Assembly (NCBI GenBank): GCA_964362215.1
Contig: CAYIDJ010000001.1
Location: 13,151 to 77,150 of the forward strand
Length of the DNA: 64,000 nt
Reading direction: 5' to 3'
Origin: an uncultured Candidatus Saccharibacteria bacterium
Lineage (GTDB): Bacteria > Patescibacteriota > Minisyncoccia > UBA6257 > XYB1-36-10
Shown: in pieces, positions 1 through 64,000 of the stretch
How the letters are laid out: each line of letters starts with the position of its first letter
How positions within the stretch are numbered: position 1 is the stretch's first letter
Translations under genes and position numbers: made by a program
Notes under the pieces: generated by a model
Told to the model about the DNA's origin: nothing
The model's database searches: none
The model's input: only the letters and a program-made list of their open reading frames with translations

Positions 1-44
1 GCTACTTCCTCATCCGGCAAATTTTGGGCTTCTGATAAACTCAT
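1..44 (-). CDS. N-terminal fragment of an unidentified gene that continues beyond the window start (MSLSEAQNLPDEEV...)
   Basis: The reverse complement of 1-44 begins with ATG and stays open to the window edge. No homology is assignable. Confidence 0.25.
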   Translation of the reverse strand, partial: MSLSEAQNLPDEEV

Positions 45-215
45 TTAATAATACCTGGCCTACAGCTCTAATGTTACTGAATATTCACATAAAAACCACC
101 TCCAGTCAACCCAGTTAGAAAACACCTGACCACACTCCTATCTCCTAACGTTCTTTATTCTTTGTCTTCTAACAGGGTCAATACCCTTCTCTATTGCCAT
201 TCCCGTTCCTCTCCT

Positions 216-244
216 GTCATTCCTGCGGAGGCAGGAATCCAGTC
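216..244. repeat. Family-3 short hairpin repeat (GTCATTCC-stem-GNRA-like loop-stem-GGAATCCAGTY), copy 1 of 5
   Basis: gtcattcctgcggaggcaggaatccagtc. The same architecture recurs at 16596, 24616, 42824 and 63775, with compensatory changes in the stem. Confidence 0.7.
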
Positions 245-353
245 CTCTCCGTCATTCTGAATCCGCCTTTAGTGGATGAAGAATCTCGCCACCCCCTTGC
301 CCCCATTCCCTATATAACTTAAACTTCAAATAGACCCTTTCAGGAGGTGTGCT

Positions 354-563
354 ATGAAGAAAATCCGCCTATCAGAATTTATCGGAGCCGAAATCAAAGT
401 TGCCCTTGGGCCTGTCAACCGCTAGTACACCGGTGAAGAAGTAAATCACGACCCCACCCCCGACGAAGCTATGGAACACTTCGTAACGTCCGGCGGCGCC
501 GAGAGATTTACCACCGAGCACCGGCAAGAATTCACCGAAGAAATTTCCGACGTCACTCAATGA
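354..563 (+). other. Small ORF with a strong Shine-Dalgarno site, interrupted by an in-frame TAG at 423-425 (24 codons, then 45 codons to TGA)
   Basis: caggaggtgtgctATG: AGGAGG lies 7 nt upstream of ATG 354. The frame continues past TAG to TGA at 561-563, followed by a hairpin plus T-run terminator. Confidence 0.3.
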
Positions 564-573
564 CGTCGGCATA

Positions 574-612
574 AGAAGCGGCCCCCAACCGCTTCTTTTC
601 TTGTATTTTAAA
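574..612 (+). terminator. Rho-independent terminator (aagaagcgg-cccccaa-ccgcttctt followed by a T-run)
   Basis: A perfect 9-bp stem followed by ttcttgtatttt. Confidence 0.6.
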
Positions 613-810
613 AAAGTCCGACCAAAGGAGAAATCTCAATACTGTATTCTTATTATTAGAATAAAAGTTATCGTAAGATAACTACCTCACTATCCAACCT
701 CTCCCCTAAATGGAGTGAGGTCTAATCAAAGGAAACTTATTAACATACTCGAGCGCATAAAGGCGTGGTACAAATTAATATCTTAGTTATATGGCAAATA
801 ACACTGTTTA

Positions 811-918
811 GAAGCCAAGCTTTCTGTTTGCTGGACCGCGCGGAGCTCGACTGGAGCGAGTCAGAGGAATTTTTTAGCCAAAAAATATCCGTGTCCAGCC
901 AACAGGAAGGTTGGCTTC
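811..918. repeat. Family-1 structured repeat, copy 1 of 8, nested inside a degenerate Family-2-like element spanning ~730-960
   Basis: gaagccaagctttctgtttgctggACCGCGCGGAGCTCGACTGGAGCGAGTCAGAGGAATTTTTTAGCCAAAAAATATCCGTGTCcagccaacaggaaggttggcttc. The flanks (catactcgagcgc ... ggtagcgagagtatg) match the Family-2 ends. Confidence 0.75.
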
Positions 919-995
919 TTCTCGCCGCAAATAAACGTTGGTAGCGAGAGTATGTTGGCGAGGTGCCATTAAGGCCTCACTATACTTAATACTTC

Positions 996-1553
996 TCATT
1001 CATACCTCGGCCCCTCCTCCCCGACCCCCGCCCGCTTGTTCGCCGCTCGCGCCAGCGCGTAAAGAAGCGACGACAGCCGGTTCAAATATTTTCCCGTCTG
1101 CTCCCCAATTTTTATTTCCCCCGCCTCCGCCGCCGCTCTCACTCTCCTTTCCGCCCGCCTCGCCATTGTCCGCGCCACGTCCAGCATCGCCGAAAGCTCC
1201 GTTCCCCCCGCCACTAAAAATGTTTTAATCGGCGGCAATTCTTTTTCAATCCCGTCCGTAATCTCCTCCTCCCATCGCACCTTCTCCTCACTGATCGCCT
1301 TCTCCGCTCCCGCCACCTCCGCCTGCGCGATAAACAAATCCTCCTGCGCCTGTTGCAATATGTCGCGGAATCTCATCTGCCCGCCCGCCGCCGCAAACAT
1401 CTTCTCTTCCGCTTTAACCTTCACCAACCCCAAAAACGAGTTTATCTCATCCAGCGCCCCTAGCGCCTCCGCCACCGCCGACGCCTTAGACACCCTTCCC
1501 TCGCACCCAAACATTTTTGTCGTCCCGTCGTCCCCTTTTCGCGTATAAAGCAT
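996..1553 (-). CDS. ATP:cob(I)alamin adenosyltransferase, PduO type
   Basis: N-terminal MLYTRKGDDGTT motif and a helical-bundle length (185 aa) typical of PduO-type adenosyltransferases. Confidence 0.8.
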   Translation of the reverse strand: MLYTRKGDDGTTKMFGCEGRVSKASAVAEALGALDEINSFLGLVKVKAEEKMFAAAGGQMRFRDILQQAQEDLFIAQAEVAGAEKAISEEKVRWEEEITDGIEKELPPIKTFLVAGGTELSAMLDVARTMARRAERRVRAAAEAGEIKIGEQTGKYLNRLSSLLYALARAANKRAGVGEEGPRYE

Positions 1554-1593
1554 AAATTAAATAATACCCCTACTCCAAAATGTCCCCACCCGA

Positions 1594-1854
1594 TTATTCT
1601 TTATAAACCTCATGGTCTCCCACCGCCAATAAAACCGCCTCGCTTTTAGATACATAATCAAAAACAATCCTCGTCTTATAATTCACCGAAAAACTGTGTC
1701 GTCCCGCTAATCTCCCCTTAAGTTTGTGTACTTTAAGTTGTTTGTGGTTTCTCGCCTTTTTAAGCTGCTCAATCTTTTCCACCACCTCTTCCTGAAGCTC
1801 AGCTTCCAACAACTTAAACTGCCTTACAAAAGCCGGCTTAAAATAAACCTCCAT
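1594..1854 (-). CDS. Type II toxin, RelE/ParE (YoeB-like) family
   Basis: 86 aa. C-terminal GRLAGRHSFSVNYKTRIVFDY...LLAVGDHEVY matches the RelE/StbE fold signature, and a small antitoxin gene lies immediately upstream. Confidence 0.7.
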   Translation of the reverse strand: MEVYFKPAFVRQFKLLEAELQEEVVEKIEQLKKARNHKQLKVHKLKGRLAGRHSFSVNYKTRIVFDYVSKSEAVLLAVGDHEVYKE

Positions 1855-1859
1855 ATTAA

Positions 1860-2066
1860 TTAAAGTTTTTTAGCCAGCTTTCTTAAATCCCCCTTCAGGG
1901 TCGGCTCCTGCTCTGCCCTCAAAACTGCCTGCACCGCTTCTTCCTCCGCTAACAAAACCAACGCCTTCCTCACCACGTCCGCCTTATTTGCTCCATATCC
2001 TTTTTTCACCAGCATCTCTACTAATTCTTCCAGCTTAGGAGACACCGGCACCGATAACGTGCTCAT
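1860..2066 (-). CDS. Putative antitoxin partner of the RelE-like toxin
   Basis: 68-aa ORF ending 6 nt before the toxin start. It is small and helical (VRKALVLLAEEEAVQAVL). Confidence 0.5.
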   Translation of the reverse strand: MSTLSVPVSPKLEELVEMLVKKGYGANKADVVRKALVLLAEEEAVQAVLRAEQEPTLKGDLRKLAKKL

Positions 2067-2253
2067 AATAATTATGTTAAATTATAATACGATATTATCA
2101 TACCTCATCTGCTCTCCAGAATCAATAGTTTTACCCCCATTTTCCCCCCTTGACAAACACCCACCACCTGATATATATCTATTGTAGAACACTTGAAAGG
2201 AGGTGATTCTATTGAAGGTCGTAACCACCTATCCGAACGCGGCTTTTTACTTT

Positions 2254-2288
2254 CCCCAACAAAAATCCCCGCCAAACCAGCGCGGGGA
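2254..2288 (-). terminator. Rho-independent terminator T1 (tccccgcg-ctggtttgg-cgggga plus T-run, read on the minus strand)
   Basis: GC stem followed by TTTTTGTTGG on the minus strand, 27 nt downstream of the 2315..2707 gene. Near-identical copies lie at 2726 and 3265. Confidence 0.65.
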
Positions 2289-2314
2289 AATTTAATCCTT
2301 CTCTTCACTTAAAA

Positions 2315-2707
2315 CTAAACCTCTCCTTTCTCAAGTTTAAGTGCCTCACCCTTAAGTTTTTCACTTAACTCATCTTCTCCTTCCTGCCACGCTTGCTCGG
2401 CTGCATCTCTAAAAGCGTCTATTGCCGCCTCTCGTAATCCCGCATCACGATAAATTTCTGCCACCTCAACATTAAGCTCTAAAACGTCTTTGCTGTTCTT
2501 AACCTCTCCTTCCCGCCTATCTAAATATCTATGCAACAAAGATAAATCTTCTGGATTTTTTAGCAGGAATTCAACTACGTCTTTTTTGGATATTTCCCTC
2601 TCTTCTTTAGAAATTTCTTTTTCTTTAGAAGCCCCCTCCTCACCAGTATTTAAAGACGAATCCAGACTAGGTGGTTTTTCAAACATATTACATTTATTAT
2701 ATACCAC
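2315..2707 (-). CDS. Hypothetical acidic protein (130 aa)
   Basis: Open frame with coding-like composition. No recognisable motif. Flanked by copies of the same terminator. Confidence 0.45.
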   Translation of the reverse strand: MVYNKCNMFEKPPSLDSSLNTGEEGASKEKEISKEEREISKKDVVEFLLKNPEDLSLLHRYLDRREGEVKNSKDVLELNVEVAEIYRDAGLREAAIDAFRDAAEQAWQEGEDELSEKLKGEALKLEKGEV

Positions 2708-2725
2708 TTCCTCTAAATAATCAAT

Positions 2726-2757
2726 CCAACAAAAATCCCCGCCGAACTTCGCGGGGA
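2726..2757 (-). terminator. Rho-independent terminator T2 (same sequence family as T1 and T3)
   Basis: ccaacaaaaatccccgccgaacttcgcgggga, downstream of hicA on the minus strand. Confidence 0.6.
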
Positions 2758-2769
2758 AATAAAACTTGT

Positions 2770-2991
2770 TTATTTTAACAACTCTAAAAATTCCTCCACC
2801 GAAATACTCGCGTCTCTGATAATTTTTCTTATCAGCCCTCTGCTTATCGTTTTATAATTCGGTACCGTTACCGGCCTCCGACTCTCGTGATGTAAACGAA
2901 AATGGCTACCTCGTTGCCTCACCACTCGATAGCCAATTTTCTCCAACGACTTTACTAATTTTATTCCGGAAACAGCCGGCCAACTAGACAT
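2770..2991 (-). CDS. hicA: HicA-family toxin (mRNA interferase)
   Basis: ...GIKLVKSLEKIGYRVVRQRGSHFRLHH... is the canonical HicA (YcfA) core. Start chosen at the internal Met. The gene overlaps the upstream hicB by a few nucleotides. Confidence 0.75.
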   Translation of the reverse strand: MSSWPAVSGIKLVKSLEKIGYRVVRQRGSHFRLHHESRRPVTVPNYKTISRGLIRKIIRDASISVEEFLELLK

Positions 2992-2992
2992 A

Positions 2993-3214
2993 CTAAATGG
3001 AAACCGTATACAAGCCAACTTCTGAAGGATTGTATGACTTCAATATCTCCTTATTCTCTTTTTCTTCCAAACAAATACCTATTACCTCTTTAATGCCTGC
3101 TAACGCCTCGTCCAAACTCTTGCCTTGTGTATAACAACCCTTAAAAAGCGGGCACTCCACGACATAAGCGCCATCCTTATCTTTTTCCACTAAAATAGGA
3201 AATTTATTTTTCAT
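2993..3214 (-). CDS. hicB: HicB-family antitoxin
   Basis: MKNKFPILVEKDKDGAYVVECPLFKGCYTQGKSLDEALAGIKEVI matches the HicB/UPF0150 N-domain. The longer ORF start at 3319 would read through terminator T3, so the start is trimmed to 3214. Confidence 0.7.
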   Translation of the reverse strand: MKNKFPILVEKDKDGAYVVECPLFKGCYTQGKSLDEALAGIKEVIGICLEEKENKEILKSYNPSEVGLYTVSI

Positions 3215-3264
3215 CCCCATAAATATACCCGTTTCTCCCATAAAAATCAAGGGAATATATAAAA

Positions 3265-3302
3265 TCCCCCAACAAAAATCCCCGCCAAACCAGGTACGGG
3301 GA
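3265..3302 (-). terminator. Rho-independent terminator T3 (third copy of the same terminator sequence)
   Basis: cccccaacaaaaatccccgccaaaccaggtacgggga. It lies between the RHH gene and hicBA. Confidence 0.55.
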
Positions 3303-3455
3303 TTAAACCGTTTTTTCAATACCTCACCACTACCACATTAAACGACCACACTGCACCCGAGTTCGAAACAACGCCGCCTGCCGATTCAATCTTCGCTGCC
3401 TCTCCATAAACTCATCCAGCCACTCCAACCTCTCCCGCCTCCTATTTTGTATTTT

Positions 3456-3677
3456 TTATCTCCAGGCATTGCTGTGGGATACGCGCCGCTTATCAGACCT
3501 CAACCTGTCCGAAGCAATTTTTTCCCACCCCGCGTCTTCTTCAATCTCTATCGCCAAGCGCAACAACTCAGCCGCTTTTGTCGCCTCCGGCATGCTATCC
3601 CGCTTAGCTAAATTCTTTATTGCCTTTTCCATCGGCTCCGACACACTCACGTTTATCCTTTTTTTATCCGTAGACAT
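3456..3677 (-). CDS. Ribbon-helix-helix (CopG/RelB-like) antitoxin-type DNA-binding protein, with no adjacent toxin
   Basis: 73 aa. KRINVSVSEPMEKAIKNLAKRD is the typical RHH beta-strand/helix N-terminus. Confidence 0.5.
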   Translation of the reverse strand: MSTDKKRINVSVSEPMEKAIKNLAKRDSMPEATKAAELLRLAIEIEEDAGWEKIASDRLRSDKRRVSHSNAWR

Positions 3678-3776
3678 AAATAAAGTGTATCACCTCTGTC
3701 AAATCAACCTAGTTTTGAAATTTGAAAATTGTTTAGAAATTAGAGTTTAGGATTTAGAATTTGAAGCGAAGCGCCG

Positions 3777-3850
3777 TGGGTGCCTAGAGGGAATCGAACC
3801 CTCGCGACCAGCTCCACAAGCTGGAGTTCTACCATTAAACTATAGGCACC
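3777..3850 (-). tRNA. tRNA-His (anticodon GTG), with the extra 5' G(-1)
   Basis: GGTGCCTATAGTTTAATGGTAGAACTCCAGCTTGTGGAGCTGGTCGCGAGGGTTCGATTCCCTCTAGGCACCCA. Anticodon loop TTGTGGA. G-1 pairs with C73. Confidence 0.9.
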
Positions 3851-3985
3851 ATCTATCAAACCAATTATACTCTACCCCCTGCCTCACCTAGCCGTCAACT
3901 AAAATAAAATTGACAACAACCCATAAACAATAAATAATAAAATTAGAACATTTAAAATATACTTATAGAAATGAGGTGACTATTA

Positions 3986-4183
3986 ATGAAACAACCAAAG
4001 GAAAAAAAGAAAATCAGTATCACTCAAAAACAGTTAAAGCGCCTTAATAGAGAGCTACCGAATGGTATTCATGTTGTTTTCGGCACACTGCCTGTTACCG
4101 ATGAAGATGTAGAAATGGCTATCAAGTGCGGCAGCGAGAGCCTGGAATATGCAAAGAAAAAATATCCTGAAAAGTTCAAATAG
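3986..4183 (+). CDS. Small hypothetical protein (65 aa)
   Basis: Shine-Dalgarno-like gaaatgaggtga lies upstream of the ATG. Lys-rich. No homology recognised. Confidence 0.35.
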   Translation: MKQPKEKKKISITQKQLKRLNRELPNGIHVVFGTLPVTDEDVEMAIKCGSESLEYAKKKYPEKFK

Positions 4184-4699
4184 GATAAAAAAACCAACCA
4201 GTAAAGTAAGGAGAAGTTAAAATGTCAAAACCAAAAAACACGGAAAACAACGAGGTTAGCACCCAATCAACTCCAACTCCAAAAAAAACATCCTCGTGAT
4301 TACTCCCCCACACCACAGGAAAAAAAGCTTCTTCATAATTTATCCGAATAGGAAAAAAGGGGAGAAGAATCACTCGAAGAATGCATCGTCGGACTTCCCG
4401 TACGAAAACCATGGGAATAATACCGCTCAAAACTTATCACCCGGACGCCCCCAGCGTCCGTTTTTATTTTTACCAATACTCTTAACTTAAATATTTGACA
4501 ACCAATTAATTTACTGCTTAACTAAGCACAGTATAAAACTACGGAAAAGGAGTAATAAAATGGTAATCAAAGGAAAGAGACCGAGAAAGGCTGACCTCTT
4601 ACCAAAAAAAACCATCTTCGTCATCGTCCCAAAAAAACTGCCGGAAGATGACCAAAATAAAAAACTAGAAAGAAAAGTAATCCCCTTCCCCGGAAAAAA

Positions 4700-5569
4700 T
4701 TAATTCCGGGGATTTGTTTTTATTTTTTCTTCCTCTATTGTCTTCTCTACCGTCTCCCACACCTTATTATCCAAACGCGGACGTTTGGCTTGGCTCATCT
4801 CAATACCATCAAGTACCTTTTTGAAATAATCTTTCACCTCTCCATACACCCTCTTCACTTTCGCGTTATGAGAAACGTCCTTAAAGTATTCCGACTGTGA
4901 AACTATCATTTCTAACATCTGCCTCTTCAAATCGCCTATTTCCAAAATCTCTTCCTGTTTATTATCCCTTAACTTCCTTACTAACTCCGTAGTTATTGAC
5001 TTAAACGCCTCCACGTCCATCCCTAAAACTATCTTCGGTAAATCTCTTATTTCTCGCTTGTATTCCTCCGCGTACGATTCAAAATATTTAACCTTGCTTA
5101 ATCTTTCCTCTAAAGCATCCTCCTTAGTGCTCAAAACTTTTTTCTTCGCCGACTCCTCGCTTACTGTCACATCCACCGCCATCCTCCTCCACTCATTTTC
5201 CCCAACTGGAAATTCTATCACCAAATCCGCCCCGCCCCTCACGTCATCAAAATCACTCGTCAAATAGGTATATGTTTCTTCTCCCAACCAATTTGACTTT
5301 TCAATCTGGTCAAACATCATCCATTCCACCACGCTGGCTATCTGGTGTTTTTCTTTATCTCCGTATCTGCTCTTACTAAGCCTTAATGACTCCTTATCTC
5401 CCTTTATTACCAGTTCTCCATAAACATCATCAAAGTCTTCCATCCGTAGCTTTCCGTCTCTCACTATTTTTTCAAAATAATCATAAAGCCACTGTTCATC
5501 GCCACTTAACTCCCGCTCTGATTGAGTATATTTATTAAAAAGGGCTTCTCTTGGATTTGGTATCACCAT
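4700..5569 (-). CDS. Hypothetical protein (289 aa), acidic and helical
   Basis: Long ORF with coding-like composition, followed by a bidirectional hairpin terminator (ccccggaaaaaattaattccgggg) at ~4684-4735. Confidence 0.5.
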   Translation of the reverse strand: MVIPNPREALFNKYTQSERELSGDEQWLYDYFEKIVRDGKLRMEDFDDVYGELVIKGDKESLRLSKSRYGDKEKHQIASVVEWMMFDQIEKSNWLGEETYTYLTSDFDDVRGGADLVIEFPVGENEWRRMAVDVTVSEESAKKKVLSTKEDALEERLSKVKYFESYAEEYKREIRDLPKIVLGMDVEAFKSITTELVRKLRDNKQEEILEIGDLKRQMLEMIVSQSEYFKDVSHNAKVKRVYGEVKDYFKKVLDGIEMSQAKRPRLDNKVWETVEKTIEEEKIKTNPRN

Positions 5570-5733
5570 AGTATGTAAAAACTCGCCTTAGTTTGAAATT
5601 TATTTATAATTTGTTTCTTGCCTGCCCCGTGGTGGAGCTTTACGGGGCCTGCCCCGAGCGAAGTCGAGAGGCCTGCCCCGTGTCCGCCTTCGGCGGATCT
5701 ACGGGAGTTATTGGAGTTTATCGCTCCGCGATT

Positions 5734-5807
5734 GGTGCCGCGGGAGGGAATTGAACCCCCGACGCCAGCCTCTTCAGGGCTGCGCTCTACCACTGAGCTA
5801 CCGCGGC
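5734..5807 (-). tRNA. tRNA-Phe (anticodon GAA), CCA encoded
   Basis: GCCGCGGTAGCTCAGTGGTAGAGCGCAGCCCTGAAGAGGCTGGCGTCGGGGGTTCAATTCCCTCCCGCGGCACCA. Confidence 0.9.
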
Positions 5808-5963
5808 CTCATCTTATTTTAAAAACAAAAAAATACTCTCACCGGGCGCCCCTTCATATCACTGCTCGAACCCTGTCCGCCCACTGGCGGAACTGAGCTA
5901 CCGCGGCTTTTAAATTATCAACTGGTCTTCAGTTTATATAAAACCCCTTACTCTTTCAATATA

Positions 5964-6035
5964 AACCTTGTCGGGCCGCCGGGAATCGAACCCGGTCTAC
6001 ATGCTCCCAAAGCATACGTACTACCGGTATACTAC
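5964..6035 (-). tRNA. tRNA-Pro (anticodon TGG)
   Basis: CGGGCCGTAGTATACCGGTAGTACGTATGCTTTGGGAGCATGTAGACCGGGTTCGATTCCCGGCGGCCCGA. Anticodon loop TTTGGGA. Confidence 0.85.
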
Positions 6036-6112
6036 GGCCCGTACCTACTCCATCACCCTACCAGAAAAACAATTGCTTAACAAGTAAAAAAATGTCATAG
6101 TATATTAATTCT

Positions 6113-6184
6113 GTCCCCGTAGTTCAATGGATAGAACAAAGGACTTCTAATCCTTAGATCGAGGTTCGAATCCTCGCGGGGACA
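6113..6184 (+). tRNA. tRNA-Arg (anticodon TCT)
   Basis: GTCCCCGTAGTTCAATGGATAGAACAAAGGACTTCTAATCCTTAGATCGAGGTTCGAATCCTCGCGGGGACA. Confidence 0.9.
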
Positions 6185-6250
6185 CACTATTTCTAAATAA
6201 GATCCGCCTGCCTTTAGGCAGGCTACATTCACATCCAACTTCTTCCCTCA

Positions 6251-6446
6251 AGATGCGGATGTTGATTAATTAGTGTCTTAATAAATATGCCTTAAGCGCG
6301 CATCCGAGCCCGAGCGGGCATGGTTCCGCCGAAGAGGCGGAGAGCGAGGGCGAGGCGTAGTGAAAACTCTCGCTGGGAGTTTGAACGGTAGCGAAAGGCA
6401 TATTTATTAAGACACGCCTACCTCGCATATTCCATTCATCCGCATC
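6251..6446. repeat. Family-2 structured element, copy 1 (conserved core AAGCGCGCATCCGAGCCCGAGCGGGCA...GAGCGAGGGCGAGGCGTAG...ACGGTAGCGA inside covarying outer stems)
   Basis: Outer stem gtgtcttaataaatatgcct/aggcatatttattaagacac (6273-6415), plus a further outer pair agatgcggatg/catccgcatct. Homologous copies lie at 57997 and 58914. Confidence 0.75.
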
Positions 6447-6449
6447 TCC

Positions 6450-7061
6450 CTACTGCGCCGTCATGCTCTTCAACTTCTCAATCGCGTCTTGATACTGTTT
6501 ATTAAGGTCGTTTATCGCCGTCACCTCGTCGTTTATCTTTCCTATCACCGACCCTATTCTGTCCGGCGCCACCACCCCGCCGTCAAACTTGTTTTGTAAA
6601 ATTGACAGCAGTTCGTTCAAAAACCTTCCGTAGTTAAGAAGGCGGATAATAAGCGTCGTCTCATGGTTAATTGCCTTCAACGCCGTGTCCGTCGCCGCCC
6701 GCGGTGTTACCTCCGACAACACCTCCGCCATTTTCCGCAACTCCAGTGACAAATCATATGCCTTCTGTTGCAGCTCTCCCGTTCGCCGTATTTCCTCCCG
6801 CACCAACTCTATCGCCTCTCTCTGTCTCCCTTCCCGATCAAAATCATTTATTCGTCCTAAATTTCGCCCCGACTCCGCTGATAAATCCACTATCTGGCTG
6901 GCAATAATCGCTCCCGAACGATTTGCCTCTAAAAACTGGTCCGGCACGTGCGAATCCGTGGCTAAAACCAAAAACCACAGCAAATATACTGCCACCATTA
7001 CCACGGCAAAAACTGACCAAAAAACAGTTCTTTTTGAAATTCGGCTCAATGCGAATGCCAT
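6450..7061 (-). CDS. Hypothetical membrane-anchored protein (203 aa, N-terminal transmembrane helix, coiled-coil)
   Basis: N-terminal hydrophobic segment WSVFAVVMVAVYLLWFLVLA. No recognisable domain. Confidence 0.45.
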   Translation of the reverse strand: MAFALSRISKRTVFWSVFAVVMVAVYLLWFLVLATDSHVPDQFLEANRSGAIIASQIVDLSAESGRNLGRINDFDREGRQREAIELVREEIRRTGELQQKAYDLSLELRKMAEVLSEVTPRAATDTALKAINHETTLIIRLLNYGRFLNELLSILQNKFDGGVVAPDRIGSVIGKINDEVTAINDLNKQYQDAIEKLKSMTAQ

Positions 7062-7158
7062 AATTCCTTCTCTTTGAGATTAGCGCGACGCCGACAAATA
7101 ATCAATCTCCCCCCTACTTCCTACTTTACAGATTTTCAACTTTTAACTTTAAACTAAA

Positions 7159-7232
7159 CTGGAGCGGGTAGGGGGAATCGAACCCCCGGCAACAGGTTGG
7201 AAACCTGTGGTATTGCCACTATACGATACCCG
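7159..7232 (-). tRNA. tRNA-Gly (anticodon TCC), CCA encoded
   Basis: GCGGGTATCGTATAGTGGCAATACCACAGGTTTCCAACCTGTTGCCGGGGGTTCGATTCCCCCTACCCGCTCCA. Confidence 0.9.
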
Positions 7233-7462
7233 CGTATTTAAATTTCTACACTACTCTCGCAACGCTCGCTATCCAATAAACGTATCATACCGGTCAAAAC
7301 CGCATTTTAGCAAGCCCCTATCCTAAAAACAAACTATCCCCAACCCTTATTGGCGTAACTATTGGCCGCCATCTGATAAACAAGGTATAATGAAAACGTA
7401 ACCTTGGAAGTATTAAACGTAACCTCATAACTGCTAAATCTAATTTTCCGAAACCCCATCCA

Positions 7463-7491
7463 TTGACCTAAAGAAAATAATGTTTTAATAT
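7463..7491 (+). promoter_or_regulatory. Sigma-70-type promoter candidate, TTGACC-N17-TAATAT, upstream of the ECF sigma operon
   Basis: -35 TTGACC (7463-7468), 17-nt spacer, -10 TAATAT (7486-7491), ~85 nt upstream of the ATG at 7574. Confidence 0.45.
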
Positions 7492-7573
7492 AGTAATTAT
7501 TTAATAAGCCGCGTCAAGTTGCCGCCAACAGCCAAAAGTCCCTTTTTTACAGCATAAATCGGTAACTAAATAC

Positions 7574-8152
7574 ATGTTTACTTCGTTGTCTATGTTAGCT
7601 GGCGATGAAAATATAATAGTCAAAAAAGCTAGAGCTGGTCACGCTGAAAGTTTCGGCCAGCTTTATGATGAACATCACGAACGCATCTACCGCTTTATCT
7701 ACCTCAAAGTCCGCGGTAAGGAAGAAGCTGAAGACCTCACTCATCAAGTGTTCTTAAGCGCCTGGCAGAATATCAAACAGTATGCCCTTAAAAATCTTCC
7801 TTTCTCCAGCTGGCTTTACCGCATCGCCCGCAACAAAGTTATTGACTACTATCGATTGCGTAAACAAACCGTCAACATCGAAGCCGTCAAAAACGTAATT
7901 CCCGCTGAAACCGACATTCTCGCCAGCGCTGACACCGATATGGAAACCCGGGCAATTCATTCCGCTATCTCCGGCTTAACTCCGGAACAGCAAGATGTTG
8001 TCATTATGCGCTTTGTGGAAGATATGCCCATCAAAGAAGTCGCCCGCTCTATCGGTAAAACTGTCGGCGCCGTCAAACTCATTCAGTTCCGCGCCATCAG
8101 CAAACTAAAAAACATTACCAATAACCATGGAGAAAATAATAGAGAATCTTAA
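7574..8152 (+). CDS. RNA polymerase sigma factor, ECF (sigma-70 group 4) family
   Basis: Region-2 motifs (YRFIYLKVRGKEEAEDLTHQVFLSAW, SSWLYRIARNKVIDYYR) and a region-4 HTH (PIKEVARSIGKTVGAVKLIQFRAISKL). Confidence 0.85.
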   Translation: MFTSLSMLAGDENIIVKKARAGHAESFGQLYDEHHERIYRFIYLKVRGKEEAEDLTHQVFLSAWQNIKQYALKNLPFSSWLYRIARNKVIDYYRLRKQTVNIEAVKNVIPAETDILASADTDMETRAIHSAISGLTPEQQDVVIMRFVEDMPIKEVARSIGKTVGAVKLIQFRAISKLKNITNNHGENNRES

Positions 8153-8603
8153 AAAACTTCGCTCCATTAAACCGGAATCCGGTTTTTCCCGCCGCTCCCG
8201 TCTTTTGTTACTCCAAGAAACTCCCCGCCCCGCCCTAAACGCCCTTATCAACCTGCGCGAAGTATTAAAATTCAGCATCGCCTTATCTTTCACCGCCGCC
8301 CTTCTTATTATCACTCTGGGTAGTTTAACCTACATCAAGAAATCTCCTCTCCCTCTCGTCGTCGCCGGATTAGACGTCGGCGCTCTTCAAGCGGAAGCGG
8401 AAAGTTTAAACATCAACATCTCTCTCTCTGAGCTTGAGTACGACTCCTCCGCGGCCACCGCCCTGCCGGCTGACGATCAAAACCAAAACAGCGACCCCGC
8501 CTACTTTGACCAAAACATCCTCAACGGCGAAACCGCCGTCATTAAACTGGAAAATCCTGTTAACAGCAAAATTGATGATGCTCTTCGCGCGCTCTCTAAA
8601 TAA
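8127..8603 (+). CDS. Putative anti-sigma factor (single-pass membrane protein)
   Basis: Overlaps the sigma gene 3' end by 26 nt. Cytoplasmic N-terminus, one transmembrane helix (ALSFTAALLIITLGSLTYI), extracytoplasmic tail. Assignment rests on position and topology. Confidence 0.5.
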   Translation: MEKIIENLKKLRSIKPESGFSRRSRLLLLQETPRPALNALINLREVLKFSIALSFTAALLIITLGSLTYIKKSPLPLVVAGLDVGALQAEAESLNINISLSELEYDSSAATALPADDQNQNSDPAYFDQNILNGETAVIKLENPVNSKIDDALRALSK

Positions 8604-8615
8604 AAAGTTGGTTTT

Positions 8616-9497
8616 ATGATATTTCCGTCTGCTAAACAAGCGCTCTTATTTTTTATCGGCGGCCTACTCGCCGCCTTTGTTTTTCTGCCTGCCTCTTCCA
8701 CTCAAGCCGCCAACTCCTCCGATCCCTGTGATCTCAACGCCAAATTAGACGTCCTTTCCCAAGCCAAATCGGAACTTGAATTTACCGCCCGCCAAGATCT
8801 GCTCTCCGCCACCATCAACTGTTCCCTGGAGGAAAGCGATGATATTAAAAATAAAATATCCAAACTCAACTCTTTGTCCGATGCCGCCGACCGCCGCGCC
8901 GCCGCCGCCTACGACAATCTTCTGGAAAGCTTCATCGGCTACTACGCCGATCAAAAAACTGAATTTGTTTCCGCCTCCACCAGCCCGGACCAAATCAAAG
9001 ATCTCGCCCAGCAAATTCTTTCCTGGCGCGAATCCCACTACAACCAGCCCATCCGCCAAATTGCCGATTTCACTTTAGCTTTAAAACAGCAGGATGGCGT
9101 CTCTGTTGCCGCCAGCCGCCTCAAAAAAATACGCTCTTCACTGACTTCCCTCCTGTCTATTCGCAATCAGGAAATTAACCGGCTTTTAAGTGACGCCGAT
9201 AAAAACATCTCCCGTTCCCGGGAATTAAATGAACAAGCGCTCTCCGCTCTACGTTCCTCTTTCCTCGCCTCTCCCGCCGCCACCGCCTATACCGCCACTA
9301 CCACTCCCTCTGGCGCCGACTCCTTTTCCATCTCTACTACCACCCCCCTCTACTTCATTTCTATTTTGCCAAATAACACTTCCGCTCAAACTTCCACCCC
9401 CCGCGACCTCATCCGCGACTCGTATGAAAATTTAAAAACCGCCTACGAGAACTTTTTCCAGATTAATAAAGCTGTCAGAAAAATCCTCGGCTTTTGA
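8616..9497 (+). CDS. Secreted hypothetical protein (signal peptide, Ser/Thr-rich C-terminus), third gene of the ECF module
   Basis: N-terminal signal peptide LLFFIGGLLAAFVFLPASSTQA and conserved Cys pairs. The gene directly follows the anti-sigma gene. Confidence 0.5.
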   Translation: MIFPSAKQALLFFIGGLLAAFVFLPASSTQAANSSDPCDLNAKLDVLSQAKSELEFTARQDLLSATINCSLEESDDIKNKISKLNSLSDAADRRAAAAYDNLLESFIGYYADQKTEFVSASTSPDQIKDLAQQILSWRESHYNQPIRQIADFTLALKQQDGVSVAASRLKKIRSSLTSLLSIRNQEINRLLSDADKNISRSRELNEQALSALRSSFLASPAATAYTATTTPSGADSFSISTTTPLYFISILPNNTSAQTSTPRDLIRDSYENLKTAYENFFQINKAVRKILGF

Positions 9498-9519
9498 TAA
9501 AAATCCGTTCCTTTCTGTA

Positions 9520-9556
9520 TTTTTACCGCTCCGACTTAGGTCGGAGTTCTTATTTA
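9520..9556 (+). terminator. Rho-independent terminator (ctccgact-tagg-tcggag plus T-rich tail)
   Basis: Hairpin followed by ttcttatttatattt, 23 nt downstream of the 8616..9497 gene. Confidence 0.55.
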
Positions 9557-9621
9557 TATTTCTCAAACAAAAATGCCGCCCTTCACTTTGGGACAGCATT
9601 TTCGGACAGATGCCAGGCGCC

Positions 9622-9897
9622 TTACTTAACCGCGTCCTTAAGCGCCTTGCCAGCCTTAAACTTCGGCACCGTGCTCGCCGCAATCTGTATCTTTTCGCCC
9701 GTCTTCGGGTTTACCCCAGCGCGCGCCGCCCGCTTCTGGGCCCTAAAAGTGCCGAATCCGGCTATTGCCACCTCGCCGCCTGACGCCAACTCCTTAGTAA
9801 TGGAATCAAACACGGCCTCTACCGCCGCCTTAGACGCCGATCGTGTCTCCAGGCTCGCCGCCTGCATCACCGCGTCAATAAGTTCTTCCTTTTTCAT
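9622..9897 (-). CDS. hup: DNA-binding protein HU
   Basis: MKKEELIDAV...GGEVAIAGFGTFRAQKRAARAGVNPKTGEKIQI is the canonical HU/IHF fold sequence. Confidence 0.9.
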   Translation of the reverse strand: MKKEELIDAVMQAASLETRSASKAAVEAVFDSITKELASGGEVAIAGFGTFRAQKRAARAGVNPKTGEKIQIAASTVPKFKAGKALKDAVK

Positions 9898-10019
9898 AAT
9901 AATGCGTGCAAGTTTTTATTTCTTACATTTCGACCTTTCCCCATTATAAATGCTTGTGTTTAGTATAGCAAACTCGCCTCCCCCGCACAAACACTTGATT
10001 TTCCCCCACTTCAAACAAA

Positions 10020-10583
10020 TCAAACTAACTTATTAGTAACCGCTTTTACCAACTCAGGAAATTCTTTATATTCACTACCAAAATGACCATGATCATTAAA
10101 CTCGTAATACTCCGTACTTAACATCTTATTTATTAACCTCGGAGCATCTATTGAAAAGTATGGATCATCAGTAGAAGCAAACTGTATAATCCATTTCTGA
10201 TTTTTCTTTATAGCTTCCCAATTCCAGGGTTCTTCAAAATAACCACTCTGTTTCTCACGTTCGTCTCCTAAATCGCTATCGTAAGCGGAAACAAGAACAG
10301 ATCCTAATATATTATTATTCTCTGCCCACCTCATAGCCGCTACTGCCCCACTTGAATGCCCGATTAAAATAGTATTTTTATCTACTTTCAATTCCTTCAA
10401 AAAATAAAACCAATATTTCTCCCTTGCTAAAATTGAGTCGGGAAATTCTTGATTGATTGTTTTTATTCCCTTTTTTTCTAATTCCTGTTTCACATAAGGA
10501 AACCATTTATCTTCCGGTTTATCTCCTCCATTACCCGGTACAATAACTGCTTTTATATTCAATGAATTGTTAATCATACTCAA
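10020..10583 (-). CDS. Alpha/beta-fold serine hydrolase (RBBP9/YdeN-like esterase family)
   Basis: GHSSGA nucleophile elbow, VIVPGNGG N-terminus, C-terminal HGHF. The gene is markedly more AT-rich than its neighbours. Confidence 0.65.
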   Translation of the reverse strand: MSMINNSLNIKAVIVPGNGGDKPEDKWFPYVKQELEKKGIKTINQEFPDSILAREKYWFYFLKELKVDKNTILIGHSSGAVAAMRWAENNNILGSVLVSAYDSDLGDEREKQSGYFEEPWNWEAIKKNQKWIIQFASTDDPYFSIDAPRLINKMLSTEYYEFNDHGHFGSEYKEFPELVKAVTNKLV

Positions 10584-10660
10584 TTATTTCTAATTTAGTC
10601 ATTAATTCGTCATTCGAAATTCAAAATTCGTCATTCCAGATAAAAAGCCCCTTGGGCTTT

Positions 10661-12190
10661 TTATCTGGCATATTCCACCGCCCGCATCTCCCTAATCACA
10701 TTCACCTTAATTTCCCCCGGATATCTCAACTCCGACTCTATCTTCTTGGCTACATCACGCGCCAAAGACAACGCTCCAAAATCATCCACCTTCTCCGGCA
10801 CCACAAATACCCGCAACTCCCTCCCCGCCGACAGCGCGTACGCCTTGCTGACTCCCTCAAAAGAAGTGGCTATCGCCTCTAGTTCTCCTAAACGCTTGAT
10901 ATAGTTTTCAATTGACTCCCGCCGCGCTCCCGGCCTGCCTGCTGACAACGCGTCCGCCGCCGCCACCACAAACGCTTCCGGAATGGCGTACGGATACTCA
11001 TCATGATGCGACTCCATCGCCCGTATTACCTTCTCGTCAATGTTGTACTTTTTCAGTATCTTCCGTCCGATCTCCACATGCGTACCCTCCACCTCGTGGT
11101 CTATCGCCTTGCCGATGTCATGCAAAAGCGCCCCCTTCTTCGCCGTCTCCACATCCAGCCCCAGCTCCGCCGCTATCATTTTAGCGATATGCGTCATCTC
11201 TACCGAGTGTGCCAGCACGTTCTGCCCGTAACTCGTCCGGAAGTGCAACCTCCCTAAAATCTGAATAATCTCCGGCGGCAGGTCATAAACCCCCACCTCC
11301 ATTGCCGCCTCCTCTCCCAACTCCTTTATCCTCTTGTTTATCTCCTGCTTCGCTTCCTCCACTTTCTCTTCAATTTTAACCGGCTGAATCCGCCCGTCTT
11401 TGAGTAGTTTATCCAGCGCCAGCCGTGCTATCTCCCGCCGCATCGGGTCAAACGACGACAAAGTCACACTGTCCGGAGCGTCGTCCACAATCAGCTCCAC
11501 TCCCGTCAACCGCTCTATCGCTCGGATATTGCGCCCCTCGCGCCCGATAATCTTTCCCTTCAAATCTTCGTCCGGCAACGTATAAACGCTGGTGGTAATC
11601 TCCGCCACTTTAGAACGGGCGTATCTCTGTACCGCCGCTGTTATAATTTCCAAACTCTTTGTCTCTTCCTCTTCCCGCCTGTTCCTCTCGGCTTTCTGCA
11701 ACACCTGTGCCAGCACTTCTCTCTCTCGCTCCATAATCTCATTCATCAGTTTTTCCTTCGCTTCCTCTTGCGTCATTCCCGCTGTCTTCTCCAGTTCCTT
11801 CTGCGCCTCCGCGTGCATCGTTTCTATCTGCTGCTTAGCCAGCTTCAGCTTCTCTACGTCCTGGTTTATATGCGTCTCGCGCCGCGACAAATCAGCTGTT
11901 GCCGTCTCCATCTGGTCCTCCTTGCGGGCTAATCTTTCTTCCATTTTATCTATCTGGTGTTTACGCTCCCGCTCTTCTCTCTTCACCTCCTCCAATTCCT
12001 TAACCGCCCTCTCCTTAGCTGTTAGTATTATTTCCGCCGCCTGCTTCTGCGCTTCTTCCAGCTTATTCTTCGCCTTTGCTTCCGCGCCGCCCACCTGATA
12101 AGTATTCCAAACTCTGTCTGCTAAAAAAGCGGCTACCGCTCCCGCGGCCGCAATCGCTAAATAAAGATAAAAATCTCCTCCTATATTCAT
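10661..12190 (-). CDS. rny: Ribonuclease Y
   Basis: N-terminal transmembrane helix, coiled-coil, KH domain (GREGRNIRAIERLTGVELIVDD), HD domain (LLHDIGKA...HHDEYPY). Confidence 0.9.
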   Translation of the reverse strand: MNIGGDFYLYLAIAAAGAVAAFLADRVWNTYQVGGAEAKAKNKLEEAQKQAAEIILTAKERAVKELEEVKREERERKHQIDKMEERLARKEDQMETATADLSRRETHINQDVEKLKLAKQQIETMHAEAQKELEKTAGMTQEEAKEKLMNEIMEREREVLAQVLQKAERNRREEEETKSLEIITAAVQRYARSKVAEITTSVYTLPDEDLKGKIIGREGRNIRAIERLTGVELIVDDAPDSVTLSSFDPMRREIARLALDKLLKDGRIQPVKIEEKVEEAKQEINKRIKELGEEAAMEVGVYDLPPEIIQILGRLHFRTSYGQNVLAHSVEMTHIAKMIAAELGLDVETAKKGALLHDIGKAIDHEVEGTHVEIGRKILKKYNIDEKVIRAMESHHDEYPYAIPEAFVVAAADALSAGRPGARRESIENYIKRLGELEAIATSFEGVSKAYALSAGRELRVFVVPEKVDDFGALSLARDVAKKIESELRYPGEIKVNVIREMRAVEYAR

Positions 12191-12488
12191 ATTTTTCTTT
12201 CTCTTTTACTCATGTTTCGCGCCAAAACACGGCAGTTTCCTGTCAAACCTGAAAAGCTGTGAGACCGGCTAAAAACCGCCGGTTATTTCCGTTCCCCGTC
12301 AATAGTGTCTCCGCTGCCCACGTTTCTTATTCTCTTCATTTTGGTGGTGGAAAATTCGCCTTTCAAATTCATTTCAGAAAACCTGACTTGTTGATAAAAT
12401 AAAAATTAATAAACTTTTTCTTACAATATACCTTTCTCTATATGGTACAATAACAATATATCAACTATTACTTTTAATTGTCAACTAC

Positions 12489-14021
12489 ATGTCGCGTACA
12501 GTCGTCTTGGTCGTGCTGGACGGCTGGGGTGTCGGCGATCACAATCGCGGCAATCCCATCTACTCCCAGCGCCCGCAAAGTATTGAATACTGCCGCCGTC
12601 ACTTTCCTGCCGGCGCCCTTCAGGCCTCCGGCATCGCCGTCGGCCTTCCTTGGGAAGAAGCCGGTAGCAGTGAAATCAGCCACTTGGTTATCGGCGCCGG
12701 CCGCACTGTTTACCAGCCGTATCCCCGCATCTCTCTCGCCGTCCGCGACGGCAGTTTTTTCTCTAATCCTACTCTTTTGGCCGCCGCCGACCACGCCACC
12801 GCTTCCGGCGGCTCTCTCCATCTCGTCGGCCTCCTTTCTGAATCCAATTCGGACGCTTCCCGCGAACACTTGGATGCCTTAATCAAGTTTACCTCTGACC
12901 GCTCCCTCCCCTACTGGCTCCACCTTATAACCGATGGCGTGGACAGCTCGCGTTCCGCCACCGACCTTATCAGCACTCTGCCCGACCCCAGCCGCGTTAT
13001 CAGCCTTTTCGGACGCTATTACGCCATGGACGAAGACGACCATTGGGACCGTATCGGTTCCTGTTATCGTGCTCTAACCGACCCCGCCGTCCCTTCCCTG
13101 GAAATCTCCACTCTCTTCACCGCCTCCCGCGCCTCCGGCGGCGACCAGTATATCGCCCCCTCTCCGGTTAACGCCCATCATCCGGTTAAAGACGGCGACG
13201 CTCTTATTTTTTTCAACTTTCGCGAGGACGGCTTACGCGAACTCGTCTCGCCCTTCGCCGACCCTCAATTCTCCGAATTCAAAACTGTCTCTTTCTCCAA
13301 CCTCTTTGTCGCCACTTTCTCCCGTTACAGCCGCGATTTTAAAGCCACCGTTGCTTTTGAAACCGACCTCCCTCAAACTCCGCTCGGGCGCGTCCTCTCC
13401 GCCGCCGGCAAAACCCAGCTCAAAATCGGTGAAACTATAAAATATTCTTCCCTCACTTACTTCTTTAACGGCTTCCGTGAAGCTCCTTATAAAAACGAAT
13501 ATCGGGTGCTTATTCCCTCCACCAGCACCCCCCACCCCGAATCCTCTCCCGCCCTCCGCGCCGCCGACATTACTGCTCGCGCCCTTCAGTCCATCAACGA
13601 ACGCGCCTTTGATTTTATCGTCGTCAACTACGCCAACCCTGACATTATCGGCCGCACCGGCAACCTGACTGCCGCCGAAGACGCCGTCCGCGTGCTCGAC
13701 GGCGAACTTAACAAAATCATCCGCGCCTCTCTTGAATCCGGCGCCACTCTCATTATTATGGGTAGTCACGGCAATATGGAACGCATGGTAAATCCCCTGA
13801 CCGGTGAATCGGAAACTGGAAACACCGCCAATCCCGTTCCCATCTACCTTCTCGGCCGCGAATTCCAAACTGTTAAAAATGACATTCGTCTGTCCGCGGA
13901 AGAACAAACTACCTCCGGTATCATCTCTGATGTCTCGCCTATGATTCTCAAACTTTTTGACATCTCTCTCCCCTCCGACATGACCGACTCCAATCTGCTA
14001 AAATTATTACAAAATCCATAA
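12489..14021 (+). CDS. gpmI: 2,3-bisphosphoglycerate-independent phosphoglycerate mutase (iPGM)
   Basis: VVLVVLDGWGVGDHNRGNPI N-terminus, ~510 aa, alkaline-phosphatase-like core (MGSHGNMERM). Confidence 0.75.
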   Translation: MSRTVVLVVLDGWGVGDHNRGNPIYSQRPQSIEYCRRHFPAGALQASGIAVGLPWEEAGSSEISHLVIGAGRTVYQPYPRISLAVRDGSFFSNPTLLAAADHATASGGSLHLVGLLSESNSDASREHLDALIKFTSDRSLPYWLHLITDGVDSSRSATDLISTLPDPSRVISLFGRYYAMDEDDHWDRIGSCYRALTDPAVPSLEISTLFTASRASGGDQYIAPSPVNAHHPVKDGDALIFFNFREDGLRELVSPFADPQFSEFKTVSFSNLFVATFSRYSRDFKATVAFETDLPQTPLGRVLSAAGKTQLKIGETIKYSSLTYFFNGFREAPYKNEYRVLIPSTSTPHPESSPALRAADITARALQSINERAFDFIVVNYANPDIIGRTGNLTAAEDAVRVLDGELNKIIRASLESGATLIIMGSHGNMERMVNPLTGESETGNTANPVPIYLLGREFQTVKNDIRLSAEEQTTSGIISDVSPMILKLFDISLPSDMTDSNLLKLLQNP

Positions 14022-14117
14022 TTTAAACTTTAATATTTATTATCTTTCTTATAATTTGTAATTTAGAAATTAGGATTTATTTAGAGTTTAGGATTTAGAG
14101 TTTAGAGTTTAATCAAT

Positions 14118-14486
14118 ATGCGCCTTATTTTTCGCTTCATCATCACTGCCGCTAGCAACGCCATCGCCCTTCTTTTACTCTCCGTCTATCTTACCGACGT
14201 CTCCATTTCCCCCGACCCCCTTGCCATTACTATCCTCTCCGTCATACTCGCCGCCGTCAATCTAATCATCCGCCCCTTCCTCCGCCTACTTCTCTCCCCT
14301 CTTATCATCCTAACCGCCGGCGCCGCCAGTTTTGCTCTAAGCGCCGCCCTTCTCTATACTCTTGACTTTGCTTCCAACGCCCTTACAATCAGCTCTATGC
14401 GCGCGCTGCTTATCTCAACCGTTATTATCTGGCTTATTAACTTTATTCTCGCCTCTAGCGCCCGTCTGGCCTATCCCCGTTCCTAA
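14118..14486 (+). CDS. DUF360 / phage-holin-4_2-like four-helix membrane protein
   Basis: 122 aa with four hydrophobic helices. The pattern resembles the YvlD/DUF360 family. Preceded by the TTTAGAGTTTAG motif array. Confidence 0.45.
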   Translation: MRLIFRFIITAASNAIALLLLSVYLTDVSISPDPLAITILSVILAAVNLIIRPFLRLLLSPLIILTAGAASFALSAALLYTLDFASNALTISSMRALLISTVIIWLINFILASSARLAYPRS

Positions 14487-14506
14487 AACACATAATTCTC
14501 ACTATT

Positions 14507-14719
14507 ATGTTCCTCAATATCACCCAAGCCATAATTGCCATTGCCCTGATTGCTCTCATTCTTATTCAGGAGCGCTCCTCCGGCCTTTCCGGCGCCTTTG
14601 GCGGCGGTGAAGCCGGTTTTACCCGCCAGCGCCGCGGTTTGGAAAAAATAATCTTCAACTCCACTTCCGTCCTGCTGGCCGCTTTTATTATTCTCTCCGT
14701 CCTGAACTTCGTCCTCTAA
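14507..14719 (+). CDS. secG: Preprotein translocase subunit SecG
   Basis: Two transmembrane helices with a central LIQERSSGLSGAFGGG motif. Confidence 0.8.
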   Translation: MFLNITQAIIAIALIALILIQERSSGLSGAFGGGEAGFTRQRRGLEKIIFNSTSVLLAAFIILSVLNFVL

Positions 14720-14830
14720 TCCTATTTTTAATTTTTTCCGCTTTGGATTTTAAATTGTCCCGACTTTGTCGAGGATGCTCGATAAAATCGGCATCATTTT
14801 ACACTTTAATATTTAAACTTTAAACTTTTT

Positions 14831-16492
14831 TTGTTCTCTAATCTGATAAACCTCTTTCGTCATCTCTCACACCCTGAACGGCGTTCCGTCTACATTACCG
14901 CTTTCGTCGCTCTCTTAGCCGTCACCGGCCTGGTATTCATCGGTTTTAATAACATAACTCGCGCCGTTCCCGTCCCCGGCGGCACCTGGACAGAAGGCAT
15001 TATCGGCCAGCCGGTTTTTATCAACCCGGTCATCTCCGGCAGCAACGATGCCGACCGCGACCTCATTGCCCTAACCTTCTGCTCTCTCTCTGATATCGCC
15101 GAAAAAATAGAACCCACCCGCGACCTCCAGGTCTGGCAGGTACGCCTCAAGGAAAACGCTCTCTGGCACGATGGTAAGCGTCTGACCAGCGACGATGTTA
15201 TCTTCACTATCGCCCGCATCCAGGACCCGGAGTACAAATCGCCGCAGAGCGCTACCTGGCAGGGAGTTACCGCTTCTCGCATCAGCGAACGCGAACTGTC
15301 TCTTTCTCTGGTCGCTCCCCTCTCTTTCTTCCCTGATAATCTGGAAAAACTTTATCTCATTCCCAAACATATCTTCGCCGATATTCCCTTAGCAAACTGG
15401 CGCCTCTCCGACTACAATCTTCAGCCCGTCGGCTGCGGCCCCTACCAATTTGACTCGTTTAAAAAACGGCCTGACGGCTTTATTACCCAGTTGAGCCTCA
15501 AAGCTAATCCCGACTATGTTGGCAACGCGCCTTTCATCTCTAACTTTGACATCGCTTTTTATACCGACCCCGAACAAGCCATTGAGGACTTTATCTTCGC
15601 TAAAATAGACGGCCTCGGCGGGCTTTCCAAAAAACAGTTGGATCAAATCCGCCGCAGTCACAATCTCTTCGCCCTCCCCACCCCCCGCTACTACTCCGTC
15701 TTTATTAACCAAAACGCCCACCCTGCTCTCAAAGACAAAAATGTACGTCTTGCCTTGGACAGCGCCATTGACCGTAACCTTCTCATCCGCGCCACCCTTG
15801 GCGGCTATGCCGAACCGGTTACCGGTCCCGTCACGCCCAACTTTCTGGAAGAAGTGGATCTGCCCCAGCCAACTGTCTCCCTCGATCCCCTGACTGATGC
15901 CGCTGATATTCTGGAGCAATCCGGCTGGAAACTGAACGAGAGCGGCACTCGCTCCAAAAAAATTAGTAAAAACGACGTTACCCTTGAGTTTGATTTGATT
16001 GTCCCGGAAATTGAGCCTCTCCTAAGCGCCGCCGAGTTTATCAAAAAAACCTGGGGTGAGATCGGCGTCAAAATCAACACCGTTATTCTCTCTCCGGAAA
16101 CAATTAACGGTAACGTTATCCGCGGCCGTAACTTCTCCCTCCTTCTTTTCGGTAATATCATTGGCCGTAGCCCGGACCTTTTCTCTTTCTGGCACTCCTC
16201 TCAAACCGACTACCCCGGCCTTAACCTCGCCCAGTACCAAAACCGCGCCGCCGACAAACTGATCGAATCTATCCGCCGCGGTGAAGACCCAGAGGAAGAA
16301 ACCAGCGACCTCGTCTCTCTTTACACCTTAATCCAACGTGACTTGCCGGCTGTCTTCCTTTATTCTCCGCAATATCTCTATCTTACCTCCTCCGACCTCA
16401 AGGGCTTCTCCGAAGATCTCATTGTCACCCCCGCCGACCGCTTCCGTAGCGTCTCTTCTTGGTATCTCAAAACCGCCCGCCAACTGAAATAA
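14831..16492 (+). CDS. ABC transporter substrate-binding protein, family 5 (peptide/nickel type)
   Basis: 553 aa, N-terminal anchor helix, SBP_bac_5-like conserved segments (WHDGKRLTSDDVIFT, ANPDYVG, KLIESIRRGEDPEE). No permease or ATPase genes adjacent. Confidence 0.65.
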   Translation: MFSNLINLFRHLSHPERRSVYITAFVALLAVTGLVFIGFNNITRAVPVPGGTWTEGIIGQPVFINPVISGSNDADRDLIALTFCSLSDIAEKIEPTRDLQVWQVRLKENALWHDGKRLTSDDVIFTIARIQDPEYKSPQSATWQGVTASRISERELSLSLVAPLSFFPDNLEKLYLIPKHIFADIPLANWRLSDYNLQPVGCGPYQFDSFKKRPDGFITQLSLKANPDYVGNAPFISNFDIAFYTDPEQAIEDFIFAKIDGLGGLSKKQLDQIRRSHNLFALPTPRYYSVFINQNAHPALKDKNVRLALDSAIDRNLLIRATLGGYAEPVTGPVTPNFLEEVDLPQPTVSLDPLTDAADILEQSGWKLNESGTRSKKISKNDVTLEFDLIVPEIEPLLSAAEFIKKTWGEIGVKINTVILSPETINGNVIRGRNFSLLLFGNIIGRSPDLFSFWHSSQTDYPGLNLAQYQNRAADKLIESIRRGEDPEEETSDLVSLYTLIQRDLPAVFLYSPQYLYLTSSDLKGFSEDLIVTPADRFRSVSSWYLKTARQLK

Positions 16493-16595
16493 CTTCCCCT
16501 TTGTCACTTGCCCGAACAACTCCGTTGGGCGGATTCCCGCGGCCTTTAGTCCTCGCGTCAGCGGGGAGGGAATCCATCTCCTCTTCTTCCCTTCT

Positions 16596-16624
16596 GTCAT
16601 CCCAGCGAAAGCTGGGATCCAGTC
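16596..16624. repeat. Family-3 hairpin repeat, copy 2
   Basis: gtcatcccagcgaaagctgggatccagtc. Confidence 0.7.
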
Positions 16625-16726
16625 CCCCCCTCCGTCCTTCCAAGTCCACCCACATCAAACAATAAATCTCCGTCTTCCAGTTATTGTATTTAACTATCGT
16701 ATCTTGTATCTTTTTATTGTCTTTAT

Positions 16727-16812
16727 GGGGATGTGGCGAAATGGCAGACGCGCAGCGTTCAGGGCGCTGTGAGCGCAAGCTCGTGGGAGTTCAAATCTCC
16801 CCATCCCCACCA
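16727..16812 (+). tRNA. tRNA-Leu (anticodon CAG), long variable arm, CCA encoded
   Basis: GGGGATGTGGCGAAATGGCAGACGCGCAGCGTTCAGGGCGCTGTGAGCGCAAGCTCGTGGGAGTTCAAATCTCCCCATCCCCACCA. Confidence 0.9.
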
Positions 16813-18280
16813 AGAGAGATTTGAACGCCGGAGTCCCGATTTTCAGCAGAAAATTGGGACGAGGCGGTGCCCAGTCCCGATGTGATATACATCGAGGATC
16901 CGCGATTCCGTAAACGGAATCGGGACCCGAGTCCCGCTGACGAGCGCGACGAGAGGCGAGGGCAAATCTCCCCATTCCCACCAGAACATAACTCAAATAT
17001 TCTAAGTAGACAGCAGAACAGATAGGATTTTTGTACTACTACGTTTCCAAAATATCCTCTCATGATGTATATTAAACACATGGACAATGATAATACCCCA
17101 CCAGACGTAAATCCAGAAAACCTGCAATCGCCAGAGCAAGAAGTTTCTCCCGTGCCGCTATCACAAAAAAATCCTACTAAGCAGTGGTTTCTATATTCCA
17201 TTACGATAATTGGACTCATTACAGTTATCATTGTTGTAATTATATTCTTAAACGCAAGTAAAGACGGCGAAGTTAATGGGAATAGAACTCAAGATAATCA
17301 ACTCGCACAGGAAGAAAAGTTACCTGTAGAAACAAGTCTAATGAATCGCCTTATCCAATTTACTGATTCTGCTCCTAATGGTGTCTATAAATTAGTAACG
17401 AACAGCGGAGAAACAAACTTACAAGTTGATCAATTATTGACGACTGGAGGTTTTTATTTCCAAAACCGTGGAACAGGTGAATTATATAATCTCATCTCCT
17501 ACGATGATTATTCTAATCAATCAACTATTAACACCCCCCTTTTAAAACTAAAAAAGATAGAGGATGTTAACTATAATAATTTTTATGTGTACCAAAAAGA
17601 TACGAGATATGCGACAGACCTGAAAAATGTATACTATATTGAATGGACCCCTACGGGTTTTACGTCTTCTCTTAATTATAGATATTCAGTTCAATCTGAT
17701 TATAATTACACACTTCAAATTCTTAGAGGTGCTGACCTAAAAACTTTTGAACCAAATATTGTAACAACTTTTCCTATATCTCAAGGTAACGGTTTTCAAG
17801 GTTTATATTCACGAGATATAAAAACAGTTTTCTACGGCTCAGAAGCTCTCGAGGGAGTTGATGCTCCGACATTTAAGCTTTCAGAAGATGTGTCTATTAC
17901 GTCCGACAAAAATCGTGTCTATTTGTGGAATAAAATAATTCCCCTAGCCGACCCGGAAACATATATAATTATATTTGATGGAAGCGCCGACGGTCGCGGT
18001 ACGGTATATGGTAAAGACAAAAATAATGTTTTTGTAGATTACTGTTTATTGACGGGTATTGACCCAAATAGCTTCTCTATAAATTGGAATAGAGATCCAA
18101 CCGAATATGCAGATAAACAAGGAGTGTTCAATATTGATTTGCAAAAAAATAAAGAGCGTATAGTAGAATCATGCATCGTTGTCAGATAAATTGATTAAAA
18201 CAGTATATAAAACACTTAGTAAAAAACAAAATAGTTTAAATTATAACAATAAACGAAGGCAAATCTCCCCATCCCCACCA
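16813..18280 (+). mobile_element. tRNA-Leu-associated integrated islet (~1.5 kb) bounded by 21-bp direct repeats of the tRNA 3' end. No integrase is retained.
   Basis: caaatctccccatccccacca (tRNA 3' end, 16792-16812) is repeated at 18260-18280 (identical) and 16963-16983 (1 mismatch). The cargo is an AT-rich gene plus a 150-nt hairpin-rich segment. Confidence 0.65.
17062..18189 (+). CDS. DKNYY-repeat-like protein with N-terminal transmembrane anchor (islet cargo)
   Basis: Repeated DKNxVY / KNVYY motifs (DLKNVYYIEW, DKNRVYLWNK, DKNNVFVDY). Codon usage is strongly AT-rich, unlike the flanking genes. Confidence 0.55.
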   Translation: MMYIKHMDNDNTPPDVNPENLQSPEQEVSPVPLSQKNPTKQWFLYSITIIGLITVIIVVIIFLNASKDGEVNGNRTQDNQLAQEEKLPVETSLMNRLIQFTDSAPNGVYKLVTNSGETNLQVDQLLTTGGFYFQNRGTGELYNLISYDDYSNQSTINTPLLKLKKIEDVNYNNFYVYQKDTRYATDLKNVYYIEWTPTGFTSSLNYRYSVQSDYNYTLQILRGADLKTFEPNIVTTFPISQGNGFQGLYSRDIKTVFYGSEALEGVDAPTFKLSEDVSITSDKNRVYLWNKIIPLADPETYIIIFDGSADGRGTVYGKDKNNVFVDYCLLTGIDPNSFSINWNRDPTEYADKQGVFNIDLQKNKERIVESCIVVR

Positions 18281-18321
18281 ATTAGAGTTTAGTCCGCCTT
18301 AGGCGGAAGGATTTAGAGTTT

Positions 18322-19074
18322 ATGCTAATTCTATTATACGGCCCCGACTCCTATCACCGCCACCAACGCCTTGACCATATTCTCTCCATCTACCGCCAAA
18401 AACACGCAGGCCTTTCCCTACGCTATTTTGATTTCTCCTCTCCCGACCCCACCCCCCTCCTCGCTGACCTCTCCGCCTTCTGCGGCACCCTCTCTCTTTT
18501 TGAACCGATAAAATTAGGCATCATCCAAAATCCCTTCCTCCTCGAACTCTTGCGTACCGTTGAAAACATAGCTTCCGATAAATCCACTACCCTCATTCTC
18601 GTCTCCGACGACACCCCGCCTGCCCCTTTTTCTTTTCTTCTTAAACCGCCGGTTCAGTCGGAATCTTTTCCGCCTCTTTCCAACCTCGCTCTGTGCGAAT
18701 TTATAAAAAAAGAGGCCTCTTCCCGCGGCCTTTCTCTAAACCAAGAAATTATTTCTCTTCTTGCCGACGAATATGGCCCCAACCTCTGGGGTTTAGCCAA
18801 CGACCTTGACCGCCGCTCACTCTCCAGTGACTCCTCTTCTCCCGCTCGCCGCTTTAACTTCTTCTCTCTTATCCGCGCCCTCACCGAAAGCCAAATTGAG
18901 CGCCGCCTCTCCGCTTACTGTCTTCTTCTCGCCTCCCGTGAAGAACCGGCTAAAATTTTTAATCTCCTTGCTTACCAATTAGGTATTGACCGCCGCCGCG
19001 CCGCCGCCCTTGACCTGGACATCAAATCCGGCCGCCTTGAATACCCCGAAGCTATCCTCTCTCTCATCCTCTAA
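18322..19074 (+). CDS. holA: DNA polymerase III delta subunit (short form)
   Basis: MLILLYGPDSY N-terminus is typical of HolA. Length 250 aa. Preceded by the TTTAGAGTTTA motif. Confidence 0.5.
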   Translation: MLILLYGPDSYHRHQRLDHILSIYRQKHAGLSLRYFDFSSPDPTPLLADLSAFCGTLSLFEPIKLGIIQNPFLLELLRTVENIASDKSTTLILVSDDTPPAPFSFLLKPPVQSESFPPLSNLALCEFIKKEASSRGLSLNQEIISLLADEYGPNLWGLANDLDRRSLSSDSSSPARRFNFFSLIRALTESQIERRLSAYCLLLASREEPAKIFNLLAYQLGIDRRRAAALDLDIKSGRLEYPEAILSLIL

Positions 19075-19208
19075 TAAACAACTACCCTCCCAGAGGCGAA
19101 TACTATAGTCAACTAAACAAACTTAAAAGTAAAAAATCTTTTTGCTCAAAACCATAAGGCGCCTCGCCAACAAAATAAACATCGCAACCAACTAAACAGG
19201 ATGGAAAA

Positions 19209-19306
19209 GAAAAAACTTCCTTTCGAGACCGCGCGGAGCACGACGGTGCGAGTCAGAGTGATTTTTTAGCAAAAAAATACACGTGTCTCGAAAGGAAGTT
19301 TTTTCT
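19209..19306. repeat. Family-1 structured repeat, copy 2 (between convergent holA and rpsT)
   Basis: aaaaaacttcctttcgagACCGCGCGGAGCACGACGGTGCGAGTCAGAGTGATTTTTTAGCAAAAAAATACACGTGTCtcgaaaggaagtttttt. Confidence 0.8.
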
Positions 19307-19358
19307 GAAAAATACAAAAAGGTGAATATTCTACGTCCACCTATTATTCATCAAATAC

Positions 19359-19619
19359 CTAACTCAAAACTTTAAGCTGCCTCGCCAACCGCGACTTCAT
19401 CCTCGCCGCCCGCCCCTTCTTCAAAACATCTCCCTTTACCGCCTTATCCACCGCTTTATAAATCAAAGCTAACTTTCCCGCTGCCGCCCCCGCGTCTTTG
19501 GCTAACGTTTTTTTATAATCTTTCACGGCCTCCTTCACTGCCTGCTTGCGTGCTTCATTTCCCTTCTGCCGCCTTTTACTCTGCCGCAGTGCTTTCGCCG
19601 CCGATTTAATGTTTGGCAT
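19359..19619 (-). CDS. rpsT: 30S ribosomal protein S20
   Basis: MPNIKSAAKALRQSKRRQ..., 86 aa, basic and helical. Confidence 0.9.
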   Translation of the reverse strand: MPNIKSAAKALRQSKRRQKGNEARKQAVKEAVKDYKKTLAKDAGAAAGKLALIYKAVDKAVKGDVLKKGRAARMKSRLARQLKVLS

Positions 19620-19762
19620 ACTGGTACAAGATACCGGAATCCCTTCCTAAAATCAATCCCCGTTCTTCCCTCTCCGGTTTTAATATTTATAATTTTGTCC
19701 AATAATCCCAACCTCGTCTTCGTTGAGGACTCGCGACTCCTGTCGGAGAATTTTGAGTTTTA

Positions 19763-20500
19763 CTATTGTTTAGAGTTTAGTCCGCCTCCGCCAACTGGCG
19801 GATGGCGAATTGATTTTCTAAATTCCAATTGTCTCTCTATCACCCTAAAATCCCCCTCCAGCGCCTCCCTCATGCCGCGGTTATAAACCGCCACCGCCGG
19901 GTGGTAAAGCGGAACAAAAGTCACCGGACCGTACTCCATTTCCGTTTCAAATACTTTTCCGTGCGCCTGACTTATCGGCTCTATCAGCTCCCTCATCCCA
20001 TACCGCTCCATAAGATAAATCATCGCGAACCTCCCCAGCGCCGCGATTATCTCCGGTTTTATTATGGCTATCTGCCTATCCAAAAAAGGCGCGTAAAGCT
20101 CTATCTCCTGCGGTAACGGGTCGCGATTGTTTGGCGGCCTGTCTTTTAAAATATTGGTGATGTATACCTCGTTCCGCGGCAGATTTATCAGTTCCAAAAG
20201 CTCGTCCAACACCTTCCCCGCCGCCCCGCAAAACGGCCTTCCCTGTTCCGCCTCATTCTTTCCCGGCGCCTCCCCCACCAACATCACGCTGGCAAAATGA
20301 TCCCCCTCGCCCACCACTGGTTTAACTCTGGTAGCGTATAGAGGCGATTCTTTGAGGTCAATTACTCCATCCCTCACCTCCTTCAGCGCCTCATACCTCT
20401 GCCTCCGTTCCTCTTCAGTTATCTCTCCGTTTTTCCCCATACTTAATACCTTCTTTATACTTCCTAATGCCGCCATCATACTACACCTCTCAAAAAACAA
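19763..20500 (-). CDS. Uracil-DNA glycosylase, family 4
   Basis: GEAPGKNEAEQGRPFCGAAGKVLDELL (motif A) and HPA (motif B, in VPLYHPAVAV). The true start may be an internal Met. Confidence 0.8.
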   Translation of the reverse strand: MFFERCSMMAALGSIKKVLSMGKNGEITEEERRQRYEALKEVRDGVIDLKESPLYATRVKPVVGEGDHFASVMLVGEAPGKNEAEQGRPFCGAAGKVLDELLELINLPRNEVYITNILKDRPPNNRDPLPQEIELYAPFLDRQIAIIKPEIIAALGRFAMIYLMERYGMRELIEPISQAHGKVFETEMEYGPVTFVPLYHPAVAVYNRGMREALEGDFRVIERQLEFRKSIRHPPVGGGGLNSKQ

Positions 20501-20533
20501 CCAACTCTTCCCTCTTAAACATCACCTGAAAGA

Positions 20534-20676
20534 TAAAACGACTTCTCCGCAAGACCGCGCGCCCGCCCGACCAGAACAACTAGTCGTTCGGGCGGGGAGT
20601 CCGCCAACTGGCGGACGAGTCAGAGTGATTTTTCAGCGGAAAAATACACGTGTCTTGCGGAGAAGTCGTTTTTATC
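20534..20676. repeat. Family-1 structured repeat, copy 3 (variant with a 50-nt insertion replacing helix P2)
   Basis: ...caagACCGCGCG[cccgcccgaccagaacaactagtcgttcgggcggggagtccgccaactggcgga]CGAGTCAGAGTGATTTTTCAGCGGAAAAATACACGTGTCttgc... The inserted segment itself forms two hairpins. Confidence 0.75.
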
Positions 20677-20732
20677 AATACAACATCAAACGTCATTTGG
20701 TAATTCGTTATTATCCGTCTTATAATGTTCCC

Positions 20733-21116
20733 ATGAACCCGATGCTTAACTACCTCATTCTTACTCCTCTCTTCTATCTCTGGTCATTTCTCGTCCACTG
20801 GTACTTTAACGGCGGCAAAGTCGCTCTCCACCTCCTCGTCCGTTCCTTAGAATTTTTTGACTCATTTTTTGCTATTAGAGAAACTGCTTCCAATATATTT
20901 GTGCCGCTCTACCAGGACTACTCTATAGTCGGCTATATCATCAGCCTTCCCACTCGTCTTCTTCTCGTCACTATAAGTTCAATTATTTATCTCTCTCTGT
21001 CCGTTATCTGCCTTGTCCTATTTACTATTTGGGCTCTCCTCCCCATCACCGCCTTTCTCGGCAGCGTCAATCCTGAAATTATAATCTCATCTACCTCTTA
21101 CTTATTCTCCCTATGA
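20733..21116 (+). CDS. Hypothetical polytopic membrane protein (127 aa)
   Basis: Start trimmed to ATG 20733. The longer ORF from 20352 would overlap the UDG gene and the Family-1 repeat. Its 3' end overlaps the start of the Clp ATPase gene. Confidence 0.4.
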   Translation: MNPMLNYLILTPLFYLWSFLVHWYFNGGKVALHLLVRSLEFFDSFFAIRETASNIFVPLYQDYSIVGYIISLPTRLLLVTISSIIYLSLSVICLVLFTIWALLPITAFLGSVNPEIIISSTSYLFSL

Positions 21117-23623
21117 CCAAAACCAAACCCATTTTTATCCGCTATCCCCGTCTGGAAATGCCCTTGCTCGGCCGATTTTTTATCCGTATCATCTCCGCCG
21201 TCGTCTACGGCCTTCTTATTGCCGGCGCCGTCTCTGGTCTTATCTCTGACGTTCCTCGTCTCCGCTGGCTCGGTCTCCTGCTTGCCATATTCGTTATTGA
21301 CCTTTTCCTTCACCGCCATCTCGCTCCCCGCAACCTTTTAAACGAAGAATTATCCGGAAACCTCGTTGATTTTCTCACTCCCTCCGCCCGCCGTCTCCTG
21401 GAACGAGCTCTGGATAAAACCGCTATCTCCGGCGGCCCCATTATGATTCGGCTGGCGGAAGAACTGTCCGATCACCGCGACATCATTGAAATCTTCTCCC
21501 GTCTTGAAATTAACCGCTCTCAATTTGAAAGTCATATCAGCCACGCTGTTGACCGTTCTCCTTCCCGCCCCGCCCCCGCCGCCGCCCGCTCCGCTCTTTT
21601 TGCCGTCATTCCCGCCGCCGCCGTCTCCGCCCGCGCTTCCGACTCCGCCGGCATCAAACCTGGACATCTCTTCACTGGCCTTTTGGAAAGCGGTGATGAG
21701 GATATCTCTCGCCTCCGCCGTGAATTCTCCCTCTCCGCCGACTCCGCCTCCCGCGCCATCTACTGGCTTGAAGCCCGCGACCGCCTAAGCCGTCTCCGCT
21801 CTATTCCCGCCACCGTCGGCGGCTTCGCCGGCCACTCTTTCAATATACGCCCCCGCGTCATCAACCGCGCCTGGACCTCCCGCCCCACCCCCACCCTCGA
21901 CCGCTACTCTTTGGATTTAACTGCTCTTGCCCGTCGGGAAACTGTCGGCCTTCTTGTTGGCCACCGCCGCGAATATGACGAACTTGCCAATATTCTCTCT
22001 AAACCCGGGTTTCATAACGCGCTTCTCGTTGGCCGCCCCGGCGCCGGCAAAACCACCATCCTCGCTCACCTCGCTTTCCGCATCGTTAAAGACAAAGTTC
22101 CGTCTCCTCTTTTTGATAAACGCCTCGTTTCCCTCAACTTATCTTCCCTTGTCGCCGGCGCTTCCGACAATGAAGTTCAGGAACGTCTTCGCCACATCGT
22201 CTCCGAAATCGTTAAATCCGGCAATATTATTCTCGTCATTGACAACATTCACAACTTGCTCAAAACGGAAAGCGCCAGCGCCCTAAACGCCGCCGACGCC
22301 CTCGTGCCAGTTATCAGCTCTGACTCTGTCTCCGTCATCGGCACCACCACTCCCTCCGACCGCCGCCTCCTCGCTTCCCGCGGCAGCGAATTCAACGACC
22401 TCTTCTCCGAAATTAAAGTTGAAGAAATTTCCCCCACCGAAGCGGAAACTATTCTCGTCTTCTTCAGCATCGTTCTGGAAAACCGGTACCGCCGCCGGTT
22501 CCGTATCACTCTCCCCGGCGTCAGTTCAGCCGTGAACATCGCCCGCCGCTATTTAACTGACCGTCCCCTTCCCGGCTCCGCGCTTGACCTTCTTGAAGAA
22601 GCCGCCACCGACGCCATTACCAAAGATATTGACACTATCGGCGCTGACGCCGTCATCTCCATTGCCGAACATAAAATTAACATTCCTCTCCGCTCCGTCG
22701 GCGTTCCGGAAGCCGCTTATTTGCTAAAACTGGAAGCCACTATCCATCAAACGCTCGTTGACCAGGAAGAAGCGGTTTCTGCCATCTCCTCCAGTTTACG
22801 CCGCTACCGCAGCGGCTTGACCACGGCGGCCAACCCGATTGCTTCCTTCCTTTTTGTCGGTCCCACCGGCGTCGGTAAAACCGAGCTTGCTAAAATTATT
22901 GCTGAAGTTGTCTTCGGTAGTCGCCAAAATATGATTCGTCTTGATATGTCTGAATTCCAAACTCGCGAGAGTTATTACCGTCTGGTCGGCTCTCCTGACG
23001 GCTCCGTCTCCGGTTCCTTAACCGACGCCGTCTCCGCTAAACCCTACGCCCTCATCCTTTTAGACGAATTTGAAAAAGCGCACGCTGACGTTCTTAATTT
23101 ATTTCTTCAGGTCTTAGACGACGGCCGTCTGACTGACAGTTTGGGCCGCACCGTTAAATTTGAAGATACTATCATCATTGCGACCTCCAACGCCCATTCC
23201 GCCGCCGTCAAAGAACAGCTTGACCGCGGCGTCAGTATTGACACTATCGCCGTTGACCTTAAAAGCAAACTGACCGCTTATTTCCGCCCCGAACTCCTCA
23301 ACCGCTTCTCCCGTATTATTGTCTTCCGCCCCTTAAGCCAACCAGACATAACCGTCATCGCTCAGCGCAAACTGGAGCGCCTCTCGGCTGACTTAGAGGC
23401 CTCTTCCGGTATCGCCGTCTCCTTCACCCCCGCCGCCGTTGCCGAAGTTGGCCGCCTTGGCTTTGATGAATCATTCGGCGCCCGTCCCTTGGAAACCGCC
23501 ATTGACGAACACGTTCGCAATCCTCTCGCCGAAGCCATTTTGAAAAATAATTTCACCCGCGGCGATACCGTCTCTGTTGACTTGGATAACGGCCGCCTTA
23601 AAATATCTGTTGTTAAATTATGA
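21113..23623 (+). CDS. Clp/Hsp100-family AAA+ ATPase (ClpA/B/C-like, two nucleotide-binding domains) with an N-terminal membrane segment
   Basis: NBD1 Walker A LLVGRPGAGKTT, NBD2 Walker A LFVGPTGVGKTELAK, Walker B ILLDEFEKAH, sensor ATSN. Two hydrophobic helices in residues 20-65. Confidence 0.8.
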   Translation: MTKTKPIFIRYPRLEMPLLGRFFIRIISAVVYGLLIAGAVSGLISDVPRLRWLGLLLAIFVIDLFLHRHLAPRNLLNEELSGNLVDFLTPSARRLLERALDKTAISGGPIMIRLAEELSDHRDIIEIFSRLEINRSQFESHISHAVDRSPSRPAPAAARSALFAVIPAAAVSARASDSAGIKPGHLFTGLLESGDEDISRLRREFSLSADSASRAIYWLEARDRLSRLRSIPATVGGFAGHSFNIRPRVINRAWTSRPTPTLDRYSLDLTALARRETVGLLVGHRREYDELANILSKPGFHNALLVGRPGAGKTTILAHLAFRIVKDKVPSPLFDKRLVSLNLSSLVAGASDNEVQERLRHIVSEIVKSGNIILVIDNIHNLLKTESASALNAADALVPVISSDSVSVIGTTTPSDRRLLASRGSEFNDLFSEIKVEEISPTEAETILVFFSIVLENRYRRRFRITLPGVSSAVNIARRYLTDRPLPGSALDLLEEAATDAITKDIDTIGADAVISIAEHKINIPLRSVGVPEAAYLLKLEATIHQTLVDQEEAVSAISSSLRRYRSGLTTAANPIASFLFVGPTGVGKTELAKIIAEVVFGSRQNMIRLDMSEFQTRESYYRLVGSPDGSVSGSLTDAVSAKPYALILLDEFEKAHADVLNLFLQVLDDGRLTDSLGRTVKFEDTIIIATSNAHSAAVKEQLDRGVSIDTIAVDLKSKLTAYFRPELLNRFSRIIVFRPLSQPDITVIAQRKLERLSADLEASSGIAVSFTPAAVAEVGRLGFDESFGARPLETAIDEHVRNPLAEAILKNNFTRGDTVSVDLDNGRLKISVVKL

Positions 23624-24189
23624 TTGTCGCCAACGCTAAAACTCAAATCTCGGCTGGCATTATTGTCTACCGGCGCACCCCCGAGGGGCCAAGTTTTCTT
23701 CTCCTCTACCACGGACACGGCTACTGGAATTTCCCCAAAGGAAGAATTGAGGGTAATGAGCGCACTATCCAAACTGCTCTTCGTGAAGTCAGAGAAGAAA
23801 CCGGTCTTAAAAACCACGAACTTCAACTTCAAAAAAACTTCAAAACCAAAGAACATTTCTCTTTTCATACCCCCGGCGACAAAGATAAAATTTTCAAAAC
23901 TGTCACTTTTTATCTGGCTGAAACTCGCCAAGAGCGGATTACTATTCCCCTTGCTCTCCACCACCAGGGTTTTGGCTGGTTTCTCTACCCCGAGGCCTGC
24001 CGCATCTTAACCCGCCACCAAAATACCCGCCGTATTATCACTCAGGCCTTCCGCCTTATTACCGGCGTTAAATCTCCCTCCCTAAAACACCCCTCCGCTA
24101 ACCATCCTAATAAAGATAAAATTCATCACCCTCTCCATCCCCGCCGTCCCTCCCGCCACACCCATCCCACCACTCCCGCCTCTCTATAA
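23620..24189 (+). CDS. NUDIX hydrolase
   Basis: Nudix box GRIEGNERTIQTALREVREETGL, plus a low-complexity His/Pro-rich C-terminal tail. Confidence 0.8.
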   Translation: MIVANAKTQISAGIIVYRRTPEGPSFLLLYHGHGYWNFPKGRIEGNERTIQTALREVREETGLKNHELQLQKNFKTKEHFSFHTPGDKDKIFKTVTFYLAETRQERITIPLALHHQGFGWFLYPEACRILTRHQNTRRIITQAFRLITGVKSPSLKHPSANHPNKDKIHHPLHPRRPSRHTHPTTPASL

Positions 24190-24236
24190 TAAAATTTAAT
24201 ACTTTATCAAGGACTCGCGACCCCTGTCAGAGAAAA

Positions 24237-24584
24237 TTATTTCTTCGCTTCTTCTACTATCTTAGTAAACGCTCCCGGATGCTCCTCCGCCAATTCCGCC
24301 AGCATCTTCCGGTCAATCTGTATGTTTTGCTTCTTAAGCGCCGCTATCAGTTCGCTGTATTTCATCCCCCTCTCTCTCGCCGCCGCGTTTATTTTCACCT
24401 GCCATAATCGCCTCGCCGTCCGCTTCTTCTGCTTCCTCCCCTTAAAAGCGTTCGTCAAAGCATGCAGTAACGCCGTCTTCGCTAGACGTTCTTTATTCTT
24501 CCTTCCCCAACGATATCCTTTTGTCTGTTTTAGTATTGCTTTCCTCCGCTTTACTTTATTGGTCCCTCTTTTTACTCTTGGCAT
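24237..24584 (-). CDS. rplT: 50S ribosomal protein L20
   Basis: MPRVKRGTNKVKRRKAILKQTKGYRWGRKN... Confidence 0.9.
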   Translation of the reverse strand: MPRVKRGTNKVKRRKAILKQTKGYRWGRKNKERLAKTALLHALTNAFKGRKQKKRTARRLWQVKINAAARERGMKYSELIAALKKQNIQIDRKMLAELAEEHPGAFTKIVEEAKK

Positions 24585-24615
24585 AAATTGTTTCTTAGTT
24601 CGTCATTTCACTTCT

Positions 24616-24644
24616 GTCATTCCAGCGGAAGCTGGAATCCAGTT
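24616..24644. repeat. Family-3 hairpin repeat, copy 3 (rpmI-rplT intergenic)
   Basis: gtcattccagcggaagctggaatccagtt. Confidence 0.7.
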
Positions 24645-24684
24645 CCAATGTTCACTTTTGACTTTATGGACTTTTGGCTTATTT

Positions 24685-24861
24685 CTAATTTCTTACTCTC
24701 TTATTTATCGCTTTCATTGAGTAACGTAAAATATGATTCTTCCTCCGGATATGCTTAAGCGCCGCTGATTTTTTGGAACGGAAATGGCTGGAACCCATTT
24801 TGCGGCGCATCACCTTGCCTCGCCGCGTTATTCTTACCCGGCTCGTAAATGTAGAACGCAT
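24685..24861 (-). CDS. rpmI: 50S ribosomal protein L35 (58 aa, below the ORF-track size cutoff)
   Basis: Manual translation of the minus strand gives MRSTFTSRVRITRRGKVMRRKMGSSHFRSKKSAALKHIRRKNHILRYSMKAINKRVRN. It sits between infC and rplT as in the conserved operon. Confidence 0.7.
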   Translation of the reverse strand: MRSTFTSRVRITRRGKVMRRKMGSSHFRSKKSAALKHIRRKNHILRYSMKAINKRVRN

Positions 24862-24872
24862 ATTCGTGATTA

Positions 24873-25380
24873 TTATTTTTTACCCACTACCTGGACGGTA
24901 AAGCCCCTTCCCACAAACTTTATCGGCGTCATTACCGCGTACGGCACTGATATCTTCTCCACAAACGCCTGGAGCTTCCCTTTGGCAAAATCCCTATTTG
25001 CCTTCTCTCTTCCCTTTAAGAAAAGCTGAATCTCAACTTTATCACCGTCTTTTAAAAAGTCAACCACTTGCCTTAATTTTCTCTCTAAGTCATTACTGGC
25101 CGCCCGTGGCGTTATGCGCATATGCCTAAGTTCGCCTCCCTTCTGCGTCTGTTTTTGTTTGCGCGCCTGTTTGCCTTGCTGGTATCGGTACTTGTCAAAA
25201 CTTATTATCTTCGCCACCGGCGGGTCTGCTTTTGCTCCTACCTCCACCAAGTCCAACCCCGCCGCCTCCGCCTGGCGCAACGCCTCCTCTTTAGTCACCA
25301 CCCCCAGATTTTCTCCCGCTGGTCCAATAAGACGGACCTGGCTAGCCGTAATCTGATGGTTAATCCGCGCCGCCGGTATT
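24873..25380 (-). CDS. infC: Translation initiation factor IF-3 (start codon probably non-canonical, ATT at 25365 or ATA at 25380)
   Basis: RINHQITASQVRLIGPAGENLGVV...DLVEV...PPVAKIISFDKYRYQ and the C-domain. The longer ATG-initiated ORF adds a non-homologous extension. Confidence 0.8.
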
Positions 25381-25518
25381 ACCGGCGCCTGCGGCCTTCT
25401 GTAATTATTTTTTTTTCTGCGAATCAAAATAAAGTAAAAAGTATGCTTCTCGTACGTCCCCATCCTAACCCGCTCTCCACTCCAAGTCAATTATCCCGCC
25501 TCTCTCCTAAAACTCCTG

Positions 25519-25527
25519 TGGTATAAT
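25519..25527 (+). promoter_or_regulatory. Extended -10 promoter element TGGTATAAT upstream of the giant surface-protein gene
   Basis: TG-N-TATAAT at 25519-25527, 44 nt upstream of ATG 25571. Confidence 0.4.
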
Positions 25528-25570
25528 TAACTTATTCTTACAGCTTTACCTTTCTCTTCTTTTATTAAAC

Positions 25571-28500
25571 GTGGCCCCTAAATCAAAAAAAAGACTGTCG
25601 GTAAAACTACCGCCACCTGCGCCCGTCCCTCCAACAAACATCATTAACCTGCGTCCAGTTCCCCCGTCCTCTTCTAACCTTAATGCGCTGTCTTCTCCGC
25701 CTAAATGGCAAAGACGCCTGCTGGCCCAACAAGACGCCACCTCTTTCTTCTCTAAATCAAAAGAGGATAATCGTATCAATCACCTCCTTCCTTGGGCGGC
25801 CAAACTTCTCGTGCCCGACTTTATTATCGGCCACCCCAATCTGGGCGATAATCTTAAAGCCCTCTATCGGGCGCCGTTTTTTAAACCCCTCCGTCTGGCT
25901 ATAATCGGCTGGCTCATCTTCGTTCTCGCCTTCGGTTACACCGCCGTCAATTCTTTAAGGTACGGCCTTGAGGCCTTCGCCTCCACCTTCGCCGACGACA
26001 CCCAAGCCGAGTTTGACGCCGGCACTCACAGCGCCACCCAGTGGGACTCCGGCAACAGCTGGTTGGAGTTAACCACTGCCGGCCAAACCGCCGGCTCCGG
26101 CGATTTTACCTCTTCCATCAAGGATTCCGCCGTCACCGCCACCTGGAACTCCTTAGCTTGGGTTCCCAACCGCCCCACCGGCAAAGAACTGCCTAATAAC
26201 GCCAACTCTGAAACCGACTACACCACCGGCAATGCCAACATGACCGGAAATTTTGGCTTATGGCACTTAAACGAATCTTCTGGCACTCTCGCTGACAGCT
26301 CCGGCGGCGGACATACCGGCTCTTATAGCGGCTCCGGCTACTCCCAAACTGGTGCCCTTAATACTGCTTTAGGCGGCTTTAGTGGTTTTCCTCTTAATGT
26401 CGGTGATATTAATGATACTGACAACTCCGCCTATATGACTATTGAAATGTGGATCTACCCCATCACTCTTGGCACTATCAGAATATTGTCTATTAAATCT
26501 GGTTCCAGCCAAAATCAATATACAATTAGGACACAAAACACCGCCGGCGTTCAAGATGAACTCTATTTCTTTATTGCCTCTTCCCTTACCGACAGCTCTA
26601 CCTATTTCGGTACCTCTAACTTAAACTTAACCGCGGGCGCCTGGCAGCATTTAGCTTTTGTTTATGACGGTACTCTCGCCGCCGCTAACCGCGTTGCTAT
26701 CTATAGAAATGGCGTTGCCGCCTCCGGTTCCGTTAGTGGCACTATTCCCACCACCTTAACTTCCTCTACTGTATCCGCTTATTTTGGCAGTGGTGCCACC
26801 GGTGGTAATGCATCTGACTCAAATCTGGACGAAATCGCTATATATAGCCGCGCTCTCTCCGCCACCGAAGTCGCCGACCACTACAAACGCGGCGCCCTCA
26901 ACTTAAAATACCAAGTCCGCAGCTGTAATGATTCCGCCTGCTCCGGCGAAAGCTTCATCGGTCCCGACGGCACCGGCTCCGATTATTACTACTGGAAAAC
27001 AACCAACGCCACCACCACCCCCTCCTTCTCTCTCACTAACGTCTCCACTAACCGCTACTTCCAGTACAAAACCTATTTCACCACCAGCGACACTTCCTAC
27101 TCTCCGGAAGTAAAAAGTGTTACTGCTGACTACTCCAACCAAGCCCCCGCCACCCCTTCCAACTCTTCACCCTCTAACGGTGCCGCGCGCCAAGACCTTA
27201 ATGCCACCTTAACCGGCTCCGCCTACTCCGATAGCGAGAGTGACACTCAAGCCAACGCCGACTGGCAGGTGGACGACGACGCGGACTTTGCCACTCCCGT
27301 CTGGACCCGCACCGCCGGCGCCGGCGAAATCACCACCACTATCAACTCCACTAACGGCACCTTCGCCAACGAACTCTCTGGTAAAACTGAACTTGACCAC
27401 AACACTGTCTACTACTGGAAAGTCCGCTACGCCGACGGCGGCCAGTGGTCTAGCTACTCCACCGCCACCTCTTTCACCACCAACTCTATCGTCACTCCCA
27501 TTAACTCATCTCCCACCAGCACCTCTACCGTCGCTACCCTCACTCCCCTCCTTATCGTCTCCGACTTCTCCGACCCTCAAAGCGGCCACACCGGCGCCTA
27601 CGCCCAGTGGCAAATTGATAATAATATTGATTTTTCTTCTACTGCCTACGATTCGGGTACTGCCACTTACAGCGCTTCCCGCTCCATCCCTATCAACGCC
27701 CTCAATAATTCCACCCTTTATTACTGGCGTGTCCGCCACCAGGATTCATCCAGTCAGTGGTCCAGCTGGTCTACAACTACTTCTTTCTCTGTCCAAATTC
27801 CGGAATCATCCGTTACGGTTATACCAATTTTCGGCAACACCACCGTTGACCAGGGCGACACTGTTAAAATTGATATACAAGTGATTAACCTAACCACCGG
27901 CGACCCCATCAACGACGCCACCGCCACCATCTCCATCTTCAGTCCTGCCAGCGCCAAACTAGTAGACACAGCCGATATGTCGTACCTTTCCAGCTCCAAC
28001 GGCATCTACCGCTACTCCTATACCGTCCCTTCCACCAGCGGCAGCTATATCTACGAAGCCGCCTCCGGCTCCGGCAGTAAAGTCGGCTACACCGCCGCTA
28101 ACTTTGAAGTTCGCACCATTGCCGCCGACCTAACCTCTACCAAATCCACCGTCACCTCCGAAGCCACCGCTCAAGGTACCGAGCGCACCGCCCAATCCTC
28201 CGAACGCACTTCCCAAGCAACCGAACGAACATCCCAAGCCGCCGAAAGAACATCGCAGGCCACCTCTCGCACCGCCGTTACCGATATTCAAACTGACGTC
28301 AACGCTATCCAGTCTAATGTTGATATTTTGATTGGCGCCCTAATTGTCACCCAAAGCACCGTCAGCGATGCCTCTCCTTCCACTACCTCTTTTGACACCG
28401 CTCTCACTAACGCCACCAATGATTTTTATAACAACGCCGTCTTAACTTTCACTTCCGGCAATTTAGACGGTCAAAGCCGCCGCGTCTCCGACTACAACGG

Positions 28501-30862
28501 CACAACTAATGTCATAACCTTAGACCCCGCTTTAACCTCCGCCCCCGCTAATAGTGATGCTTTTACTATTGTCGCCCAAAATGTGCGCGTGGAAGAACAA
28601 CTAGCCTCCCACGAAACCTCCCAGTCCAGTTTCCGCACTTCCGTCACCTCCAGCTTAACCAGTATTGAAGGAAAAATTGACACTTTAACCACCACCCTAA
28701 ACACCGTGGACACCAACTTAAGCAGCGTCCAGTCTACCGTCAACTCACTCCGCACCTCCCAGCAAAAACTTTATCAGGTTAATCTTTCTGACGTTTCTGA
28801 AATCCAGGCCGGTAACACCTACCGCGCTAAAGTTATCGTCTTAGACTACCAATCTAACCCCGCTACTCCCTCCACCGCCCCCACCATCCTCATCCGCGAC
28901 GCCAGCCGCGTTCTGGCCCTGGCTACTACCACTATGACCGAACTCTCCACCGGCGTTTATGAATACACTTCCGCCGTTTCCTCCTCCGCCACCACCGGCC
29001 TCTGGGAGACCATCATTAATGTTGGCATCGGCGGCTCCGCCGATATCGTTCGCAATGACTACTGGCAGGTCACCGGCGCCCCGGCGCAGGTCCTCGTCAA
29101 CTCCATCAGCGACTCTTCTATTCCCTCTATTTCCGCTAACGTTACCATCACCAACGAGGGTGGTGGCGCTTACGAATATCAGTATGAATGGTGTGTCGTC
29201 TCCTCTCAAGACAACCAGTGCGGCGGCAATGATGACGTTTATTATGCCTCCGCCGCCAAACTAATTTCCGCCGGCGCCGACTTCAACCCCACCTTAACCG
29301 CCACCGTCTCTTCTGACGGCTCCTACTGGTTTAAGGTTGTCGTCTACTATGGCACCGCCGCCTCCGGCGCCTCCCGCTCCTTCACCACTTCCGCCGAAGA
29401 AAGTGCCTCTCTCCCCGCCAGTAGCGGCGCCGCCGGTATTGACGCCCCGCCCGCCGCCACCAACGCCAATATCTATCTCGCCATCAATAACGTCAAAAAC
29501 GACCTGGCGGCCAACTCCAAAAAACTGGAGCGCGCCCTGGAAGTTCTGGGCGCCATCAGTCCCTCTCTCCAAACCGTTCTTTCCGTCAACGCCGACAAAA
29601 TTGACAATCTCACCGACATCCAAAACAAAATCTCCGACTTGCGCGCCATCTCCTCCGCCACCCGCCGCCTAATTGAGCAATCTGTCGCCGAGCCGTTAGT
29701 GGAAACCTGGATGACCTTCAACTCCGTCCAGTTTAACTTCCTCATCAGCAACCCCCTTTCTGAAAACAAAACTCTGAAATTCAAATCCTATCTCCCCTCC
29801 GAAGTGAGGCCCGAACACATCATTGACCTAAGCGGACTTACTCTTGATTACGACCCCGCCGCCGGTAGCTACTTCGTCCATAGCGATATCACCCTCAGCG
29901 GCAACGAAACCATCACCAAAAAAGTGGAAATTAAAGACATCTGGACTTTCACCGACGAAGAAATTAAATCCCTCCGCGACCAGGCCGGTACTCTCTCCGC
30001 CCCTCTCTCCGGCACCCAGTACGATGCTCAAGGCGCCGTTCTCAAAAACGAAATTGAAGCTGTTTTAAATACGGTTCTTATCGGCCAGAAAGAAAACTAC
30101 CGCTCCCCCCAGGATCATATCGTTGCCTACCGTTCCAATAAAGAAAAAATTGATCTGGTTAAAAAGGACTTGGAAAAACTCAAGGATTTGGCCGTTTCCT
30201 CCGGCGCCTCCCGCGGTATTGTCGGCAGTGTCGGCGGCATCCAGACCTTTGCCACTTGGGGAATAATTCTGACCATGATTTCCGGTTTCGGAATTTTAGC
30301 AGCCGTTATCTTTTCTATGTGGCGCCATCAAACTATGCTGGCCGCCCTCGCTTTAGGCATTTCCAAAAAAGACATAGCGGTTGAATTCGGCCGCCGCCGA
30401 CAGCAACCGAAACCCACTTCTAAAATCATTCCCCGCGACCAATCCGACCCCTCCCCGCCCGACCCACCATCAGAACACCGCCTTATCGTCTCCGTTGTTG
30501 TTATTATCCTGGCCTTCCTCGCCTTCAAATTCCTGATTCCTCTACTCTCTTCCCGCTCCACTGAAATTAAAAGCGAAGATATCTCCGCTCTCCCCGCCGA
30601 CTCTTCCTCTCTTGCCTCCTCTATCTCTCCCGACACGGCTACTAACCTTCCGCCCTCTACCTATCTTCAAATCACCACTACCCCCACCGGCTGGCTCAAC
30701 GTTCGCAGTAACTCATCGCTTACCGGAGAAGTTCTAACCAAGGTCAACCCGGGAGAAAAATACGAATATATCTCCGTTCAAGACGATTGGTATGAAATTA
30801 TCTTAACTGACGGCCGTCATGGCTGGATTTCCAGCCAGTATGCCGCCAAAGTTTCCGAATAA
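25571..30862 (+). CDS. Giant cell-surface protein (1763 aa): N-terminal transmembrane anchor, LamG/concanavalin-like domain, two FN3-like domains, Ser/Thr-rich repeats and coiled-coil, two C-terminal transmembrane helices, C-terminal SH3b domain
   Basis: LamG_3 signature LDEIAIYSRALSATEVADHYKRG. Paired YYWKVRYADGGQWSSYSTATSFTT / YYWRVRHQDSSSQWSSWSTTTSFSV. Tandem ERTSQAT octapeptides. C-terminal SH3b-like segment GWLNVRSNSSLTGEVLTKVNPGEKYEYISVQDDWYEIILTDGRHGWISSQY. Confidence 0.75.
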   Translation: MAPKSKKRLSVKLPPPAPVPPTNIINLRPVPPSSSNLNALSSPPKWQRRLLAQQDATSFFSKSKEDNRINHLLPWAAKLLVPDFIIGHPNLGDNLKALYRAPFFKPLRLAIIGWLIFVLAFGYTAVNSLRYGLEAFASTFADDTQAEFDAGTHSATQWDSGNSWLELTTAGQTAGSGDFTSSIKDSAVTATWNSLAWVPNRPTGKELPNNANSETDYTTGNANMTGNFGLWHLNESSGTLADSSGGGHTGSYSGSGYSQTGALNTALGGFSGFPLNVGDINDTDNSAYMTIEMWIYPITLGTIRILSIKSGSSQNQYTIRTQNTAGVQDELYFFIASSLTDSSTYFGTSNLNLTAGAWQHLAFVYDGTLAAANRVAIYRNGVAASGSVSGTIPTTLTSSTVSAYFGSGATGGNASDSNLDEIAIYSRALSATEVADHYKRGALNLKYQVRSCNDSACSGESFIGPDGTGSDYYYWKTTNATTTPSFSLTNVSTNRYFQYKTYFTTSDTSYSPEVKSVTADYSNQAPATPSNSSPSNGAARQDLNATLTGSAYSDSESDTQANADWQVDDDADFATPVWTRTAGAGEITTTINSTNGTFANELSGKTELDHNTVYYWKVRYADGGQWSSYSTATSFTTNSIVTPINSSPTSTSTVATLTPLLIVSDFSDPQSGHTGAYAQWQIDNNIDFSSTAYDSGTATYSASRSIPINALNNSTLYYWRVRHQDSSSQWSSWSTTTSFSVQIPESSVTVIPIFGNTTVDQGDTVKIDIQVINLTTGDPINDATATISIFSPASAKLVDTADMSYLSSSNGIYRYSYTVPSTSGSYIYEAASGSGSKVGYTAANFEVRTIAADLTSTKSTVTSEATAQGTERTAQSSERTSQATERTSQAAERTSQATSRTAVTDIQTDVNAIQSNVDILIGALIVTQSTVSDASPSTTSFDTALTNATNDFYNNAVLTFTSGNLDGQSRRVSDYNGTTNVITLDPALTSAPANSDAFTIVAQNVRVEEQLASHETSQSSFRTSVTSSLTSIEGKIDTLTTTLNTVDTNLSSVQSTVNSLRTSQQKLYQVNLSDVSEIQAGNTYRAKVIVLDYQSNPATPSTAPTILIRDASRVLALATTTMTELSTGVYEYTSAVSSSATTGLWETIINVGIGGSADIVRNDYWQVTGAPAQVLVNSISDSSIPSISANVTITNEGGGAYEYQYEWCVVSSQDNQCGGNDDVYYASAAKLISAGADFNPTLTATVSSDGSYWFKVVVYYGTAASGASRSFTTSAEESASLPASSGAAGIDAPPAATNANIYLAINNVKNDLAANSKKLERALEVLGAISPSLQTVLSVNADKIDNLTDIQNKISDLRAISSATRRLIEQSVAEPLVETWMTFNSVQFNFLISNPLSENKTLKFKSYLPSEVRPEHIIDLSGLTLDYDPAAGSYFVHSDITLSGNETITKKVEIKDIWTFTDEEIKSLRDQAGTLSAPLSGTQYDAQGAVLKNEIEAVLNTVLIGQKENYRSPQDHIVAYRSNKEKIDLVKKDLEKLKDLAVSSGASRGIVGSVGGIQTFATWGIILTMISGFGILAAVIFSMWRHQTMLAALALGISKKDIAVEFGRRRQQPKPTSKIIPRDQSDPSPPDPPSEHRLIVSVVVIILAFLAFKFLIPLLSSRSTEIKSEDISALPADSSSLASSISPDTATNLPPSTYLQITTTPTGWLNVRSNSSLTGEVLTKVNPGEKYEYISVQDDWYEIILTDGRHGWISSQYAAKVSE

Positions 30863-31345
30863 ATGTCTCCTTCTTACGAAGAATTTTACCGCTCCTCCTC
30901 AATTTCCATCGGTATCTTTATCTTCCTTGCCGGACTTATCCTGCCCGCTCTCCTTATCCCCCTCGTCAATCTTACCGCCTGCCCCGTCGCCGACCCGCTC
31001 TGCTTCGGGAGTTATTCGGAAGTTATTGAAGAACTCGCTAAAGCGGCTGTGGTGCTCCTGCTGATTCTCAAACTGCCAACCGCTACCACCCGCCTCCTCG
31101 CTGGTTTGGCTTTCGGCTTCCTGTTCGGCGTCTCCGAAAGCTTTTTTTATTTAAATAATCTTTTTCAGCTTGGTAATCTCGGCTTATTCTGGCAACGGCT
31201 TCTCTGGACTGTCCCTATGCATATGATCACCGCCGCCGTCATCGTCCTCTCCGCTCTAATAAATAAAAAACTTATTATTCTCGGCTTTATCGCCGCCCTC
31301 ACTCTTCATCTGCTCTTCAATAATCTCATCACTAAGTTCTTCTAA
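30863..31345 (+). CDS. PrsW/CPBP (CAAX-protease-like) family intramembrane metalloprotease, translationally coupled to the giant protein gene
   Basis: Motifs EELAK (EExxK), FGFLFGVSESFFY, HMITAAV and HLLFNN (HxxxN) across five or six transmembrane helices. ATG sits 0 nt after the upstream stop. Confidence 0.55.
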   Translation: MSPSYEEFYRSSSISIGIFIFLAGLILPALLIPLVNLTACPVADPLCFGSYSEVIEELAKAAVVLLLILKLPTATTRLLAGLAFGFLFGVSESFFYLNNLFQLGNLGLFWQRLLWTVPMHMITAAVIVLSALINKKLIILGFIAALTLHLLFNNLITKFF

Positions 31346-31363
31346 GTCAGCGCTTCATAACTA

Positions 31364-31392
31364 AAACCCCCGAGTACTCGGGGGTTTTAGTT
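31364..31392 (+). terminator. Rho-independent terminator (aaaacccccgagtactcgggggtttt)
   Basis: 9-bp GC stem with flanking A and T runs. Bidirectional, and also sits 3' of the tmRNA. Confidence 0.8.
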
Positions 31393-31393
31393 A

Positions 31394-31777
31394 TGTGGAG
31401 ATGATGGGAATTGAACCCACGTCCGATCTGGAAATTCAGTAACTTCTACAGGCGTATACTGGCTATTTTTTGCGTCGGCAAGTTTAAGCCAGTCGTAATG
31501 CTTGCCGCCGCCATCCCTGTGCCTTTTCCTCTTTGCTTCCGGTCTGCCGAAGCGAGAGTAAGTCCGCTTTTATAACACCGCTCTCCGTCCCCGCGAACAT
31601 AGAGACAGAACGATGGTCCCGAATATATATCGGAACGGTCAGTTCAGCTTAAGCGTAAGCTAAAGCCGGCTGCCTGTTGAATACATTGGCATGTATTATT
31701 TTTGACGCGTTTACGGCCGCCGTCCCACCGGCCTGCTATTACTGATTTTCTTCAACCGTCGATGCCTTGCATCCCCT
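31394..31777 (-). ncRNA. ssrA: tmRNA (SsrA)
   Basis: 5' GGGGATGCAAGGCATCGACGG.... 3' tRNA-Ala-like end GTGGGTTCAATTCCCATCATCTCCA with a G3:U70 pair and A73. The internal frame GCC AAT GTA TTC AAC AGG CAG CCG GCT TTA GCT TAC GCT TAA gives tag ANVFNRQPALAYA. smpB is adjacent. Confidence 0.8.
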
Positions 31778-31880
31778 ACCTTATTCCCAACTTCTTACCC
31801 AAGAAGATGAAAATCTGTTTTGGAAATTATTTTCGAGGCTTATCAGAACTTAGACGCTCCAATATCTCTATCCTTATCAG

Positions 31881-32031
31881 CCATCCCCATAATGTCTTGA
31901 GGGGCGCGTCGGAGCTCGCCGCGCTTGGTCCAAACACTCAAGATAATTGAGTACTTGGGCGGCGGGCGAGACTGAGAGCGGACGGCCGCTGGAGCCGTCC
32001 GACTCGTCCCCGATGGATATTATGGGGATGG
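31881..32031. repeat. Family-4 MITE-like element (151 nt, 13-bp terminal inverted repeats ccatccccataat/attatggggatgg), copy A
   Basis: Near-identical to 39657-39807. The interior has hairpins actcaa-gataa-ttgagt and ggacggc-cgctggag-ccgtcc. Confidence 0.8.
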
Positions 32032-32083
32032 CTGTTTCAGTAAATTGCGGATCAACCGCCAAAATAACTTCCAAAACATTTAT

Positions 32084-32524
32084 TTACATTTTCAATATTC
32101 TATCAATCTTCCTGACTGCCTCCTTCTTCTTTATCTTCTCCCTCTTATCATACTTCTTTTTCTTTCTTCCCACTCCTAAGAGCACCTTTACTCTTCTTCC
32201 CTTATTATACACTTTCAAAGCCACTATTGTCAAGCCGCGTTCCTCCGATTTTCCTCTCAATCTTTCTATCTCCTGCCGGTGCAGCAGCAGCCGCCGCGTC
32301 CGGCTGGAATCAAAACCATCTGGTTCATTCCCCGGCTGGTACGGCGCGATTTCCGTTCCCACCAAATACGCCTCTACCCCGCGCACAATCGCCTGCGCTC
32401 CCGTTATCTGCATCTTCCCCGCCCGCGCCGCCTTCACCTCAAATCCGGTCAGCTCTATCCCCGCCTCTATTTCCTCTATTATTTCATAATCAAACCTTAC
32501 CCTTTTGTTCTCCGCTAATGCCAT
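32084..32524 (-). CDS. smpB: SsrA-binding protein SmpB
   Basis: MALAENKRVRFDYEIIEEIEAGIELTGFEVKAARAGKMQITGAQAIVRG... Start trimmed to Met at 32524. The longer ORF extends into non-homologous sequence. Confidence 0.85.
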   Translation of the reverse strand: MALAENKRVRFDYEIIEEIEAGIELTGFEVKAARAGKMQITGAQAIVRGVEAYLVGTEIAPYQPGNEPDGFDSSRTRRLLLHRQEIERLRGKSEERGLTIVALKVYNKGRRVKVLLGVGRKKKKYDKREKIKKKEAVRKIDRILKM

Positions 32525-32591
32525 AAACTTTAGTATAGGCCGAAAAGCGCGACTTAACAAAGCCCCTTTTTTGCCGTAAAATGAAGCCATT

Positions 32592-35500
32592 ATGGCTACC
32601 ACCGACAACCGCCCTCTTCCTGAACGAGAAAAAGAAATCCTCGCCTTCTGGGAGGATAAAAAAATTTTTACCAAATCCCTCCAACAAACTGCCAAGGGTA
32701 AACCTTTTGTTTTTTATGAAGGCCCCCCTTCCGCCAACGGCCGCCCCGGCCTCCACCACGTTCTTGCTCGCGCTTTCAAAGACATCATCTGCCGCTATCA
32801 GACCATGTGCGGCCGCTATGTCGCCCGCCGCGCCGGCTGGGACACCCACGGCCTCCCCGTGGAAGTCCAGGTGGAAAAAGAGTTGGGACTGAAAAGTAAG
32901 CGCGATATTGAAAATATCGTCCCCGGCGACCGCCGCGCCAGCATCATCACCTTCAACCAGAAATGCCAAGAATCCGTCTGGCGCTACCGCGACCTCTGGG
33001 AAAAGTTAACTTCTCGTATGGGCTATTGGTTAGATATGGAAAATCCTTATGTTACTTATGAACCGGAATATATCGAATCTCTCTGGTGGATTATATCCCA
33101 AGTTAACCGCCAAGGCCTTCTTTACCAAGGCCATAAAATTCTTCATTGGTGTCCCCGTTGCGGCACCGGCCTCTCCTCTCACGAAATCGCTCAGGGTTAC
33201 CAAACCGTCACCGACACCTCTGTTTTCGTAAAATTCAAACTCGCCCCTCATCAAAAAATCGGTAAAATAACCGTCCCCGCCAATACCTATATTCTATCCT
33301 GGACCACCACCCCTTGGACCCTCCCCGGCAACGTCGCTTTAGCGGTCAATAAAAATATAAAATACGTTCTCGTTAAAATTGGCTCCGAAAACTTTATCGC
33401 TTCGGCGGACTTTCTCTTCCAACTCAAAGAAAAAACAATTTCTGTATCCAATAAACAAATCAAAGGCCAGAATCTGATCGGCCTTAAATACGAGCCGCTC
33501 TTTAACATTCCCAAACTTAAATCCCCCGCCTCCCATCAAATTTATCACGCCGATTTTGTTACTACCTCCGAAGGCGCCGGCATCGTCCACACCGCCGTTA
33601 TGTATGGCGAAGACGACTACGAACTGGGCCAAAAATATAATCTTCCCGCCATCCACACCGTGGATGACGCCGGCCGCTTTCTTAAATTCGTCTCCGCCGG
33701 CCTCGCCGGCCTTGCCGTCAAAGATTCCGCCACCACCAAGAAAATCATCTCTTATCTGGAAAATAAAAACTTCCTCCTTAAAACCGCTCCCTACGAACAC
33801 GAATACCCTTTCTGCTGGCGCTGCGACACGCCCGTCATCTACTACGCCCGCTCTTCCTGGTTTATCAAGATGTCCGCCCTCAAAGACAAACTCATTAAAA
33901 ATAACTCGTCCATCAGCTGGGTTCCCTCTCATCTTAAAAATGGTCGCTTCGGTGAATGGTTAAGTAACGTCAAGGACTGGGCTGTTTCCCGCGAACGCTA
34001 CTGGGCCACTCCTTTACCCATCTGGCTCTGCTCCTCTTGTAATCACCTAGAAGTTATCGGCAGTTTGTCCGAATTAGATAAACTCACTGTCTCCTCCAAT
34101 AACCGCTTTTTCATTATGCGCCACGGTCAAGCTCTCTCTAACGTCAAAAACTTCTTGAGCTCTTACCCGGAAAAACGCCTCAACCCCCTCACTCCCGCCG
34201 GCGCTAAAGAAATGCTGTCCGCCGCCGCCCGCCTTAAATCAAAAAAGATTGATCTTATTGTTTCCTCCGACCTCCCTCGCGCCCACGCTACTGCCAAACT
34301 CATCGCCTCTGCTCTCGGCATTAAAAAAGTCGCTATTGACAAGCGCCTGCGCGAGCGCGACTTCGGCCAAGATAACGGCCTGCCGATTAAAAACGCTGAC
34401 TCCTCGCAACACGAACCGCTATCCAGTATCCGCGCCCGCGTAATAAAAGCGCTTTTTGACACCGACCGCCAGTATCAAAATAAAAACATTCTTTTTATCA
34501 GTCACGGTTCTCCTCTGCTTACTCTTCGCCTCGCCGCCGAAAACACTGACAATACTCTCCCCGTCAATGAACCTCTTTTGCCTACCGGCGGCTGGCAGGA
34601 GCTTAAACTGAAACGTCTTCCCCGAAACGACGATGGCGCCGTAGACCTTCACCGCCCTTATATTGATGAAGTTAAGCTCTCCTGCCCCTCCTGCCGCCAT
34701 TCCCTGACTCGCGTACCCGATCTCCTTGATGTTTGGTTTGACTCCGGCGCCATGCCTTTTGCCGCCCCCCGCTTCCCTTTCGCCGTCAAAAAACTTGCCG
34801 CCACCGACTATCCCGCCGACTATATCTCCGAAGCCGTTGACCAGACCCGCGGCTGGTTCTATACCCTTCTTGCCGTCTCTACTCTCTTAGGTTTCAAAGC
34901 TCCTTACCGCCACGTCATCTCCTTGGGACACCTCAACGATAAACACGGCCAGAAAATGTCCAAATCTCGCGGCAATATAGTTGACGCGGAAGAAATGATG
35001 GAACGCTACGGCGCCGATATTGTCCGCTGGCACTTTTACACCATTAACCAACCCGGCGACACCAAAAACTTTGACGAATCCGACCTCAAGAAAGTTACTA
35101 ATCGGGTTTTTAATATTCTTCAAAACTCTCTTGTCTTCTACCAAACATACCGCGCCTCGCCGAAACTTCATGCACAACCTAAGTATAGTCAAAGGACAAA
35201 AAACATTCTGGATCTCTGGCTCGCCGCCCGCCTCACTGCCACCAAACTGGAGATAACTTCTCGATTAGACAAATACGACGTTTATCACGCCGCCTTAAGT
35301 ATTGAAAAATTAATTGACGATCTTTCTCGCTGGTATATCCGCCGCTCCCGTTCCCGCTTTCAACAACCCACTTCTACCTCCGACCACGTTGCCGCCTCTG
35401 TCACTCTCCGCTCCGCCCTTATGGAAATATCCGCCCTTCTCGCTCCCTTCACGCCCTTCTTCGCTGAGTGGCTCTATAAAGAACTGGGTGGCTCTAAAGA

Positions 35501-36071
35501 ATCAATTCATCTAGAGTCGTGGCCAAAAACCTCCCCCAAAATAGACCCCGCTCTTCTTTCCCAAATGGAAACAGCTCGCCAACTCTCAAGTTTAGGACTA
35601 TCCGAACGCTCATCCTTAAATATCAAAGTCCGTCAGCCCCTCGCCGAAATGAAAGTGTCGCTAGACACCCTAAGCGCAGTCAAAGGGTCTCATCTGCCAA
35701 AAGAAATAGTCGCCCTCGTCGCCGATGAGGTTAATGTTAAAAAAATATCTCTCGGTAATCGCCTCGCCAAAGACAAAGAAGTTGAACTTGACGCCGTCAT
35801 CACTCCCGCTCTTCGCGAGGAAGGCAACTTGCGCGAACTAATCCGCGCCGTTCAGTCCCTCCGCGCCGCCGCCGGCTTAAAACCCGGAGAACCAGTTTCT
35901 CTTTTCTTCCAATCCTCCCCTGTCGCTTCCGCCTTTATCATTAAACACACCGCCGCCCTCACTAAGGCCTGCTCTCTTAAAACCGTTTCCGCCAACTCCG
36001 TCTCTTCTCCTAAATCAAGCCGTGCGCTCTCCTTAGACGACCTCGGCCCTATCTCTCTCGCGATAAAATAA
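32592..36071 (+). CDS. ileS: Isoleucyl-tRNA synthetase carrying an inserted histidine-phosphatase (PGAM-like) domain
   Basis: HIGH-region PSANGRPGLHHV, GWDTHGLPVE, CP1 editing domain, KMSKS (QKMSKSRGN). ~180 extra residues (aa ~500-682) contain RHGQ...SHGSPL histidine-phosphatase motifs between the conserved IGSLSEL and DLHRPY segments. Confidence 0.85.
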   Translation: MATTDNRPLPEREKEILAFWEDKKIFTKSLQQTAKGKPFVFYEGPPSANGRPGLHHVLARAFKDIICRYQTMCGRYVARRAGWDTHGLPVEVQVEKELGLKSKRDIENIVPGDRRASIITFNQKCQESVWRYRDLWEKLTSRMGYWLDMENPYVTYEPEYIESLWWIISQVNRQGLLYQGHKILHWCPRCGTGLSSHEIAQGYQTVTDTSVFVKFKLAPHQKIGKITVPANTYILSWTTTPWTLPGNVALAVNKNIKYVLVKIGSENFIASADFLFQLKEKTISVSNKQIKGQNLIGLKYEPLFNIPKLKSPASHQIYHADFVTTSEGAGIVHTAVMYGEDDYELGQKYNLPAIHTVDDAGRFLKFVSAGLAGLAVKDSATTKKIISYLENKNFLLKTAPYEHEYPFCWRCDTPVIYYARSSWFIKMSALKDKLIKNNSSISWVPSHLKNGRFGEWLSNVKDWAVSRERYWATPLPIWLCSSCNHLEVIGSLSELDKLTVSSNNRFFIMRHGQALSNVKNFLSSYPEKRLNPLTPAGAKEMLSAAARLKSKKIDLIVSSDLPRAHATAKLIASALGIKKVAIDKRLRERDFGQDNGLPIKNADSSQHEPLSSIRARVIKALFDTDRQYQNKNILFISHGSPLLTLRLAAENTDNTLPVNEPLLPTGGWQELKLKRLPRNDDGAVDLHRPYIDEVKLSCPSCRHSLTRVPDLLDVWFDSGAMPFAAPRFPFAVKKLAATDYPADYISEAVDQTRGWFYTLLAVSTLLGFKAPYRHVISLGHLNDKHGQKMSKSRGNIVDAEEMMERYGADIVRWHFYTINQPGDTKNFDESDLKKVTNRVFNILQNSLVFYQTYRASPKLHAQPKYSQRTKNILDLWLAARLTATKLEITSRLDKYDVYHAALSIEKLIDDLSRWYIRRSRSRFQQPTSTSDHVAASVTLRSALMEISALLAPFTPFFAEWLYKELGGSKESIHLESWPKTSPKIDPALLSQMETARQLSSLGLSERSSLNIKVRQPLAEMKVSLDTLSAVKGSHLPKEIVALVADEVNVKKISLGNRLAKDKEVELDAVITPALREEGNLRELIRAVQSLRAAAGLKPGEPVSLFFQSSPVASAFIIKHTAALTKACSLKTVSANSVSSPKSSRALSLDDLGPISLAIK

Positions 36072-36111
36072 AACCCGCCTTTCTATCAACTCCTAATTCC
36101 TAGTTACTAAC

Positions 36112-37917
36112 TTATATTTCAATAACTACCGGCAACAACATCGGCCGCCTCTGCGTCTTATGAAAAATAAACTGCCCGATCTGATCGCGTATAAGTCCCT
36201 TAAAATAATCCGCGTCTATCGGTTGGTTTGTCGGTATCCTAGAAATCAAACTGCGTATCCGCCGCCTTATCTCGTCCAAAATCTCACGGTTATCTTTAAG
36301 ATAAATAAATCCGCGCGAAATAATATCCGGATTTTTTATAATCCTCCCACTCCGTTTATCTAAAGTCGTAATTATGACTATCATTCCCTCCTGCGCCAGC
36401 ATCAATCGGTCTCGCAGTACCACCTCTCCCACGTCTCCTACTCCCAACCCGTCTACCATCACATAATATGCCGGTACTGTCTCTTTGGTTAATTTAATCG
36501 TCTCCTTGGTTATCTCCGCCACCTGCCCATTGTCCATTACTAAACAATTCTCCGCTTTCACTCCCACCGCCTGCGCGTTCTTGGTATTCGTCTGTCGCAT
36601 AAAATACATTCCGTGAATCGGCACGAAAAACTTTGGTGAGAATGCTTTAATCGCCAATTTCAAATCTTCCTGCGGCCCGTGTCCACCCGCGTGAATGTCC
36701 ATCATGCTGGAATCAAATATAATCGCTCCCTGCCGCGCTAAATTATCTTTCATTGTCTGAATTCCTCTCTCATTACCTGGAATTATTGACGAAGAAAACA
36801 CCACCGTATCCCCCGGTTTTATCCGTATCTGCTTATGGTCTCCGGAAACTATTCTTGCCAGTCCCGAATTCGGCTCGCCCTGATTTCCGGTTGAAAGTAT
36901 TAATATTTTATTGTCATCATACCGACTCACCTCCTCCAGCGATATTAACGCCCCTTTCGGTATCTTTATATACCCAAGATTCTGGGTAATCTGGATATTA
37001 TCCTTCATTGACCGCCCCGAAAGCGCCACCTTCCGCCCCAGCCGGTGCGCTATGTTTATCACCTGCCCCAGCCGGTCCAGTAGCGACGCGAAAGTCGTCA
37101 CAATAATCCTGCCCTTCGCCTGATTCAAAATCTTCTCCAGATTCTCCTCCGCCACCTTCTCCGGCATCGACTCCCCCGGCACGGTTGCTCTAGTGCTCTC
37201 CATAAAGAGTACCTGTATTCCCATTCTTCCTACCCGTTCCAGATCCGGCAGATTGCGCGGTTCTCCTTTCGGTCCCCGATCAATTCTAAAGTCGCCCGGA
37301 TTACAAAAGTTTCCCGCTGGCGTTCTCAACACTATGGAAATCGCGTCTGGAATTGTATGCGACCCACCGAAGAAATATGCCGAAAAGTTTTGTGATATTT
37401 TAACCTCATCTCCTATCTTCACCGGCATAAAAGTAATCTTCGGCGCGTTCGGAAACTCGTCGTACCGCTTCTTTATGAGCGCGTTGGAAAGCGCCGTAGA
37501 GTAAATCGGCGGGTTGCCGATTTTCTCCATTATGTAAGGAATAGCCCCGATATGGTCCAAATGTCCATGTGTTATCAGTAATGCCTTTATTTTTCGCTTG
37601 TTTTCCTGTAAATACTCAATATTAGGAATAATAAAGTCAATTCCCGGCGTGTCCTCTTCCGGAAACTGCAGTCCAGCGTCAATAATCACAATTTCATCGC
37701 CATACTCAAAAAACATCATATTTCGCCCTATCTCCTCCAGCCCTCCTAACGGCACAAACCTCACCGCCTCCGGATTCCGTTCCAGTGCCTTTACTTCCAC
37801 CCGCCGCGGCTCACCGCTGATATACCTCATTGACGGCCTTCCTTCTATCGGCCTTCTTCCAACTCTTCTCGCTGTCGTTTTGGTTCTAATTCCCTCCCCA
37901 ACTATTCTTCTGTTCAT
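36112..37917 (-). CDS. rnj: Ribonuclease J
   Basis: Metallo-beta-lactamase HGHLDHIGAIPY, beta-CASP domain and C-terminal domain. The N-terminal ~30 residues may be an over-extension (alternative Met at 37830). Confidence 0.85.
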   Translation of the reverse strand: MNRRIVGEGIRTKTTARRVGRRPIEGRPSMRYISGEPRRVEVKALERNPEAVRFVPLGGLEEIGRNMMFFEYGDEIVIIDAGLQFPEEDTPGIDFIIPNIEYLQENKRKIKALLITHGHLDHIGAIPYIMEKIGNPPIYSTALSNALIKKRYDEFPNAPKITFMPVKIGDEVKISQNFSAYFFGGSHTIPDAISIVLRTPAGNFCNPGDFRIDRGPKGEPRNLPDLERVGRMGIQVLFMESTRATVPGESMPEKVAEENLEKILNQAKGRIIVTTFASLLDRLGQVINIAHRLGRKVALSGRSMKDNIQITQNLGYIKIPKGALISLEEVSRYDDNKILILSTGNQGEPNSGLARIVSGDHKQIRIKPGDTVVFSSSIIPGNERGIQTMKDNLARQGAIIFDSSMMDIHAGGHGPQEDLKLAIKAFSPKFFVPIHGMYFMRQTNTKNAQAVGVKAENCLVMDNGQVAEITKETIKLTKETVPAYYVMVDGLGVGDVGEVVLRDRLMLAQEGMIVIITTLDKRSGRIIKNPDIISRGFIYLKDNREILDEIRRRIRSLISRIPTNQPIDADYFKGLIRDQIGQFIFHKTQRRPMLLPVVIEI

Positions 37918-38184
37918 AACTAAAAATACGTCTTAGGCAAACTCTGTAATTCAGCCGCCTAAAACCGCCTTAAAAATAAAAAGTGTTAATAAAAAAACCC
38001 TTAAAATGAAACTTATCTCTTTTTGTATAAAAAATCGGTTCTAAGAAACGTGCCGGGTGAAGATGACCTCTAAACCCGCTCCCGGCAAAAAACCATTACC
38101 GTAAGAAAACTAATTACCCCCATTATAACCCACCCTCAAAAATAATACAACCCACCTCCCATATTCACTTTCAAATCTCTTACT

Positions 38185-39549
38185 CTATTCCCCAAACACC
38201 TCCTTAACCGGCACCAGCTTCGGATCAGTCGGTAAAGTAAAGTAAAAAGTGCTGCCGCGGTTCAAGGTAGATTCCGCCCACACCTGTCCTCCGTGCTGTC
38301 GAATGACGTTTTTGGCGATATAAAGCCCCAGTCCCGTCCCCTCCGTCTGGAATTTCAAAACATTACTCCCTCGGAAAAACTTAGTGAAAAGGTTGCGCAC
38401 CTCCTCCGCCGGCACTCCCACGCCCGTGTCCGTAATTGACACTTGTATGAACGGTTCTCCCTTTTTCCTCTCCATCTTTACAATCACCTCGCCGTTCTTC
38501 ACGTTGTACTTAATGGCATTATCCAAAAAATTATCCACGGCGATTGCCAGCCGCTTTGCGTCAATTTTTAGGTTTATACTCTCCTCCCCCTGCGGCCGGT
38601 CGTAATAGATGTTTATTCCGTACTGCTTGGCCACCGTCATCTTCTGCGCCAATATATTCTCCAGGAAACTTATAAACTCCACTTCCTGCATCTGGTAGCC
38701 GAACTGTCCCTCCTCTATTCTAGTCACATCCAATAAATCGTTTACTGTCTTTAACGCTTTCGCCGTCGCCTCCCGCCCGTTAACGATAAACTGCCGCATC
38801 GACTCCGGCATCACCTTCTCGTCCGCTAACGTCTCAAACGTCCACGCAATGGCGTTCAGCGGCGTCCGTAACTGATGCGCCGCCACCGTTACAAATTCGC
38901 TCTTTGTCCGCGCCGACTCTATCTCTCTCGTCCGGTCCCGCACAATCTTCATAAAACCCAAGAGTTTCCCCATGCCGTCCAGTATCTTGACCGTCGTCAC
39001 CCGCACCTCCAATACCGGATCTTCAAAAGAAATATCCGTTGTTTGCGGGAAAACTCCCGCCTCCGACCGTATCACCGCCACCGGCGCCAGTGACGGGAAC
39101 ATCACCTGCGCCAGCCGCCGCCATTCCCTCTGTTGAGCGTAGGCGGGCGTAAACTCCTTGCCCTTTATCTCCTGCCCGCTTACGGAAAAAATCCTCTCCG
39201 CCGCCTGATTAAAAACCTGAATCTGAAAATTGGGGTCATAAAAAATAACGCCGTCCTGCAAACTCACGATAATGCTCTGAAAATGCTGTTTTTCCGTCTG
39301 CACGGCGAAATTCGCTTTCGCCAGCCGGAAACTGCTTATAAAAATTATCGTCGCCATTACCAAAAAAACGAACGCGTTTAACGTCACCAGTGACCGCGGA
39401 AAAATAAACATCTGGATTACGGTAAGCCCCACCGCGATCACGGCAAAAATCCAGAACATCTGCATGTCTTTCTGTTTGGAGTAAAAATTTATCTCCTCCC
39501 AGCTTCTCTTTATCCGTCCCATTACTTTTATTATACCACCCCTCCGCAT
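38185..39549 (-). CDS. Sensor histidine kinase (two transmembrane helices, PAS-like region, HisKA, HATPase_c). No response regulator in the vicinity.
   Basis: H-box VAAHQLRTPLNAIAW. N, G1 and G2 boxes (DNAIKYN, ITDTGVGVP, GTGLGLYIAKNVIRQHGG). Confidence 0.85.
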   Translation of the reverse strand: MRRGGIIKVMGRIKRSWEEINFYSKQKDMQMFWIFAVIAVGLTVIQMFIFPRSLVTLNAFVFLVMATIIFISSFRLAKANFAVQTEKQHFQSIIVSLQDGVIFYDPNFQIQVFNQAAERIFSVSGQEIKGKEFTPAYAQQREWRRLAQVMFPSLAPVAVIRSEAGVFPQTTDISFEDPVLEVRVTTVKILDGMGKLLGFMKIVRDRTREIESARTKSEFVTVAAHQLRTPLNAIAWTFETLADEKVMPESMRQFIVNGREATAKALKTVNDLLDVTRIEEGQFGYQMQEVEFISFLENILAQKMTVAKQYGINIYYDRPQGEESINLKIDAKRLAIAVDNFLDNAIKYNVKNGEVIVKMERKKGEPFIQVSITDTGVGVPAEEVRNLFTKFFRGSNVLKFQTEGTGLGLYIAKNVIRQHGGQVWAESTLNRGSTFYFTLPTDPKLVPVKEVFGE

Positions 39550-39656
39550 CTATTCCCTCCCATCAACCACCTCACCTAGAAAAATGTAGGGAAATCAAAT
39601 ATAGGCAACTCATAAATACACTTTCGCGCAGTTCTGAATCATAATTTTTTTAGCAA

Positions 39657-39807
39657 CCATCCCCATAATGTCTTGAGGGGCGCGTCGGAGCTCGCCGCGC
39701 TTGGTCCAAACACTCAAGATAATTGAGTACTTGGGCGGCGGGCGAGACTGAGAGCGGACGGCCGCTGGAGCCGTCCGACTCGTCCCCGATGGACATTACG
39801 GAGATGG
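39657..39807. repeat. Family-4 MITE-like element, copy B
   Basis: Identical to copy A except for 3 substitutions in the right terminal inverted repeat. Located between the histidine kinase gene and polA. Confidence 0.8.
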
Positions 39808-39836
39808 TTGCGTGTTTAGTAACAACACTAATATAC

Positions 39837-42320
39837 TTATAAACTCTTCATCTCTCCCCAACTTTCCCCTCTCTTCACTTCCACCCTAAGCGGCACTGCT
39901 AATTTGAACGCCTCCTCCATCTTTTTTCTTATCATCTTTACCGCCTCCGCCTCCATCTCTTTTTTAACCTCAAATAGCAAATCATCGTGTATCGTCAACA
40001 GCATCTTCACCTTCTCCCCCCACCCCCGCCCCTCCACCTCTTTATCAACCGCGATCATCGCCAGTTTTATAATATCCGCCTCCAGTCCCTGTATCGGCAT
40101 ATTCATCGCCACTCTCTCTCCCTGCGCCGCGAACCGCGGCGAGTTTGACTGTATTTCCGGAATAATTCTTCTTCTTCCCGTCATTGTTTGTGCGTACCCC
40201 AATGTTCGCGCCTCCCGCTTGATATACTCCTGCCATCGCCTCACTGCGTCAAACTCGGTAAAATATTTTTCAATCTTTTCCTTTGCCTCCGCCACCGTAA
40301 CTCCCGCCGTCTCCGCGAACGCTCTCGCTCCCATTCCGTAAATCACCCCAAAATTAAGCACCTTAGCTACCCGCCGCATCTCCGGCGTAACCGCCTTCGG
40401 CTCCACGTTAAATATCCCCGCCGCCGTCTCCGCGTGTATGTCTCTCCCTTCCCGAAAGGCCTCTATCATCTTCCCATCGTGCGCCACCGCCGCCAGTATT
40501 CGCAACTCCACTTGCGAGTAATCAAAAGACAGAAAAACATTTCCTTTATCCGGCCTAAACGCCCCTCTTAACTCCACCGCCGCCTCTCCTCCGTACGGAA
40601 TGTTCTGCAAATTCGGCTGTTCCGAAGATAATCTTCCCGTCCCCGTTCCCGTCTGCAAATACGTTGTCCTCAACCGCCCTAAACTCCGACCTCCGCTATC
40701 GGCGTCACCCTCCACCATCTCCAATATCGGCTCAATGTAAGTGGAAAGTATCTTAAACGCCTCGCGGTATTCCAATATCAGCGACACAACCGTGTGCTCT
40801 CCTTTAATCCGCGTCAAGTTTTCATAACTCGTGGATATCGCCCCGCCCATCGTCTTCCTCACCTTTTTGGTATCAATTTTCAACTCCTCAAACAGCACCT
40901 TACCCATCTGTTTCGGTGAATTAATATTAAACGCGCGCCCCGCCGCCCCGTATATCTTCTTTTCCAGTTTGCTTATCTCACTTTTTACTTTCACCCTTAA
41001 GCTTTCTAACTTGCTCGCGTCCACCTTTATTCCCCTCTCCTCCATTCTCGCCAGTACCGGCAACAACGGCATCTCTATATTCTGAAACACATTTTTTAAT
41101 CCCTGCTCTTCCAACTCCTCCATCAGCCACCCGTATGCTTCCGCTATCTCATCTTTTGTCCCTCCGTATTCTCGCTTCAAAAATCTCTTGCTAACGTACT
41201 CTGGGCTGTAATCTCGCGCGTCCGGATCCAGTAGCCAAAATCCCACTCCCAAATCACCATACGGTCCCGCCAGTCCTTTTTTAATCTCCTCCTTCAGCTC
41301 AAACCCCACCTTAACCTTTCTGCTTCTCTTATCCTCTTCGGATAAATTTTCTCCTCTCCTAACCACCATCATCTCTCCCTTTAACTTTTTTTTCGGATTT
41401 ATAATTTCAAGGTTTGCGCCGGCAAACTCCCCCAATTTTTCATTCCTCATCCGCTTTACCAAACTCCCAAACCCAAGCTTCTCAAAAAATTTACCCAACC
41501 TCTCCTTATCCGCCGCCACCTCAAGTTCGTTAAGTTTCCCGAACTCAATCGGCGCCTGCCGGTTTATTATTGCCAGTTTTTTACTCTCCATCGCCTGCCT
41601 CTCCTGTCCCACTAACTTCTTAAATCGCCGGTCTTCAACATCAAGATTCTTATAAATCTCCTCAATCGTCCCGAATTCCTGCAAAAAACCGACTGCTGTT
41701 TTCGGCCCCACTCCTCTCACTCCCTTTATATTGTCGGACGCGTCCCCCACCAACCCCTTATAATCCGGTATCGCCTCCGGCCCCACTCCAAATCTCTCCC
41801 TCACCGCCGCCTCGTCGTAAACTTTCATCTGACTCACCCCTTTTCCGAATGTTTCCACCGTCACCTCTTCCGCGTCCGAAACCAATTGCGTCTCATCTAA
41901 ATCTCCCGTCAGCACCACCACCTTTCCCGCCCTCCCCTTAAATTTTTCCACCGCTGTCCCGATTAGGTCGTCCGCCTCGTATCCCGGCAGTTCAAATGTC
42001 TTAATGTTGAAAGCCCGGAACAGTTCCCGCGCTTTTATAATCTGCGGCACTAAGTCCTCGTCTGTCTCCACTCGCGTTGCTTTATACGTCTCGTCCATCT
42101 GGTGCCGAAACGTTTCCTCCGGCCGGTCAAAACACGCCAATATATAATCCGGCTTTCTCTCCTCTAATATCTTTAGCAGTACGTTTGCTAGTCCGTAAAG
42201 CGCCCCCGCCGGCTCCCCTGCCGCGTCCGTCAGCGGCGGCAAAGCATGATACATTCGATGTATCAGCGCGTTGGCATCCACTAAAATCAGCAACCCCTTA
42301 TTTTTATTTTCTCCTTTCAT
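39837..42320 (-). CDS. polA: DNA polymerase I (5'-3' exonuclease plus polymerase domains)
   Basis: N-terminal 5' nuclease (LLILVDANALIHRMYHA), motif B RRVAKVLNFGVIYGM, motif C IHDELLFE. Confidence 0.9.
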   Translation of the reverse strand: MKGENKNKGLLILVDANALIHRMYHALPPLTDAAGEPAGALYGLANVLLKILEERKPDYILACFDRPEETFRHQMDETYKATRVETDEDLVPQIIKARELFRAFNIKTFELPGYEADDLIGTAVEKFKGRAGKVVVLTGDLDETQLVSDAEEVTVETFGKGVSQMKVYDEAAVRERFGVGPEAIPDYKGLVGDASDNIKGVRGVGPKTAVGFLQEFGTIEEIYKNLDVEDRRFKKLVGQERQAMESKKLAIINRQAPIEFGKLNELEVAADKERLGKFFEKLGFGSLVKRMRNEKLGEFAGANLEIINPKKKLKGEMMVVRRGENLSEEDKRSRKVKVGFELKEEIKKGLAGPYGDLGVGFWLLDPDARDYSPEYVSKRFLKREYGGTKDEIAEAYGWLMEELEEQGLKNVFQNIEMPLLPVLARMEERGIKVDASKLESLRVKVKSEISKLEKKIYGAAGRAFNINSPKQMGKVLFEELKIDTKKVRKTMGGAISTSYENLTRIKGEHTVVSLILEYREAFKILSTYIEPILEMVEGDADSGGRSLGRLRTTYLQTGTGTGRLSSEQPNLQNIPYGGEAAVELRGAFRPDKGNVFLSFDYSQVELRILAAVAHDGKMIEAFREGRDIHAETAAGIFNVEPKAVTPEMRRVAKVLNFGVIYGMGARAFAETAGVTVAEAKEKIEKYFTEFDAVRRWQEYIKREARTLGYAQTMTGRRRIIPEIQSNSPRFAAQGERVAMNMPIQGLEADIIKLAMIAVDKEVEGRGWGEKVKMLLTIHDDLLFEVKKEMEAEAVKMIRKKMEEAFKLAVPLRVEVKRGESWGEMKSL

Positions 42321-42781
42321 TAAATGAAACTAAACTTTATCTCCCTCCTCGCCCCTCCTAAATGCCTAAACCCTACCCTCTTTATTCCTCTCGGTAAAAT
42401 CTCTTTTATCTTCTCCGGCCACTCTATTAAAATAACATTTTCCGGATTTTTCTTTATTTCCCCAAACCCCAGCGCCGCCAGTTCTTTACCGCTCTTCAAT
42501 CTGTAGGCGTCTATATGATACGCCCGCTTCCACGGCCCGCGACACAGCTCATATTTTTTAATGATTACAAAAGTCGGGCTGGTTACTCTCCCTCGCCCGC
42601 CTAATTTTTTAATAAACCCTCTGGTAAAATTTGTCTTTCCCGCTCCCAACTCCCCCTTCAAAGCGACTATTGTCGCTTGCCTCGCTTCCGATTTCCGGCT
42701 TATCTCCTCCGTGTACTTCCTCGCTGCTTTCTCCATCTCCTCCTCCGACTGCGTTATTATAATTTTCCTTTTATTTTTCAT
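42320..42781 (-). CDS. tsaE: tRNA threonylcarbamoyladenosine biosynthesis protein TsaE
   Basis: Walker A GELGAGKT, and SPTF plus YHIDAYR motifs. Confidence 0.8.
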   Translation of the reverse strand: MKNKRKIIITQSEEEMEKAARKYTEEISRKSEARQATIVALKGELGAGKTNFTRGFIKKLGGRGRVTSPTFVIIKKYELCRGPWKRAYHIDAYRLKSGKELAALGFGEIKKNPENVILIEWPEKIKEILPRGIKRVGFRHLGGARREIKFSFI

Positions 42782-42823
42782 TATTCACAATTTGCCCATC
42801 TATATGTCATTCTCGCTCTCCAT

Positions 42824-42852
42824 GTCATTCCCGCGAAGGCGGGAATCCAGTC
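42824..42852. repeat. Family-3 hairpin repeat, copy 4
   Basis: gtcattcccgcgaaggcgggaatccagtc. Confidence 0.7.
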
Positions 42853-42907
42853 CCAAGGTTTGTAATTTTGTCCGATAATCCCGACCTTATCTTCATCGAG
42901 GAAAAAA

Positions 42908-43423
42908 TTATGGTTCGTGATTAGTTATTAGTTTATACCCATACCCCGCCATCGCCCCAAACACTAAACCCACCGCCACCGCCGTCAATATCATCGGCAT
43001 CGCCGTCCCTGCCGCTATCGCCTCGTCTCCGACTACTACCCCCGTTCCCGCTTCCACTACTTTATTCGCCGCTCCCGGCGTCGGCTCCGTAAAGCTGAAA
43101 AATTCTCCGCCTCGAGAAAAACTCTGTCCGCTCACCGCCGGACCGGAAAACACTGTCTTATCTACCACCTGCCCTTCTCTTAAAAGCGTTACCTCCTCAT
43201 CTTTATTATTAAGAGTAATCTTTGTCTCTTTATAAGGCAAAACTAAAAACTCTCCTGCCTCTATTGTCTTCCCCGTCAAATTAAACTGTTTCCCGCTCTT
43301 GTCTTTAATGCTCCATCCCGCCAACGGCTCTACCGCCTGCCCGTTGTTAAAAAGTTCTATAAACTCACCCTCCGCGTCCGCCCCTTCCGGGTCCGGCAAC
43401 CACTCATTTATAATTACCGTCAT
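42908..43423 (-). CDS. Lamin-tail-domain (LTD) protein with C-terminal transmembrane anchor
   Basis: INEWLPDPEG...EFIELFN...LAGWSIKD is the LTD signature. C-terminal hydrophobic helix. Confidence 0.65.
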   Translation of the reverse strand: MTVIINEWLPDPEGADAEGEFIELFNNGQAVEPLAGWSIKDKSGKQFNLTGKTIEAGEFLVLPYKETKITLNNKDEEVTLLREGQVVDKTVFSGPAVSGQSFSRGGEFFSFTEPTPGAANKVVEAGTGVVVGDEAIAAGTAMPMILTAVAVGLVFGAMAGYGYKLITNHEP

Positions 43424-43495
43424 TTCCTAAAATAATTTAATTTTGGTTGGTTAACCTAATCTTCCTCGCTAAAAAATTTAACATCTACACTGTAA

Positions 43496-43592
43496 GAAAA
43501 AGCTTCCTTCCGAGACCGCACGGAGCACGACGGTGCGAGTCAGAGTGATTTTTCAGCAGAAAAATACACGTGTCTCGGAAGGAAGCTTTTTC
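43496..43592. repeat. Family-1 structured repeat, copy 4 (3' of ruvB)
   Basis: gaaaaagcttccttccgagACCGCACGGAGCACGACGGTGCGAGTCAGAGTGATTTTTCAGCAGAAAAATACACGTGTCtcggaaggaagctttttc. Confidence 0.8.
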
Positions 43593-43634
43593 TGAAAGAC
43601 AAAAGACACAAGAAGACAAACTGTACATCTAATA

Positions 43635-44684
43635 TCAAAACTTACTAAACTTATTTAACAACCTCTCCTCACGATTGGGTAAACCTAAGTGTTTGTACGC
43701 CGCTTCCGTCACCACCCTTCCTGCTGGTGTCCGCTTCAAAAATCCGATTCGCATCAGATACGGCTCGTACACGTCTTCAATCACTCCCCGCTCCTCGGAC
43801 ATTGCCGCCGCTAATGTCTCAATCCCCACCGGCCCGCCGTCAAACTTCTCCGCGATTATCGTCAACAACCCCCTATCGGCCGGCTCCAGTCCCAATCCAT
43901 CTACCTCTAAAAGTTCTAATGTTTTATCCGCCGTCCCTGTCGTCACCACGCCGTTACCTTTAACTTGAGCGTAATCCCGCGCCCGTTTAAGAAGTCGGTT
44001 CGCCACTCTCGGTGTCGCTCGTGCCGCCGCCGAAATTTTCTCTACCGCTTCCGGCTCCACCTGTACTCCCAAAAGCCGCGCCGACCGCCCGATGATTTTT
44101 TTTATGTCCCCTTGGTCGTAATAATCCAGTTTGAAACTCGCCCCGAACCGGCTCCGTAGCGGTGATGACAGCAAATCCGCCCGCGTCGTCGCCGCCATCA
44201 GCGTAAACGGCGGTAAGTCCAGTGATAGCGTCCTTGCTCCCGGCCCCTTTCCCACTATCAGATGCAATTTTCGGCTCTCCATCGCCGGATACAAAAACTC
44301 CTCCACCTGCCTGTTTAGCCGATGCGCCTCGTCCACAAACAGCACCTCCCCCGGTTCCAGATTAGATAAAATTGCCGCCAAATCCCCCACCTTCTTCAAA
44401 GTCGGCCCGGAAGTCGTCCGAAGCGGCACCTTCATCTCTCTGGCCGCCAGCGCCGCCAACGTCGTCTTCCCCAGTCCCGCCTGCCCGTGAAACAAAATGT
44501 GGTCGGCCGGCTCTCCCCTTCCCGCCGCCGCCGTTATCATTATCCGCAAACTGTCCTTCACCTTCTCCTGTCCCACATACTCATCCCAATTGGTCGGCCT
44601 CAACGCCTGATCAAAACCATTATCCTCCCCTACTCCCACCACCTTCTCTTTTTCCTTTATCTCCTTTTCCATTATCCCCATCAT
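43635..44684 (-). CDS. ruvB: Holliday junction branch-migration ATPase RuvB
   Basis: Walker A GQAGLGKTT, Walker B LFVDEAHRL, and the RuvB C-terminal winged-helix region. Confidence 0.9.
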   Translation of the reverse strand: MMGIMEKEIKEKEKVVGVGEDNGFDQALRPTNWDEYVGQEKVKDSLRIMITAAAGRGEPADHILFHGQAGLGKTTLAALAAREMKVPLRTTSGPTLKKVGDLAAILSNLEPGEVLFVDEAHRLNRQVEEFLYPAMESRKLHLIVGKGPGARTLSLDLPPFTLMAATTRADLLSSPLRSRFGASFKLDYYDQGDIKKIIGRSARLLGVQVEPEAVEKISAAARATPRVANRLLKRARDYAQVKGNGVVTTGTADKTLELLEVDGLGLEPADRGLLTIIAEKFDGGPVGIETLAAAMSEERGVIEDVYEPYLMRIGFLKRTPAGRVVTEAAYKHLGLPNREERLLNKFSKF

Positions 44685-44736
44685 ACCAAAATCCTCTTAC
44701 CCCCACACCATTGACAAACACGAATAAATAATATAA

Positions 44737-44836
44737 AGAAAAAGCTTTCTTTCGAGACCGCGCGGAGCTCGACTGGAGCGAGTCAGAGGGATTTTTTAGC
44801 AAAAAAATACCCGTGTCTCGGAAGGAAGCTTTTTCT
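44737..44836. repeat. Family-1 structured repeat, copy 5 (preceded by a promoter-like TTGACAAACAC...TATAAA at 44711-44736)
   Basis: gaaaaagctttctttcgagACCGCGCGGAGCTCGACTGGAGCGAGTCAGAGGGATTTTTTAGCAAAAAAATACCCGTGTCtcggaaggaagctttttc. Confidence 0.8.
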
Positions 44837-44926
44837 GAATATAAGCGCTATCCATTGACTCATTATCAATACTATGCTATAATAAGGCAGTTTTGGACAA
44901 ATTACCCTATCTCGCCTCTCTTTGAT

Positions 44927-45078
44927 TAAAAAACTTGGATCTGTGGGCAGGAGCTAAACTACGCTTTAGGAAGGGTTGGTTCACGCTAATCCTCACCTCT
45001 GTTTAGTTCTAATTCTTCTTTTTAAGAAGTTACACACCACCCCGGCTTCGCCGGGCCGCCCACAGATCCAAGTTTTTT
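44927..45078. repeat. 152-nt element bounded by a perfect 21-bp inverted repeat (aaaaaacttggatctgtgggc / gcccacagatccaagtttttt)
   Basis: Single copy in this window. The interior holds a hairpin ccccggcttcgccgggg. No ORF. Confidence 0.6.
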
Positions 45079-45304
45079 AGTTCCTTCTCCCCAACAACCC
45101 CCCACTAGTCGAGAGATACCGACACTAAAATATAAAAATAAACTAAGAAAGACGAGTTTTTTATTTACTAAACCGCATACCTGCTAGTTTCTAACGAGAA
45201 ACCCTTTTAACTTAAACTTGCATGAGTAGTGTTTAGCTAATATATTTAAGCGCGCATAGATGTGTTGTCAGTCAATATATTAATTACACACTAAACAGCA
45301 TCGT

Positions 45305-45414
45305 GGAAGCCAAGCTTTCTGTTTGCTGGACCGCGCGGAGCTCGACTGGAGCGAGTCAGAGGGATTTTTTAGCAAAAAAATACCCGTGTCCGGCAAATAG
45401 AAAGATTGGCTTCC
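45305..45414. repeat. Family-1 structured repeat, copy 6 (outer stem identical to copy 1; part of a duplicated composite with a Family-2-like fragment at ~45250-45300)
   Basis: gaagccaagctttctgtttgctggACCGCGCGGAGCTCGACTGGAGCGAGTCAGAGGGATTTTTTAGCAAAAAAATACCCGTGTCcggcaaatagaaagattggcttcc. Confidence 0.8.
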
Positions 45415-45469
45415 TACTACCGCAAACAGAAAATATGTTGGTAAACCGCCAATCTACCATTTTAAATTT

Positions 45470-47176
45470 TCAAAATTCTATCTCTCCTGTCACTCTCTCC
45501 ACTTCCTCCAAACTCGTCACGCCCGCCAGCACCTTTAACATCCCGTCCTCTTGCATCGTCACCATTCCCTGTTTCCTCGCCATCTCCCTTATATCTAATA
45601 CCGCGTGCTTCTCGGCGATTATTCTTTCCACCTCATCCGTTATCCGGAACAACTCAAAAACCCCCACTCTTCCCTTATATCCCGTCCCGCCACACCGCTC
45701 GCACTCTTTCCTTTGTCTCGGCGTCTCGTAAATCACGCTCGGTACCTTCACACCGTCTTCCTTCCTTACCCTCTCCGGCAGTTTTTCTATAAACCTCTCC
45801 CATCTTTCCTTAAGCGACGGAGTTACCGTCTGTTTCTCTCGGCACTTCTCGCATAACTTCCGCACCAGCCGCTGGGCAATCACCAAATCCAGCGCCGCGG
45901 AAATCAGCGACGCCTCCGCTTTTAAATCCACTAGCCGCGGAATCGCTCCCGCCGCGTCATTGGTGTGCAGCGTGGAAAATACCAAATGTCCCGTCAGCGA
46001 CGCGTTCACCGCTATCCCCGCTGTCTCCTGGTCTCTTATCTCCCCCACCAGTATCACGTCCGGGTCTTGCCGCATTATTGACTTCAAGCCGCTGGCGAAC
46101 GTGTATCCCGCCTCCGCGTCCACCTGTGTCTGTTCAATCCCCTCCAGGTGGTATTCCACCGGGTCTTCAATCGTGATAATCTTCACCTCCGCCGTGGCCA
46201 CCTTTTTCAAAAACGCATAGAGAGTCGTCGTCTTTCCGCTTCCCGTCGGCCCGGTCACCAGCATCATCCCATTGGGTTTTTTAAGCTCCGCCTCCATCGT
46301 TTTTTGGTCGGAGAGCCGGAATCCCAACTGCGTCACGTTAAGCGATATCGTCTCTGGGTCAAGTAACCTCATCACAATTACCTCCCCGTACTCCGCCGGC
46401 GCCATCGCCACCCTCACCTCCACATTGTCCTGCCCTATCGCAATGGTAAACCGGCCGTCCTGCGTCTCGTCGGTGATGTTTAACTTGAGTCCCGCCAACA
46501 GCTTTATCCGCGACGCCACCTGCCTGTAAAAATCCTTCGGCAAAGGCTTGCTCTCCCCTCCCAATACTTGGTGCAACACTCCGTCCAGACGCATCCTGAC
46601 CTCAACTCTCGTCTTCGCCGGCTCAAAGTGTATATCGGACGCTCCCAGCGCCAGCGCTCCTCCGAAAACCGCCTCCAAAAACTCCGTTACCGGCACCTTA
46701 TTGAAATTAAACTCTTCCAACCGCCCCTTAAGTTTCCCCATAGTCGTCATCTCTTTCTTTAAAGTCTGCAGTTTCTCCACGTTAAGCTCCACTCGCCCGA
46801 TTATCTCCCCCGCCGCCCCCGTCACATATTTATAATAACTCCAGGCATGCCTCAATCCGGCTATTGATGTCACAAAAATATCCGGCTTGTATCCCAGTTT
46901 CTCCAACCGAGCCAGCTCTTCCGCCACTCCCGCCGCCCCCAAATCAAAAACCGCCACAATCAGGTCTTTGTTGACTAAATTTACGGCGGCCAATTTTAAC
47001 TCTTTTGCCCTCTCTTCGGGCACTAATCGCAACGCCTCTATTTCCACCGGCGTTGTCACAATATTCAAATACGGTCTCCTTTGTTTCGCCGCTCGCCGCT
47101 CCGCGTCGCGCTCCTCCGCCCGTTGATTAAAACGAATCAGTTTTTCCTGAAGCGCTGTGGAGTTATTTTGTAACAT
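45470..47176 (-). CDS. Type IV pilus / type II secretion assembly ATPase (PilB/GspE family)
   Basis: Walker A LVTGPTGSGKTTTLYA, Asp/His boxes, tetracysteine C-terminus (CEKCREK...CERCGGTG). Confidence 0.85.
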   Translation of the reverse strand: MLQNNSTALQEKLIRFNQRAEERDAERRAAKQRRPYLNIVTTPVEIEALRLVPEERAKELKLAAVNLVNKDLIVAVFDLGAAGVAEELARLEKLGYKPDIFVTSIAGLRHAWSYYKYVTGAAGEIIGRVELNVEKLQTLKKEMTTMGKLKGRLEEFNFNKVPVTEFLEAVFGGALALGASDIHFEPAKTRVEVRMRLDGVLHQVLGGESKPLPKDFYRQVASRIKLLAGLKLNITDETQDGRFTIAIGQDNVEVRVAMAPAEYGEVIVMRLLDPETISLNVTQLGFRLSDQKTMEAELKKPNGMMLVTGPTGSGKTTTLYAFLKKVATAEVKIITIEDPVEYHLEGIEQTQVDAEAGYTFASGLKSIMRQDPDVILVGEIRDQETAGIAVNASLTGHLVFSTLHTNDAAGAIPRLVDLKAEASLISAALDLVIAQRLVRKLCEKCREKQTVTPSLKERWERFIEKLPERVRKEDGVKVPSVIYETPRQRKECERCGGTGYKGRVGVFELFRITDEVERIIAEKHAVLDIREMARKQGMVTMQEDGMLKVLAGVTSLEEVERVTGEIEF

Positions 47177-47384
47177 GTTAAAAAAGAACCAATTTATTTT
47201 AACCTATTCCTTTTTTTTCCCCAAGTCAAACTTTAACTGGCTATTTTTTATTTGAAGGATTTTTCCCTCAACAACCATAACCCGAAGCCATAGCCGCGGA
47301 TTCCAATGGTCGTATTAATATCTTATAAAAAAATCCCCCATATTTAAAGAAATATAAGAGATTAAGAAAACAAGTATACAAGGG

Positions 47385-48227
47385 TTAAGCCAGTTTCAAA
47401 ATAACCACCCGATGGCGGAGATCAGCATCCCAGCCGCTGCCGTCATCAAATCGGCGGACGCCCACGAAGAGCGAACCGCCCGAACCCACGCTCACATTAG
47501 CCACAAAGAAATCGTTATTGGACTTGAACAGGAAAAAAATGGCGTAGCCGTATGTCCGAAGCCACCGGCGATGTTTTATCACAAAGCCCTTGATCTGGGC
47601 TTGTGTTAAGCGCAGTTTGCCGGCGTCGGAAGAGATAGAGCCAAATATCTGTTTGAAGGTGCCGTTTTTTGTCAGCTCATAGACGGCTGCCTTGGCTTTG
47701 GAGGTTGACTTTCCTCTTTCATCTGCTTTCCACTTACGGAAGTCCACGTCAATTCCGATGGAAGAAGTAATCTCCGCCAGAAACGCGTCCGTAAAAAGGC
47801 CGCGCAGGCGTTTAATTTCCTTTTTCCAACCCGACGTATAATCGTCGGCGACAAACTCAATGGCTCCTTGGTCCGTAACCTTGACTCCCAATCCCTTTGG
47901 AAATTTATCTGTCCTCAAAGCTCCGTCAAGTTTCCCGTTGTAGGCTTTACCGAAGAAATCGGTGATGTTTTTACATCTTCCAATTCCTTCCATTTCGCCC
48001 AATCTGTTTAAGGCGTTTTCCACACACTCCCTGATTATGGGAATGGTATCAAGCTTCCTTATCCAATCGGCCATCGGCGAATTTTTCATCGCCACCCTTT
48101 GTAGAAGGTCATCAATGACTTGCGGCGCTCCTAACTGCGCCTTAAGTATGACTATCTTACTCATGAGCTCTCCTCCTTTGTTTTTTCCTTCTGTTTTTTC
48201 CTTCGTTTTTTGCCGTAAAAGCACCAT
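47385..48227 (-). CDS. Hypothetical protein (280 aa; start uncertain, possibly Met at 48164)
   Basis: Long ORF with no recognisable motif. Confidence 0.4.
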   Translation of the reverse strand: MVLLRQKTKEKTEGKNKGGELMSKIVILKAQLGAPQVIDDLLQRVAMKNSPMADWIRKLDTIPIIRECVENALNRLGEMEGIGRCKNITDFFGKAYNGKLDGALRTDKFPKGLGVKVTDQGAIEFVADDYTSGWKKEIKRLRGLFTDAFLAEITSSIGIDVDFRKWKADERGKSTSKAKAAVYELTKNGTFKQIFGSISSDAGKLRLTQAQIKGFVIKHRRWLRTYGYAIFFLFKSNNDFFVANVSVGSGGSLFVGVRRFDDGSGWDADLRHRVVILKLA

Positions 48228-48447
48228 TTTTAGGTATCAAACAGCTGGTGCCAATTATAGTATATTTTAATCTATACGTCAACTTTTTTATTTTTAGTTT
48301 TTTACTAACCCCCACCCCCTCCCCCTTTTGCTTATACCTAAGACGATCGTCAATATATAAGCCAACCATTTACCGTCGCTATTTAGTACTTTCATCACCC
48401 CTTTCTTCTACTCCCTAAAACACCCCCCCATACCCCCTTTATTACTA

Positions 48448-48476
48448 TTGACAACCAACATAAACTATGCTATAAT
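48448..48476 (+). promoter_or_regulatory. Consensus sigma-70 promoter TTGACA-N17-TATAAT
   Basis: TTGACA 48448-48453, 17-nt spacer, TATAAT 48471-48476. It is followed by a strong Shine-Dalgarno aaaggaggt and ATG 48530. Confidence 0.7.
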
Positions 48477-48529
48477 ATAACCAGAATTAACCAAAATTGA
48501 CATCTTAAAAAGAAAGGAGGTAAGAGACC

Positions 48530-48982
48530 ATGAAATCTCTTACCACAATTCTCACAATTTCGCTTCTTTTTGTATTCATGGGTGGCTGTGTCACCGACGG
48601 CCAGTTTTCACAATACGGCCGTTCCGGTGGCATCTCCGGAGGTTTTTATGACCAAACCGGAGGCGTCGGCTACGCTCTCCAACAAGCGGTCACCCCCGGT
48701 ATGGTTCGGGGCGGAGCCATCGGCGCGCTGGCTGGCGTAGCCATGCGCAAAGATGTTGGTCGCACCGCCGCCACCGGCGCCCTGATCGGCGTCGGGCTTG
48801 AGATGTTGTCTCAAGCCGGACAACCTCCTCGCCAAGGCGGTTATTACCAGCCCGCCGGCAACAACCCTGGCGTCGAAGGTTCGTACCATCAAGGATACGG
48901 CCAGGGCCGCCAGGAGCTCCAGAGAGATCTGGAGCAAAATGCCTACAACGCCGGCCGTGCCGCCGGCTACGGCTACCGATAG
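48530..48982 (+). CDS. Lipoprotein with Gly-rich (glycine-zipper-like) domain
   Basis: Signal peptide plus lipobox LFVFMGGC. GxxxG repeats (GGAIGALAGVAM, GALIGVGLEM). Tyr/Gly/Gln-rich tail. Confidence 0.6.
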   Translation: MKSLTTILTISLLFVFMGGCVTDGQFSQYGRSGGISGGFYDQTGGVGYALQQAVTPGMVRGGAIGALAGVAMRKDVGRTAATGALIGVGLEMLSQAGQPPRQGGYYQPAGNNPGVEGSYHQGYGQGRQELQRDLEQNAYNAGRAAGYGYR

Positions 48983-48995
48983 GTAGCCCCCGCAC

Positions 48996-49040
48996 CGTCT
49001 CGCAACCCGCGCTCCTCAACGGCCCGCGGGTTTTCTTTTT
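48996..49040 (+). terminator. Rho-independent terminator (aacccgcg-N12-cgcgggtt plus T-run)
   Basis: Stem aacccgcg/cgcgggtt followed by ttctttttcc, directly after the lipoprotein stop codon. Confidence 0.65.
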
Positions 49041-49237
49041 CCTAATTTATTCCACACTTAATAACCATATGTTCATTAAGTGCGCAAAACTAAATAACTA
49101 TCCCTTAATTCTTAATTCGCTATTCGTAATTTAATATTCTAATTTATTAATTGTTTGGTTATTGTTTATTTAAAAAATTATTTGGTTATTGTTTCTTGGA
49201 ATTTGGAGCTTCCGCTATTTTATTCTAAAATAGCGGT

Positions 49238-49768
49238 ATGTCCGGCCACTCCCACGCTAAAAATGTCGCCCGCCAAAAAGAAGCCGGTGACAAAAAGAAA
49301 TCCACCGTCTTCAGTAAACTCTTAAAAGCCATTTCCGCCGCCGCCCGCGCCAGCGACCTTAACCCTGACTTCAACCCTACCCTCCGCACTGCCGTGGAAA
49401 AAGCCAGAGCCGCCAACGTCCCCAAAGACAACATTGAGCGGGCTATAAAAAAAGCCGACTCCTCCGCTCCTATGGAAGAACTCGTTATTGAAGCTCACGG
49501 TCCCGAGGGTATCGCTATTATCATTACCGCCCTAACCGACAACTCTAACCGTACTCTTCGCGAAGTCCGGCACCTATTGGAAGCCAACGGCGCCAAATGG
49601 GCTGAACCCGGCAGTGTCCGCTGGGCCTTCACTCCGGAACCCGGAAACATTTGGAAAGCCAAATTCCCTCAAACTATCAGCGACGACTCTAAGTTAAAAC
49701 TCGCCACTCTCGTCTCTCTTCTGGAAGAACATGAAGACGTCGTCTCCATCTTCCCCGCTTCCTCTTAA
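49238..49768 (+). CDS. YebC/PmpR-family DNA-binding regulatory protein (short form)
   Basis: MSGHSHAKNVARQKEAGDKKKSTVFSKL matches the YebC N-terminus (MSGHSKWANIKHRK...). Encoded upstream of ruvC, as is typical. Confidence 0.7.
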   Translation: MSGHSHAKNVARQKEAGDKKKSTVFSKLLKAISAAARASDLNPDFNPTLRTAVEKARAANVPKDNIERAIKKADSSAPMEELVIEAHGPEGIAIIITALTDNSNRTLREVRHLLEANGAKWAEPGSVRWAFTPEPGNIWKAKFPQTISDDSKLKLATLVSLLEEHEDVVSIFPASS

Positions 49769-49820
49769 CTACTTTGTAATTTTGAATTTTGATATTGTTT
49801 AGGATTTAGAGTTTATATTT

Positions 49821-50279
49821 ATGATTGTAATCGGAATAGACCCCGGCACTACCCGCTGCGGCTACGGCGTAATTAAAAAAGACGGCTCACGCCTCTCCCT
49901 GCTTGCCGCCGGTATTCTCTCTTCCACCGGCCCCGACGCCCCCTCTCGCCTCTCCTCTCTCGCCTCCCATCTCAAGGAAATTATCTCTCTCTACCACCCT
50001 GAACGAGCCGCTATTGAAACTCTCTACTTTTCTCGCAATCAAAAAACTGCTCTCTCTATCGCCGAGGCGCGCGGCGCTATTCTTTCCGTCCTCTCCGCCG
50101 CCTTCCTCCCCATCCAGGAATTTTCTCCCACTGAAGTTAAGTCCCTCCTTACCGGCTCCGGCCGCGCCAGCAAACACGACATCATAACCACCGTTGAACT
50201 TATTCTTAAAACCAAAATTAAAGGTGTTGACGATATCTGCGACGCTCTCGCTATCGCCATTCTCGCCGCCGGTATGTAG
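49821..50279 (+). CDS. ruvC: Crossover junction endodeoxyribonuclease RuvC
   Basis: MIVIGIDPGTTRCGYGVI plus catalytic acidic residues. 152 aa. Confidence 0.85.
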   Translation: MIVIGIDPGTTRCGYGVIKKDGSRLSLLAAGILSSTGPDAPSRLSSLASHLKEIISLYHPERAAIETLYFSRNQKTALSIAEARGAILSVLSAAFLPIQEFSPTEVKSLLTGSGRASKHDIITTVELILKTKIKGVDDICDALAIAILAAGM

Positions 50280-50440
50280 GACTCCTGCTCTTTTATGCTT
50301 TGTTGTTATAAACAAAAGCCTGCCAAAATTTTTGTGCGAGTAAAAACTTAGACGGGCTACCTTAAGTCTAACCTCTACCTCCCAATAGAGGTTGTAGTCA
50401 TCATTAAAAAAGAAAATCAAATATGTAAACCGAGGCGAGG

Positions 50441-50534
50441 GCGGCTTTTTCCATAAGACCGCGCGGAGTCCGACGGGACGAGTCAGAGGGATTTTTTAGC
50501 CAGAAAATACCCGTGTCTTATGGAAAAAGCCGCC
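50441..50534. repeat. Family-1 structured repeat, copy 7 (between convergent ruvC and the class A PBP)
   Basis: gcggctttttccataagACCGCGCGGAGTCCGACGGGACGAGTCAGAGGGATTTTTTAGCCAGAAAATACCCGTGTCttatggaaaaagccgcc. Confidence 0.8.
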
Positions 50535-50566
50535 CGAAGCCGCGACCTTCTTTTATCTAACACAAA

Positions 50567-52930
50567 TTACCTATACAAAATAACCTCTGCTTCTCCCTGC
50601 CCATCCTCACTCCAAGCCGTAACCGTCACCTTGTTTTGCAAACCTAGATCGCGAGCAGTGATGATCTTTTTATATTCATAACTGGTTCCAAAATCCCCTG
50701 CCTGCGTATCTCTGACCACATCATTTATCTTAAGTTCCAGTTTTTTAATCTGGCTCGGCGCTGTCACTTTGACCGCTAACGTCGTCTGTCCGGCCACAAA
50801 CGTTCCCGCCGCCGGCGCCGTTATTGCCACCACCACCGCTCCCGTTCCGGCGCTTTTATAATCGTAAAGCGCCGTTTTATTGTACGAATTAAAATCCGGC
50901 AGATTTACCCGCGCCCACTCCAAAACCGCCGCCTCCCATCTCTCAAACTGCGGGTCCCGCTCCGGACGCTGCGGCACCGGCCCCGCCGGACTGTCTTTAT
51001 CCACATAAAAAAGAATATTGTGTATCTGCTTGCCGAAAAGATAGTCCCCCTTCAAAATCGGCTTTTCCGCCGTCGTCGGCTCCGGCCGCGGAAACACCGT
51101 CGGCTCGTACTTAGTTACCTCCTGACGGAAGAAATCGCTCCATATCGGCAACGCCGCCAGTATTGAACTCCCTTGTTGCTCCATCGGCTCCCGCCGGTTA
51201 TTCCCCGCCCACACCCCCACCACCAACTCCGGCGTATACCCCACCGTCCACGCGTCCACATAATCGTTGGTGGTGCCGGTCTTTACCGCCACCTGATAAT
51301 TTGGAAAAACCGTCAGTGGCAAGCTATTCACAAAAAGCCCGGAGCGCGCTTCCGTATCCGACAGAATATCGTTGATTAGTCGCGCGTACTGCGGCTCTAT
51401 CGCCCGCGCCGTCTCATCGCGGTACGACTGTAAAATTTTACCCGTACTGTCGGTAACTTTAATAATCGCCTGTTGCTTGTGTTTCTCTCCGTCGCGGGCA
51501 AAAACCGCGTACGCGTTAACCAGTTCTGTTAACCTCACCTCCCCCCCGCCCAAAACCAGCGACAACCCGAACCGGCTCCGGTCGCCTAAAGTCGTGATGC
51601 CAAAGTCCGCCGCCGTCTTCAGCGTCTCATCAATACCCGCCAGATACAGCGTCTTCACCGCCGTCACGTTTACCGATTGCGCCAGCGACGTCCGCATGCT
51701 AATCGGTCCGCGATAACGCTTGTCAAAGTTATGCGGGCTGTAGGTATCCTCCGGACCGCCTCTTGTGTCAAACTCCGTCGGCACATCAAACAGTATTGTT
51801 TCCGGCGTATATCCTTTTTCAAAAGCCGTCGCGTACACGAACGGCTTAAACGCCGAACCCGGCTGGCGCAACCCCTGATAAGCCACATTAAAGTTGCCCT
51901 CGTTCTCTATATCAAAGTAATCATACGACCCTACTAACGCCAGAATCTGGCCCGTAGTCGCCTCCTGCGCCACTAAAGCCACATTCCTGCCTTTATACAT
52001 CTCCCAGTTCCTCTCCGCCCCCTTTTTCACCGCCTCCTCCGCCGTCTGCTGCATCTCCCAGTCCAGAGTTGTAACAACTCTAAGTCCGCCGTTTTGTAGC
52101 ATATCTTCCCCGTAAATATTATTTAACTCGTCAATCGCCATCATCACAAAATGCGGCGCCTTGATTGTTGTTGACTGTGGCGCCAAAATCATCTCTTCTG
52201 CCTGCGCTACCTCCTTTTCCTCCGCTGTGATATACCCCATCTCCTCCATCTGTTCCAAAACGTACCCCTGTCTCTCCTTGAGCCTATCTTGATGCGCCCC
52301 ATAAGGAGAGTAGTAGCTTGGCGCCTGCGGTAATGCTACCAACATCACCGCCTCCCCCAACGTCAATTCCGCCGCCGCTTTATTAAAATATGTCTGCGCC
52401 GCCGCTTCTATCCCGTAAGAATTACCCCCGTATGGAATTTGGTTTAAATAAAGGCCCAATATCTCGTCTTTTGAAAATCGTTGCTCCAGTTTCAGCGCGA
52501 TTATCAACTCCTTAATTTTCCTGGTAATCGTCCGGTCTGACGACAAAAAAACGTTTTTGGCCAGCTGTTGGGTTATGGTTGATCCGCCAACTCTTTTATT
52601 ACGGGTTATATCAATCCAAACCGAACGCGCCAGCGCCTTCCAATCAAACGCCGGGTGCTCATAAAAATTTTTATCTTCGGCCGCTATCGTCGCTTGCTTC
52701 ACTATATCCGGTATTTTATCAAACGGCACCACCGTTCTTTTCTCCTCCCCGTGAATTTCAAACAATAATACCTCTCCCGTCCGATCATAAATCTTTGTTG
52801 ACTGATTAATGCGCCGATTGGCTATCTGGTCCAAATCCGGCAGATCAACCGAAATATAAGCCACAAAAACCAGCGCTATTGAAAGCCCTATCACCGCCGC
52901 CGAAGCCATTATCACTAATGTGTTTTTCAT
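50567..52930 (-). CDS. Class A penicillin-binding protein (glycosyltransferase GT51 plus transpeptidase)
   Basis: GT51 motifs (EDKNFYEH, RVGGSTITQQLAKN), transpeptidase SAFKPF, SxN and KTG. N-terminal transmembrane anchor. Confidence 0.85.
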   Translation of the reverse strand: MKNTLVIMASAAVIGLSIALVFVAYISVDLPDLDQIANRRINQSTKIYDRTGEVLLFEIHGEEKRTVVPFDKIPDIVKQATIAAEDKNFYEHPAFDWKALARSVWIDITRNKRVGGSTITQQLAKNVFLSSDRTITRKIKELIIALKLEQRFSKDEILGLYLNQIPYGGNSYGIEAAAQTYFNKAAAELTLGEAVMLVALPQAPSYYSPYGAHQDRLKERQGYVLEQMEEMGYITAEEKEVAQAEEMILAPQSTTIKAPHFVMMAIDELNNIYGEDMLQNGGLRVVTTLDWEMQQTAEEAVKKGAERNWEMYKGRNVALVAQEATTGQILALVGSYDYFDIENEGNFNVAYQGLRQPGSAFKPFVYATAFEKGYTPETILFDVPTEFDTRGGPEDTYSPHNFDKRYRGPISMRTSLAQSVNVTAVKTLYLAGIDETLKTAADFGITTLGDRSRFGLSLVLGGGEVRLTELVNAYAVFARDGEKHKQQAIIKVTDSTGKILQSYRDETARAIEPQYARLINDILSDTEARSGLFVNSLPLTVFPNYQVAVKTGTTNDYVDAWTVGYTPELVVGVWAGNNRREPMEQQGSSILAALPIWSDFFRQEVTKYEPTVFPRPEPTTAEKPILKGDYLFGKQIHNILFYVDKDSPAGPVPQRPERDPQFERWEAAVLEWARVNLPDFNSYNKTALYDYKSAGTGAVVVAITAPAAGTFVAGQTTLAVKVTAPSQIKKLELKINDVVRDTQAGDFGTSYEYKKIITARDLGLQNKVTVTAWSEDGQGEAEVILYR

Positions 52931-53432
52931 ATCCTCATTTCTCCTTTATCGCTAATCTATCACCTAATTCAACTAATGTCTAAAAATAAAACATCTCCCA
53001 TTTTTGGTTAAAAGTGAGAGATATTTTATTTTTTTGTTAATCCCTCCGGTACAAAATTATATTCTCCCGAAGGGTCTCACGTTCTTTAAGTTGTTTTATT
53101 TACTCTTCATCTCCCACCCCTTCACTTCCTCCCAACTTATCGTCGCCCTCCTCCTCCTCTTCTTCCTCGTCTTCGCCCTCTTCTATATCCGTGTCATCGC
53201 CGTCTATCTCCTCATCCTCATCCACCAATACCGGCTCAATCTCCGTCTTAAATAAACTTGCCATAAAAATAAATAAACGCTTATAACGCGACCTTTTATT
53301 TATTTGGTGATTATATAAAACCCTCTTTATCTGTCAACCCCGTGAACAAATTAAAATTTATTTACGCTCGACCCAGAGATTGACTCTAGCTAAGGCCAGA
53401 GTCACTTTATTTCTCTCTTTTATTTTTACCGA

Positions 53433-54536
53433 TCACGACTTCACCGGCATTAGAATATAAATATAAGAATCATCACTTGAATCCTTTATTGCCGTCGGTT
53501 TGTCTTTAAAATTAACTTTCAATTTTATCTCTCCCCCTTTTACCGACCTAATACCGGATAAAAGATAGTGCCAGTTAAAAACAACTTTTCCCCCTCCTCC
53601 CGCCACCTTTGCCGGCACTAAATATTTATTTTCCCCAACCCCCTGACTCATTGATGTAATCTCTATAAAATTCTTATTCACGGCCAGAGTCACATCCGAT
53701 ATTTTACTGGATAAAACACTGACTACTTTAAGCGCCGTCACCATCTCCTCTTTTAAAGCTACCACCTCTGTATCGTAAGCGCTTGGAATTATTTGTTTAT
53801 AATCAGGAAAACTACCGTCAATTAAATGAGATACTATCATCACCCCCTCTCCCGAAAACATAATTTGATTTGAATCAATATAAATCTTAACCTCTTCTCC
53901 TTCCGGTAAAACCCTAATTAATTCGTTTACTGTTTTAAGCGGCGCAATTAAAGACCAACCCTCATCGCCCTTCAGAGAAAATTCGTCTTTATAAATAATT
54001 CTTTCCGCTAAACGAAAACTGTCTGTTCCCGCTATTCTTAATTCATTATTTTCTGCCGATATAAAAATTCCGTTTATCTCTGGCCTTAATTCGGAAAACG
54101 TCGTCGCTGACATCACTTGCGCTATTATTTCTTTTAATCTCGCCGCTGGTAAAATTAAAACTGGATCTTTATTGGTAATATTTGGAATAATCGGAAAATC
54201 ATCAACGGCTAAAGTTTGAATTTGTGCCTCATAATTATCCGTTTGAATGTTAAATTTATCTTTTTCTGTGCTTAAATTAACCACCTCACTCGTTAGATTT
54301 GAAATTATTGAGCTAAAAACACCAGCTGGTACTGTTACCGCTCCCGACTCAATAATCTTTCCCGGACATATCTGTGTCACTCCTATCTCTAAATTTGTCG
54401 CCGATAGTTTTATCTCTCCATTATCAACTTTAATTAATAAATTCTTAAGTATTGGTAAATTAGAAGATTCATTGCAAATTTTTGCCACAATTTCCACCAC
54501 TCTTTTTAAATTATTTTTTACAAATACTAATTTCAT
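53433..54536 (-). CDS. dnaN: DNA polymerase III beta sliding clamp
   Basis: MKLVFVKNNLKRVVEIVAKI..., 367 aa with three-domain clamp organisation, immediately downstream of dnaA. Confidence 0.85.
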   Translation of the reverse strand: MKLVFVKNNLKRVVEIVAKICNESSNLPILKNLLIKVDNGEIKLSATNLEIGVTQICPGKIIESGAVTVPAGVFSSIISNLTSEVVNLSTEKDKFNIQTDNYEAQIQTLAVDDFPIIPNITNKDPVLILPAARLKEIIAQVMSATTFSELRPEINGIFISAENNELRIAGTDSFRLAERIIYKDEFSLKGDEGWSLIAPLKTVNELIRVLPEGEEVKIYIDSNQIMFSGEGVMIVSHLIDGSFPDYKQIIPSAYDTEVVALKEEMVTALKVVSVLSSKISDVTLAVNKNFIEITSMSQGVGENKYLVPAKVAGGGGKVVFNWHYLLSGIRSVKGGEIKLKVNFKDKPTAIKDSSDDSYIYILMPVKS

Positions 54537-54667
54537 TCTTAAAATCTAACTCTCTTTATATTATATATATTTATTATTATAGTAATACTTTATCTTTTCC
54601 TGTTAAAAACAATAAATTATCCACTATTTAACGTATTTTAATATATAATAAGATGTTAATAATATGT
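54537..54667. other. Candidate oriC segment (AT-rich dnaA-dnaN intergenic region with a DnaA-box TTATCCACT)
   Basis: 131 bp, ~85% AT, with TTATCCACT at 54617-54625 (8/9 match to TTATCCACA). Flanked by dnaA and dnaN. Confidence 0.4.
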
Positions 54668-56029
54668 TTAACTCTTGTATATTAATTCCTTTATTAAATT
54701 AACTTTTTGGTTTAAATTACTATTTTTTAATATTTCCTTGTTTATTTTTTCACAGGCATGGATAGCGGTTGTGTGGTCTCTCTTCCCCACCTTATCCCCA
54801 ATAAAAGGATAAGACATACTTAAAACATTACGGAGTAAATACATTATTATCTGCCTTGGTTCCACTATCTCTTTTTTTCTTGATTTTCCTACTAAATCAC
54901 TTATTGGGACCTCATAAAAATCAGCTACTGCCTTAATAATCTTATTTGGATTAACATTCTTATTACTTTGATTGTTTTTACTTATTATATCTTCTACCAC
55001 TTCCTCCGTAATTTGTATATTTTTACTTTCTTTTACGAATATTATTTTATTTAATATCCCCTCTATTTCTCTTATGTTTTTGGTTAATTTATTAGCTATT
55101 AAACTCACCACCGGCTCGTCCAGGGAATGGTGGCATTCCTGCAATTTTGTCTTTATTATCGCCATTCTCATCTCATAGTCGGGATAACTGATATCAACCG
55201 TCATTCCCCCCTCAAACCGGCTTCTTAAGCGCTCCTGTAACGTTGGTAATTCACTGGGTGGACGATCGGAAGAAATTATAATCTGCTTGTTAATTGAGTG
55301 TAAAGCGTTAAAAGTGTGAAAAAATTCTTCCTCCGTCTTTTCTTTACCTCCAATAAACTGTATATCGTCTATAATTAAAGTATCCACGTTCCGGTAGCGG
55401 CTCTTTATATCCTCCATCCGCTTATTTTTTATAGCCCAAACCACGTCGCTAACGAACCTTTCTGAAGTCACATACTTGACGGAAACCACATCTTTATACA
55501 TAGCCATAATCTCATTGCCGATTGACTGTATTAAATGGGTTTTTCCCAACCCCACCCCTCCGTAAATAAACAGCGGATTGTACTTTACTCCCACATTTTT
55601 TACTACCGCCTGCGCGGCGGCAAAAGCCAGCTCATTAGCCGATCCCACCACAAAGTTTTTGAATGTATATTTAGGATTAAGATTGGTGTTCGGGTTTATT
55701 TTAAACTCCGGAAACATCATTTGCGCGGAAGGCATATAAGCCGTTTTAGCTTTATGCGACAATGTTAACGCCTTAAATATCCCCCCCGACACCACAAACT
55801 CCACTTTTCTGGCGGAAGAATCCAAATTGCGCAGTACGCTTAAAATATTTTTATTATATTTATTTTCCACCCACTCCTTTGAAAAATTATTTGGCAGTGC
55901 TATCACAAAAGTGCCGGCATCGTCCTTATCTACTAATTTACTGTTCTTAAGCCAGGTATGAAAATTAGCGTGAGTCAGCTGAACTTCCATTTCCCCTAAT
56001 ACCGATTCCCAAATTTTTTCCAACTCCAT
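54668..56029 (-). CDS. dnaA: Chromosomal replication initiator protein DnaA
   Basis: AAA+ Walker A GGVGLGKTHL, sensor motifs, and the C-terminal DNA-binding domain (DHTTAIHACEKI). Confidence 0.9.
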   Translation of the reverse strand: MELEKIWESVLGEMEVQLTHANFHTWLKNSKLVDKDDAGTFVIALPNNFSKEWVENKYNKNILSVLRNLDSSARKVEFVVSGGIFKALTLSHKAKTAYMPSAQMMFPEFKINPNTNLNPKYTFKNFVVGSANELAFAAAQAVVKNVGVKYNPLFIYGGVGLGKTHLIQSIGNEIMAMYKDVVSVKYVTSERFVSDVVWAIKNKRMEDIKSRYRNVDTLIIDDIQFIGGKEKTEEEFFHTFNALHSINKQIIISSDRPPSELPTLQERLRSRFEGGMTVDISYPDYEMRMAIIKTKLQECHHSLDEPVVSLIANKLTKNIREIEGILNKIIFVKESKNIQITEEVVEDIISKNNQSNKNVNPNKIIKAVADFYEVPISDLVGKSRKKEIVEPRQIIMYLLRNVLSMSYPFIGDKVGKRDHTTAIHACEKINKEILKNSNLNQKVNLIKELIYKS

Positions 56030-56228
56030 ATTAATTTAGAAACATTATACTCTCTTTTTTTAAAAAACACTTACCCCGTCAAATTTAGTCAGTTTATTTT
56101 ACCCTGTCCCACTCCTCTTTCCAACCTAAAAATCTGTAGGAACGCCGTTGACGCGCCGTGTCAATGACATTTCTACCTTCCTCCCACTTTTGATTTTTTT
56201 ATTTAATTCTGCTACATTTATAGCGCTT

Positions 56229-56363
56229 ATGTCCCAAACTTATCAACCTAAAAAGAAAAAACGCCGCCGCACCCACGGTTTTCTGAAACGCCGCCGCACC
56301 CCTACCGGCCGCAATGTTCTCTCCCGCCGCCGCCGCAAAGGCCGTCGCCGCCTCGCCGTTTAA
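56229..56363 (+). CDS. rpmH: 50S ribosomal protein L34
   Basis: [44 protein letters not shown]. Start trimmed from the longer ORF. Confidence 0.9.
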
Positions 56364-56417
56364 TTTAATCATTACTTTTTAGTACAAATTTGCCCGCCAG
56401 CCAATATTATTTATCTT

Positions 56418-56738
56418 ATGCTGGCCAAGAAATATAAACTGTCCTCTTCTTCCTTTCCCCGTCCCTCTCACCTCGGCCGCTCCGGACGTTATCTGTCCGT
56501 AAACCTCTCCCCTACCTCCCTCCCTTTCAGCCGTTTTGGAATTATTGTCAGCTTAAAGTATGATAAGCGTGCTGTCGCTCGCCACCGCCTCAAAAGAGAA
56601 ATCTTTGAACTTATCAGAAAAACCGGCGCTTTCCGTGTTCCCGGCCATGACATTGTTGTTGTTGTCAAAAAAGGAGTAACCTCCGTCGACCTGATTCCAA
56701 TTACTAAAGAGGCCTCCTCTCTACTCTCCAATCTCTAA
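56418..56738 (+). CDS. rnpA: Ribonuclease P protein component
   Basis: Follows rpmH. Basic, with an RNR-like motif (KRAVARHRLKR). 106 aa. Confidence 0.75.
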   Translation: MLAKKYKLSSSSFPRPSHLGRSGRYLSVNLSPTSLPFSRFGIIVSLKYDKRAVARHRLKREIFELIRKTGAFRVPGHDIVVVVKKGVTSVDLIPITKEASSLLSNL

Positions 56739-56741
56739 CTT

Positions 56742-57494
56742 ATGACTTTTTTATTTAACGAAATTCTCTATCGTCCCATCCTCAACGCTTTAGTGTTGGT
56801 TTATAACCATCTTTCCTTTGGTAGTTGGGGACTGGCGGTTATTATCATTACCGTCATCATCCGGATTATTCTCTTTCCTTTCTTCCATAAAGCCAGCCGC
56901 AGCCAGGCGATTATGCAGAAAATTCAACCCCAAATAAAAGACATTACTGATCGCCATCAAAACAACAAAGAAAAGCAAATGAGAGAGATAATGGCTCTCT
57001 ATCAAAAACATCGCGTCAACCCTTTTTCCAGCTTTGGCCTTCTCTTTATTCAACTGCCCGTGCTGATTGCTCTTTATCTTGTTTTTTTACGCGGTCTAAC
57101 TCCCGACAACCTTTCTCTTCTCTACTCCTTCGTCTCCGCGCCTCTTCATGTTGACTTCACCTTTCTATGGTTGATAAATCTAAAAGAAAGTAGTATTATA
57201 ATTGTCGTTGTCGCCGCCGCTCTCCAGTACCTTCAGGCCCGCCTTAGTCTGCCGCGCCGGCAACCCGCGGCCGCCGTTTCTTCCGCCGAACGCCTAGGGC
57301 GTCAAATGTCTTTTATCGGCCCGGTTGTTACTCTCCTCGTTTTAATCAATCTCCCCTCGGTTATCGGTATTTACTGGATAACAACTTCCGCTTTCTCTAT
57401 CTTCCAGCAGCTTATTATCAATCGCTCTCTATCCGACTCTAACTACCAAGAACATGGACCAGACGGAAACAAAAACAATCAAACCAATCCTTGA
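56742..57494 (+). CDS. yidC: Membrane protein insertase YidC (short Oxa1-like form)
   Basis: Five-transmembrane core with conserved RILLFPF...MQKIQPQIKDI...MALYQKHRVNPFSS segments. Confidence 0.85.
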   Translation: MTFLFNEILYRPILNALVLVYNHLSFGSWGLAVIIITVIIRIILFPFFHKASRSQAIMQKIQPQIKDITDRHQNNKEKQMREIMALYQKHRVNPFSSFGLLFIQLPVLIALYLVFLRGLTPDNLSLLYSFVSAPLHVDFTFLWLINLKESSIIIVVVAAALQYLQARLSLPRRQPAAAVSSAERLGRQMSFIGPVVTLLVLINLPSVIGIYWITTSAFSIFQQLIINRSLSDSNYQEHGPDGNKNNQTNP

Positions 57495-57903
57495 ACAAAT
57501 TATCGCCTTAATGAACATTGGCGACTTTAGAGTTGAATGGAACGAAGAATTGCGTCGCCTCAGCGTCTTCATTGATAATGAATATTTCATTAAAGACCAA
57601 CTGCCGCCGCTGGTTGAAAACCTCAATCATTTAGGCCAGTTGATTGCCAAAAAAATCGGCGTGAGTTTAGGTTGTGTGGACGTCAACAACTATCGTTTGG
57701 AACGCGAACGCATCATTACCGACTTAGCCCGCGCCGCCGCTCGCAAAGCCATCATGACTAAAAACGAAGTATCTCTCCCTATTATGAACTCCTACGAACG
57801 CCGCCTCATTCATATGGAGCTCGCCATGCATCCTGACATTCGCACCGAAAGCGATGGCGAAGGGCGCTCCCGCCACGTCAAAATCAAACCCATCCTTGAA
57901 TAA
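57454..57903 (+). CDS. Jag/KhpB RNA-binding protein (KH plus R3H)
   Basis: R3H motif SYERRLIHMEL. Conserved position after yidC. Confidence 0.75.
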   Translation: MDQTETKTIKPILEQIIALMNIGDFRVEWNEELRRLSVFIDNEYFIKDQLPPLVENLNHLGQLIAKKIGVSLGCVDVNNYRLERERIITDLARAAARKAIMTKNEVSLPIMNSYERRLIHMELAMHPDIRTESDGEGRSRHVKIKPILE

Positions 57904-57996
57904 AAATAAAAATCCGCCCCCTAGGCGGATTACTTTTTCATCCAACTTCCATTTCATCCAACTTCCATCTTCTAATTATAATCAGATCATATAAAT

Positions 57997-58147
57997 AGCT
58001 CGCTAATATACTCAAGCGCGCATCCGAGCCCGAGCGGGCACGGTTCCCCTCTCTTTCCTGCTCTGTAAGAGAGGGGGGAGCGAGGGCGAGGCGTAGTCCA
58101 TTCCCTCGCTGGGGGAATGGACGGTAGCGAGAGTATATTGGCAAGCT
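57997..58147. repeat. Family-2 structured element, copy 2 (between convergent jag and clpP)
   Basis: agctcgctaatatactcAAGCGCGCATCCGAGCCCGAGCGGGCAcggttcccctctc...gagaggggGGAGCGAGGGCGAGGCGTAGtccattccctcgctgggggaatggACGGTAGCGAgagtatattggcaagct. Confidence 0.8.
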
Positions 58148-58156
58148 ATTTCCTCT

Positions 58157-58747
58157 TTATTTTTTCCCGTTTGACTTCACAATCTCGTCAATAATCCCGT
58201 ACTTCTTCGCCTCTTCCGCTGACAGGTAAAAATCGCGGTCGGTGTCTTTTTCTATTTTTGAGGGTGACTGCTTGGTGTGGCGGACTAAAATGTCGTTTAT
58301 CTGCTTTTTAATCTTCAAAATTTGCTTGGCGCTTATCTCAATATCGCTCGCCTGTCCCTCAAATCCGCCCATTGGCTGGTGCAGCATTATTTGTGAATTA
58401 GGCAGGGCTATCCGCTTTCCCTTCTCCCCTGCCGCCAGTAGCACCGCCGCCATTGACGCCGCTATACCCACGCATACCGTTGACACGTTCGGCTTTACAA
58501 ACTGCATCGTATCGTAAATGGCCATTCCCGCCGTCACCGACCCGCCCGGGCTGTTGATATAGAGCTTAATGTCCTTTTTCTGGTCCTCATGCTCTAAAAA
58601 CAGCAATTGAGCGATAATGGTGTTGGCTACCGGGTCTACGATCGGCCCGCCCAAAAACACTATCCTTTCCTTCAAAAGACGTGAATATATATCAAACGCC
58701 CTCTCCCCAAACTGACTTTTCTCTATTACCGTCGGAATTAAATTCAT
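58157..58747 (-). CDS. clpP: ATP-dependent Clp protease proteolytic subunit
   Basis: Catalytic Ser in GIAASMAA, His in MLHQP, and the overall ClpP fold. Confidence 0.9.
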
Positions 58748-58913
58748 ATTCTTTATAATAAACGATTATTCCACTACCGTCAAATACATAAACCACAATT
58801 CATCTATAAATAAAAGTTACCTTGAGGTAACTACCTTAAGTCCAACTCCATCCCCCTATGGTTGGCAACTTAAAAAGCATCTCACTGATATACGATTACA
58901 ATATTAATTAGAT

Positions 58914-59118
58914 AACTCACTAATATATTCGAGCGCGCATCCGAGGTCGAGCGGGCACGGTCTGAGCGCTTAAATTTCTCAATTTGAGCGCTCGGGAGCG
59001 AGACCGAGGCGTAGTCCATTCTCTCGTCCCGATTTTTGTTCACAAAAATCGAGGATTCTCGATAGCGAAGCTATCGGAACTAGGAGAATGGACGGTAGCG
59101 AAAATACATTAGTGAGTC
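58914..59118. repeat. Family-2 structured element, copy 3 (tig-clpP intergenic), with expanded internal hairpins
   Basis: aactcactaatatattcGAGCGCGCATCCGAGGTCGAGCGGGCAcggtctgagcgc...gagcgctcGGGAGCGAGACCGAGGCGTAGtccattctctcg...ggagaatggACGGTAGCGAaaatacattagtgagt. GGTC/GACC here covaries with GCCC/GGGC in copies 1 and 2. Confidence 0.8.
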
Positions 59119-59157
59119 ATCCGCACTTACAACCTACTATACTATCAAATCATCCAC

Positions 59158-60204
59158 TTATATTTTCTCCAACCATCTAAACACCTTTTCATTCTTCACT
59201 TTCCCATAACCAAAATCATATAACTGCTGCAAATTCACTTCCCTTTTTTTACTCTCCGACACTGCTGCTAAATGACGATTCATCTCCTCTTGCGTCTCCT
59301 CCTGCGTCGGTATCACCTTTTCTTCTTTGGCTATCGCGTCCAGAACCAAATGCGCTCTTATCTCCTTTTCTGCCTGCTGTTTCAAAGCTTCACTTAATTT
59401 TTCCCCGCTCTCATAATACTTTTTAACGTACTCGTCAAAAGTTATATTCCCCTCGTTCAAACTTTGTTTCAATTCCTCCTTCATATTTTCCGCCGCTCTC
59501 TCCGTCATCATCGCCGGCACCGTCAACCGCGCTCCTCTTATCGCCTCCTCCAATATTCTGGCGCGGTTTTTATCCGCTTCCCTTACCTTTTTTTCCGCCA
59601 CCAGCCCTTCGCGAATACTGTCTTTAAGTTCTGCCACACTCTTAAAATTGCCGAAACTTTTTGCTTCCTCATCCGTCAATTCCGTTTTCTTTTCTTTATC
59701 CCCTTCCCGCTTCTTCTCTCGTGACGCCCTAAGCCACCCTATCGCTTGCTCCACCTCCTCCTCGGTGACTTTTATGTTTTTTAGCTTTTCTCCTAATTCC
59801 TGATTCGCTTGTTTAGCCGCCGCTTTATACTCGCCTAACTTTACTTCCGGAAAAGGCACTACTCTGGCCTCATATGTCAGTCCTTCGTTGTCTTCTTTTA
59901 TTGTCACCTGCGGCGGCGCAACCAGCGTCCATTCTTTTTCGCTTACTATATTCTTCAGTGTTTTTTTAATTGCCATCTCCGCCGCGGCGTTAAAAATTTT
60001 TTCTTTATTGAGGTAAGGATTCACCATCTCGGCTGGCGCCTGTCCTCGTCTGAACCCCCTTATTTCTACCTGGCTTGCTTCTGCCGCTTCCGCCGCCTCC
60101 CAATATTCCTTAAATTCTTCCCTTTGTAGTTTTATCTCTATCGCCAAACTGCCGTCTCCTTTATCTTCTATTTTTTCTTCCGCCATAACTTTTTTTACAG
60201 CCAA
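59158..60204 (-). CDS. tig: Trigger factor (short form, apparently lacking the FKBP/PPIase domain)
   Basis: N-terminal ribosome-binding region (GFRRGQAP signature), helical C-terminal arm domain. 348 aa. Conserved tig-clpP arrangement. Confidence 0.7.
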
Positions 60205-62198
60205 CTGGCTATTAACAACGCCACAATATTCATCACCTTTATCAGCGGGTTGATTGCCGGCCCAGCCGTGTCCTTATAAGGGTCGCCGACCGTGTCTCCC
60301 GTTATCGCCGCCTTATGTGTCTCCGAACCCTTGCCGCCCCCATACCCCTTTTCTATATATTTTTTAGCATTGTCCCAAGCCGCTCCGCCGGAAGTCATTG
60401 ATAGCGCCACAAAAAGTCCCGCCACTATCGCTCCGATTAAAAGGCCTCCCAGCGCCACTGGCCCTAAAATAAATCCTACCAAAAGCACCGCGGCAATCGG
60501 TATTCCGGCTGGCACTATCATCTCCCTAATCGCCGCTTTAGTAACTATATCCACCGCCTTTCCGTATTCCGGCTTGGCGGTTCGTTCCATAATTCCCGGT
60601 ATCTCTCTAAACTGCCGGCGCACTTCTTCTACTACCGCTCCTGCCGCCTTCCCTACCGATTTCATTGCCATCGAGGCGAACAAATACGGTACCGCCGCGC
60701 CCAAAAACAATCCCGCTAAGAGATATGGGTCTCGCAGGTCAAACGCCACCGCTTTTTCCGCCAGCTCTTCCGCGTATCCTCCAAACAGTACCAGCGCCGC
60801 CAACCCCGCCGAAGCAATGGCATATCCCTTGGTTATCGCTTTAGTTGTGTTTCCTACCGCGTCCAACGCGTCCGTCACCTTTCTGATTTCCTCCGGCGCC
60901 TCCGTCATCTCGGCGATGCCGCCGGCGTTGTCTGTTATCGGACCGAATGAATCAATGGACACAATCATACCCGCCACCGACAGCATCCCCACTGCCGCTA
61001 CCGCCACTCCGTAAATGCCGGCAAGATAAAAACTCAAAATCATTCCTCCGGCGATTACCGCGATCGGCAACGCTGTTGCCTCCATTCCCACCGCCAACCC
61101 CATAATGATATTTGTTCCGTGGCCCGATTGCGACGCCTTCGCTATGCTTTTAACCGGCCGATACTTAACCGATGTGTAGTAATCGGTTATTCCGACCATT
61201 AAAATCGTAACCGCCAATCCTGTTACCGCCGCGTAAAACAGGCTCGTGAATTGTTCCGCTGGCAACATCGCTTTTGAAGCGAAATAAAACAACACCGCCG
61301 ACAGCCCCAAAGACACCCACAACCCCTTATATAGCGCTCCCATAATTCTGTTGGCGTGCCATTCCTCCTCCCCGCCGCTTTTTCGGCTTATCTTCACAAA
61401 AAAAGTTCCAACAATAGAAGCTAATATCGCCAACCCTCCTAAAACCAGCGGGTAAATTGTGTATACTCCCCCTCCCATTATTGCCACTCCCAAAAGTATC
61501 GCCGCCGTAATCGTTACGGTATATGTCTCAAATAAGTCCGCCGCCATTCCGGCGCAATCGCCGACGTTATCGCCCACGTTATCCGCGATCACCGCCGGGT
61601 TTCGCGGGTCATCCTCCGGAATGCCCGCCTCCATCTTTCCCACTAAATCCGCTCCCACGTCAGCGGCTTTTGTGTATATTCCTCCTCCCAACCTGGCGAA
61701 GACCGAAATCAAACTGGCGCCGAACCCCATGCCGATTAAAACGCCCACATTATTCGTATACAAATAAAATCCTGCCGTGACGAGAAGTGCCATCGCCACG
61801 ACAATCAGTCCTGTTACCGTTCCCGCGCGGAAAGCCAATTCCATTGCCCTCTTGAGTCCGTTCTTGGCCGCCTCCGTTGTTCTGGCGTTTGACCTTACGG
61901 CCACGTTCATTCCCACATAACCAGCTAAAGTTGACGCCGCCGCTCCCGCTAAAAACCCCATTCCCTCCGCCACCCCTATAAAATAAGCCACCGCCGCCAA
62001 GAGCGCCGCCGCGACTATTGCCACCGCCTTATACTGCCTGTTTAAATACGCTCTTGACCCTTCTAAAATTGCTCTGGAAATCTCTCTCATCTTCTCATTA
62101 CCCTGTGGTTGCTTGCCTATCCACCACGCGATATACGCGCTGTAAGCGATCGCTAAAATCACCGGCCCGAATATTAAATAATAAATTATTTCACTCAT
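60195..62198 (-). CDS. hppA: Membrane-bound proton-translocating pyrophosphatase
   Basis: [38 protein letters not shown] and multiple transmembrane helices. 667 aa. Confidence 0.9.
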
Positions 62199-62405
62199 TT
62201 TTTTATTCCCTAATTTTAATTTTTAATCTGTCATTCTGAAGCCTTGCCGAAGAATCTTCTCCCTAGTTGCTAGTCTGACGCTTAGTCGGACTCCGACCCC
62301 TTTAGGCGTCAAGATCCCGTATCCACAGAAATCAAAATCTTTTATTTATTCTTCTTGTCATTCCCCTCCTCTCCCATAATTCTATATTCGTCGTTTGATA
62401 ATTCG

Positions 62406-63758
62406 TTATTCGTCATTTTTTTCCTCCGGCTTTACGGACTTTTCGTCTTCATCTTTTTGCTCTATTTCCTTTTCCTCCCCTTCCGCTACTGTTTCTGGTT
62501 CTTCTGTAGTCGGCTCCGCTGCTGTATCAGAATTTTCTTGAGCTGGAGTTTTATTTGCATTCTCTCCCTCTTCCGTTACTACCCCTCCCTCCACCTGTTC
62601 CTCCGGTTTGAGTATTGATCTTACGTCAATCTTAAATCCCGTCAATTTCGCCGCTAACCTCACGTTCTGTCCGCCGCGTCCGATGGCCAGCGACAACTGG
62701 TCTTCCGGCACGAATACTTTTACTTCCCGCCTTTCTCCCATTTCTGTTCCTGTTACCTTTGCCGGCGACAAGGAGTTGGCCACATACGCCTCCGGGTCTT
62801 CCGACCACTCAATTATGTCAATTTTCTCTTGTCCCACCTCATTATTTACCGCCATCACCCTCGTGCCTCTCTGCCCCACAAAACTTCCCACCGCGTCCAC
62901 TCCCGGGTCGTTGGAAGCCACCGCTATCTTAGTTCTACTTCCCGCCTCTCTGGCGATTCCTTTTATTTCCACTGTTCCATCCGTTATCTCCGGCACCTCG
63001 CTTTCAAATAATTTGCTGATGAATTTAGGATGGTTGCGCGAAAGCACGATACTCGGTCCCTTAATCTCGTCTTGTACGGCCGTTACTAAAAACTTCAACC
63101 TCTCCCCTACTCGGTAGTGTTCGCCCGGAATTGATTCGTGCCTAAACATCACTCCCTCTGTTCGTCCCAGATCCGCGTATACATTCCCTCTTTCAAATCG
63201 TCTCACTACTCCCGAAACCACTCTTCCCTCGCGGTCTTTAAACTCTTCCATTACCGACACCCTTTCCACCTCCCTCAATCTCTGTAGTATGTTTTGCTTG
63301 GCGGTCTGGGCGGCAATCCGTCCAAACTCCGCCTCCGGCGCCGGCAATTCAAAACTCATCTCCTCTCCCACCGCCGCCTCCGGCTTTATTTTTTTTGCTT
63401 CCTCAATCAAAATATGCCGGTCTGGATTATAGCGCGGCCTCTCGTCCCCTTCCTCTTTATCTTCTTCTTTCGGTGCCCCTTCTTTTTCTGCTCCTACTCC
63501 CGCTTCCGCTTCCGCCCGCATCTCCTCCTCACTCATTATTTTCACCGTTGTCTCATCCTCCACTGTCTTTGTTTGATAAAACTCCGTTTCGCCGGTATTC
63601 AAATCAAGACGTGCCTTTATCGCCATTCCTTTATGTCCGTACTCTCGGCGGTAAGCGGCCGCTATGGACGTCTCCACAATATCCAGCACTTTCTCGCTGT
63701 CTATTTTTTTCTCCTCCGCTATCTGGTCAATTACCTTCGCTAATTCTTTTAAATTCAT
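62406..63758 (-). CDS. nusA: Transcription termination/antitermination factor NusA
   Basis: NusA N-terminal domain, S1 and two KH domains, acidic C-terminal tail. Start trimmed to Met 63758 because the longer ORF reads through the Family-3 hairpin. Confidence 0.85.
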   Translation of the reverse strand: MNLKELAKVIDQIAEEKKIDSEKVLDIVETSIAAAYRREYGHKGMAIKARLDLNTGETEFYQTKTVEDETTVKIMSEEEMRAEAEAGVGAEKEGAPKEEDKEEGDERPRYNPDRHILIEEAKKIKPEAAVGEEMSFELPAPEAEFGRIAAQTAKQNILQRLREVERVSVMEEFKDREGRVVSGVVRRFERGNVYADLGRTEGVMFRHESIPGEHYRVGERLKFLVTAVQDEIKGPSIVLSRNHPKFISKLFESEVPEITDGTVEIKGIAREAGSRTKIAVASNDPGVDAVGSFVGQRGTRVMAVNNEVGQEKIDIIEWSEDPEAYVANSLSPAKVTGTEMGERREVKVFVPEDQLSLAIGRGGQNVRLAAKLTGFKIDVRSILKPEEQVEGGVVTEEGENANKTPAQENSDTAAEPTTEEPETVAEGEEKEIEQKDEDEKSVKPEEKNDE

Positions 63759-63774
63759 ACGTTTGTTTTTTTGT

Positions 63775-63803
63775 GTCATTCCAGCGAAAGCTGGAATCCA
63801 GCT
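63775..63803. repeat. Family-3 hairpin repeat, copy 5 (just upstream of nusA)
   Basis: gtcattccagcgaaagctggaatccagct. Confidence 0.7.
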
Positions 63804-63960
63804 CAATATCCCATCACTAATTTTCGACTTTAAACTTTCTACTTATTAAAACGGCCCGCTCTCCGCGGACCGCCAGTAACCATTCCCCGCCATTATATAC
63901 CAAGCATTTCCTCCCTGTCAACCCCGCTACATTATAAACAGGATACTCACTAAATAAAGC

Positions 63961-64000
63961 AAGCACCTTTCTTGCGAGACCGCGCGCCAGCCCGACCGAA
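63961..64000. repeat. Family-1 structured repeat, copy 8 (truncated by the window end; insertion-bearing variant like copy 3)
   Basis: aagcacctttcttgcgagACCGCGCGccagcccgaccgaa... Confidence 0.6.

Follow-up and report, generated by a model that had tools for sequence, protein, structure and literature searches.

The closest described relative of the hairpin repeat analysed here is the Neisseria Transformation Sequence (NTS), CGTCATTCCCGCGMAVGCGGGAATCYRG, which contains the repeat dRS3 as its core and belongs to a broader class of sequences termed Ssn-related motifs (SRM; Chenal et al. 2025, PMC11893778). The NTS is the target of SsnA, a 94-aa single-domain GIY-YIG protein of the family cd10448, which binds the NTS hairpin solely as single-stranded DNA (ssDNA) and in one orientation, and which makes its cut upstream of the motif, a few nucleotides away, while RNA, double-stranded DNA (dsDNA) and the complementary strand are not accepted as substrates (PMC11893778). 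The C directly 3' of the palindrome is the key base for binding, and the three bases (GTC) directly 5' of the palindrome are key for cleavage (PMC11893778). In N. meningitidis, transforming DNA is integrated less when it contains the NTS, an effect of this system (PMC11893778). Strand-specific binding and cleavage of ssDNA have been shown only for the enzymes of Neisseria and Wolbachia, and according to the authors the function of Ssn outside Neisseria is not known (PMC11893778).

Two other groups of repeats invite comparison. The dRS3 and Neisserial intergenic mosaic elements (ATTCCC-N8-GGGAAT) share the core palindrome and its spacing with the repeat described below, but dRS3 is defined without oriented flanks, and it is the flanks, GTC on the 5' side and C-CAG on the 3' side, that distinguish the NTS (PMC11893778). 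The REP/BIME repeats and their RAYT enzymes resemble the NTS system in that short intergenic hairpin repeats are recognized as ssDNA by a small nuclease whose gene they flank. However, this enzyme is of the HUH/Y1 and not of the GIY-YIG type, the GTAG guide tetranucleotide is absent in NTS copies, and transposition by Ssn is only putative.

In the window, by which we mean the whole 64-kb stretch of DNA that was analysed, the pattern GTCATYCC-N10-GGRATCCAG occurs exactly five times, and all five copies lie on the + strand (Table 1). A scan with the wider pattern GTCATYCC-N(8-22)-GGRATCC returned no match in 100 dinucleotide-preserving shuffles compared with five in the window, which confirms the copies named in the original prediction; the stems and loops listed there, including the covariation of the stem, were found as described in all five. 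The invariant columns of the five-copy alignment are TGTCAT, CC, GCG, GC, GG and ATCCAG, and outside the edges of the motif there is no further similarity. Also the proposed conservation of the flanks holds for GTCAT and CCAG, which are invariant in 5/5 copies, and CCAG is followed by T in 4/5, while copy 63775 has CCAGC. The variable stem positions vary pairwise within the window, with T-A, A-T, C-G and Y-R changes. When scored with a position-weight matrix made from 101 copies of other genomes, the five copies reached 38-50 bits and the next best site of the window -9.6 bits. This gap of approximately 50 bits implies that the window contains exactly five full copies, without decayed full-length copies.

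Table 1. Positions of the NTS/SRM copies, half-sites and a related palindrome in the window
Feature	Position	Strand	Remarks
NTS/SRM copy GTCATTCCTGCGGAGGCAGGAATCCAGTC	216..244	+	inner stem pair T-A, loop GGAG; intergenic
NTS/SRM copy GTCATCCCAGCGAAAGCTGGGATCCAGTC	16596..16624	+	compensated C-G in outer stem, loop GAAA
NTS/SRM copy GTCATTCCAGCGGAAGCTGGAATCCAGTT	24616..24644	+	100-nt rpmI-rplT spacer, 31 nt before rplT ATG
NTS/SRM copy GTCATTCCCGCGAAGGCGGGAATCCAGTC	42824..42852	+	42 nt before tsaE ATG (- strand)
NTS/SRM copy GTCATTCCAGCGAAAGCTGGAATCCAGCT	63775..63803	+	16 nt before nusA ATG (- strand)
5' half-site GTCATT	24602..24607	+	8 nt upstream of copy 24616
5' half-site GTCATTC	42806..42812	+	11 nt upstream of copy 42824
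Partial half-site CATTCCC	198..204	+	upstream of copy 216
Half-site GTCATTC	251-257	+	downstream of copy 216
dRS3-like palindrome GGATTCCCGCGG...GGGAATCCAT	16531..16577	.	19 nt upstream of copy 16596; read from sequence

The likeness to the NTS is close. Copy 42824 is identical to GTCATTCCCGCGMAVGCGGGAATCYRG and matches the NTS consensus at 27/28 positions, only the first base being different, and the other four copies differ from GTCATTCCCGCGMAVGCGGGAATCYRG at one compensated stem pair or one loop base only. The degenerate SRM pattern HGTCWY..RNCYNB is matched by 3/5 copies (0.29 expected), and in each of the other two a single loop base deviates. Furthermore, the GTC 5' of the palindrome and the C 3' of the palindrome are invariant in 5/5 copies. 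The same 27-nt sequence, the 8-bp palindrome, the 4-nt loop and the oriented flanks with the invariant GTC and C are shared with the NTS/SRM class, as are the multi-copy and intergenic occurrence (5 copies in 64 kb here) and the position beside ssn genes, which the motif flanks in metagenomes and in CPR genomes. There are differences as well. The repeat is found here in a groundwater CPR bacterium of the Parcubacteria type instead of Neisseria, Wolbachia or Sphingomonas, the density of 5 copies per 64 kb is modest, and the window contains no ssn gene. At position -1, all five window copies have T, whereas 107 C and 42 T were counted elsewhere; A-T or T-A takes the place of C-G as the inner stem pair in most window copies; and the M position of the loop, A or C in the NTS consensus, is G in two window copies. 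The strict dRS3 pattern ATTCCC-N8-GGGAAT is found in copy 42824 only, and the looser pattern ATYCC-N10-GGRAT in 5/5 copies, since in the other four the sixth base of the arm is changed (ATTCCA, ATTCCT, ATCCCA) with the NTS flanks kept. Judged from these sequence features, it is very probable that the five hairpins are copies of the NTS/SRM repeat.

For each copy, folding as ssDNA gives a hairpin with a stem of 8 bp and a loop of 4 nt; the energies range from -7.8 to -10 kcal/mol, and the z-scores from -3.7 to -5.9. The sequence GCGNNAGC, which is known as an extraordinarily stable DNA mini-hairpin (PMC13037366), is present at the hairpin tip of 3/5 copies on the + strand and absent from the complementary strand. 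The mini-hairpin motif GCGNNAGC / GCGNAGC described by Hirao and co-workers (PMC13037366) is fitted on the + strand by the tips GCGAAAGC (two copies) and GCGGAAGC (one copy), while the two remaining copies (GCGGAGGC, GCGAAGGC) deviate from it; it is defined by its structure and is no genetic element. The original prediction had regarded the loops as GNRA-like. This cannot be upheld at the level of RNA: strictly GNRA loops exist on the + strand in 3/5 copies, and rplT, nusA and tsaE are encoded on the - strand, so that it is the complementary sequence that appears in their mRNAs, with the loops UUCC, UUUC and CUUC.

None of the five copies lies within a credible gene of the 64-kb window. Copy 216 precedes, by approximately 170 nt, a gene on the - strand which has its start near 44 and is cut off by the window edge. 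Adjoining this copy there is a 66-aa ORF, 372-572 (-), without any family match, which is maybe not a real gene because it overlaps two terminator-like hairpins at 547-597. Copy 16596 is situated between the stop of a + strand gene for a substrate-binding protein (16492) and a + strand tRNA gene (16727), and it is the only one in sense orientation to its neighbours. The copies are antisense to local transcription in 4/5 cases, among them copy 24616, which is antisense to the infC-rpmI-rplT operon on the - strand. Copy 42824 is found downstream of a gene with a lamin-tail domain (LTD), on its other side tsaE and then polA follow. Copy 63775 lies within the 5' UTR of nusA, whose promoter at 63921-63892 matches TTGACA-18-TATAAT at 12/12 positions; among the promoter scans around the copies, this one alone was informative. 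The intergenic sites given in the original prediction, i.e. the rpmI-rplT spacer and the regions 5' of nusA and 5' of tsaE, are correct, and so is its statement that the hairpin is not a terminator: around each copy and on both strands, no terminator-like site overlaps the hairpin and no T-run follows it. An Rfam scan of the whole window returned a tmRNA and six tRNAs only, with no match at any copy. Apart from the repeats, an isoleucyl-tRNA synthetase-like protein of 1159 aa, encoded at 32592-36071 (+), was found to carry a His_Phos_1 domain at residues 507-656, between the parts of its catalytic domain.

An exact look-up of the TsaE protein encoded in the window gave hits on Hainich aquifer contigs only, all of 9.4 kb or less, and among the named L20 homologues the best come from Paceibacterota or Parcubacteria, in keeping with a CPR bacterium of the Parcubacteria/Paceibacteria type. 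Three relatives, with L20 proteins 81-85% and TsaE proteins 74-76% identical, were compared. Following the motif into related genomes had been suggested together with the original prediction, and the outcome speaks against its conservation: the motif is absent from the rpmI-rplT spacers of all three relatives, and upstream of tsaE it is present in one (contig L126) and absent in another (L127). The rpmI-rplT spacer is 100 nt long and contains the motif here, while it has just 22 nt in L134 and approximately 73 nt with an unrelated small hairpin in L131-L133. Upstream of tsaE, L126 has two tandem copies, oriented as in the window, of which the second is degenerate; L127 has a different hairpin repeat there. 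The contigs L002 and L126 start exactly at the motif, as expected for an assembly break at a repeat. In the relative to which L127 and L133 belong (relative B, sample ERZ27293400), AGGTTTACGGAAGTAAACTTTG occurs twice upstream of tsaE (L127, 81-102 and 169-190), and a similar hairpin, GATTTACTTCGTAAATT, is found in the rpmI-rplT spacer (L133, about 2595-2612). Hairpin repeats may have hot spots upstream of tsaE and between rpmI and rplT, or the presence of a hairpin may bring some benefit at these sites.

Traces of further copies are visible beside the full ones. GTCATT(C) half-sites adjoin 3/5 copies, with a chance expectation of approximately 0.03 per copy, while elsewhere upstream GTCATT half-sites accompany 9 of 156 copies, about two-fold the approximately 4 expected. 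The half-site at 42806-42812, which reads GAATGAC on the tsaE strand, is tsaE-proximal to the full copy, as is the degenerate second copy in L126. The half-sites are probably remnants of decayed tandem copies. An origin as target-site duplications was considered and set aside, because the degenerate tandem copy in L126 makes a decayed tandem the simpler reading. The dRS3-like palindrome near copy 16596 has a long interior and lacks the GTCAT flank; it may represent a rearranged pair of NTS 3' halves. Since the motif is absent at orthologous sites in the relatives, we regard the copies as insertions and not as conserved regulators. Read in this comparison of sequences, the copies show gain, tandem duplication and decay, which does not fit with a conserved operon signal.

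Outside this lineage, the repeat is widespread. In a scan of one genome per bacterial species, the exact 27-nt pattern was found in at least 120 genome stretches from many phyla among the matches listed, and the hosts among these include Dehalococcoidia, Alpha-, Beta-, Gamma- and Deltaproteobacteria (Neisseria included), Planctomycetes, Nitrospirota, Bacteroidetes, Parcubacteria and Saccharibacteria. In 51 distinct copies elsewhere, all four Watson-Crick pairs are represented at the innermost variable position of the stem (CG 21, GC 15, TA 7, AT 3), and the loops are mostly GAAA, GCAG or GAAG. Convergent motif pairs are common in other genomes. A strand bias relative to transcription, also raised with the original prediction, is not seen in the 156 copies elsewhere, of which 24 are sense and 17 antisense to flanking ORFs as counted with a crude ORF caller that overcalls 'intragenic' in high-GC loci; the window itself has 4/5 antisense and 1/5 sense. 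The same 156 copies are also unbiased in relation to local GC skew (84 versus 72).

The connection to ssn genes rests on several observations. Among the matches listed, a GIY-YIG gene adjoins the motif in only one of 120 loci, that of Methylotenera (L038), where the gene (Pfam GIY-YIG, E = 4e-13) lies between two inverted copies approximately 300 nt apart. Metagenome contigs were scanned for the A/T stem variant of the window, arranged as motif, 280-310 nt and inverted motif, and among the 61 loci obtained approximately 40 enclose an intact GIY-YIG ORF of 93-105 aa, while the remaining ones are mostly frameshifted remnants or motif arrays. Across the motif-flanked GIY-YIG ORFs, Y6, Y17 and E64 are invariant, and mutation of the equivalent residues abolishes cleavage by SsnA (PMC11893778). 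At several loci (L164, L181, L187, L137/L144, L168/L174), tandem arrays of NTS-like hairpins replace ssn between the anchoring copies, and such arrays can be read through as repetitive pseudo-ORFs, e.g. ...IPASAGMT.... A profile search also returned Ssn homologues from organisms named as Parcubacteria and Gribaldobacteria. In the Gribaldobacteria (L197-L199), ssn is preceded by GTCATTCCTGCGAAAGCAGGAATCCAG, at 7 nt from its start, and followed after its stop by one direct and one inverted copy, while in the Parcubacteria genome GCA_016186535.1 (L196) a variant motif is found at ssn. These loci with motif and ssn indicate that the module is present in CPR bacteria. The region 10001-17135 of L196 holds two GIY-YIG genes, a Y1 transposase gene (IS200/IS605 type) and two 23S_rRNA_IVP genes amid large genes for Laminin_G_3 surface proteins, and the variant motifs GTCATTCCGGGC...GGAATCCAC flank the first GIY-YIG gene.

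Within the 64-kb window, no ssn/GIY-YIG gene or remnant was found by phmmer, jackhmmer, Pfam/NCBIfam or an Ssn HMM. The phmmer queries were YhbQ-like sequences, jackhmmer was seeded with the Methylotenera Ssn of L038, and approximately 50 window ORFs, small ones included, were scanned against Pfam and NCBIfam, the latter having no Ssn-specific model. The HMM, built from 34 motif-flanked Ssn proteins, gave a best E-value of 3.9 against the six frames of the window. Two Hainich contigs with ssn (L142, L179) were considered as parts of the genome of the window organism and rejected, because they differ in GC content and show no skew. It appears reasonably probable that a putative cognate Ssn acts on the copies in this organism.

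We consider it likely that the five hairpins represent an NTS/SRM DNA repeat that is a target of Ssn, has spread with the ssn module and has incidental gene neighbours. Such a repeat would act at the DNA level, where the single-stranded GTCAT...CCAG strand would fold into the 8-bp hairpin. A single-domain GIY-YIG endonuclease of the Ssn family, approximately 95 aa in size, would bind this hairpin via the C just 3' of the palindrome and, given the GTC 5' of the palindrome that cutting needs, would cleave a few nucleotides upstream, while dsDNA, RNA and the complementary strand would escape cleavage. A module of the form NTS-ssn-inverted-NTS, similar to a small mobile element, would carry the repeat along or spread it, and the copies would accumulate in intergenic spacers, where they are presumably tolerated. 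In the lineage studied here, this would have led to insertions beside rplT, tsaE, nusA, a tRNA gene and one further gene, and the proximity to translation and transcription genes would be incidental. The genome is predicted to encode an Ssn of its own, and the copies would be cut in vivo. Control of transformation is the role in Neisseria and for the window copies putative at most.

Other explanations have to be weighed against this reading. The position of three copies 16-42 nt upstream of start codons, in a 5' UTR or intercistronic spacer, makes one think of a cis-element at the RNA level, i.e. a stabiliser of mRNA 5' ends, a mark for RNase processing or a device to tune the translation of rplT, tsaE or nusA. 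Owing to its palindromic stem, the motif has a complement that folds just as well, rplT, tsaE and nusA have no evident Shine-Dalgarno sequence, and RNase Y as well as RNase J are encoded in the window. Moreover, the different small hairpin that relative B has at the same two sites could mean that a hairpin is wanted there. However, the asymmetric flanks are read in opposite senses, four antisense and one sense, the motif is missing from the orthologous rpmI-rplT spacers, one of which is only 22 nt long, the 27-mer occurs across unrelated phyla in both orientations (24 sense versus 17 antisense), Rfam gives no match, and SsnA is inactive on RNA (PMC11893778). An RNA element is unlikely on this balance, although individual copies may have a secondary use at the RNA level. 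The original prediction had proposed a motif recognized by a protein or by RNA, and only its first half stands. The asymmetric flanks point to a protein, and the documented recogniser of the NTS is a nuclease specific for ssDNA and inactive on RNA (PMC11893778), whereas a role as RNA or operon signal lacks support given the many unrelated phyla, the lack of orientation bias, the antisense position of 4/5 copies and the absence in relatives.

Another enzyme of mobile DNA could be the one that uses the repeat, either a RAYT (Y1) protein acting on REP/BIME-type elements or, as in Neisseria, a Piv/IS110-type recombinase with dRS3 as the site of a filamentous prophage. All copies include the dRS3 core ATTCC(C)-N8/10-(G)GGAAT, dRS3 has been reported as a target of phage recombinase (PMC11893778), a Y1_Tnp gene lies 2.4 kb from ssn in the Parcubacteria locus L196, and half-site vestiges together with tandem copies suggest repeated insertion. 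Against this stand the conserved oriented flanks (GTC 5', C-CAG 3'), which separate the NTS from plain dRS3, the lack of any transposase, integrase or prophage gene among the scanned window ORFs, and the content of the inverted-pair loci, approximately 40 of 61 of which enclose a GIY-YIG gene and not one for a Y1 or DEDD recombinase. The hallmarks of REP/RAYT systems, a 5' GT[AG]G and a Y1 gene, are likewise missing, with no GTAG at the stem and no Y1_Tnp among the scanned window ORFs. We regard such an enzyme as quite improbable. A similarity due to chance or base composition, or a set of generic intrinsic terminators, would find nothing more in its favour than the presence of a GC-containing hairpin, and it is practically discounted by the absence of matches in shuffles as compared to five in the window, the gap of approximately 50 bits, the lack of a T-run on either strand and the empty terminator scan.

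All five NTS/SRM copies are situated on the C-rich strand of a window with a GC skew of approximately -0.3 throughout, in which + strand genes are pyrimidine-rich and - strand genes purine-rich. The window includes an origin-type cluster at 53433-57903, with dnaN and dnaA (-) followed by rpmH, rnpA, yidC and jag (+), and the skew is about -0.15 to -0.4 in every 1-kb bin on both sides of the dnaA cluster, without change of sign. Either the origin is at another place, or something unusual underlies the asymmetry of the strands; the close relatives (L126, L127, L131-L134) have the extreme skew in common. The C-rich strand is the transcription template for most neighbouring genes, and it is the cleavable strand in all copies seen in this lineage, i.e. 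the five of the window and the two tandem ones of L126. From this arrangement one could speculate that the orientation of the NTS is selected and, if this applied genome-wide, that the cleavable strand is kept off the strand which is exposed as ssDNA in replication or transcription. However, the same-strand arrangement of 5/5 copies is not significant (two-sided p = 0.06), and with this value from five copies and no bias in the 156 copies elsewhere such a selection is treated as speculative and rather doubtful. If it were true, Ssn would act on the cell's own chromosomal ssDNA, beyond incoming transforming DNA, and the system would have a link to the uptake of DNA by CPR bacteria, organisms that rely on scavenged DNA. 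The window also encodes a PilB-like type II/IV secretion ATPase at 45470-47176 (-), which could belong to a type IV pilus or a DNA-uptake apparatus and would be relevant if transformation of this organism is modulated by the Ssn/NTS system.

The element thus belongs to a family of DNA repeats that was described in 2025 and is neither an operon-specific signal nor a new regulatory RNA, which guards against annotating the hairpin at rplT, nusA and tsaE as a riboswitch or leader of a ribosomal operon. The Ssn/NTS motif is extended to a Parcubacteria-type CPR lineage, almost unchanged from Neisseria, and the natural variants found here, i.e. the A-T/T-A inner pair, the G at the second loop position and the T at -1, could inform about the specificity of Ssn. 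Furthermore, copies come and go between close relatives and tandems decay to GTCATT half-sites, a turnover that bears on whether NTS-ssn-NTS is a mobile element.

Follow-up and report, generated by a model that had tools for sequence, protein, structure and literature searches.

The window analyzed here, a 64-kb stretch of DNA from an ultra-small groundwater bacterium, encodes one giant surface protein of 1763 aa (hereafter, the giant) and, immediately downstream, one polytopic protein of 160 aa that matches the PrsW family of intramembrane proteases (mini-PrsW). We propose that the two genes constitute an operon for a Patescibacteria-specific surface fibril or adhesin and a dedicated intramembrane protease that recognizes and cleaves a C-terminal anchor signal, a reading to which we give an even chance of being correct.

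Organization of the locus

The giant gene was found in the list of open reading frames at 25571–30862 on the plus strand, with a GTG start, and is likewise predicted on the source contig (L012). Its stop codon, TAA at 30860–30862, is directly followed by the ATG (30863) of the mini-PrsW gene (30863–31345, plus strand, five predicted helices), and the two open reading frames are in one frame, in agreement with the sequence-only reading, which had described a 1763-aa frame abutted at its stop codon by a 160-aa frame. Between the stop codon of mini-PrsW and a convergent tmRNA gene on the minus strand (31395–31776), a GC-rich hairpin, AAAACCCCCGAGTACTCGGGGGTTTT, was read by eye at 31363–31388, with no strand assigned, and is likely a terminator that acts in both directions and marks the end of the two-gene operon. 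A scan for promoter and terminator consensus sequences did not flag this hairpin, and its counts were near the shuffled expectation.

Conservation of the gene pair

A homologous giant was present directly upstream in 11 of the 13 GTDB Patescibacteria species found by way of mini-PrsW, the paired species belonging to the Nealsonbacteria, Falkowbacteria, Kaiserbacteria, Paceibacterota, and Saccharibacteria. The same was true of every relative from the protein search for which the gene context was available, and homologous pairs were also present in Saccharibacteria MAGs (L025–L027). The giants upstream of mini-PrsW genes in relatives were 1100–2150 aa in length. In the reverse test, using metagenome loci found by the C-terminal module of the giant alone, a mini-PrsW was located within 3 kb in 44 of 49 loci, being on the same strand and abutting or overlapping in 37, on the same strand but 1.7 kb away in one, and convergent in six. 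In three of the five negative loci, the downstream DNA was shorter than 360 nt, and it was long enough for the locus to be informative in no more than one or two. In the closely linked same-strand loci with an assignable start, the spacing between the two genes was −23 to +12 nt, with one outlier locus, and the flanking and downstream genes varied from locus to locus. Thus, the co-conservation that had been anticipated for the two genes was borne out from both directions, and the enzyme and its presumed target are regularly consecutive genes, which is a criterion for a dedicated sorting system (10.1101/2023.06.07.544157). Because the adjacency is near-obligate across divergent lineages with unrelated neighbors, it is hard to credit that there is no direct functional link.

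There were also loci at which one of the two genes lacked the other beside it. Two related Paceibacterota genomes had a lone mini-PrsW with no adjacent giant, and mini-PrsW was absent at one metagenome locus (L075) despite 3.8 kb of downstream DNA; these cases count against the cleavage model.

Architecture of the giant

Hydropathy indicated transmembrane (TM) segments at about aa 109–129 (TM1), 1563–1584 (TM2), and 1638–1659 (TM3). Preceding TM1 is a basic N-terminal extension, HLLPWAAKLLVPDFIIGHPNLGDNLKALYRAPFFKPLR (aa 71–108; 25781–25894, plus strand), which is predicted to be a cytoplasmic n-region and was conserved across 18 full-length homologues, and the net charge of aa 1–105 is +11. 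TM1 and a putative signal-peptidase I site behind it, GLEAFA↓S (aa 132–138), occupy 25895–25984 (plus strand). A pattern of P-x-x-x-[AS]-x-A was aligned just after TM1 in about 15 of 19 homologues, represented in the window by AFA↓S at aa 136–139. As judged from this pattern, TM1 probably belongs to a signal peptide that is cleaved off and that has a long, conserved extension at its N terminus; accordingly, of the N-terminal TM anchor proposed earlier, the hydrophobic segment was retained, and its role as a permanent anchor was not.

The LamG-like fold was confirmed as a Laminin_G_3 (ConA-like lectin) head at aa 283–435 (26417–26875, plus strand), with a Pfam score of 69.6 bits against the cutoff of 27.6 (PF13385; E = 4.3e-19). 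Because relatives have DUF2341 or DUF7483 in this position, the head is variable, and the giants overall can be described as carrying a variable head of one of these three types on a conserved stalk with Ig/MG2-like and helical parts. After the head come two modules that bear the paired signature YYW[KR]VR...QWSS[YW]S..TSF (aa 614–635 and 717–739; 27410–27793, plus strand). They had been assigned as FN3-like; although both modules and the signature were found, fn3 (PF00041) gave no match in the giant at E ≤ 1 in Pfam, and Ig_Rha78A_N matched instead in two stretches spanning both signature copies, the better one at aa 686–741 with 31.2 bits against the cutoff of 27.4. On the basis of these profile matches, the modules are Ig-like beta-sandwiches that cannot be shown as fn3. 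The tandem repeat at 28178–28264 (plus strand) was detected as such by Tandem Repeats Finder, with 4.1 copies, but its 21-nt period corresponds to a TERTSQA-like heptapeptide and not to the ERTSQAT octapeptide read before. Stalk module 1 (aa 1030–1299; 28658–29467, plus strand) is conserved, many matches of the exhaustive phmmer search being confined to it (query positions 1–270), and includes an MG2-like beta-sandwich at aa 1079–1147 that scored 29 bits, under the Pfam cutoff. In the exhaustive phmmer search, the giant family amounted to no fewer than 1,000 clusters when clustered at 50% identity.

The conserved C-terminal module (aa 1300–1600; 29468–30370, plus strand) consists of helices, a seven-strand beta-sandwich, a three-helix bundle, and TM2. 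Its homologues were collected by exhaustive phmmer of representatives and by locus scans using a narrow TM2 alignment, and the TM2 motif was tabulated for 44 representatives, with conservation being computed over 105 sequences. Conservation within the module was highest in VGGIQTFATWGII, a motif at the outer half of TM2. The 30 most conserved of the 300 residues were those of the juxtamembrane motif and this outer half, for which the consensus was [LV]G.[VI]GGIQTFATWGII...MWRHQ; the conservation amounted to 3.04 bits per column at aa 1555–1569 and 2.82 bits at aa 1540–1554. The juxtamembrane motif, IVGSVGGIQTFATW, and TM2 together span aa 1550–1584 (30218–30322, plus strand), end in MWRHQ, include conserved helix-destabilizing Gly residues, and are proposed as the recognition and cleavage signal. 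Cys was absent from the motif and from TM2, both in the window protein and in the 105-sequence consensus. The lack of an invariant Cys, such as that in CPBP-type sorting signals, counts against the cleavage model.

Downstream of TM2, two forms can be distinguished. About half of the homologues are short forms, which end 13–98 aa past TM2 in a layout that resembles a C-terminal signal, supporting its proposal as such. The long forms, to which the window protein belongs, continue for another 150–330 aa, which include a further TM helix and SH3b. In the window, this extension begins with a basic cytoplasmic loop (aa 1585–1637, net charge +4) and TM3 (30323–30547, plus strand; by hydropathy and charge), which are confined to the long-tail homologues; hydropathy, the basic loop, and the basic N terminus all agree with the earlier description of two C-terminal TM helices around a short cytoplasmic loop. 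The SH3b-like domain was likewise identified above the Pfam threshold as SH3_3 at aa 1709–1757 (30695–30841, plus strand; PF08239, 40.4 bits against the cutoff of 27, E = 3.5e-10). It is predicted to be extracytoplasmic, was also present in homologues from four other loci (L001, L009, L016, and L026), and is optional, as indicated by the short forms. A separate TM-SH3b gene at short-form loci was considered and rejected, the downstream ORFs at L002 and L005 having no SH3 match, and a weak NCBIfam match to IcmG/DotF over the basic loop and TM3 (26.6 bits against the cutoff of 200) was dismissed as compositional. When the tripartite sorting-signal criteria were applied (10.1101/2023.06.07.544157), the motif, the TM helix, and an R/K-H-Q cluster were present and strongly conserved, and an N-terminal signal-like segment was present, but 13–98 or 150–330 aa followed the TM helix. 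The signal is thus not at the extreme C terminus, even in the short forms, and the long forms add a TM helix and SH3b, which counts against the cleavage model.

Mini-PrsW as a minimal member of the PrsW family

Mini-PrsW matched the Pfam PrsW-protease family (PF13367) with 27.7 bits against the cutoff of 23.5 (E = 2.3e-6), as did 14 of the 16 members of its family, with a best E of 7e-9 and no match to any other Pfam family. CPBP (PF02517) was not matched at E ≤ 0.01 in any of the 16 members. Therefore, the earlier assignment to a combined PrsW/CPBP group holds for PrsW and not for CPBP, and Pfam has now matched LamG, SH3b, and a PrsW-type intramembrane protease alike, as had been expected of profile scans. 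NCBIfam gave no match at E ≤ 1 to 10 for mini-PrsW of the window or for two relatives (P0007 and P0010).

The three motifs predicted as EExxK, FxxxH-like, and HxxxN were located as EELAK (31028–31042), VPMH within RLLWTVPMH (31196–31222), and HLLFN (31307–31321), together with SES (31133–31141), all on the plus strand. They are invariant in the family: E56, E57, K60, S91, E92, R112, H120, H149, and N153 are retained in all 16 sequences, which share 32–59% identity. Since these are the residues of the catalytic motifs, a dedicated protease–substrate pair is the natural reading. The motif residues in PrsW of Bacillus subtilis are presumably E75/E76/H175. PrsW proteins have been described by motif blocks of EExxK, ..E.., R...P.H, and HxxxN/D with catalytic Glu-Glu and His and by typically eight TM helices (PMC3482391). 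Mini-PrsW has only five helices in its 160 aa in the AF2 model, the members of its family are 131–168 aa in length, and the match to PF13367 covers only profile positions 52–174 of 196. Thus, mini-PrsW is a minimal PrsW that lacks the canonical size and topology.

Proposed maturation of the giant and alternative explanations

In the mechanism that we propose, the giant would be exported by Sec, signal peptidase I would remove the N-terminal hydrophobic segment at the conserved AxA site, and the protein would then be held by TM2 alone, with the lectin head distal. Mini-PrsW would dock on the Gly-rich TM2 within the membrane, its active site (E56/E57, H120, and H149/N153) being placed in the outer-leaflet half by the positive-inside rule, and would cut at or near the GGIQT boundary, freeing an ectodomain of roughly 1400 aa from a membrane stub. 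The stub would be TM2 alone in the short forms and TM2-loop-TM3-SH3b in the long forms, including that of the window. The depth of the active site and the cleavage by signal peptidase are read from charge and sequence patterns and are hence predictions. In this way, the giant could be matured, sorted, or released, as in C-terminal sorting systems with one enzyme and one target. Because PrsW and CPBP enzymes are hydrolases, the product would probably be released or kept non-covalently, not transpeptidated.

It is possible, although we consider it unlikely, that mini-PrsW instead acts in regulated shedding or RIP-type signaling as a conditional site-1 protease triggered by, for example, envelope stress or host contact, with the result that the adhesin is shed and the cell detaches or that a site-2 protease frees the basic N-terminal domain into the cytoplasm. 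The co-occurrence data fit this equally well, and the cytoplasmic N-terminal segment beside TM1 is strongly conserved. Moreover, the only characterized PrsW, that of B. subtilis acting on RsiW, behaves in this manner, its site-1 cleavage being regulated signaling rather than constitutive maturation (PMC3482391), which is an observation that counts against the cleavage model. Regulated proteolysis would also agree with the quality-control part of the earlier idea of a dedicated processing or quality-control protease. Of this idea, the dedicated pairing was supported by co-conservation and the invariant motifs, whereas quality control found no specific support. On the other hand, conservation peaks at TM2 and not near TM1, and the AxA site following TM1, if used, would remove the N-terminal segment without PrsW. 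The tight coupling of translation suggests that both proteins are made together constitutively and in stoichiometric amounts, and no anti-sigma-like domain was found at the N terminus of the giant (Pfam and NCBIfam), nor was a sigma-factor gene found beside the pair in the window or in the loci of relatives; the idea of the giant itself as an anti-sigma factor was rejected for these reasons.

It is more doubtful that mini-PrsW is a non-proteolytic partner, that is, a scaffold or chaperone similar to APH-1 in gamma-secretase, which would insert, oligomerize, or anchor the giant via TM2. In favor of this possibility, the top match of mini-PrsW in the structure comparison was APH-1, a non-catalytic scaffold. 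Foldseek of the model against the PDB gave nothing at E < 0.1, and a sequence-profile search of PDB chains returned TRPV-channel noise only. The shortening relative to canonical PrsW is in line with such a role, and the conserved TM2 would fit a stable helix–helix partnership equally well. However, APH-1 has lost the glutamates, and the invariance of all residues of the four motifs in sequences as divergent as those of the mini-PrsW family is what would be expected if catalysis has been retained.

That the linkage reflects co-expression only, with mini-PrsW directed to the N-terminal signal-peptide extension of the giant, to another envelope protein, or to self-protection like the bacteriocin immunity of CPBP/Abi proteins, is highly unlikely. 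In its favor are the high conservation of the extension, the immunity function that has been proposed for relatives of the CPBP type (10.1101/2023.06.07.544157), and the two genomes with an unaccompanied mini-PrsW. Against it, no toxin domain was found in the giant (Pfam and NCBIfam), the predicted location of the n-region is the cytoplasm and that of the active site is toward the outer leaflet, and the pair stays together in very divergent lineages among otherwise unrelated neighbors. A pair of polymorphic toxin and immunity protein was also rejected, given the lack of a toxin domain and the variable downstream genes.

Implications

The Patescibacteria (CPR) account for a large share of bacterial diversity and are mostly attached to other cells. 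The giants rank with the largest proteins that these tiny genomes encode, their lectin-like heads are exchangeable and sit on the conserved stalk, and we infer that they may be mediators of host attachment. The conserved membrane-anchor motif and the protease of 131–168 aa that is almost always encoded alongside provide a testable handle on them. In the literature on PrsW and intramembrane proteases in CPR/Patescibacteria, neither a curated family nor a paper on the system of giant and mini-PrsW was found, NCBIfam holds no model for mini-PrsW or the TM2 signal, and none of its sorting-enzyme or CTERM models matches either partner. We raise, tentatively and with less than even confidence, the possibility that the pair is the first example of a C-terminal sorting system found throughout the Patescibacteria, in which a 'GGIQT-W' anchor signal on the largest surface proteins of the lineage is served by a minimal five-helix PrsW as the dedicated sorting enzyme, maturing the main fibrils by which these episymbionts contact the host, or a coat similar to an S-layer, with the optional TM3-SH3b stub as a peptidoglycan-binding base. 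If the protease matures or releases the giants, a PrsW-based member would join the prokaryotic sorting systems, and there would be a minimal model enzyme for intramembrane proteolysis of the PrsW/CPBP/APH-1 type and a genetic target in cultivable Saccharibacteria for dissecting host attachment.

Comparison with known systems

With B. subtilis PrsW, the site-1 protease of the anti-sigma-W factor RsiW and prototype of PF13367, mini-PrsW shares the Pfam family, over the gathering threshold, and the four motif blocks EExxK, ..SE.., R.....P.H, and HxxxN/D. The substrate of the B. subtilis enzyme is a single-pass membrane protein cut extracytoplasmically, cleavage being only proposed here. The differences are that mini-PrsW is smaller than the canonical enzyme, that its partner is a giant structural surface protein and not an anti-sigma factor, and that its gene is physically coupled to that of the presumed substrate.

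PrsW domains are also known in polymorphic toxins, large surface proteins that they release as peptidases (Zhang, Aravind et al, 2012, PMC3482391), which is a precedent for the cleavage model. A common feature is that, as is proposed here, a PrsW is devoted to the processing or release of a single large protein, surface-bound or secreted and in some cases filamentous. Those toxins have PrsW fused to them, carry a toxin domain at the C terminus, and are accompanied by an immunity gene, whereas the protease here has its own gene downstream, neither a toxin nor an immunity domain was detected, and the conserved element is the C-terminal TM anchor.

In archaeosortase/PGF-CTERM, rhombosortase/GlyGly-CTERM, and sortase/LPXTG, a membrane enzyme recognizes a C-terminal signal (summarized in 10.1101/2023.06.07.544157), and the targets are, as here, surface or S-layer-type proteins with a C-terminal motif, a TM helix, and a basic tail. 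Nevertheless, the enzyme families are unrelated, and theirs are or may be re-anchoring transpeptidases, whereas a PrsW-type hydrolase would merely cleave.

The closest systems include JDVT-CTERM, in which a dedicated CPBP-family intramembrane protease is encoded beside its single target (Haft, bioRxiv 10.1101/2023.06.07.544157), likewise a precedent for the cleavage model, and myxosortase/MYXO-CTERM (mBio 2025, PMC11980579). The present pair differs from both in that the enzyme is PrsW (PF13367) and not CPBP, that the motif is GGIQTFATW without an invariant Cys, that the TM helix is followed by a long tail, either of 13–98 aa or with an additional TM helix and SH3b, and that the hosts are Patescibacteria instead of Pseudomonadota or Myxococcota. 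In all three, however, the gene of a small polytopic protease from the PrsW/CPBP/APH-1 superfamily lies beside, and is co-operonic with, that of its apparent sole target, this target combines an N-terminal signal with a conserved C-terminal motif followed by a TM helix with conserved intramembrane residues and then basic residues, and the evidence is of the same type, namely, a conserved two-gene neighborhood.

Gene organization of the locus

The giant, a 1763-aa surface protein, is encoded by a plus-strand ORF at 25571–30862 (1763 codons with a GTG start in the ORF list). Reading of the sequence indicated that its stop codon (TAA, 30860–30862) is followed without a gap by the ATG at 30863 of a 160-codon ORF in the same frame (30863–31345, plus strand), which encodes the predicted intramembrane protease mini-PrsW, confirming the abutting TAA/ATG arrangement described in the sequence-only reading. 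Because the oppositely oriented infC and rplT lie upstream, and a GC-rich hairpin flanked by runs of A and T (31363–31388) and a convergent tmRNA gene (31395–31776, minus strand) lie downstream, the pair was regarded as a self-contained two-gene unit. Exactly one giant and one mini-PrsW are present within the 64-kb window. The same contig is contained in 0.1-µm-filtered groundwater metagenomes from the Hainich aquifer, and the nearest relatives in the GTDB-species scan are Candidatus Kaiserbacteria and Falkowbacteria MAGs, with the giant of L020, the nearest locus, being 75% identical to that of the window.

Some features of the surroundings were also observed. The tmRNA gene, with a tag peptide of ANVFNRQPALAYA, is grouped directly downstream of the operon with the SmpB gene (32084–32695, minus strand), the longest ORF of which begins at a TTG and shares about 100 nt with the start of ileS; the true SmpB start is therefore probably further in. 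The isoleucyl-tRNA synthetase encoded by ileS (32592–36071, plus strand; 1159 aa) has an inserted histidine-phosphatase domain (His_Phos_1, Pfam E 1e-22) that interrupts its class I catalytic domain midway, at aa 507–656; for the 973-aa Falkowbacteria orthologue adjoining the homologous operon in L001, no His_Phos was among the matches listed. The GC skew is extreme, about -0.30 in every 2-kb bin of the window irrespective of gene orientation, and the third-codon-position skew ranges from -0.63 to -0.75 in plus-strand genes and from +0.40 to +0.68 in minus-strand genes in their own sense. This independence of orientation and the sign change with gene strand indicate that the skew is strand-specific rather than coding-specific. 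The GC skew was -0.24 in L020 and near 0 to +0.16 in most other relatives.

Co-conservation of the giant and mini-PrsW

Among the relatives found by protein search, a large same-strand ORF ended at the mini-PrsW start in every one with fetchable context, and BLASTP identified these large ORFs as homologues of the window giant. A scan from the protease, using one genome per GTDB species, yielded 13 mini-PrsW loci, all in Patescibacteria (Nealsonbacteria, Falkowbacteria, Kaiserbacteria, Paceibacterota, and Saccharibacteria), 11 of which had a homologous giant directly upstream. The two exceptions, both Paceibacterota and close relatives of each other, have a mini-PrsW on its own, with no giant homologue found within 8 kb; the two mini-PrsW genes (L023 7926–8369 and L024 7962–8357) have intact motifs and upstream genes on the other strand.

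The scan from the giant, in which metagenome contigs were searched with an alignment of the surroundings of TM2, a hydrophobic segment near its C-terminus, yielded 49 loci, and a mini-PrsW HMM was then applied to the 3 kb downstream of each. Mini-PrsW was detected in 44 of them, abutting or overlapping the giant on the same strand in 37, lying 1.7 kb off on the same strand in one, and being convergent at 1–2 kb in six (L061, L063, L064, and L068–L070). In L061 (5152–6516, minus strand), a beta-lactamase-like/serine-hydrolase gene (311 aa) lies between mini-PrsW and the giant, in the orientation of the former. Three of the five negative loci had <360 nt of downstream DNA and another, L066, which is in the convergent subgroup, had only 2.1 kb; L075 was the sole clear exception. 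The spacing was -23 to +12 nt in closely linked same-strand loci with an assignable start, the separated locus L067 being an outlier, and other neighboring genes were unrelated between loci. The pairing thus held in relatives from both directions, in 11/13 GTDB-species loci and 44/49 metagenome loci. In L002 (715–10492), a single mini-PrsW follows two giant paralogues of 1551 and 1558 aa arranged in tandem, and therefore one enzyme would serve two targets there; in L005 (4294–10507), the giant appears to be divided between two genes, one of 753 aa for the N-terminal part and one of 1140 aa for the C-terminal part.

Anatomy of the giant family

When giant aa 1030–1600 served as the query of an exhaustive phmmer search, 1079 clusters (50% identity) were obtained at E≤1e-3 and 350 at E≤1e-30, with proteins of up to 4253 aa. 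The Pfam scan of the window giant supported the LamG-like fold (Laminin_G_3, aa 283–435, E 4e-19) and the C-terminal SH3b-like domain (SH3_3, aa 1709–1757, E 3.5e-10) that had been read from the sequence. The modules read as FN3-like gave no fn3 match, and the two stretches over their paired YYW[KR]VR...QWSS..S..TSF signatures scored instead as Ig_Rha78A_N (best at aa 686–741, 31 bits, slightly above the cutoff). An MG2-like beta-sandwich at aa 1079–1147 scored below the cutoff, and the supposed tandem octapeptides at 28178–28264 are heptapeptides (21-nt period, 4.1 copies). Across the family, the head is variable (Laminin_G_3 in the window, DUF2341 or DUF7483 in relatives), and the stalk of Ig/MG2-like sandwiches and Ser/Thr-rich segments is conserved.

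Hydropathy and charge place the basic N-terminus (net +11) inside, followed by a hydrophobic segment, TM1 (aa 109–129), about 1430 aa outside, TM2 (aa 1563–1584), a basic loop inside, TM3 (aa 1638–1659), and the SH3b domain outside, in agreement with the two C-terminal helices bracketing a cytoplasmic loop proposed earlier. The N-terminal hydrophobic segment was likewise found, but its reading as a permanent anchor was not retained: in about 15 of 19 giant sequences it is followed by P-x-x-x-[AS]-x-A, a signal-peptidase I site pattern, and we therefore infer that TM1 is a cleavable signal peptide with an unusually long n-region. The extension preceding it is basic and conserved among homologues (consensus roughly HFLKWAIKLLVPDFLIGHPNLWDNLKTLRKHPQFKPLR). 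In the window (25781–25984; aa 71–138), this long, highly conserved, basic extension (...LKWAIKLLVPDFLIGHPNLWDNLKTLRKHPQFKPLR...), common to homologues, precedes the signal-peptide-like segment and an AxA-type site; it is reminiscent of the specialised, extended signal peptides found on other surface proteins, and may mark a particular export route.

The consensus of TM2 and its juxtamembrane region is [LV]G.[VI]GGIQTFATWGIIL..VFGFGLL..IF.MWRHQ, with a variant in one clade, LFGVSTTMTWAII. The tail is optional: about half of the giants end 13–98 aa beyond TM2, and in the others, including that of the window, a basic loop leads to a second TM helix, after which come a linker and an SH3b domain. 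When conservation of the C-terminal module was scored over 105 non-identical sequences in 15-residue windows, the highest value was that of the outer half of TM2 (aa 1555–1569, 3.04 bits per column), and the other most conserved window was the juxtamembrane motif (aa 1540–1554, 2.82 bits per column). Such a constraint would not be expected for a plain lipid anchor. Conserved intrahelical glycines are a typical feature of sequences that intramembrane proteases recognise and, in many cases, cleave. Haft argues likewise for JDVT-CTERM (bioRxiv 10.1101/2023.06.07.544157).

Mini-PrsW is a minimal PrsW

Of the proposed PrsW/CPBP-like assignment, the PrsW part stood: aa 54–156 match PrsW-protease PF13367 (27.7 bits, cutoff 23.5), as do 14 of 16 homologues, which match no other Pfam family, and none of the 16 matched CPBP. 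The homologues are 131–168 aa long and otherwise 32–59% identical, with the residues of each of the four PrsW motif blocks invariant (E56, E57, K60, S91, E92, R112 ... H120, and H149 ... N153). The window protein matches only positions 52–174 of the 196-position profile, and most PrsW representatives have eight TM helices (PMC3482391); mini-PrsW is a minimal version of canonical PrsW. Since the positive-inside rule would put the basic KLPTATTR and NKK loops in the cytoplasm, the motif residues are predicted to lie in the outer-leaflet half of the membrane. In the window protein, 11 residues that include two cysteines, ACPVADPLCFG (aa ~38–48; 30974–31006), are inserted in a predicted extracytoplasmic loop just ahead of the EExxK helix; this insertion is missing in all of the 15 other aligned homologues.

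Proposed mechanism and relation to known systems

The near-obligate gene adjacency, the catalytic residues kept in mini-PrsW, and the over-conserved TM/juxtamembrane signal in the giant together are what would be expected of an enzyme and its dedicated substrate. The giant would be exported by Sec, lose its N-terminal signal, and be held by TM2 with its lectin-like head away from the cell; mini-PrsW would then bind TM2 within the membrane and cut at or near the boundary of GGIQT, part of the juxtamembrane motif, which topology would place at the outer leaflet together with the predicted active site. Because PrsW/CPBP enzymes are hydrolases, the ectodomain would come free of TM2 and be released or kept non-covalently, and the long forms would leave a TM2-loop-TM3-SH3b stub behind in the membrane. 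We give this cleavage model about an even chance of being correct; beyond the gene coupling and residue conservation, all of its steps are ones that we infer.

The synteny would also fit a conditional site-1-type cleavage, as in PrsW-RsiW, serving shedding or signalling, but this is unlikely, as the locus has neither an anti-sigma domain nor a sigma gene, and it is TM2, rather than TM1, that is most strongly constrained. That mini-PrsW is a non-catalytic APH-1-like scaffold, as its truncation and an APH-1 match might suggest, is quite improbable given that every catalytic-motif residue is invariant. Action on another substrate, or an immunity role, would account for the genomes with a lone mini-PrsW and is very doubtful in view of the tight linkage to the giant and the lack of any toxin domain. 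Taken together, adjacency, invariant motif residues, and the conserved TM2 signal support a dedicated protease for the giant, as first proposed, as far as comparative genomics allows.

A literature search combining PrsW or intramembrane protease with CPR/Patescibacteria names found nothing among the publications covered, and none of the NCBIfam sorting-enzyme and CTERM-signal models matches the giant or mini-PrsW. A giant with a conserved C-terminal anchor signal together with a minimal PrsW is apparently an undescribed, widespread module of Patescibacteria, well exemplified by this locus, and its value lies less in the single window locus than in the family-wide rule that it reveals and the direct testability of that rule. 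For large polymorphic toxins, a role of PrsW domains as releasing peptidases has been proposed, but there they are fused in cis, N-terminally, alongside toxin and immunity modules (PMC3482391), whereas the present pair has neither such a fusion nor such modules. The closest analogue in logic is JDVT-CTERM, in which the gene for a dedicated CPBP intramembrane protease adjoins that for its single target carrying a C-terminal motif, a TM helix, and an Arg signal (bioRxiv 10.1101/2023.06.07.544157), and of which myxosortase is a multi-client cousin (PMC11980579). The giant pair differs in that its enzyme is a PrsW, not a CPBP protein, its signal has a different motif and no invariant Cys, its post-TM tail is long or elaborated, and its taxon is different. 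The locus would belong with the dedicated intramembrane-protease/target pairs, as a variant.

Follow-up and report, generated by a model that had tools for sequence, protein, structure and literature searches.

Between the tmRNA gene ssrA and its neighbour smpB, an uncultured Candidatus Saccharibacteria bacterium carries a 151-nt palindromic sequence that recurs, nearly unchanged, in a second intergenic spacer of the same contig. What kind of element this is and how it is copied are the questions raised by this locus. The original prediction, made within the window analysed here (the whole 64-kb stretch of the contig), had taken the two copies, called family 4, for a recently mobile, MITE-like element whose transposase is encoded elsewhere. 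CPR genomes are very small and streamlined. Folded repeats turn over here at essential loci (smpB-ssrA and polA), and a literature search found no description of such repeats in CPR bacteria.

The two copies of family 4 and their age

Copy A (31881-32031; full palindrome 31878-32034) and copy B (39657-39807; full palindrome 39654-39810) are direct repeats, both on the + strand, that match at 148 of 151 positions. The three mismatches are confined to the right arm, copy A having T at 32018, T at 32023 and G at 32026 where copy B has C, C and A respectively, which agrees with the near identity and the substitutions confined to the right-hand repeat that had been described. The predicted terminal inverted repeats of copy A were also found, its ends CCATCCCCATAAT and ATTATGGGGATGG being perfect inverted repeats, and in both copies the palindrome extends 3-4 bases beyond the CCATCC...GGATGG core ends. 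In this outer extension, the CAG...CTG of copy A (31878-32034) corresponds to CAA...TTG in copy B (39654-39810; also GCAA/TTGC), which is a compensated difference.

The positions given for the copies in the original prediction are correct. Copy A lies in the spacer between smpB (32084-32524) and the tmRNA gene ssrA (31395-31776), which is outside the element, and copy B in the spacer between polA (39837-42320) and the gene of a HisKA histidine kinase (38185-39522), all four genes being on the - strand. The true start of the kinase is M10; an equal spacing of A and B from their downstream genes is only apparent and disappears once this start is used. The flanks of A and B are unrelated right up to the closing helix and, therefore, the copies do not belong to a larger segmental duplication, the finding that had been named as a refutation of the original prediction. 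Segmental duplication or an assembly artefact, to which several short-read contigs ending within the element could point, was tested and rejected and has a negligible probability, given the unrelated flanks and an independent assembly (L001) that reads through copy B. Moreover, the distance between the contig ends and the innermost A/B difference is almost exactly k-1 bases, with k = 31 or 55, the distance at which a de Bruijn graph should break at a true two-copy repeat, and more copies are not required.

Members of family 4 are 151-157 nt long and non-coding. On the - strand one frame is open across the whole element; no coding evidence was found in family 4, and its six-frame peptides (concatenated), a query aimed at spurious ORFs called on other family-4 copies, had no match in a library of 5.8 billion proteins. 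The description of family 4 as a small, non-coding and non-autonomous repeat is supported.

The search for further copies, as suggested in the original prediction, added a single sequence. No third copy is present within the 64-kb window (blastn-short; A and B only), and exact-pattern scans of genome and metagenome collections (four) and of viral contigs (three) returned nothing but chance matches and the contig of the source itself. The genomes were scanned for both ends with a gap and for a single end with the outer CAR, the metagenomes for the hairpin-1 tip and for a single end with inner bases (the latter recovering the source organism's contig only), and the viral contigs for the hairpin-1 tip and for the core motif; the chance matches were checked by blastn, sequence reading and the covariance model. 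BLAST comparison of family 4 and one D-type element (see below) with phage and plasmid sequences gave no match, and no element with CCATCCCCATAAT-type ends was found in the public collections scanned. Within the genome, metagenome and viral collections scanned, known family 4 consequently consists of A, B and one homologue in a relative. By exact protein matches, the window belongs to a Paceibacterota (CPR) population in the 0.1 um fraction of well H43, Hainich groundwater (ENA ERZ1292626/29/32; Logan ERR3858116). SmpB occurs also on an NCBI contig of 80.6 kb, and an extension past the window by way of the NusA contig yielded a contig of 1.7 kb only.

The homologue belongs to L044 (ENA ERZ27293400), whose neighbouring kinase is 87% identical to that of the window. 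The L044 contig begins inside a clear family-4 homologue situated upstream of the kinase gene, at the position of copy B, and copy B therefore predates the split between the window and L044. Judged by this comparison, copy B is old, and copy A, with few substitutions relative to B, is recent. At the three sites that differ between A and B, L044 agrees with B at one and with A at two, which leaves a single derived change in A and two in B, namely T>C and G>A when read on +. The recent mobility that had been deduced from near identity is thus supported for copy A, but not for copy B, which has a diverged homologue at the orthologous site.

The same spacers of other relatives hold different contents. 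The smpB-ssrA spacer, which is 307 nt long with family 4 in the window, measures 252 nt in L005/L006 (SmpB 88% identical) with a D-type element in its place, and 37 nt without any element in the more distant relative L046; in L009, no family-4 end was found within 76 nt of smpB. The polA-kinase spacer contains family 4 in the window and in L044 and a D-type end in L045, while no element was found there in L046 and L047; between the kinase and RNase J genes, L044 has an element and the window has none. In relatives with 63-66% identical neighbouring proteins the element is absent. Presence, absence and exchange in the same spacers of close relatives show that the elements are gained, lost and replaced over short evolutionary distances, and the mobility of the related elements is therefore real.

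Fold of family 4 and the repeats that have its junction

The element folds with a free energy of -91.8 kcal/mol on the + strand (z = -8.7 vs shuffles) and of -78.8 kcal/mol on the - strand (z = -8.3 vs shuffles), which is far more stable than shuffled sequence on either strand and most stable on +. A Y-shaped fold is common to A, B and the L044 homologue; in it, a closing helix of 17-20 bp and a GGGG/CCCC clamp enclose two hairpins, of which hairpin 1 is long and hairpin 2 has a bulged A. In copy A, on the + strand, the 5' arm of the closing helix P1 is CAGCCATCCCCATAATGTCT (31878-31897), which corresponds to the left inverted repeat of the original prediction, and the 3' arm is GGATATTATGGGGATGGCTG (32015-32034), which carries all three A/B substitutions. 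The GGGG of the clamp, paired with CCCC at 32008-32011, is followed by the junction CGCGUCGGA (clamp and junction at 31901-31913), which copy A has in common with the other repeat families. Hairpin 1 (31914-31967) has a conserved base helix, GCUCGCCGC/GCGGCGGGC, and a tip (about 31927-31958) that is swapped in the L044 homologue for an unrelated perfect hairpin, CCCCGUUAGAAAC...GUUUCUAACGGGG. A further junction, GAGACUGA (31968-31975), with the counterpart GAGUCAGA in D-type elements, leads to hairpin 2 (31976-32005; GAGCGGACGG-CCGCUGGA-GCCGUCCG-A-CUC) with the bulged A, whose GG/CC is AA/UU in the L044 homologue and whose loop, CGCUGG, occurs in family 4 and in the elements starting at 6273 and 57993.

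Between the window and L044, four base pairs have changed on both sides and are thus compensated. Two of them belong to the closing helix (A-U to C-G; C-G to U-A) and the other two to hairpin 2, each going from G-C to A-U. A further two pairs with a one-sided change remain paired as wobbles, and none is broken when copy A is compared with the L044 homologue. Over A, B and the homologue, 98.4% of the cells are paired vs 36-48% when the partners are slid. With three sequences, this covariation is suggestive and does not amount to statistical proof.

Comparisons with known RNAs were negative. ARAGORN found family 4 to be neither tRNA- nor tmRNA-like, Rfam 15 at the gathering score gave tmRNA and tRNAs only over the window, and a permissive Rfam 15 comparison, which took in self-cleaving ribozymes and Y-RNA-like families, gave no relevant family over copy A (E<=10) or over the D-type/D5 elements (E<=5). 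Promoter and terminator scans at A and B showed no site at either element. On the + strand, family 4 is directly followed by CUGUUUCAG in copy A and UUGCGUGUUUAG in copy B; no U-tract adjoins it on the + or the - strand, so that it does not qualify as an intrinsic terminator. Some D-type helix ends, on the other hand, are flanked by A6/U6, an A-tract and a U-tract like those of bidirectional terminators.

A covariance model built from family 4 only (R1) matches nine other repeats of the window, with 25.7-38.7 bits on the + strand and at most 14 bits on the reverse strand, as well as elements of L005 and L044. All nine lie on the + strand. Seven are of D-type, at 810-919 (closing helix AGAAGCCAA...), 19208-19306 (closing helix AGAAAAAAC.../...GUUUUUUCU), 20535-20672 (with extra hairpin modules within hairpin 1), 43495-43593, 44737-44836, 45305-45414 and 50439-50535; two are of D5/D7-type, at 6273-6415 (a 21-bp perfect closing helix and the CGCUGG loop in hairpin 2) and 57993-58151. 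Conversely, a model built from nine D-type elements with family 4 left out (R2) detects family 4 on that strand too, scoring 34.7 bits for copy A, 28.1 for copy B and 22.2 for the L044 homologue, as against 13.5 bits for the reverse strand. Long palindromes with no relation to the set (44924-45082; L046:7494-7570) likewise reach 20-35 bits, but with near-equal scores on both strands, and a sequence-only D-type profile left family 4 undetected. The order of parts is common to the set: closing helix, clamp, CGCG(U)CGGAGCnC, hairpin 1, GnGCGAG(U/A)C..AGAG, hairpin 2, CGU and closing helix again. The junction strings CGCG(U)CGGAGCUCG, GCGAG and AGAG are likewise common to the set, and the clamp varies between GGGG/CCCC, GGAC/GUCC and AGAC/GUCU. 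Since the model scores are strand-specific and about 25 junction nucleotides occupy the same structural places, a relationship between family 4 and the D-type and D5/D7 elements is rated likely, though not proven.

Covariation is more extensive in the D-type alignment (nine sequences), in which 98.8% of the cells are paired (38-55% in slid controls) and 22 of 41 pairs have changed on both sides, a number reached by none of 500 shuffles. The closing helices are highly divergent (AGAAGCCAAGCUU..., AGAAAAAACUUCC..., GGGCGGCUUUUUCC..., AAAACGACUUCUCC...) and the junction is invariant. Differences between copies in one genome are mainly compensated pairs as well; between the elements starting at 19208 and 43495, six of seven substitutions make up three such pairs. 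Selection on the ability to propagate would produce compensated differences of this kind between copies in one genome, but arm-to-arm repair within the hairpins could also account for them. The non-Watson-Crick appositions of the D-type elements, read on the + strand, are 8 G.T and 0 A.C. On the + strand, the strand bias of this genome is towards T>C and G>A, changes such as those of copy B, and would yield A.C appositions; the excess of G.T despite this bias argues that the + strand is the strand whose folding matters.

Orientation, position and a proposed mechanism of copying

All 11 elements of the window are in the + orientation, whereas about 40% of its genes are on the + strand. As the flanking genes lie on both strands, the uniform orientation follows the DNA strand and not the neighbouring genes. 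The load of 11 elements per 64 kb corresponds to about one intergenic spacer in six, and 10 of the 11 adjoin at least one gene 3' end. An element is present in 4 of 8 convergent spacers and in 5 of the 49 others, where the tandem - class accounts for 4 (of 24), the divergent class for 1 (of 8) and the tandem + class for none (of 17). The GC skew of the window is uniform, about -0.30, and common to relatives; it does not invert at dnaA. The + orientation of all 11 elements is seen within this one window of uniform skew. The strand that keeps the pairing (+) is the C-rich strand which, in the usual reading of GC skew, is not exposed here as the lagging-strand template, but the direction of replication is uncertain in this region because the skew does not invert at dnaA. 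Either strand-specific insertion or, in a genome as skewed as this one, a strand-biased target motif could give rise to the uniform orientation.

The MITE-like character of the original prediction is retained in part, the elements being small, non-coding and variable in presence, but neither target-site duplications, conserved ends nor a transposase in the window accompany it. No consistent target-site duplication was found in 13 elements, and the flanks tcag|cc and aa|cc at the left ends of the two copies are not duplicated on the right. Among the ORFs of the 64-kb window, Pfam revealed no transposase, integrase or reverse transcriptase. The end sequences are the least conserved part across the set, the arms changing by compensated substitutions around a conserved internal junction, which is the opposite of what is expected for a transposase that binds the ends. 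These three observations argue against a TIR/DDE mechanism, not against mobility. The left flanks of the elements differ (GTTT, ATTA, GAAA, AGAT, TTAT, TTTA, TGTA, ATAA and others), and no fixed tetranucleotide of the IS200/IS605 type is conserved 5' of them. A derivation of the closing helix from a palindromic target was considered as well and found no support at the single clean left boundary, the empty site of the window being devoid of a hairpin at this point.

The elements are classified as structured intergenic repeats of bacterial type, non-autonomous, in a CPR bacterium. In the explanation regarded as the best, and given about an even chance of being correct, family 4 is a two-copy subfamily of lineage-restricted non-coding repeats of ~100-160 nt whose propagation would be structure-dependent, strand-specific and non-autonomous, by a mechanism closer to that of REPINs and IS200/IS605 elements than to that of a TIR/DDE MITE. 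The + strand of the element, folded as ssDNA or RNA, would be the form that is recognised and copied. The enzyme responsible would be encoded at another place in the genome and, by analogy with these systems, would read the junction and the helices instead of the end sequences. Once inserted 3' of genes, the element would probably also act as an RNA hairpin at transcript ends; such a secondary role is plausible because of the enrichment in convergent spacers and of the A-tract/U-tract at some D-type helix ends. In A and B, however, the + strand, which pairs better, runs antisense to each of the four neighbours and no U-tract is present, which weighs against an RNA-hairpin role for these two copies. 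A bolder version, which we consider unlikely though worth stating, would make the conserved three-way-junction core either a small catalytic RNA or the site that a single-strand transposase or recombinase recognises or cleaves; the elements would then form an undescribed class of structure-defined mobile elements in CPR bacteria, of one orientation, coupled to replication and occupying about 2% of the genome.

Other explanations have to be set against this structure-dependent copying. A classical MITE, that is an insertion sequence with an internal deletion whose 13-16-bp terminal inverted repeats are bound by a DDE transposase acting in trans, would explain the perfect inverted repeats of copy A, the small size without an ORF, near-identical copies at unrelated loci and the presence/absence differences among relatives, and a free choice of boundaries places TA dinucleotides near both ends. 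Even so, it is considered improbable. A duplication (TA included) is not consistently present in the 13 elements, and the inverted repeats are not conserved, changing in a compensated manner between species and differing in their arms around a common core. One orientation in 11 of 11 elements is not predicted for a cut-and-paste TIR element, and neither a transposase in the 64 kb nor an element with these ends in the public collections came to light.

A host-functional cis-acting RNA at the ends of genes, which might terminate transcription in both directions, stabilise 3' ends or be a site of processing, would be maintained locus by locus through selection and occasionally duplicated, with mobility being incidental. 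It would fit the position of 10 of 11 elements at a gene 3' end, the excess in convergent spacers, the A-tract/U-tract around some D-type closing helices and the preservation of both site and structure of copy B in L044. This reading is also unlikely, although slightly less so than the classical MITE, as the orientation follows the DNA strand, with the better-paired + strand of A and B antisense to their four neighbours, and family 4 has no U-tract on either strand and gave an empty terminator scan. The spacers are, in addition, empty in more distant relatives and occupied by different element types among close ones. Two paralogous stand-alone small RNA genes transcribed from the + strand would account for the very stable fold, its conservation across species and the G.U pairs on +, but are very improbable: no promoter-like sequence is common to the regions upstream of A, B and the L044 copy, where the flanks are unrelated up to the helix, no U-tract terminator or Rfam match was found, and the element is absent where the neighbouring proteins are 63-66% identical.

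Comparison with known repeats and implications

REPINs and REP sequences are short intergenic hairpin repeats moved by RAYT (HUH Y1) transposases, with a conserved REP stem sequence and a variable loop. The elements described here resemble them as short, non-coding intergenic repeats with long hairpins, in which the pairing of the stem is kept, no target-site duplication is seen and an enrichment downstream of genes is observed, and they would likewise depend on an enzyme encoded elsewhere. They differ from them in that conservation lies in the internal junction and variation in the closing helix, in that the three-way junction has no REPIN counterpart, and in that no RAYT gene is present among the ORFs of the 64-kb window. 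Elements derived from IS200/IS605 (PATEs) have separate subterminal hairpins at each end and are inserted 3' of a fixed tetra- or pentanucleotide. Hairpins folded on one strand, the absence of target-site duplications, no requirement for terminal repeats and an orientation tied to one DNA strand are features in common with the present elements; here, in contrast, one helix closes the whole element, no flanking motif is conserved and no TnpA gene was found in the window. These two groups are the closest in their way of working, as far as the analogy goes, but membership in either cannot be claimed because a fixed target motif is missing and the defining transposase is seen in no ORF of the window.

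Correia repeats of Neisseria, ERIC/IRU, BOX and RUP of Streptococcus and RPE of Rickettsia are similar in being intergenic repeats of 100-160 nt with inverted-repeat ends and stable RNA folds, and BOX also in its modular interior. Repeats of this type are often co-transcribed with neighbouring genes, and RPE is known inside the ssrA gene of Rickettsia. Correia and RUP have conserved inverted repeats and TA duplications, while the elements here have neither conserved ends nor duplications. No sequence similarity to any of these repeats was detected (Rfam, phage and plasmid searches negative) and none of them is known to be uniformly oriented or to enclose a conserved junction within a closing helix that is hypervariable and covaries.

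Integron attC sites, which measure 57-141 nt and are active as one folded strand, have conserved outer R boxes (RYYYAAC/GTTRRRY) and a variable centre. They share with the present elements a conserved structure of variable sequence, one orientation, a similar size and a location downstream of genes, but are their mirror image, as here the centre is conserved and the outside is variable, and the window contains neither intI nor a cassette array. An attC identity was rejected: the outer boxes are absent (the ends being CAGCCAT..., AGAAGCC..., GTGTCTT...), no integrase was found in the window, and the neighbours are housekeeping genes on both strands. Two other candidates were also discarded, namely the repeats of diversity-generating retroelements, as the differences between copies are not specific to adenines, both copies lie outside ORFs and the window has no reverse transcriptase, and a retron msr/msd, as no reverse transcriptase is adjacent and the copies are many.

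If the elements are indeed read as single-strand structures, the lineage would be expected to encode a mobilising enzyme that awaits discovery, and the elements would also serve as a strand marker for replication where GC skew and the position of dnaA disagree. Their practical effects are breaks in short-read assemblies and spurious ORF calls, such as the 66-aa gene called across a D-type element in L044.

Nested modules and clustering of the repeats

Additional hairpin modules were found nested within hairpin 1 of D-type elements, the related + strand repeats, both at 20535-20672 of the window and at L044:1617-1746, L044 being the contig of a relative whose kinase is 87% identical. The modules nested in hairpin 1 of some D-type elements are UCCGCC-AACU/CACU-GGCGGA and a long GCCCGCCCGA... 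hairpin. Hairpin 1 is thus a modular insertion point, and it is one too in the L044 homologue of family 4, the two near-identical folded repeats of the window.

Elements also appear to accumulate in the same spacers, as in the kinase-RNase J spacer of L044, where the D-type element is adjoined by a fragment (L044:1747-1860) that is similar to the D5/D7 junction and carries CGGATGCGCGCTCGAG, the reverse complement of AGCGCGCATCCG. A partial third copy of the D5 repeat lies in the clpP-tig spacer of the window (58909-58961; 87% identity to 57992-58044), and short A+T-rich repeats based on TTTAGGATTTAGAG are present in three intergenic regions (3718-3768, 14059-14109 and 49770-49820).

Another palindromic element (z = -10) occupies 44924-45082 of the window, with three hairpins inside a perfect closing helix of 25 bp (UAAAAAACUUGGAUCUGUGGGC...), although its core is unrelated. 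As it is flanked by two D-type elements, the ruvB-pilB spacer houses three elements within 785 nt. Neither family 4 nor D-type elements were found in L046, a contig of a more distant relative (GCA_028709185.1, protein identity 63-64%); downstream of RNase J, this contig has its own 25-bp perfect palindrome enclosing a small GGCC hairpin (L046:7494-7570).

Promoter-like sequences near the two copies

On the - strand of the window, the sigma-70 consensus is matched at 12 of 12 positions at 32204-32233 (TTGACA, 18-nt spacer, TATAAT), within the smpB coding sequence and about 430 nt upstream of ssrA, directed toward the family-4 copy of the smpB-ssrA spacer (copy A). At 39528-39540 of the - strand, an extended -10 box, TGGTATAATAAAAG, is followed by the start codon of the kinase gene after only a few bases, and both the box and its position are kept in all relatives (L044:239-251, L045, L046 and L047). 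The position of this box in the window and in the relatives suggests a kinase mRNA that is leaderless or nearly so.

Strand asymmetry and the dnaA neighbourhood

The strand asymmetry of the window is extreme and uniform, with a GC skew of about -0.30 in all 2-kb windows from 1 to 64000. Third codon positions have a skew of -0.66 where the gene lies on the + strand and, read on the coding strand, of +0.56 where it lies on the - strand; the asymmetry is consequently independent of transcription direction. This asymmetry is common to the relatives down to 33% G+C, being observed also in L001 (an independent assembly), L005, L044, L046 and L047.

A canonical origin neighbourhood extends over 53433-57903, with - strand dnaN and dnaA followed by the + strand genes rpmH, rnpA, yidC and jag, and includes an A+T-rich stretch (34% G+C at 54-56 kb). 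The GC skew nevertheless keeps its sign across this neighbourhood. Either the origin is located elsewhere or the skew is set otherwise than by bidirectional replication from the dnaA locus.

Other genes of the window

Toxin-antitoxin genes (HigB-like; HicA, HicB), located at 1594-1854 and 2770-3319, adjoin a tRNA gene cluster. A 1763-aa ORF of the + strand (25571-30862), with Laminin_G_3, Ig-like, MG2 and SH3_3 domains, probably encodes a giant surface protein.
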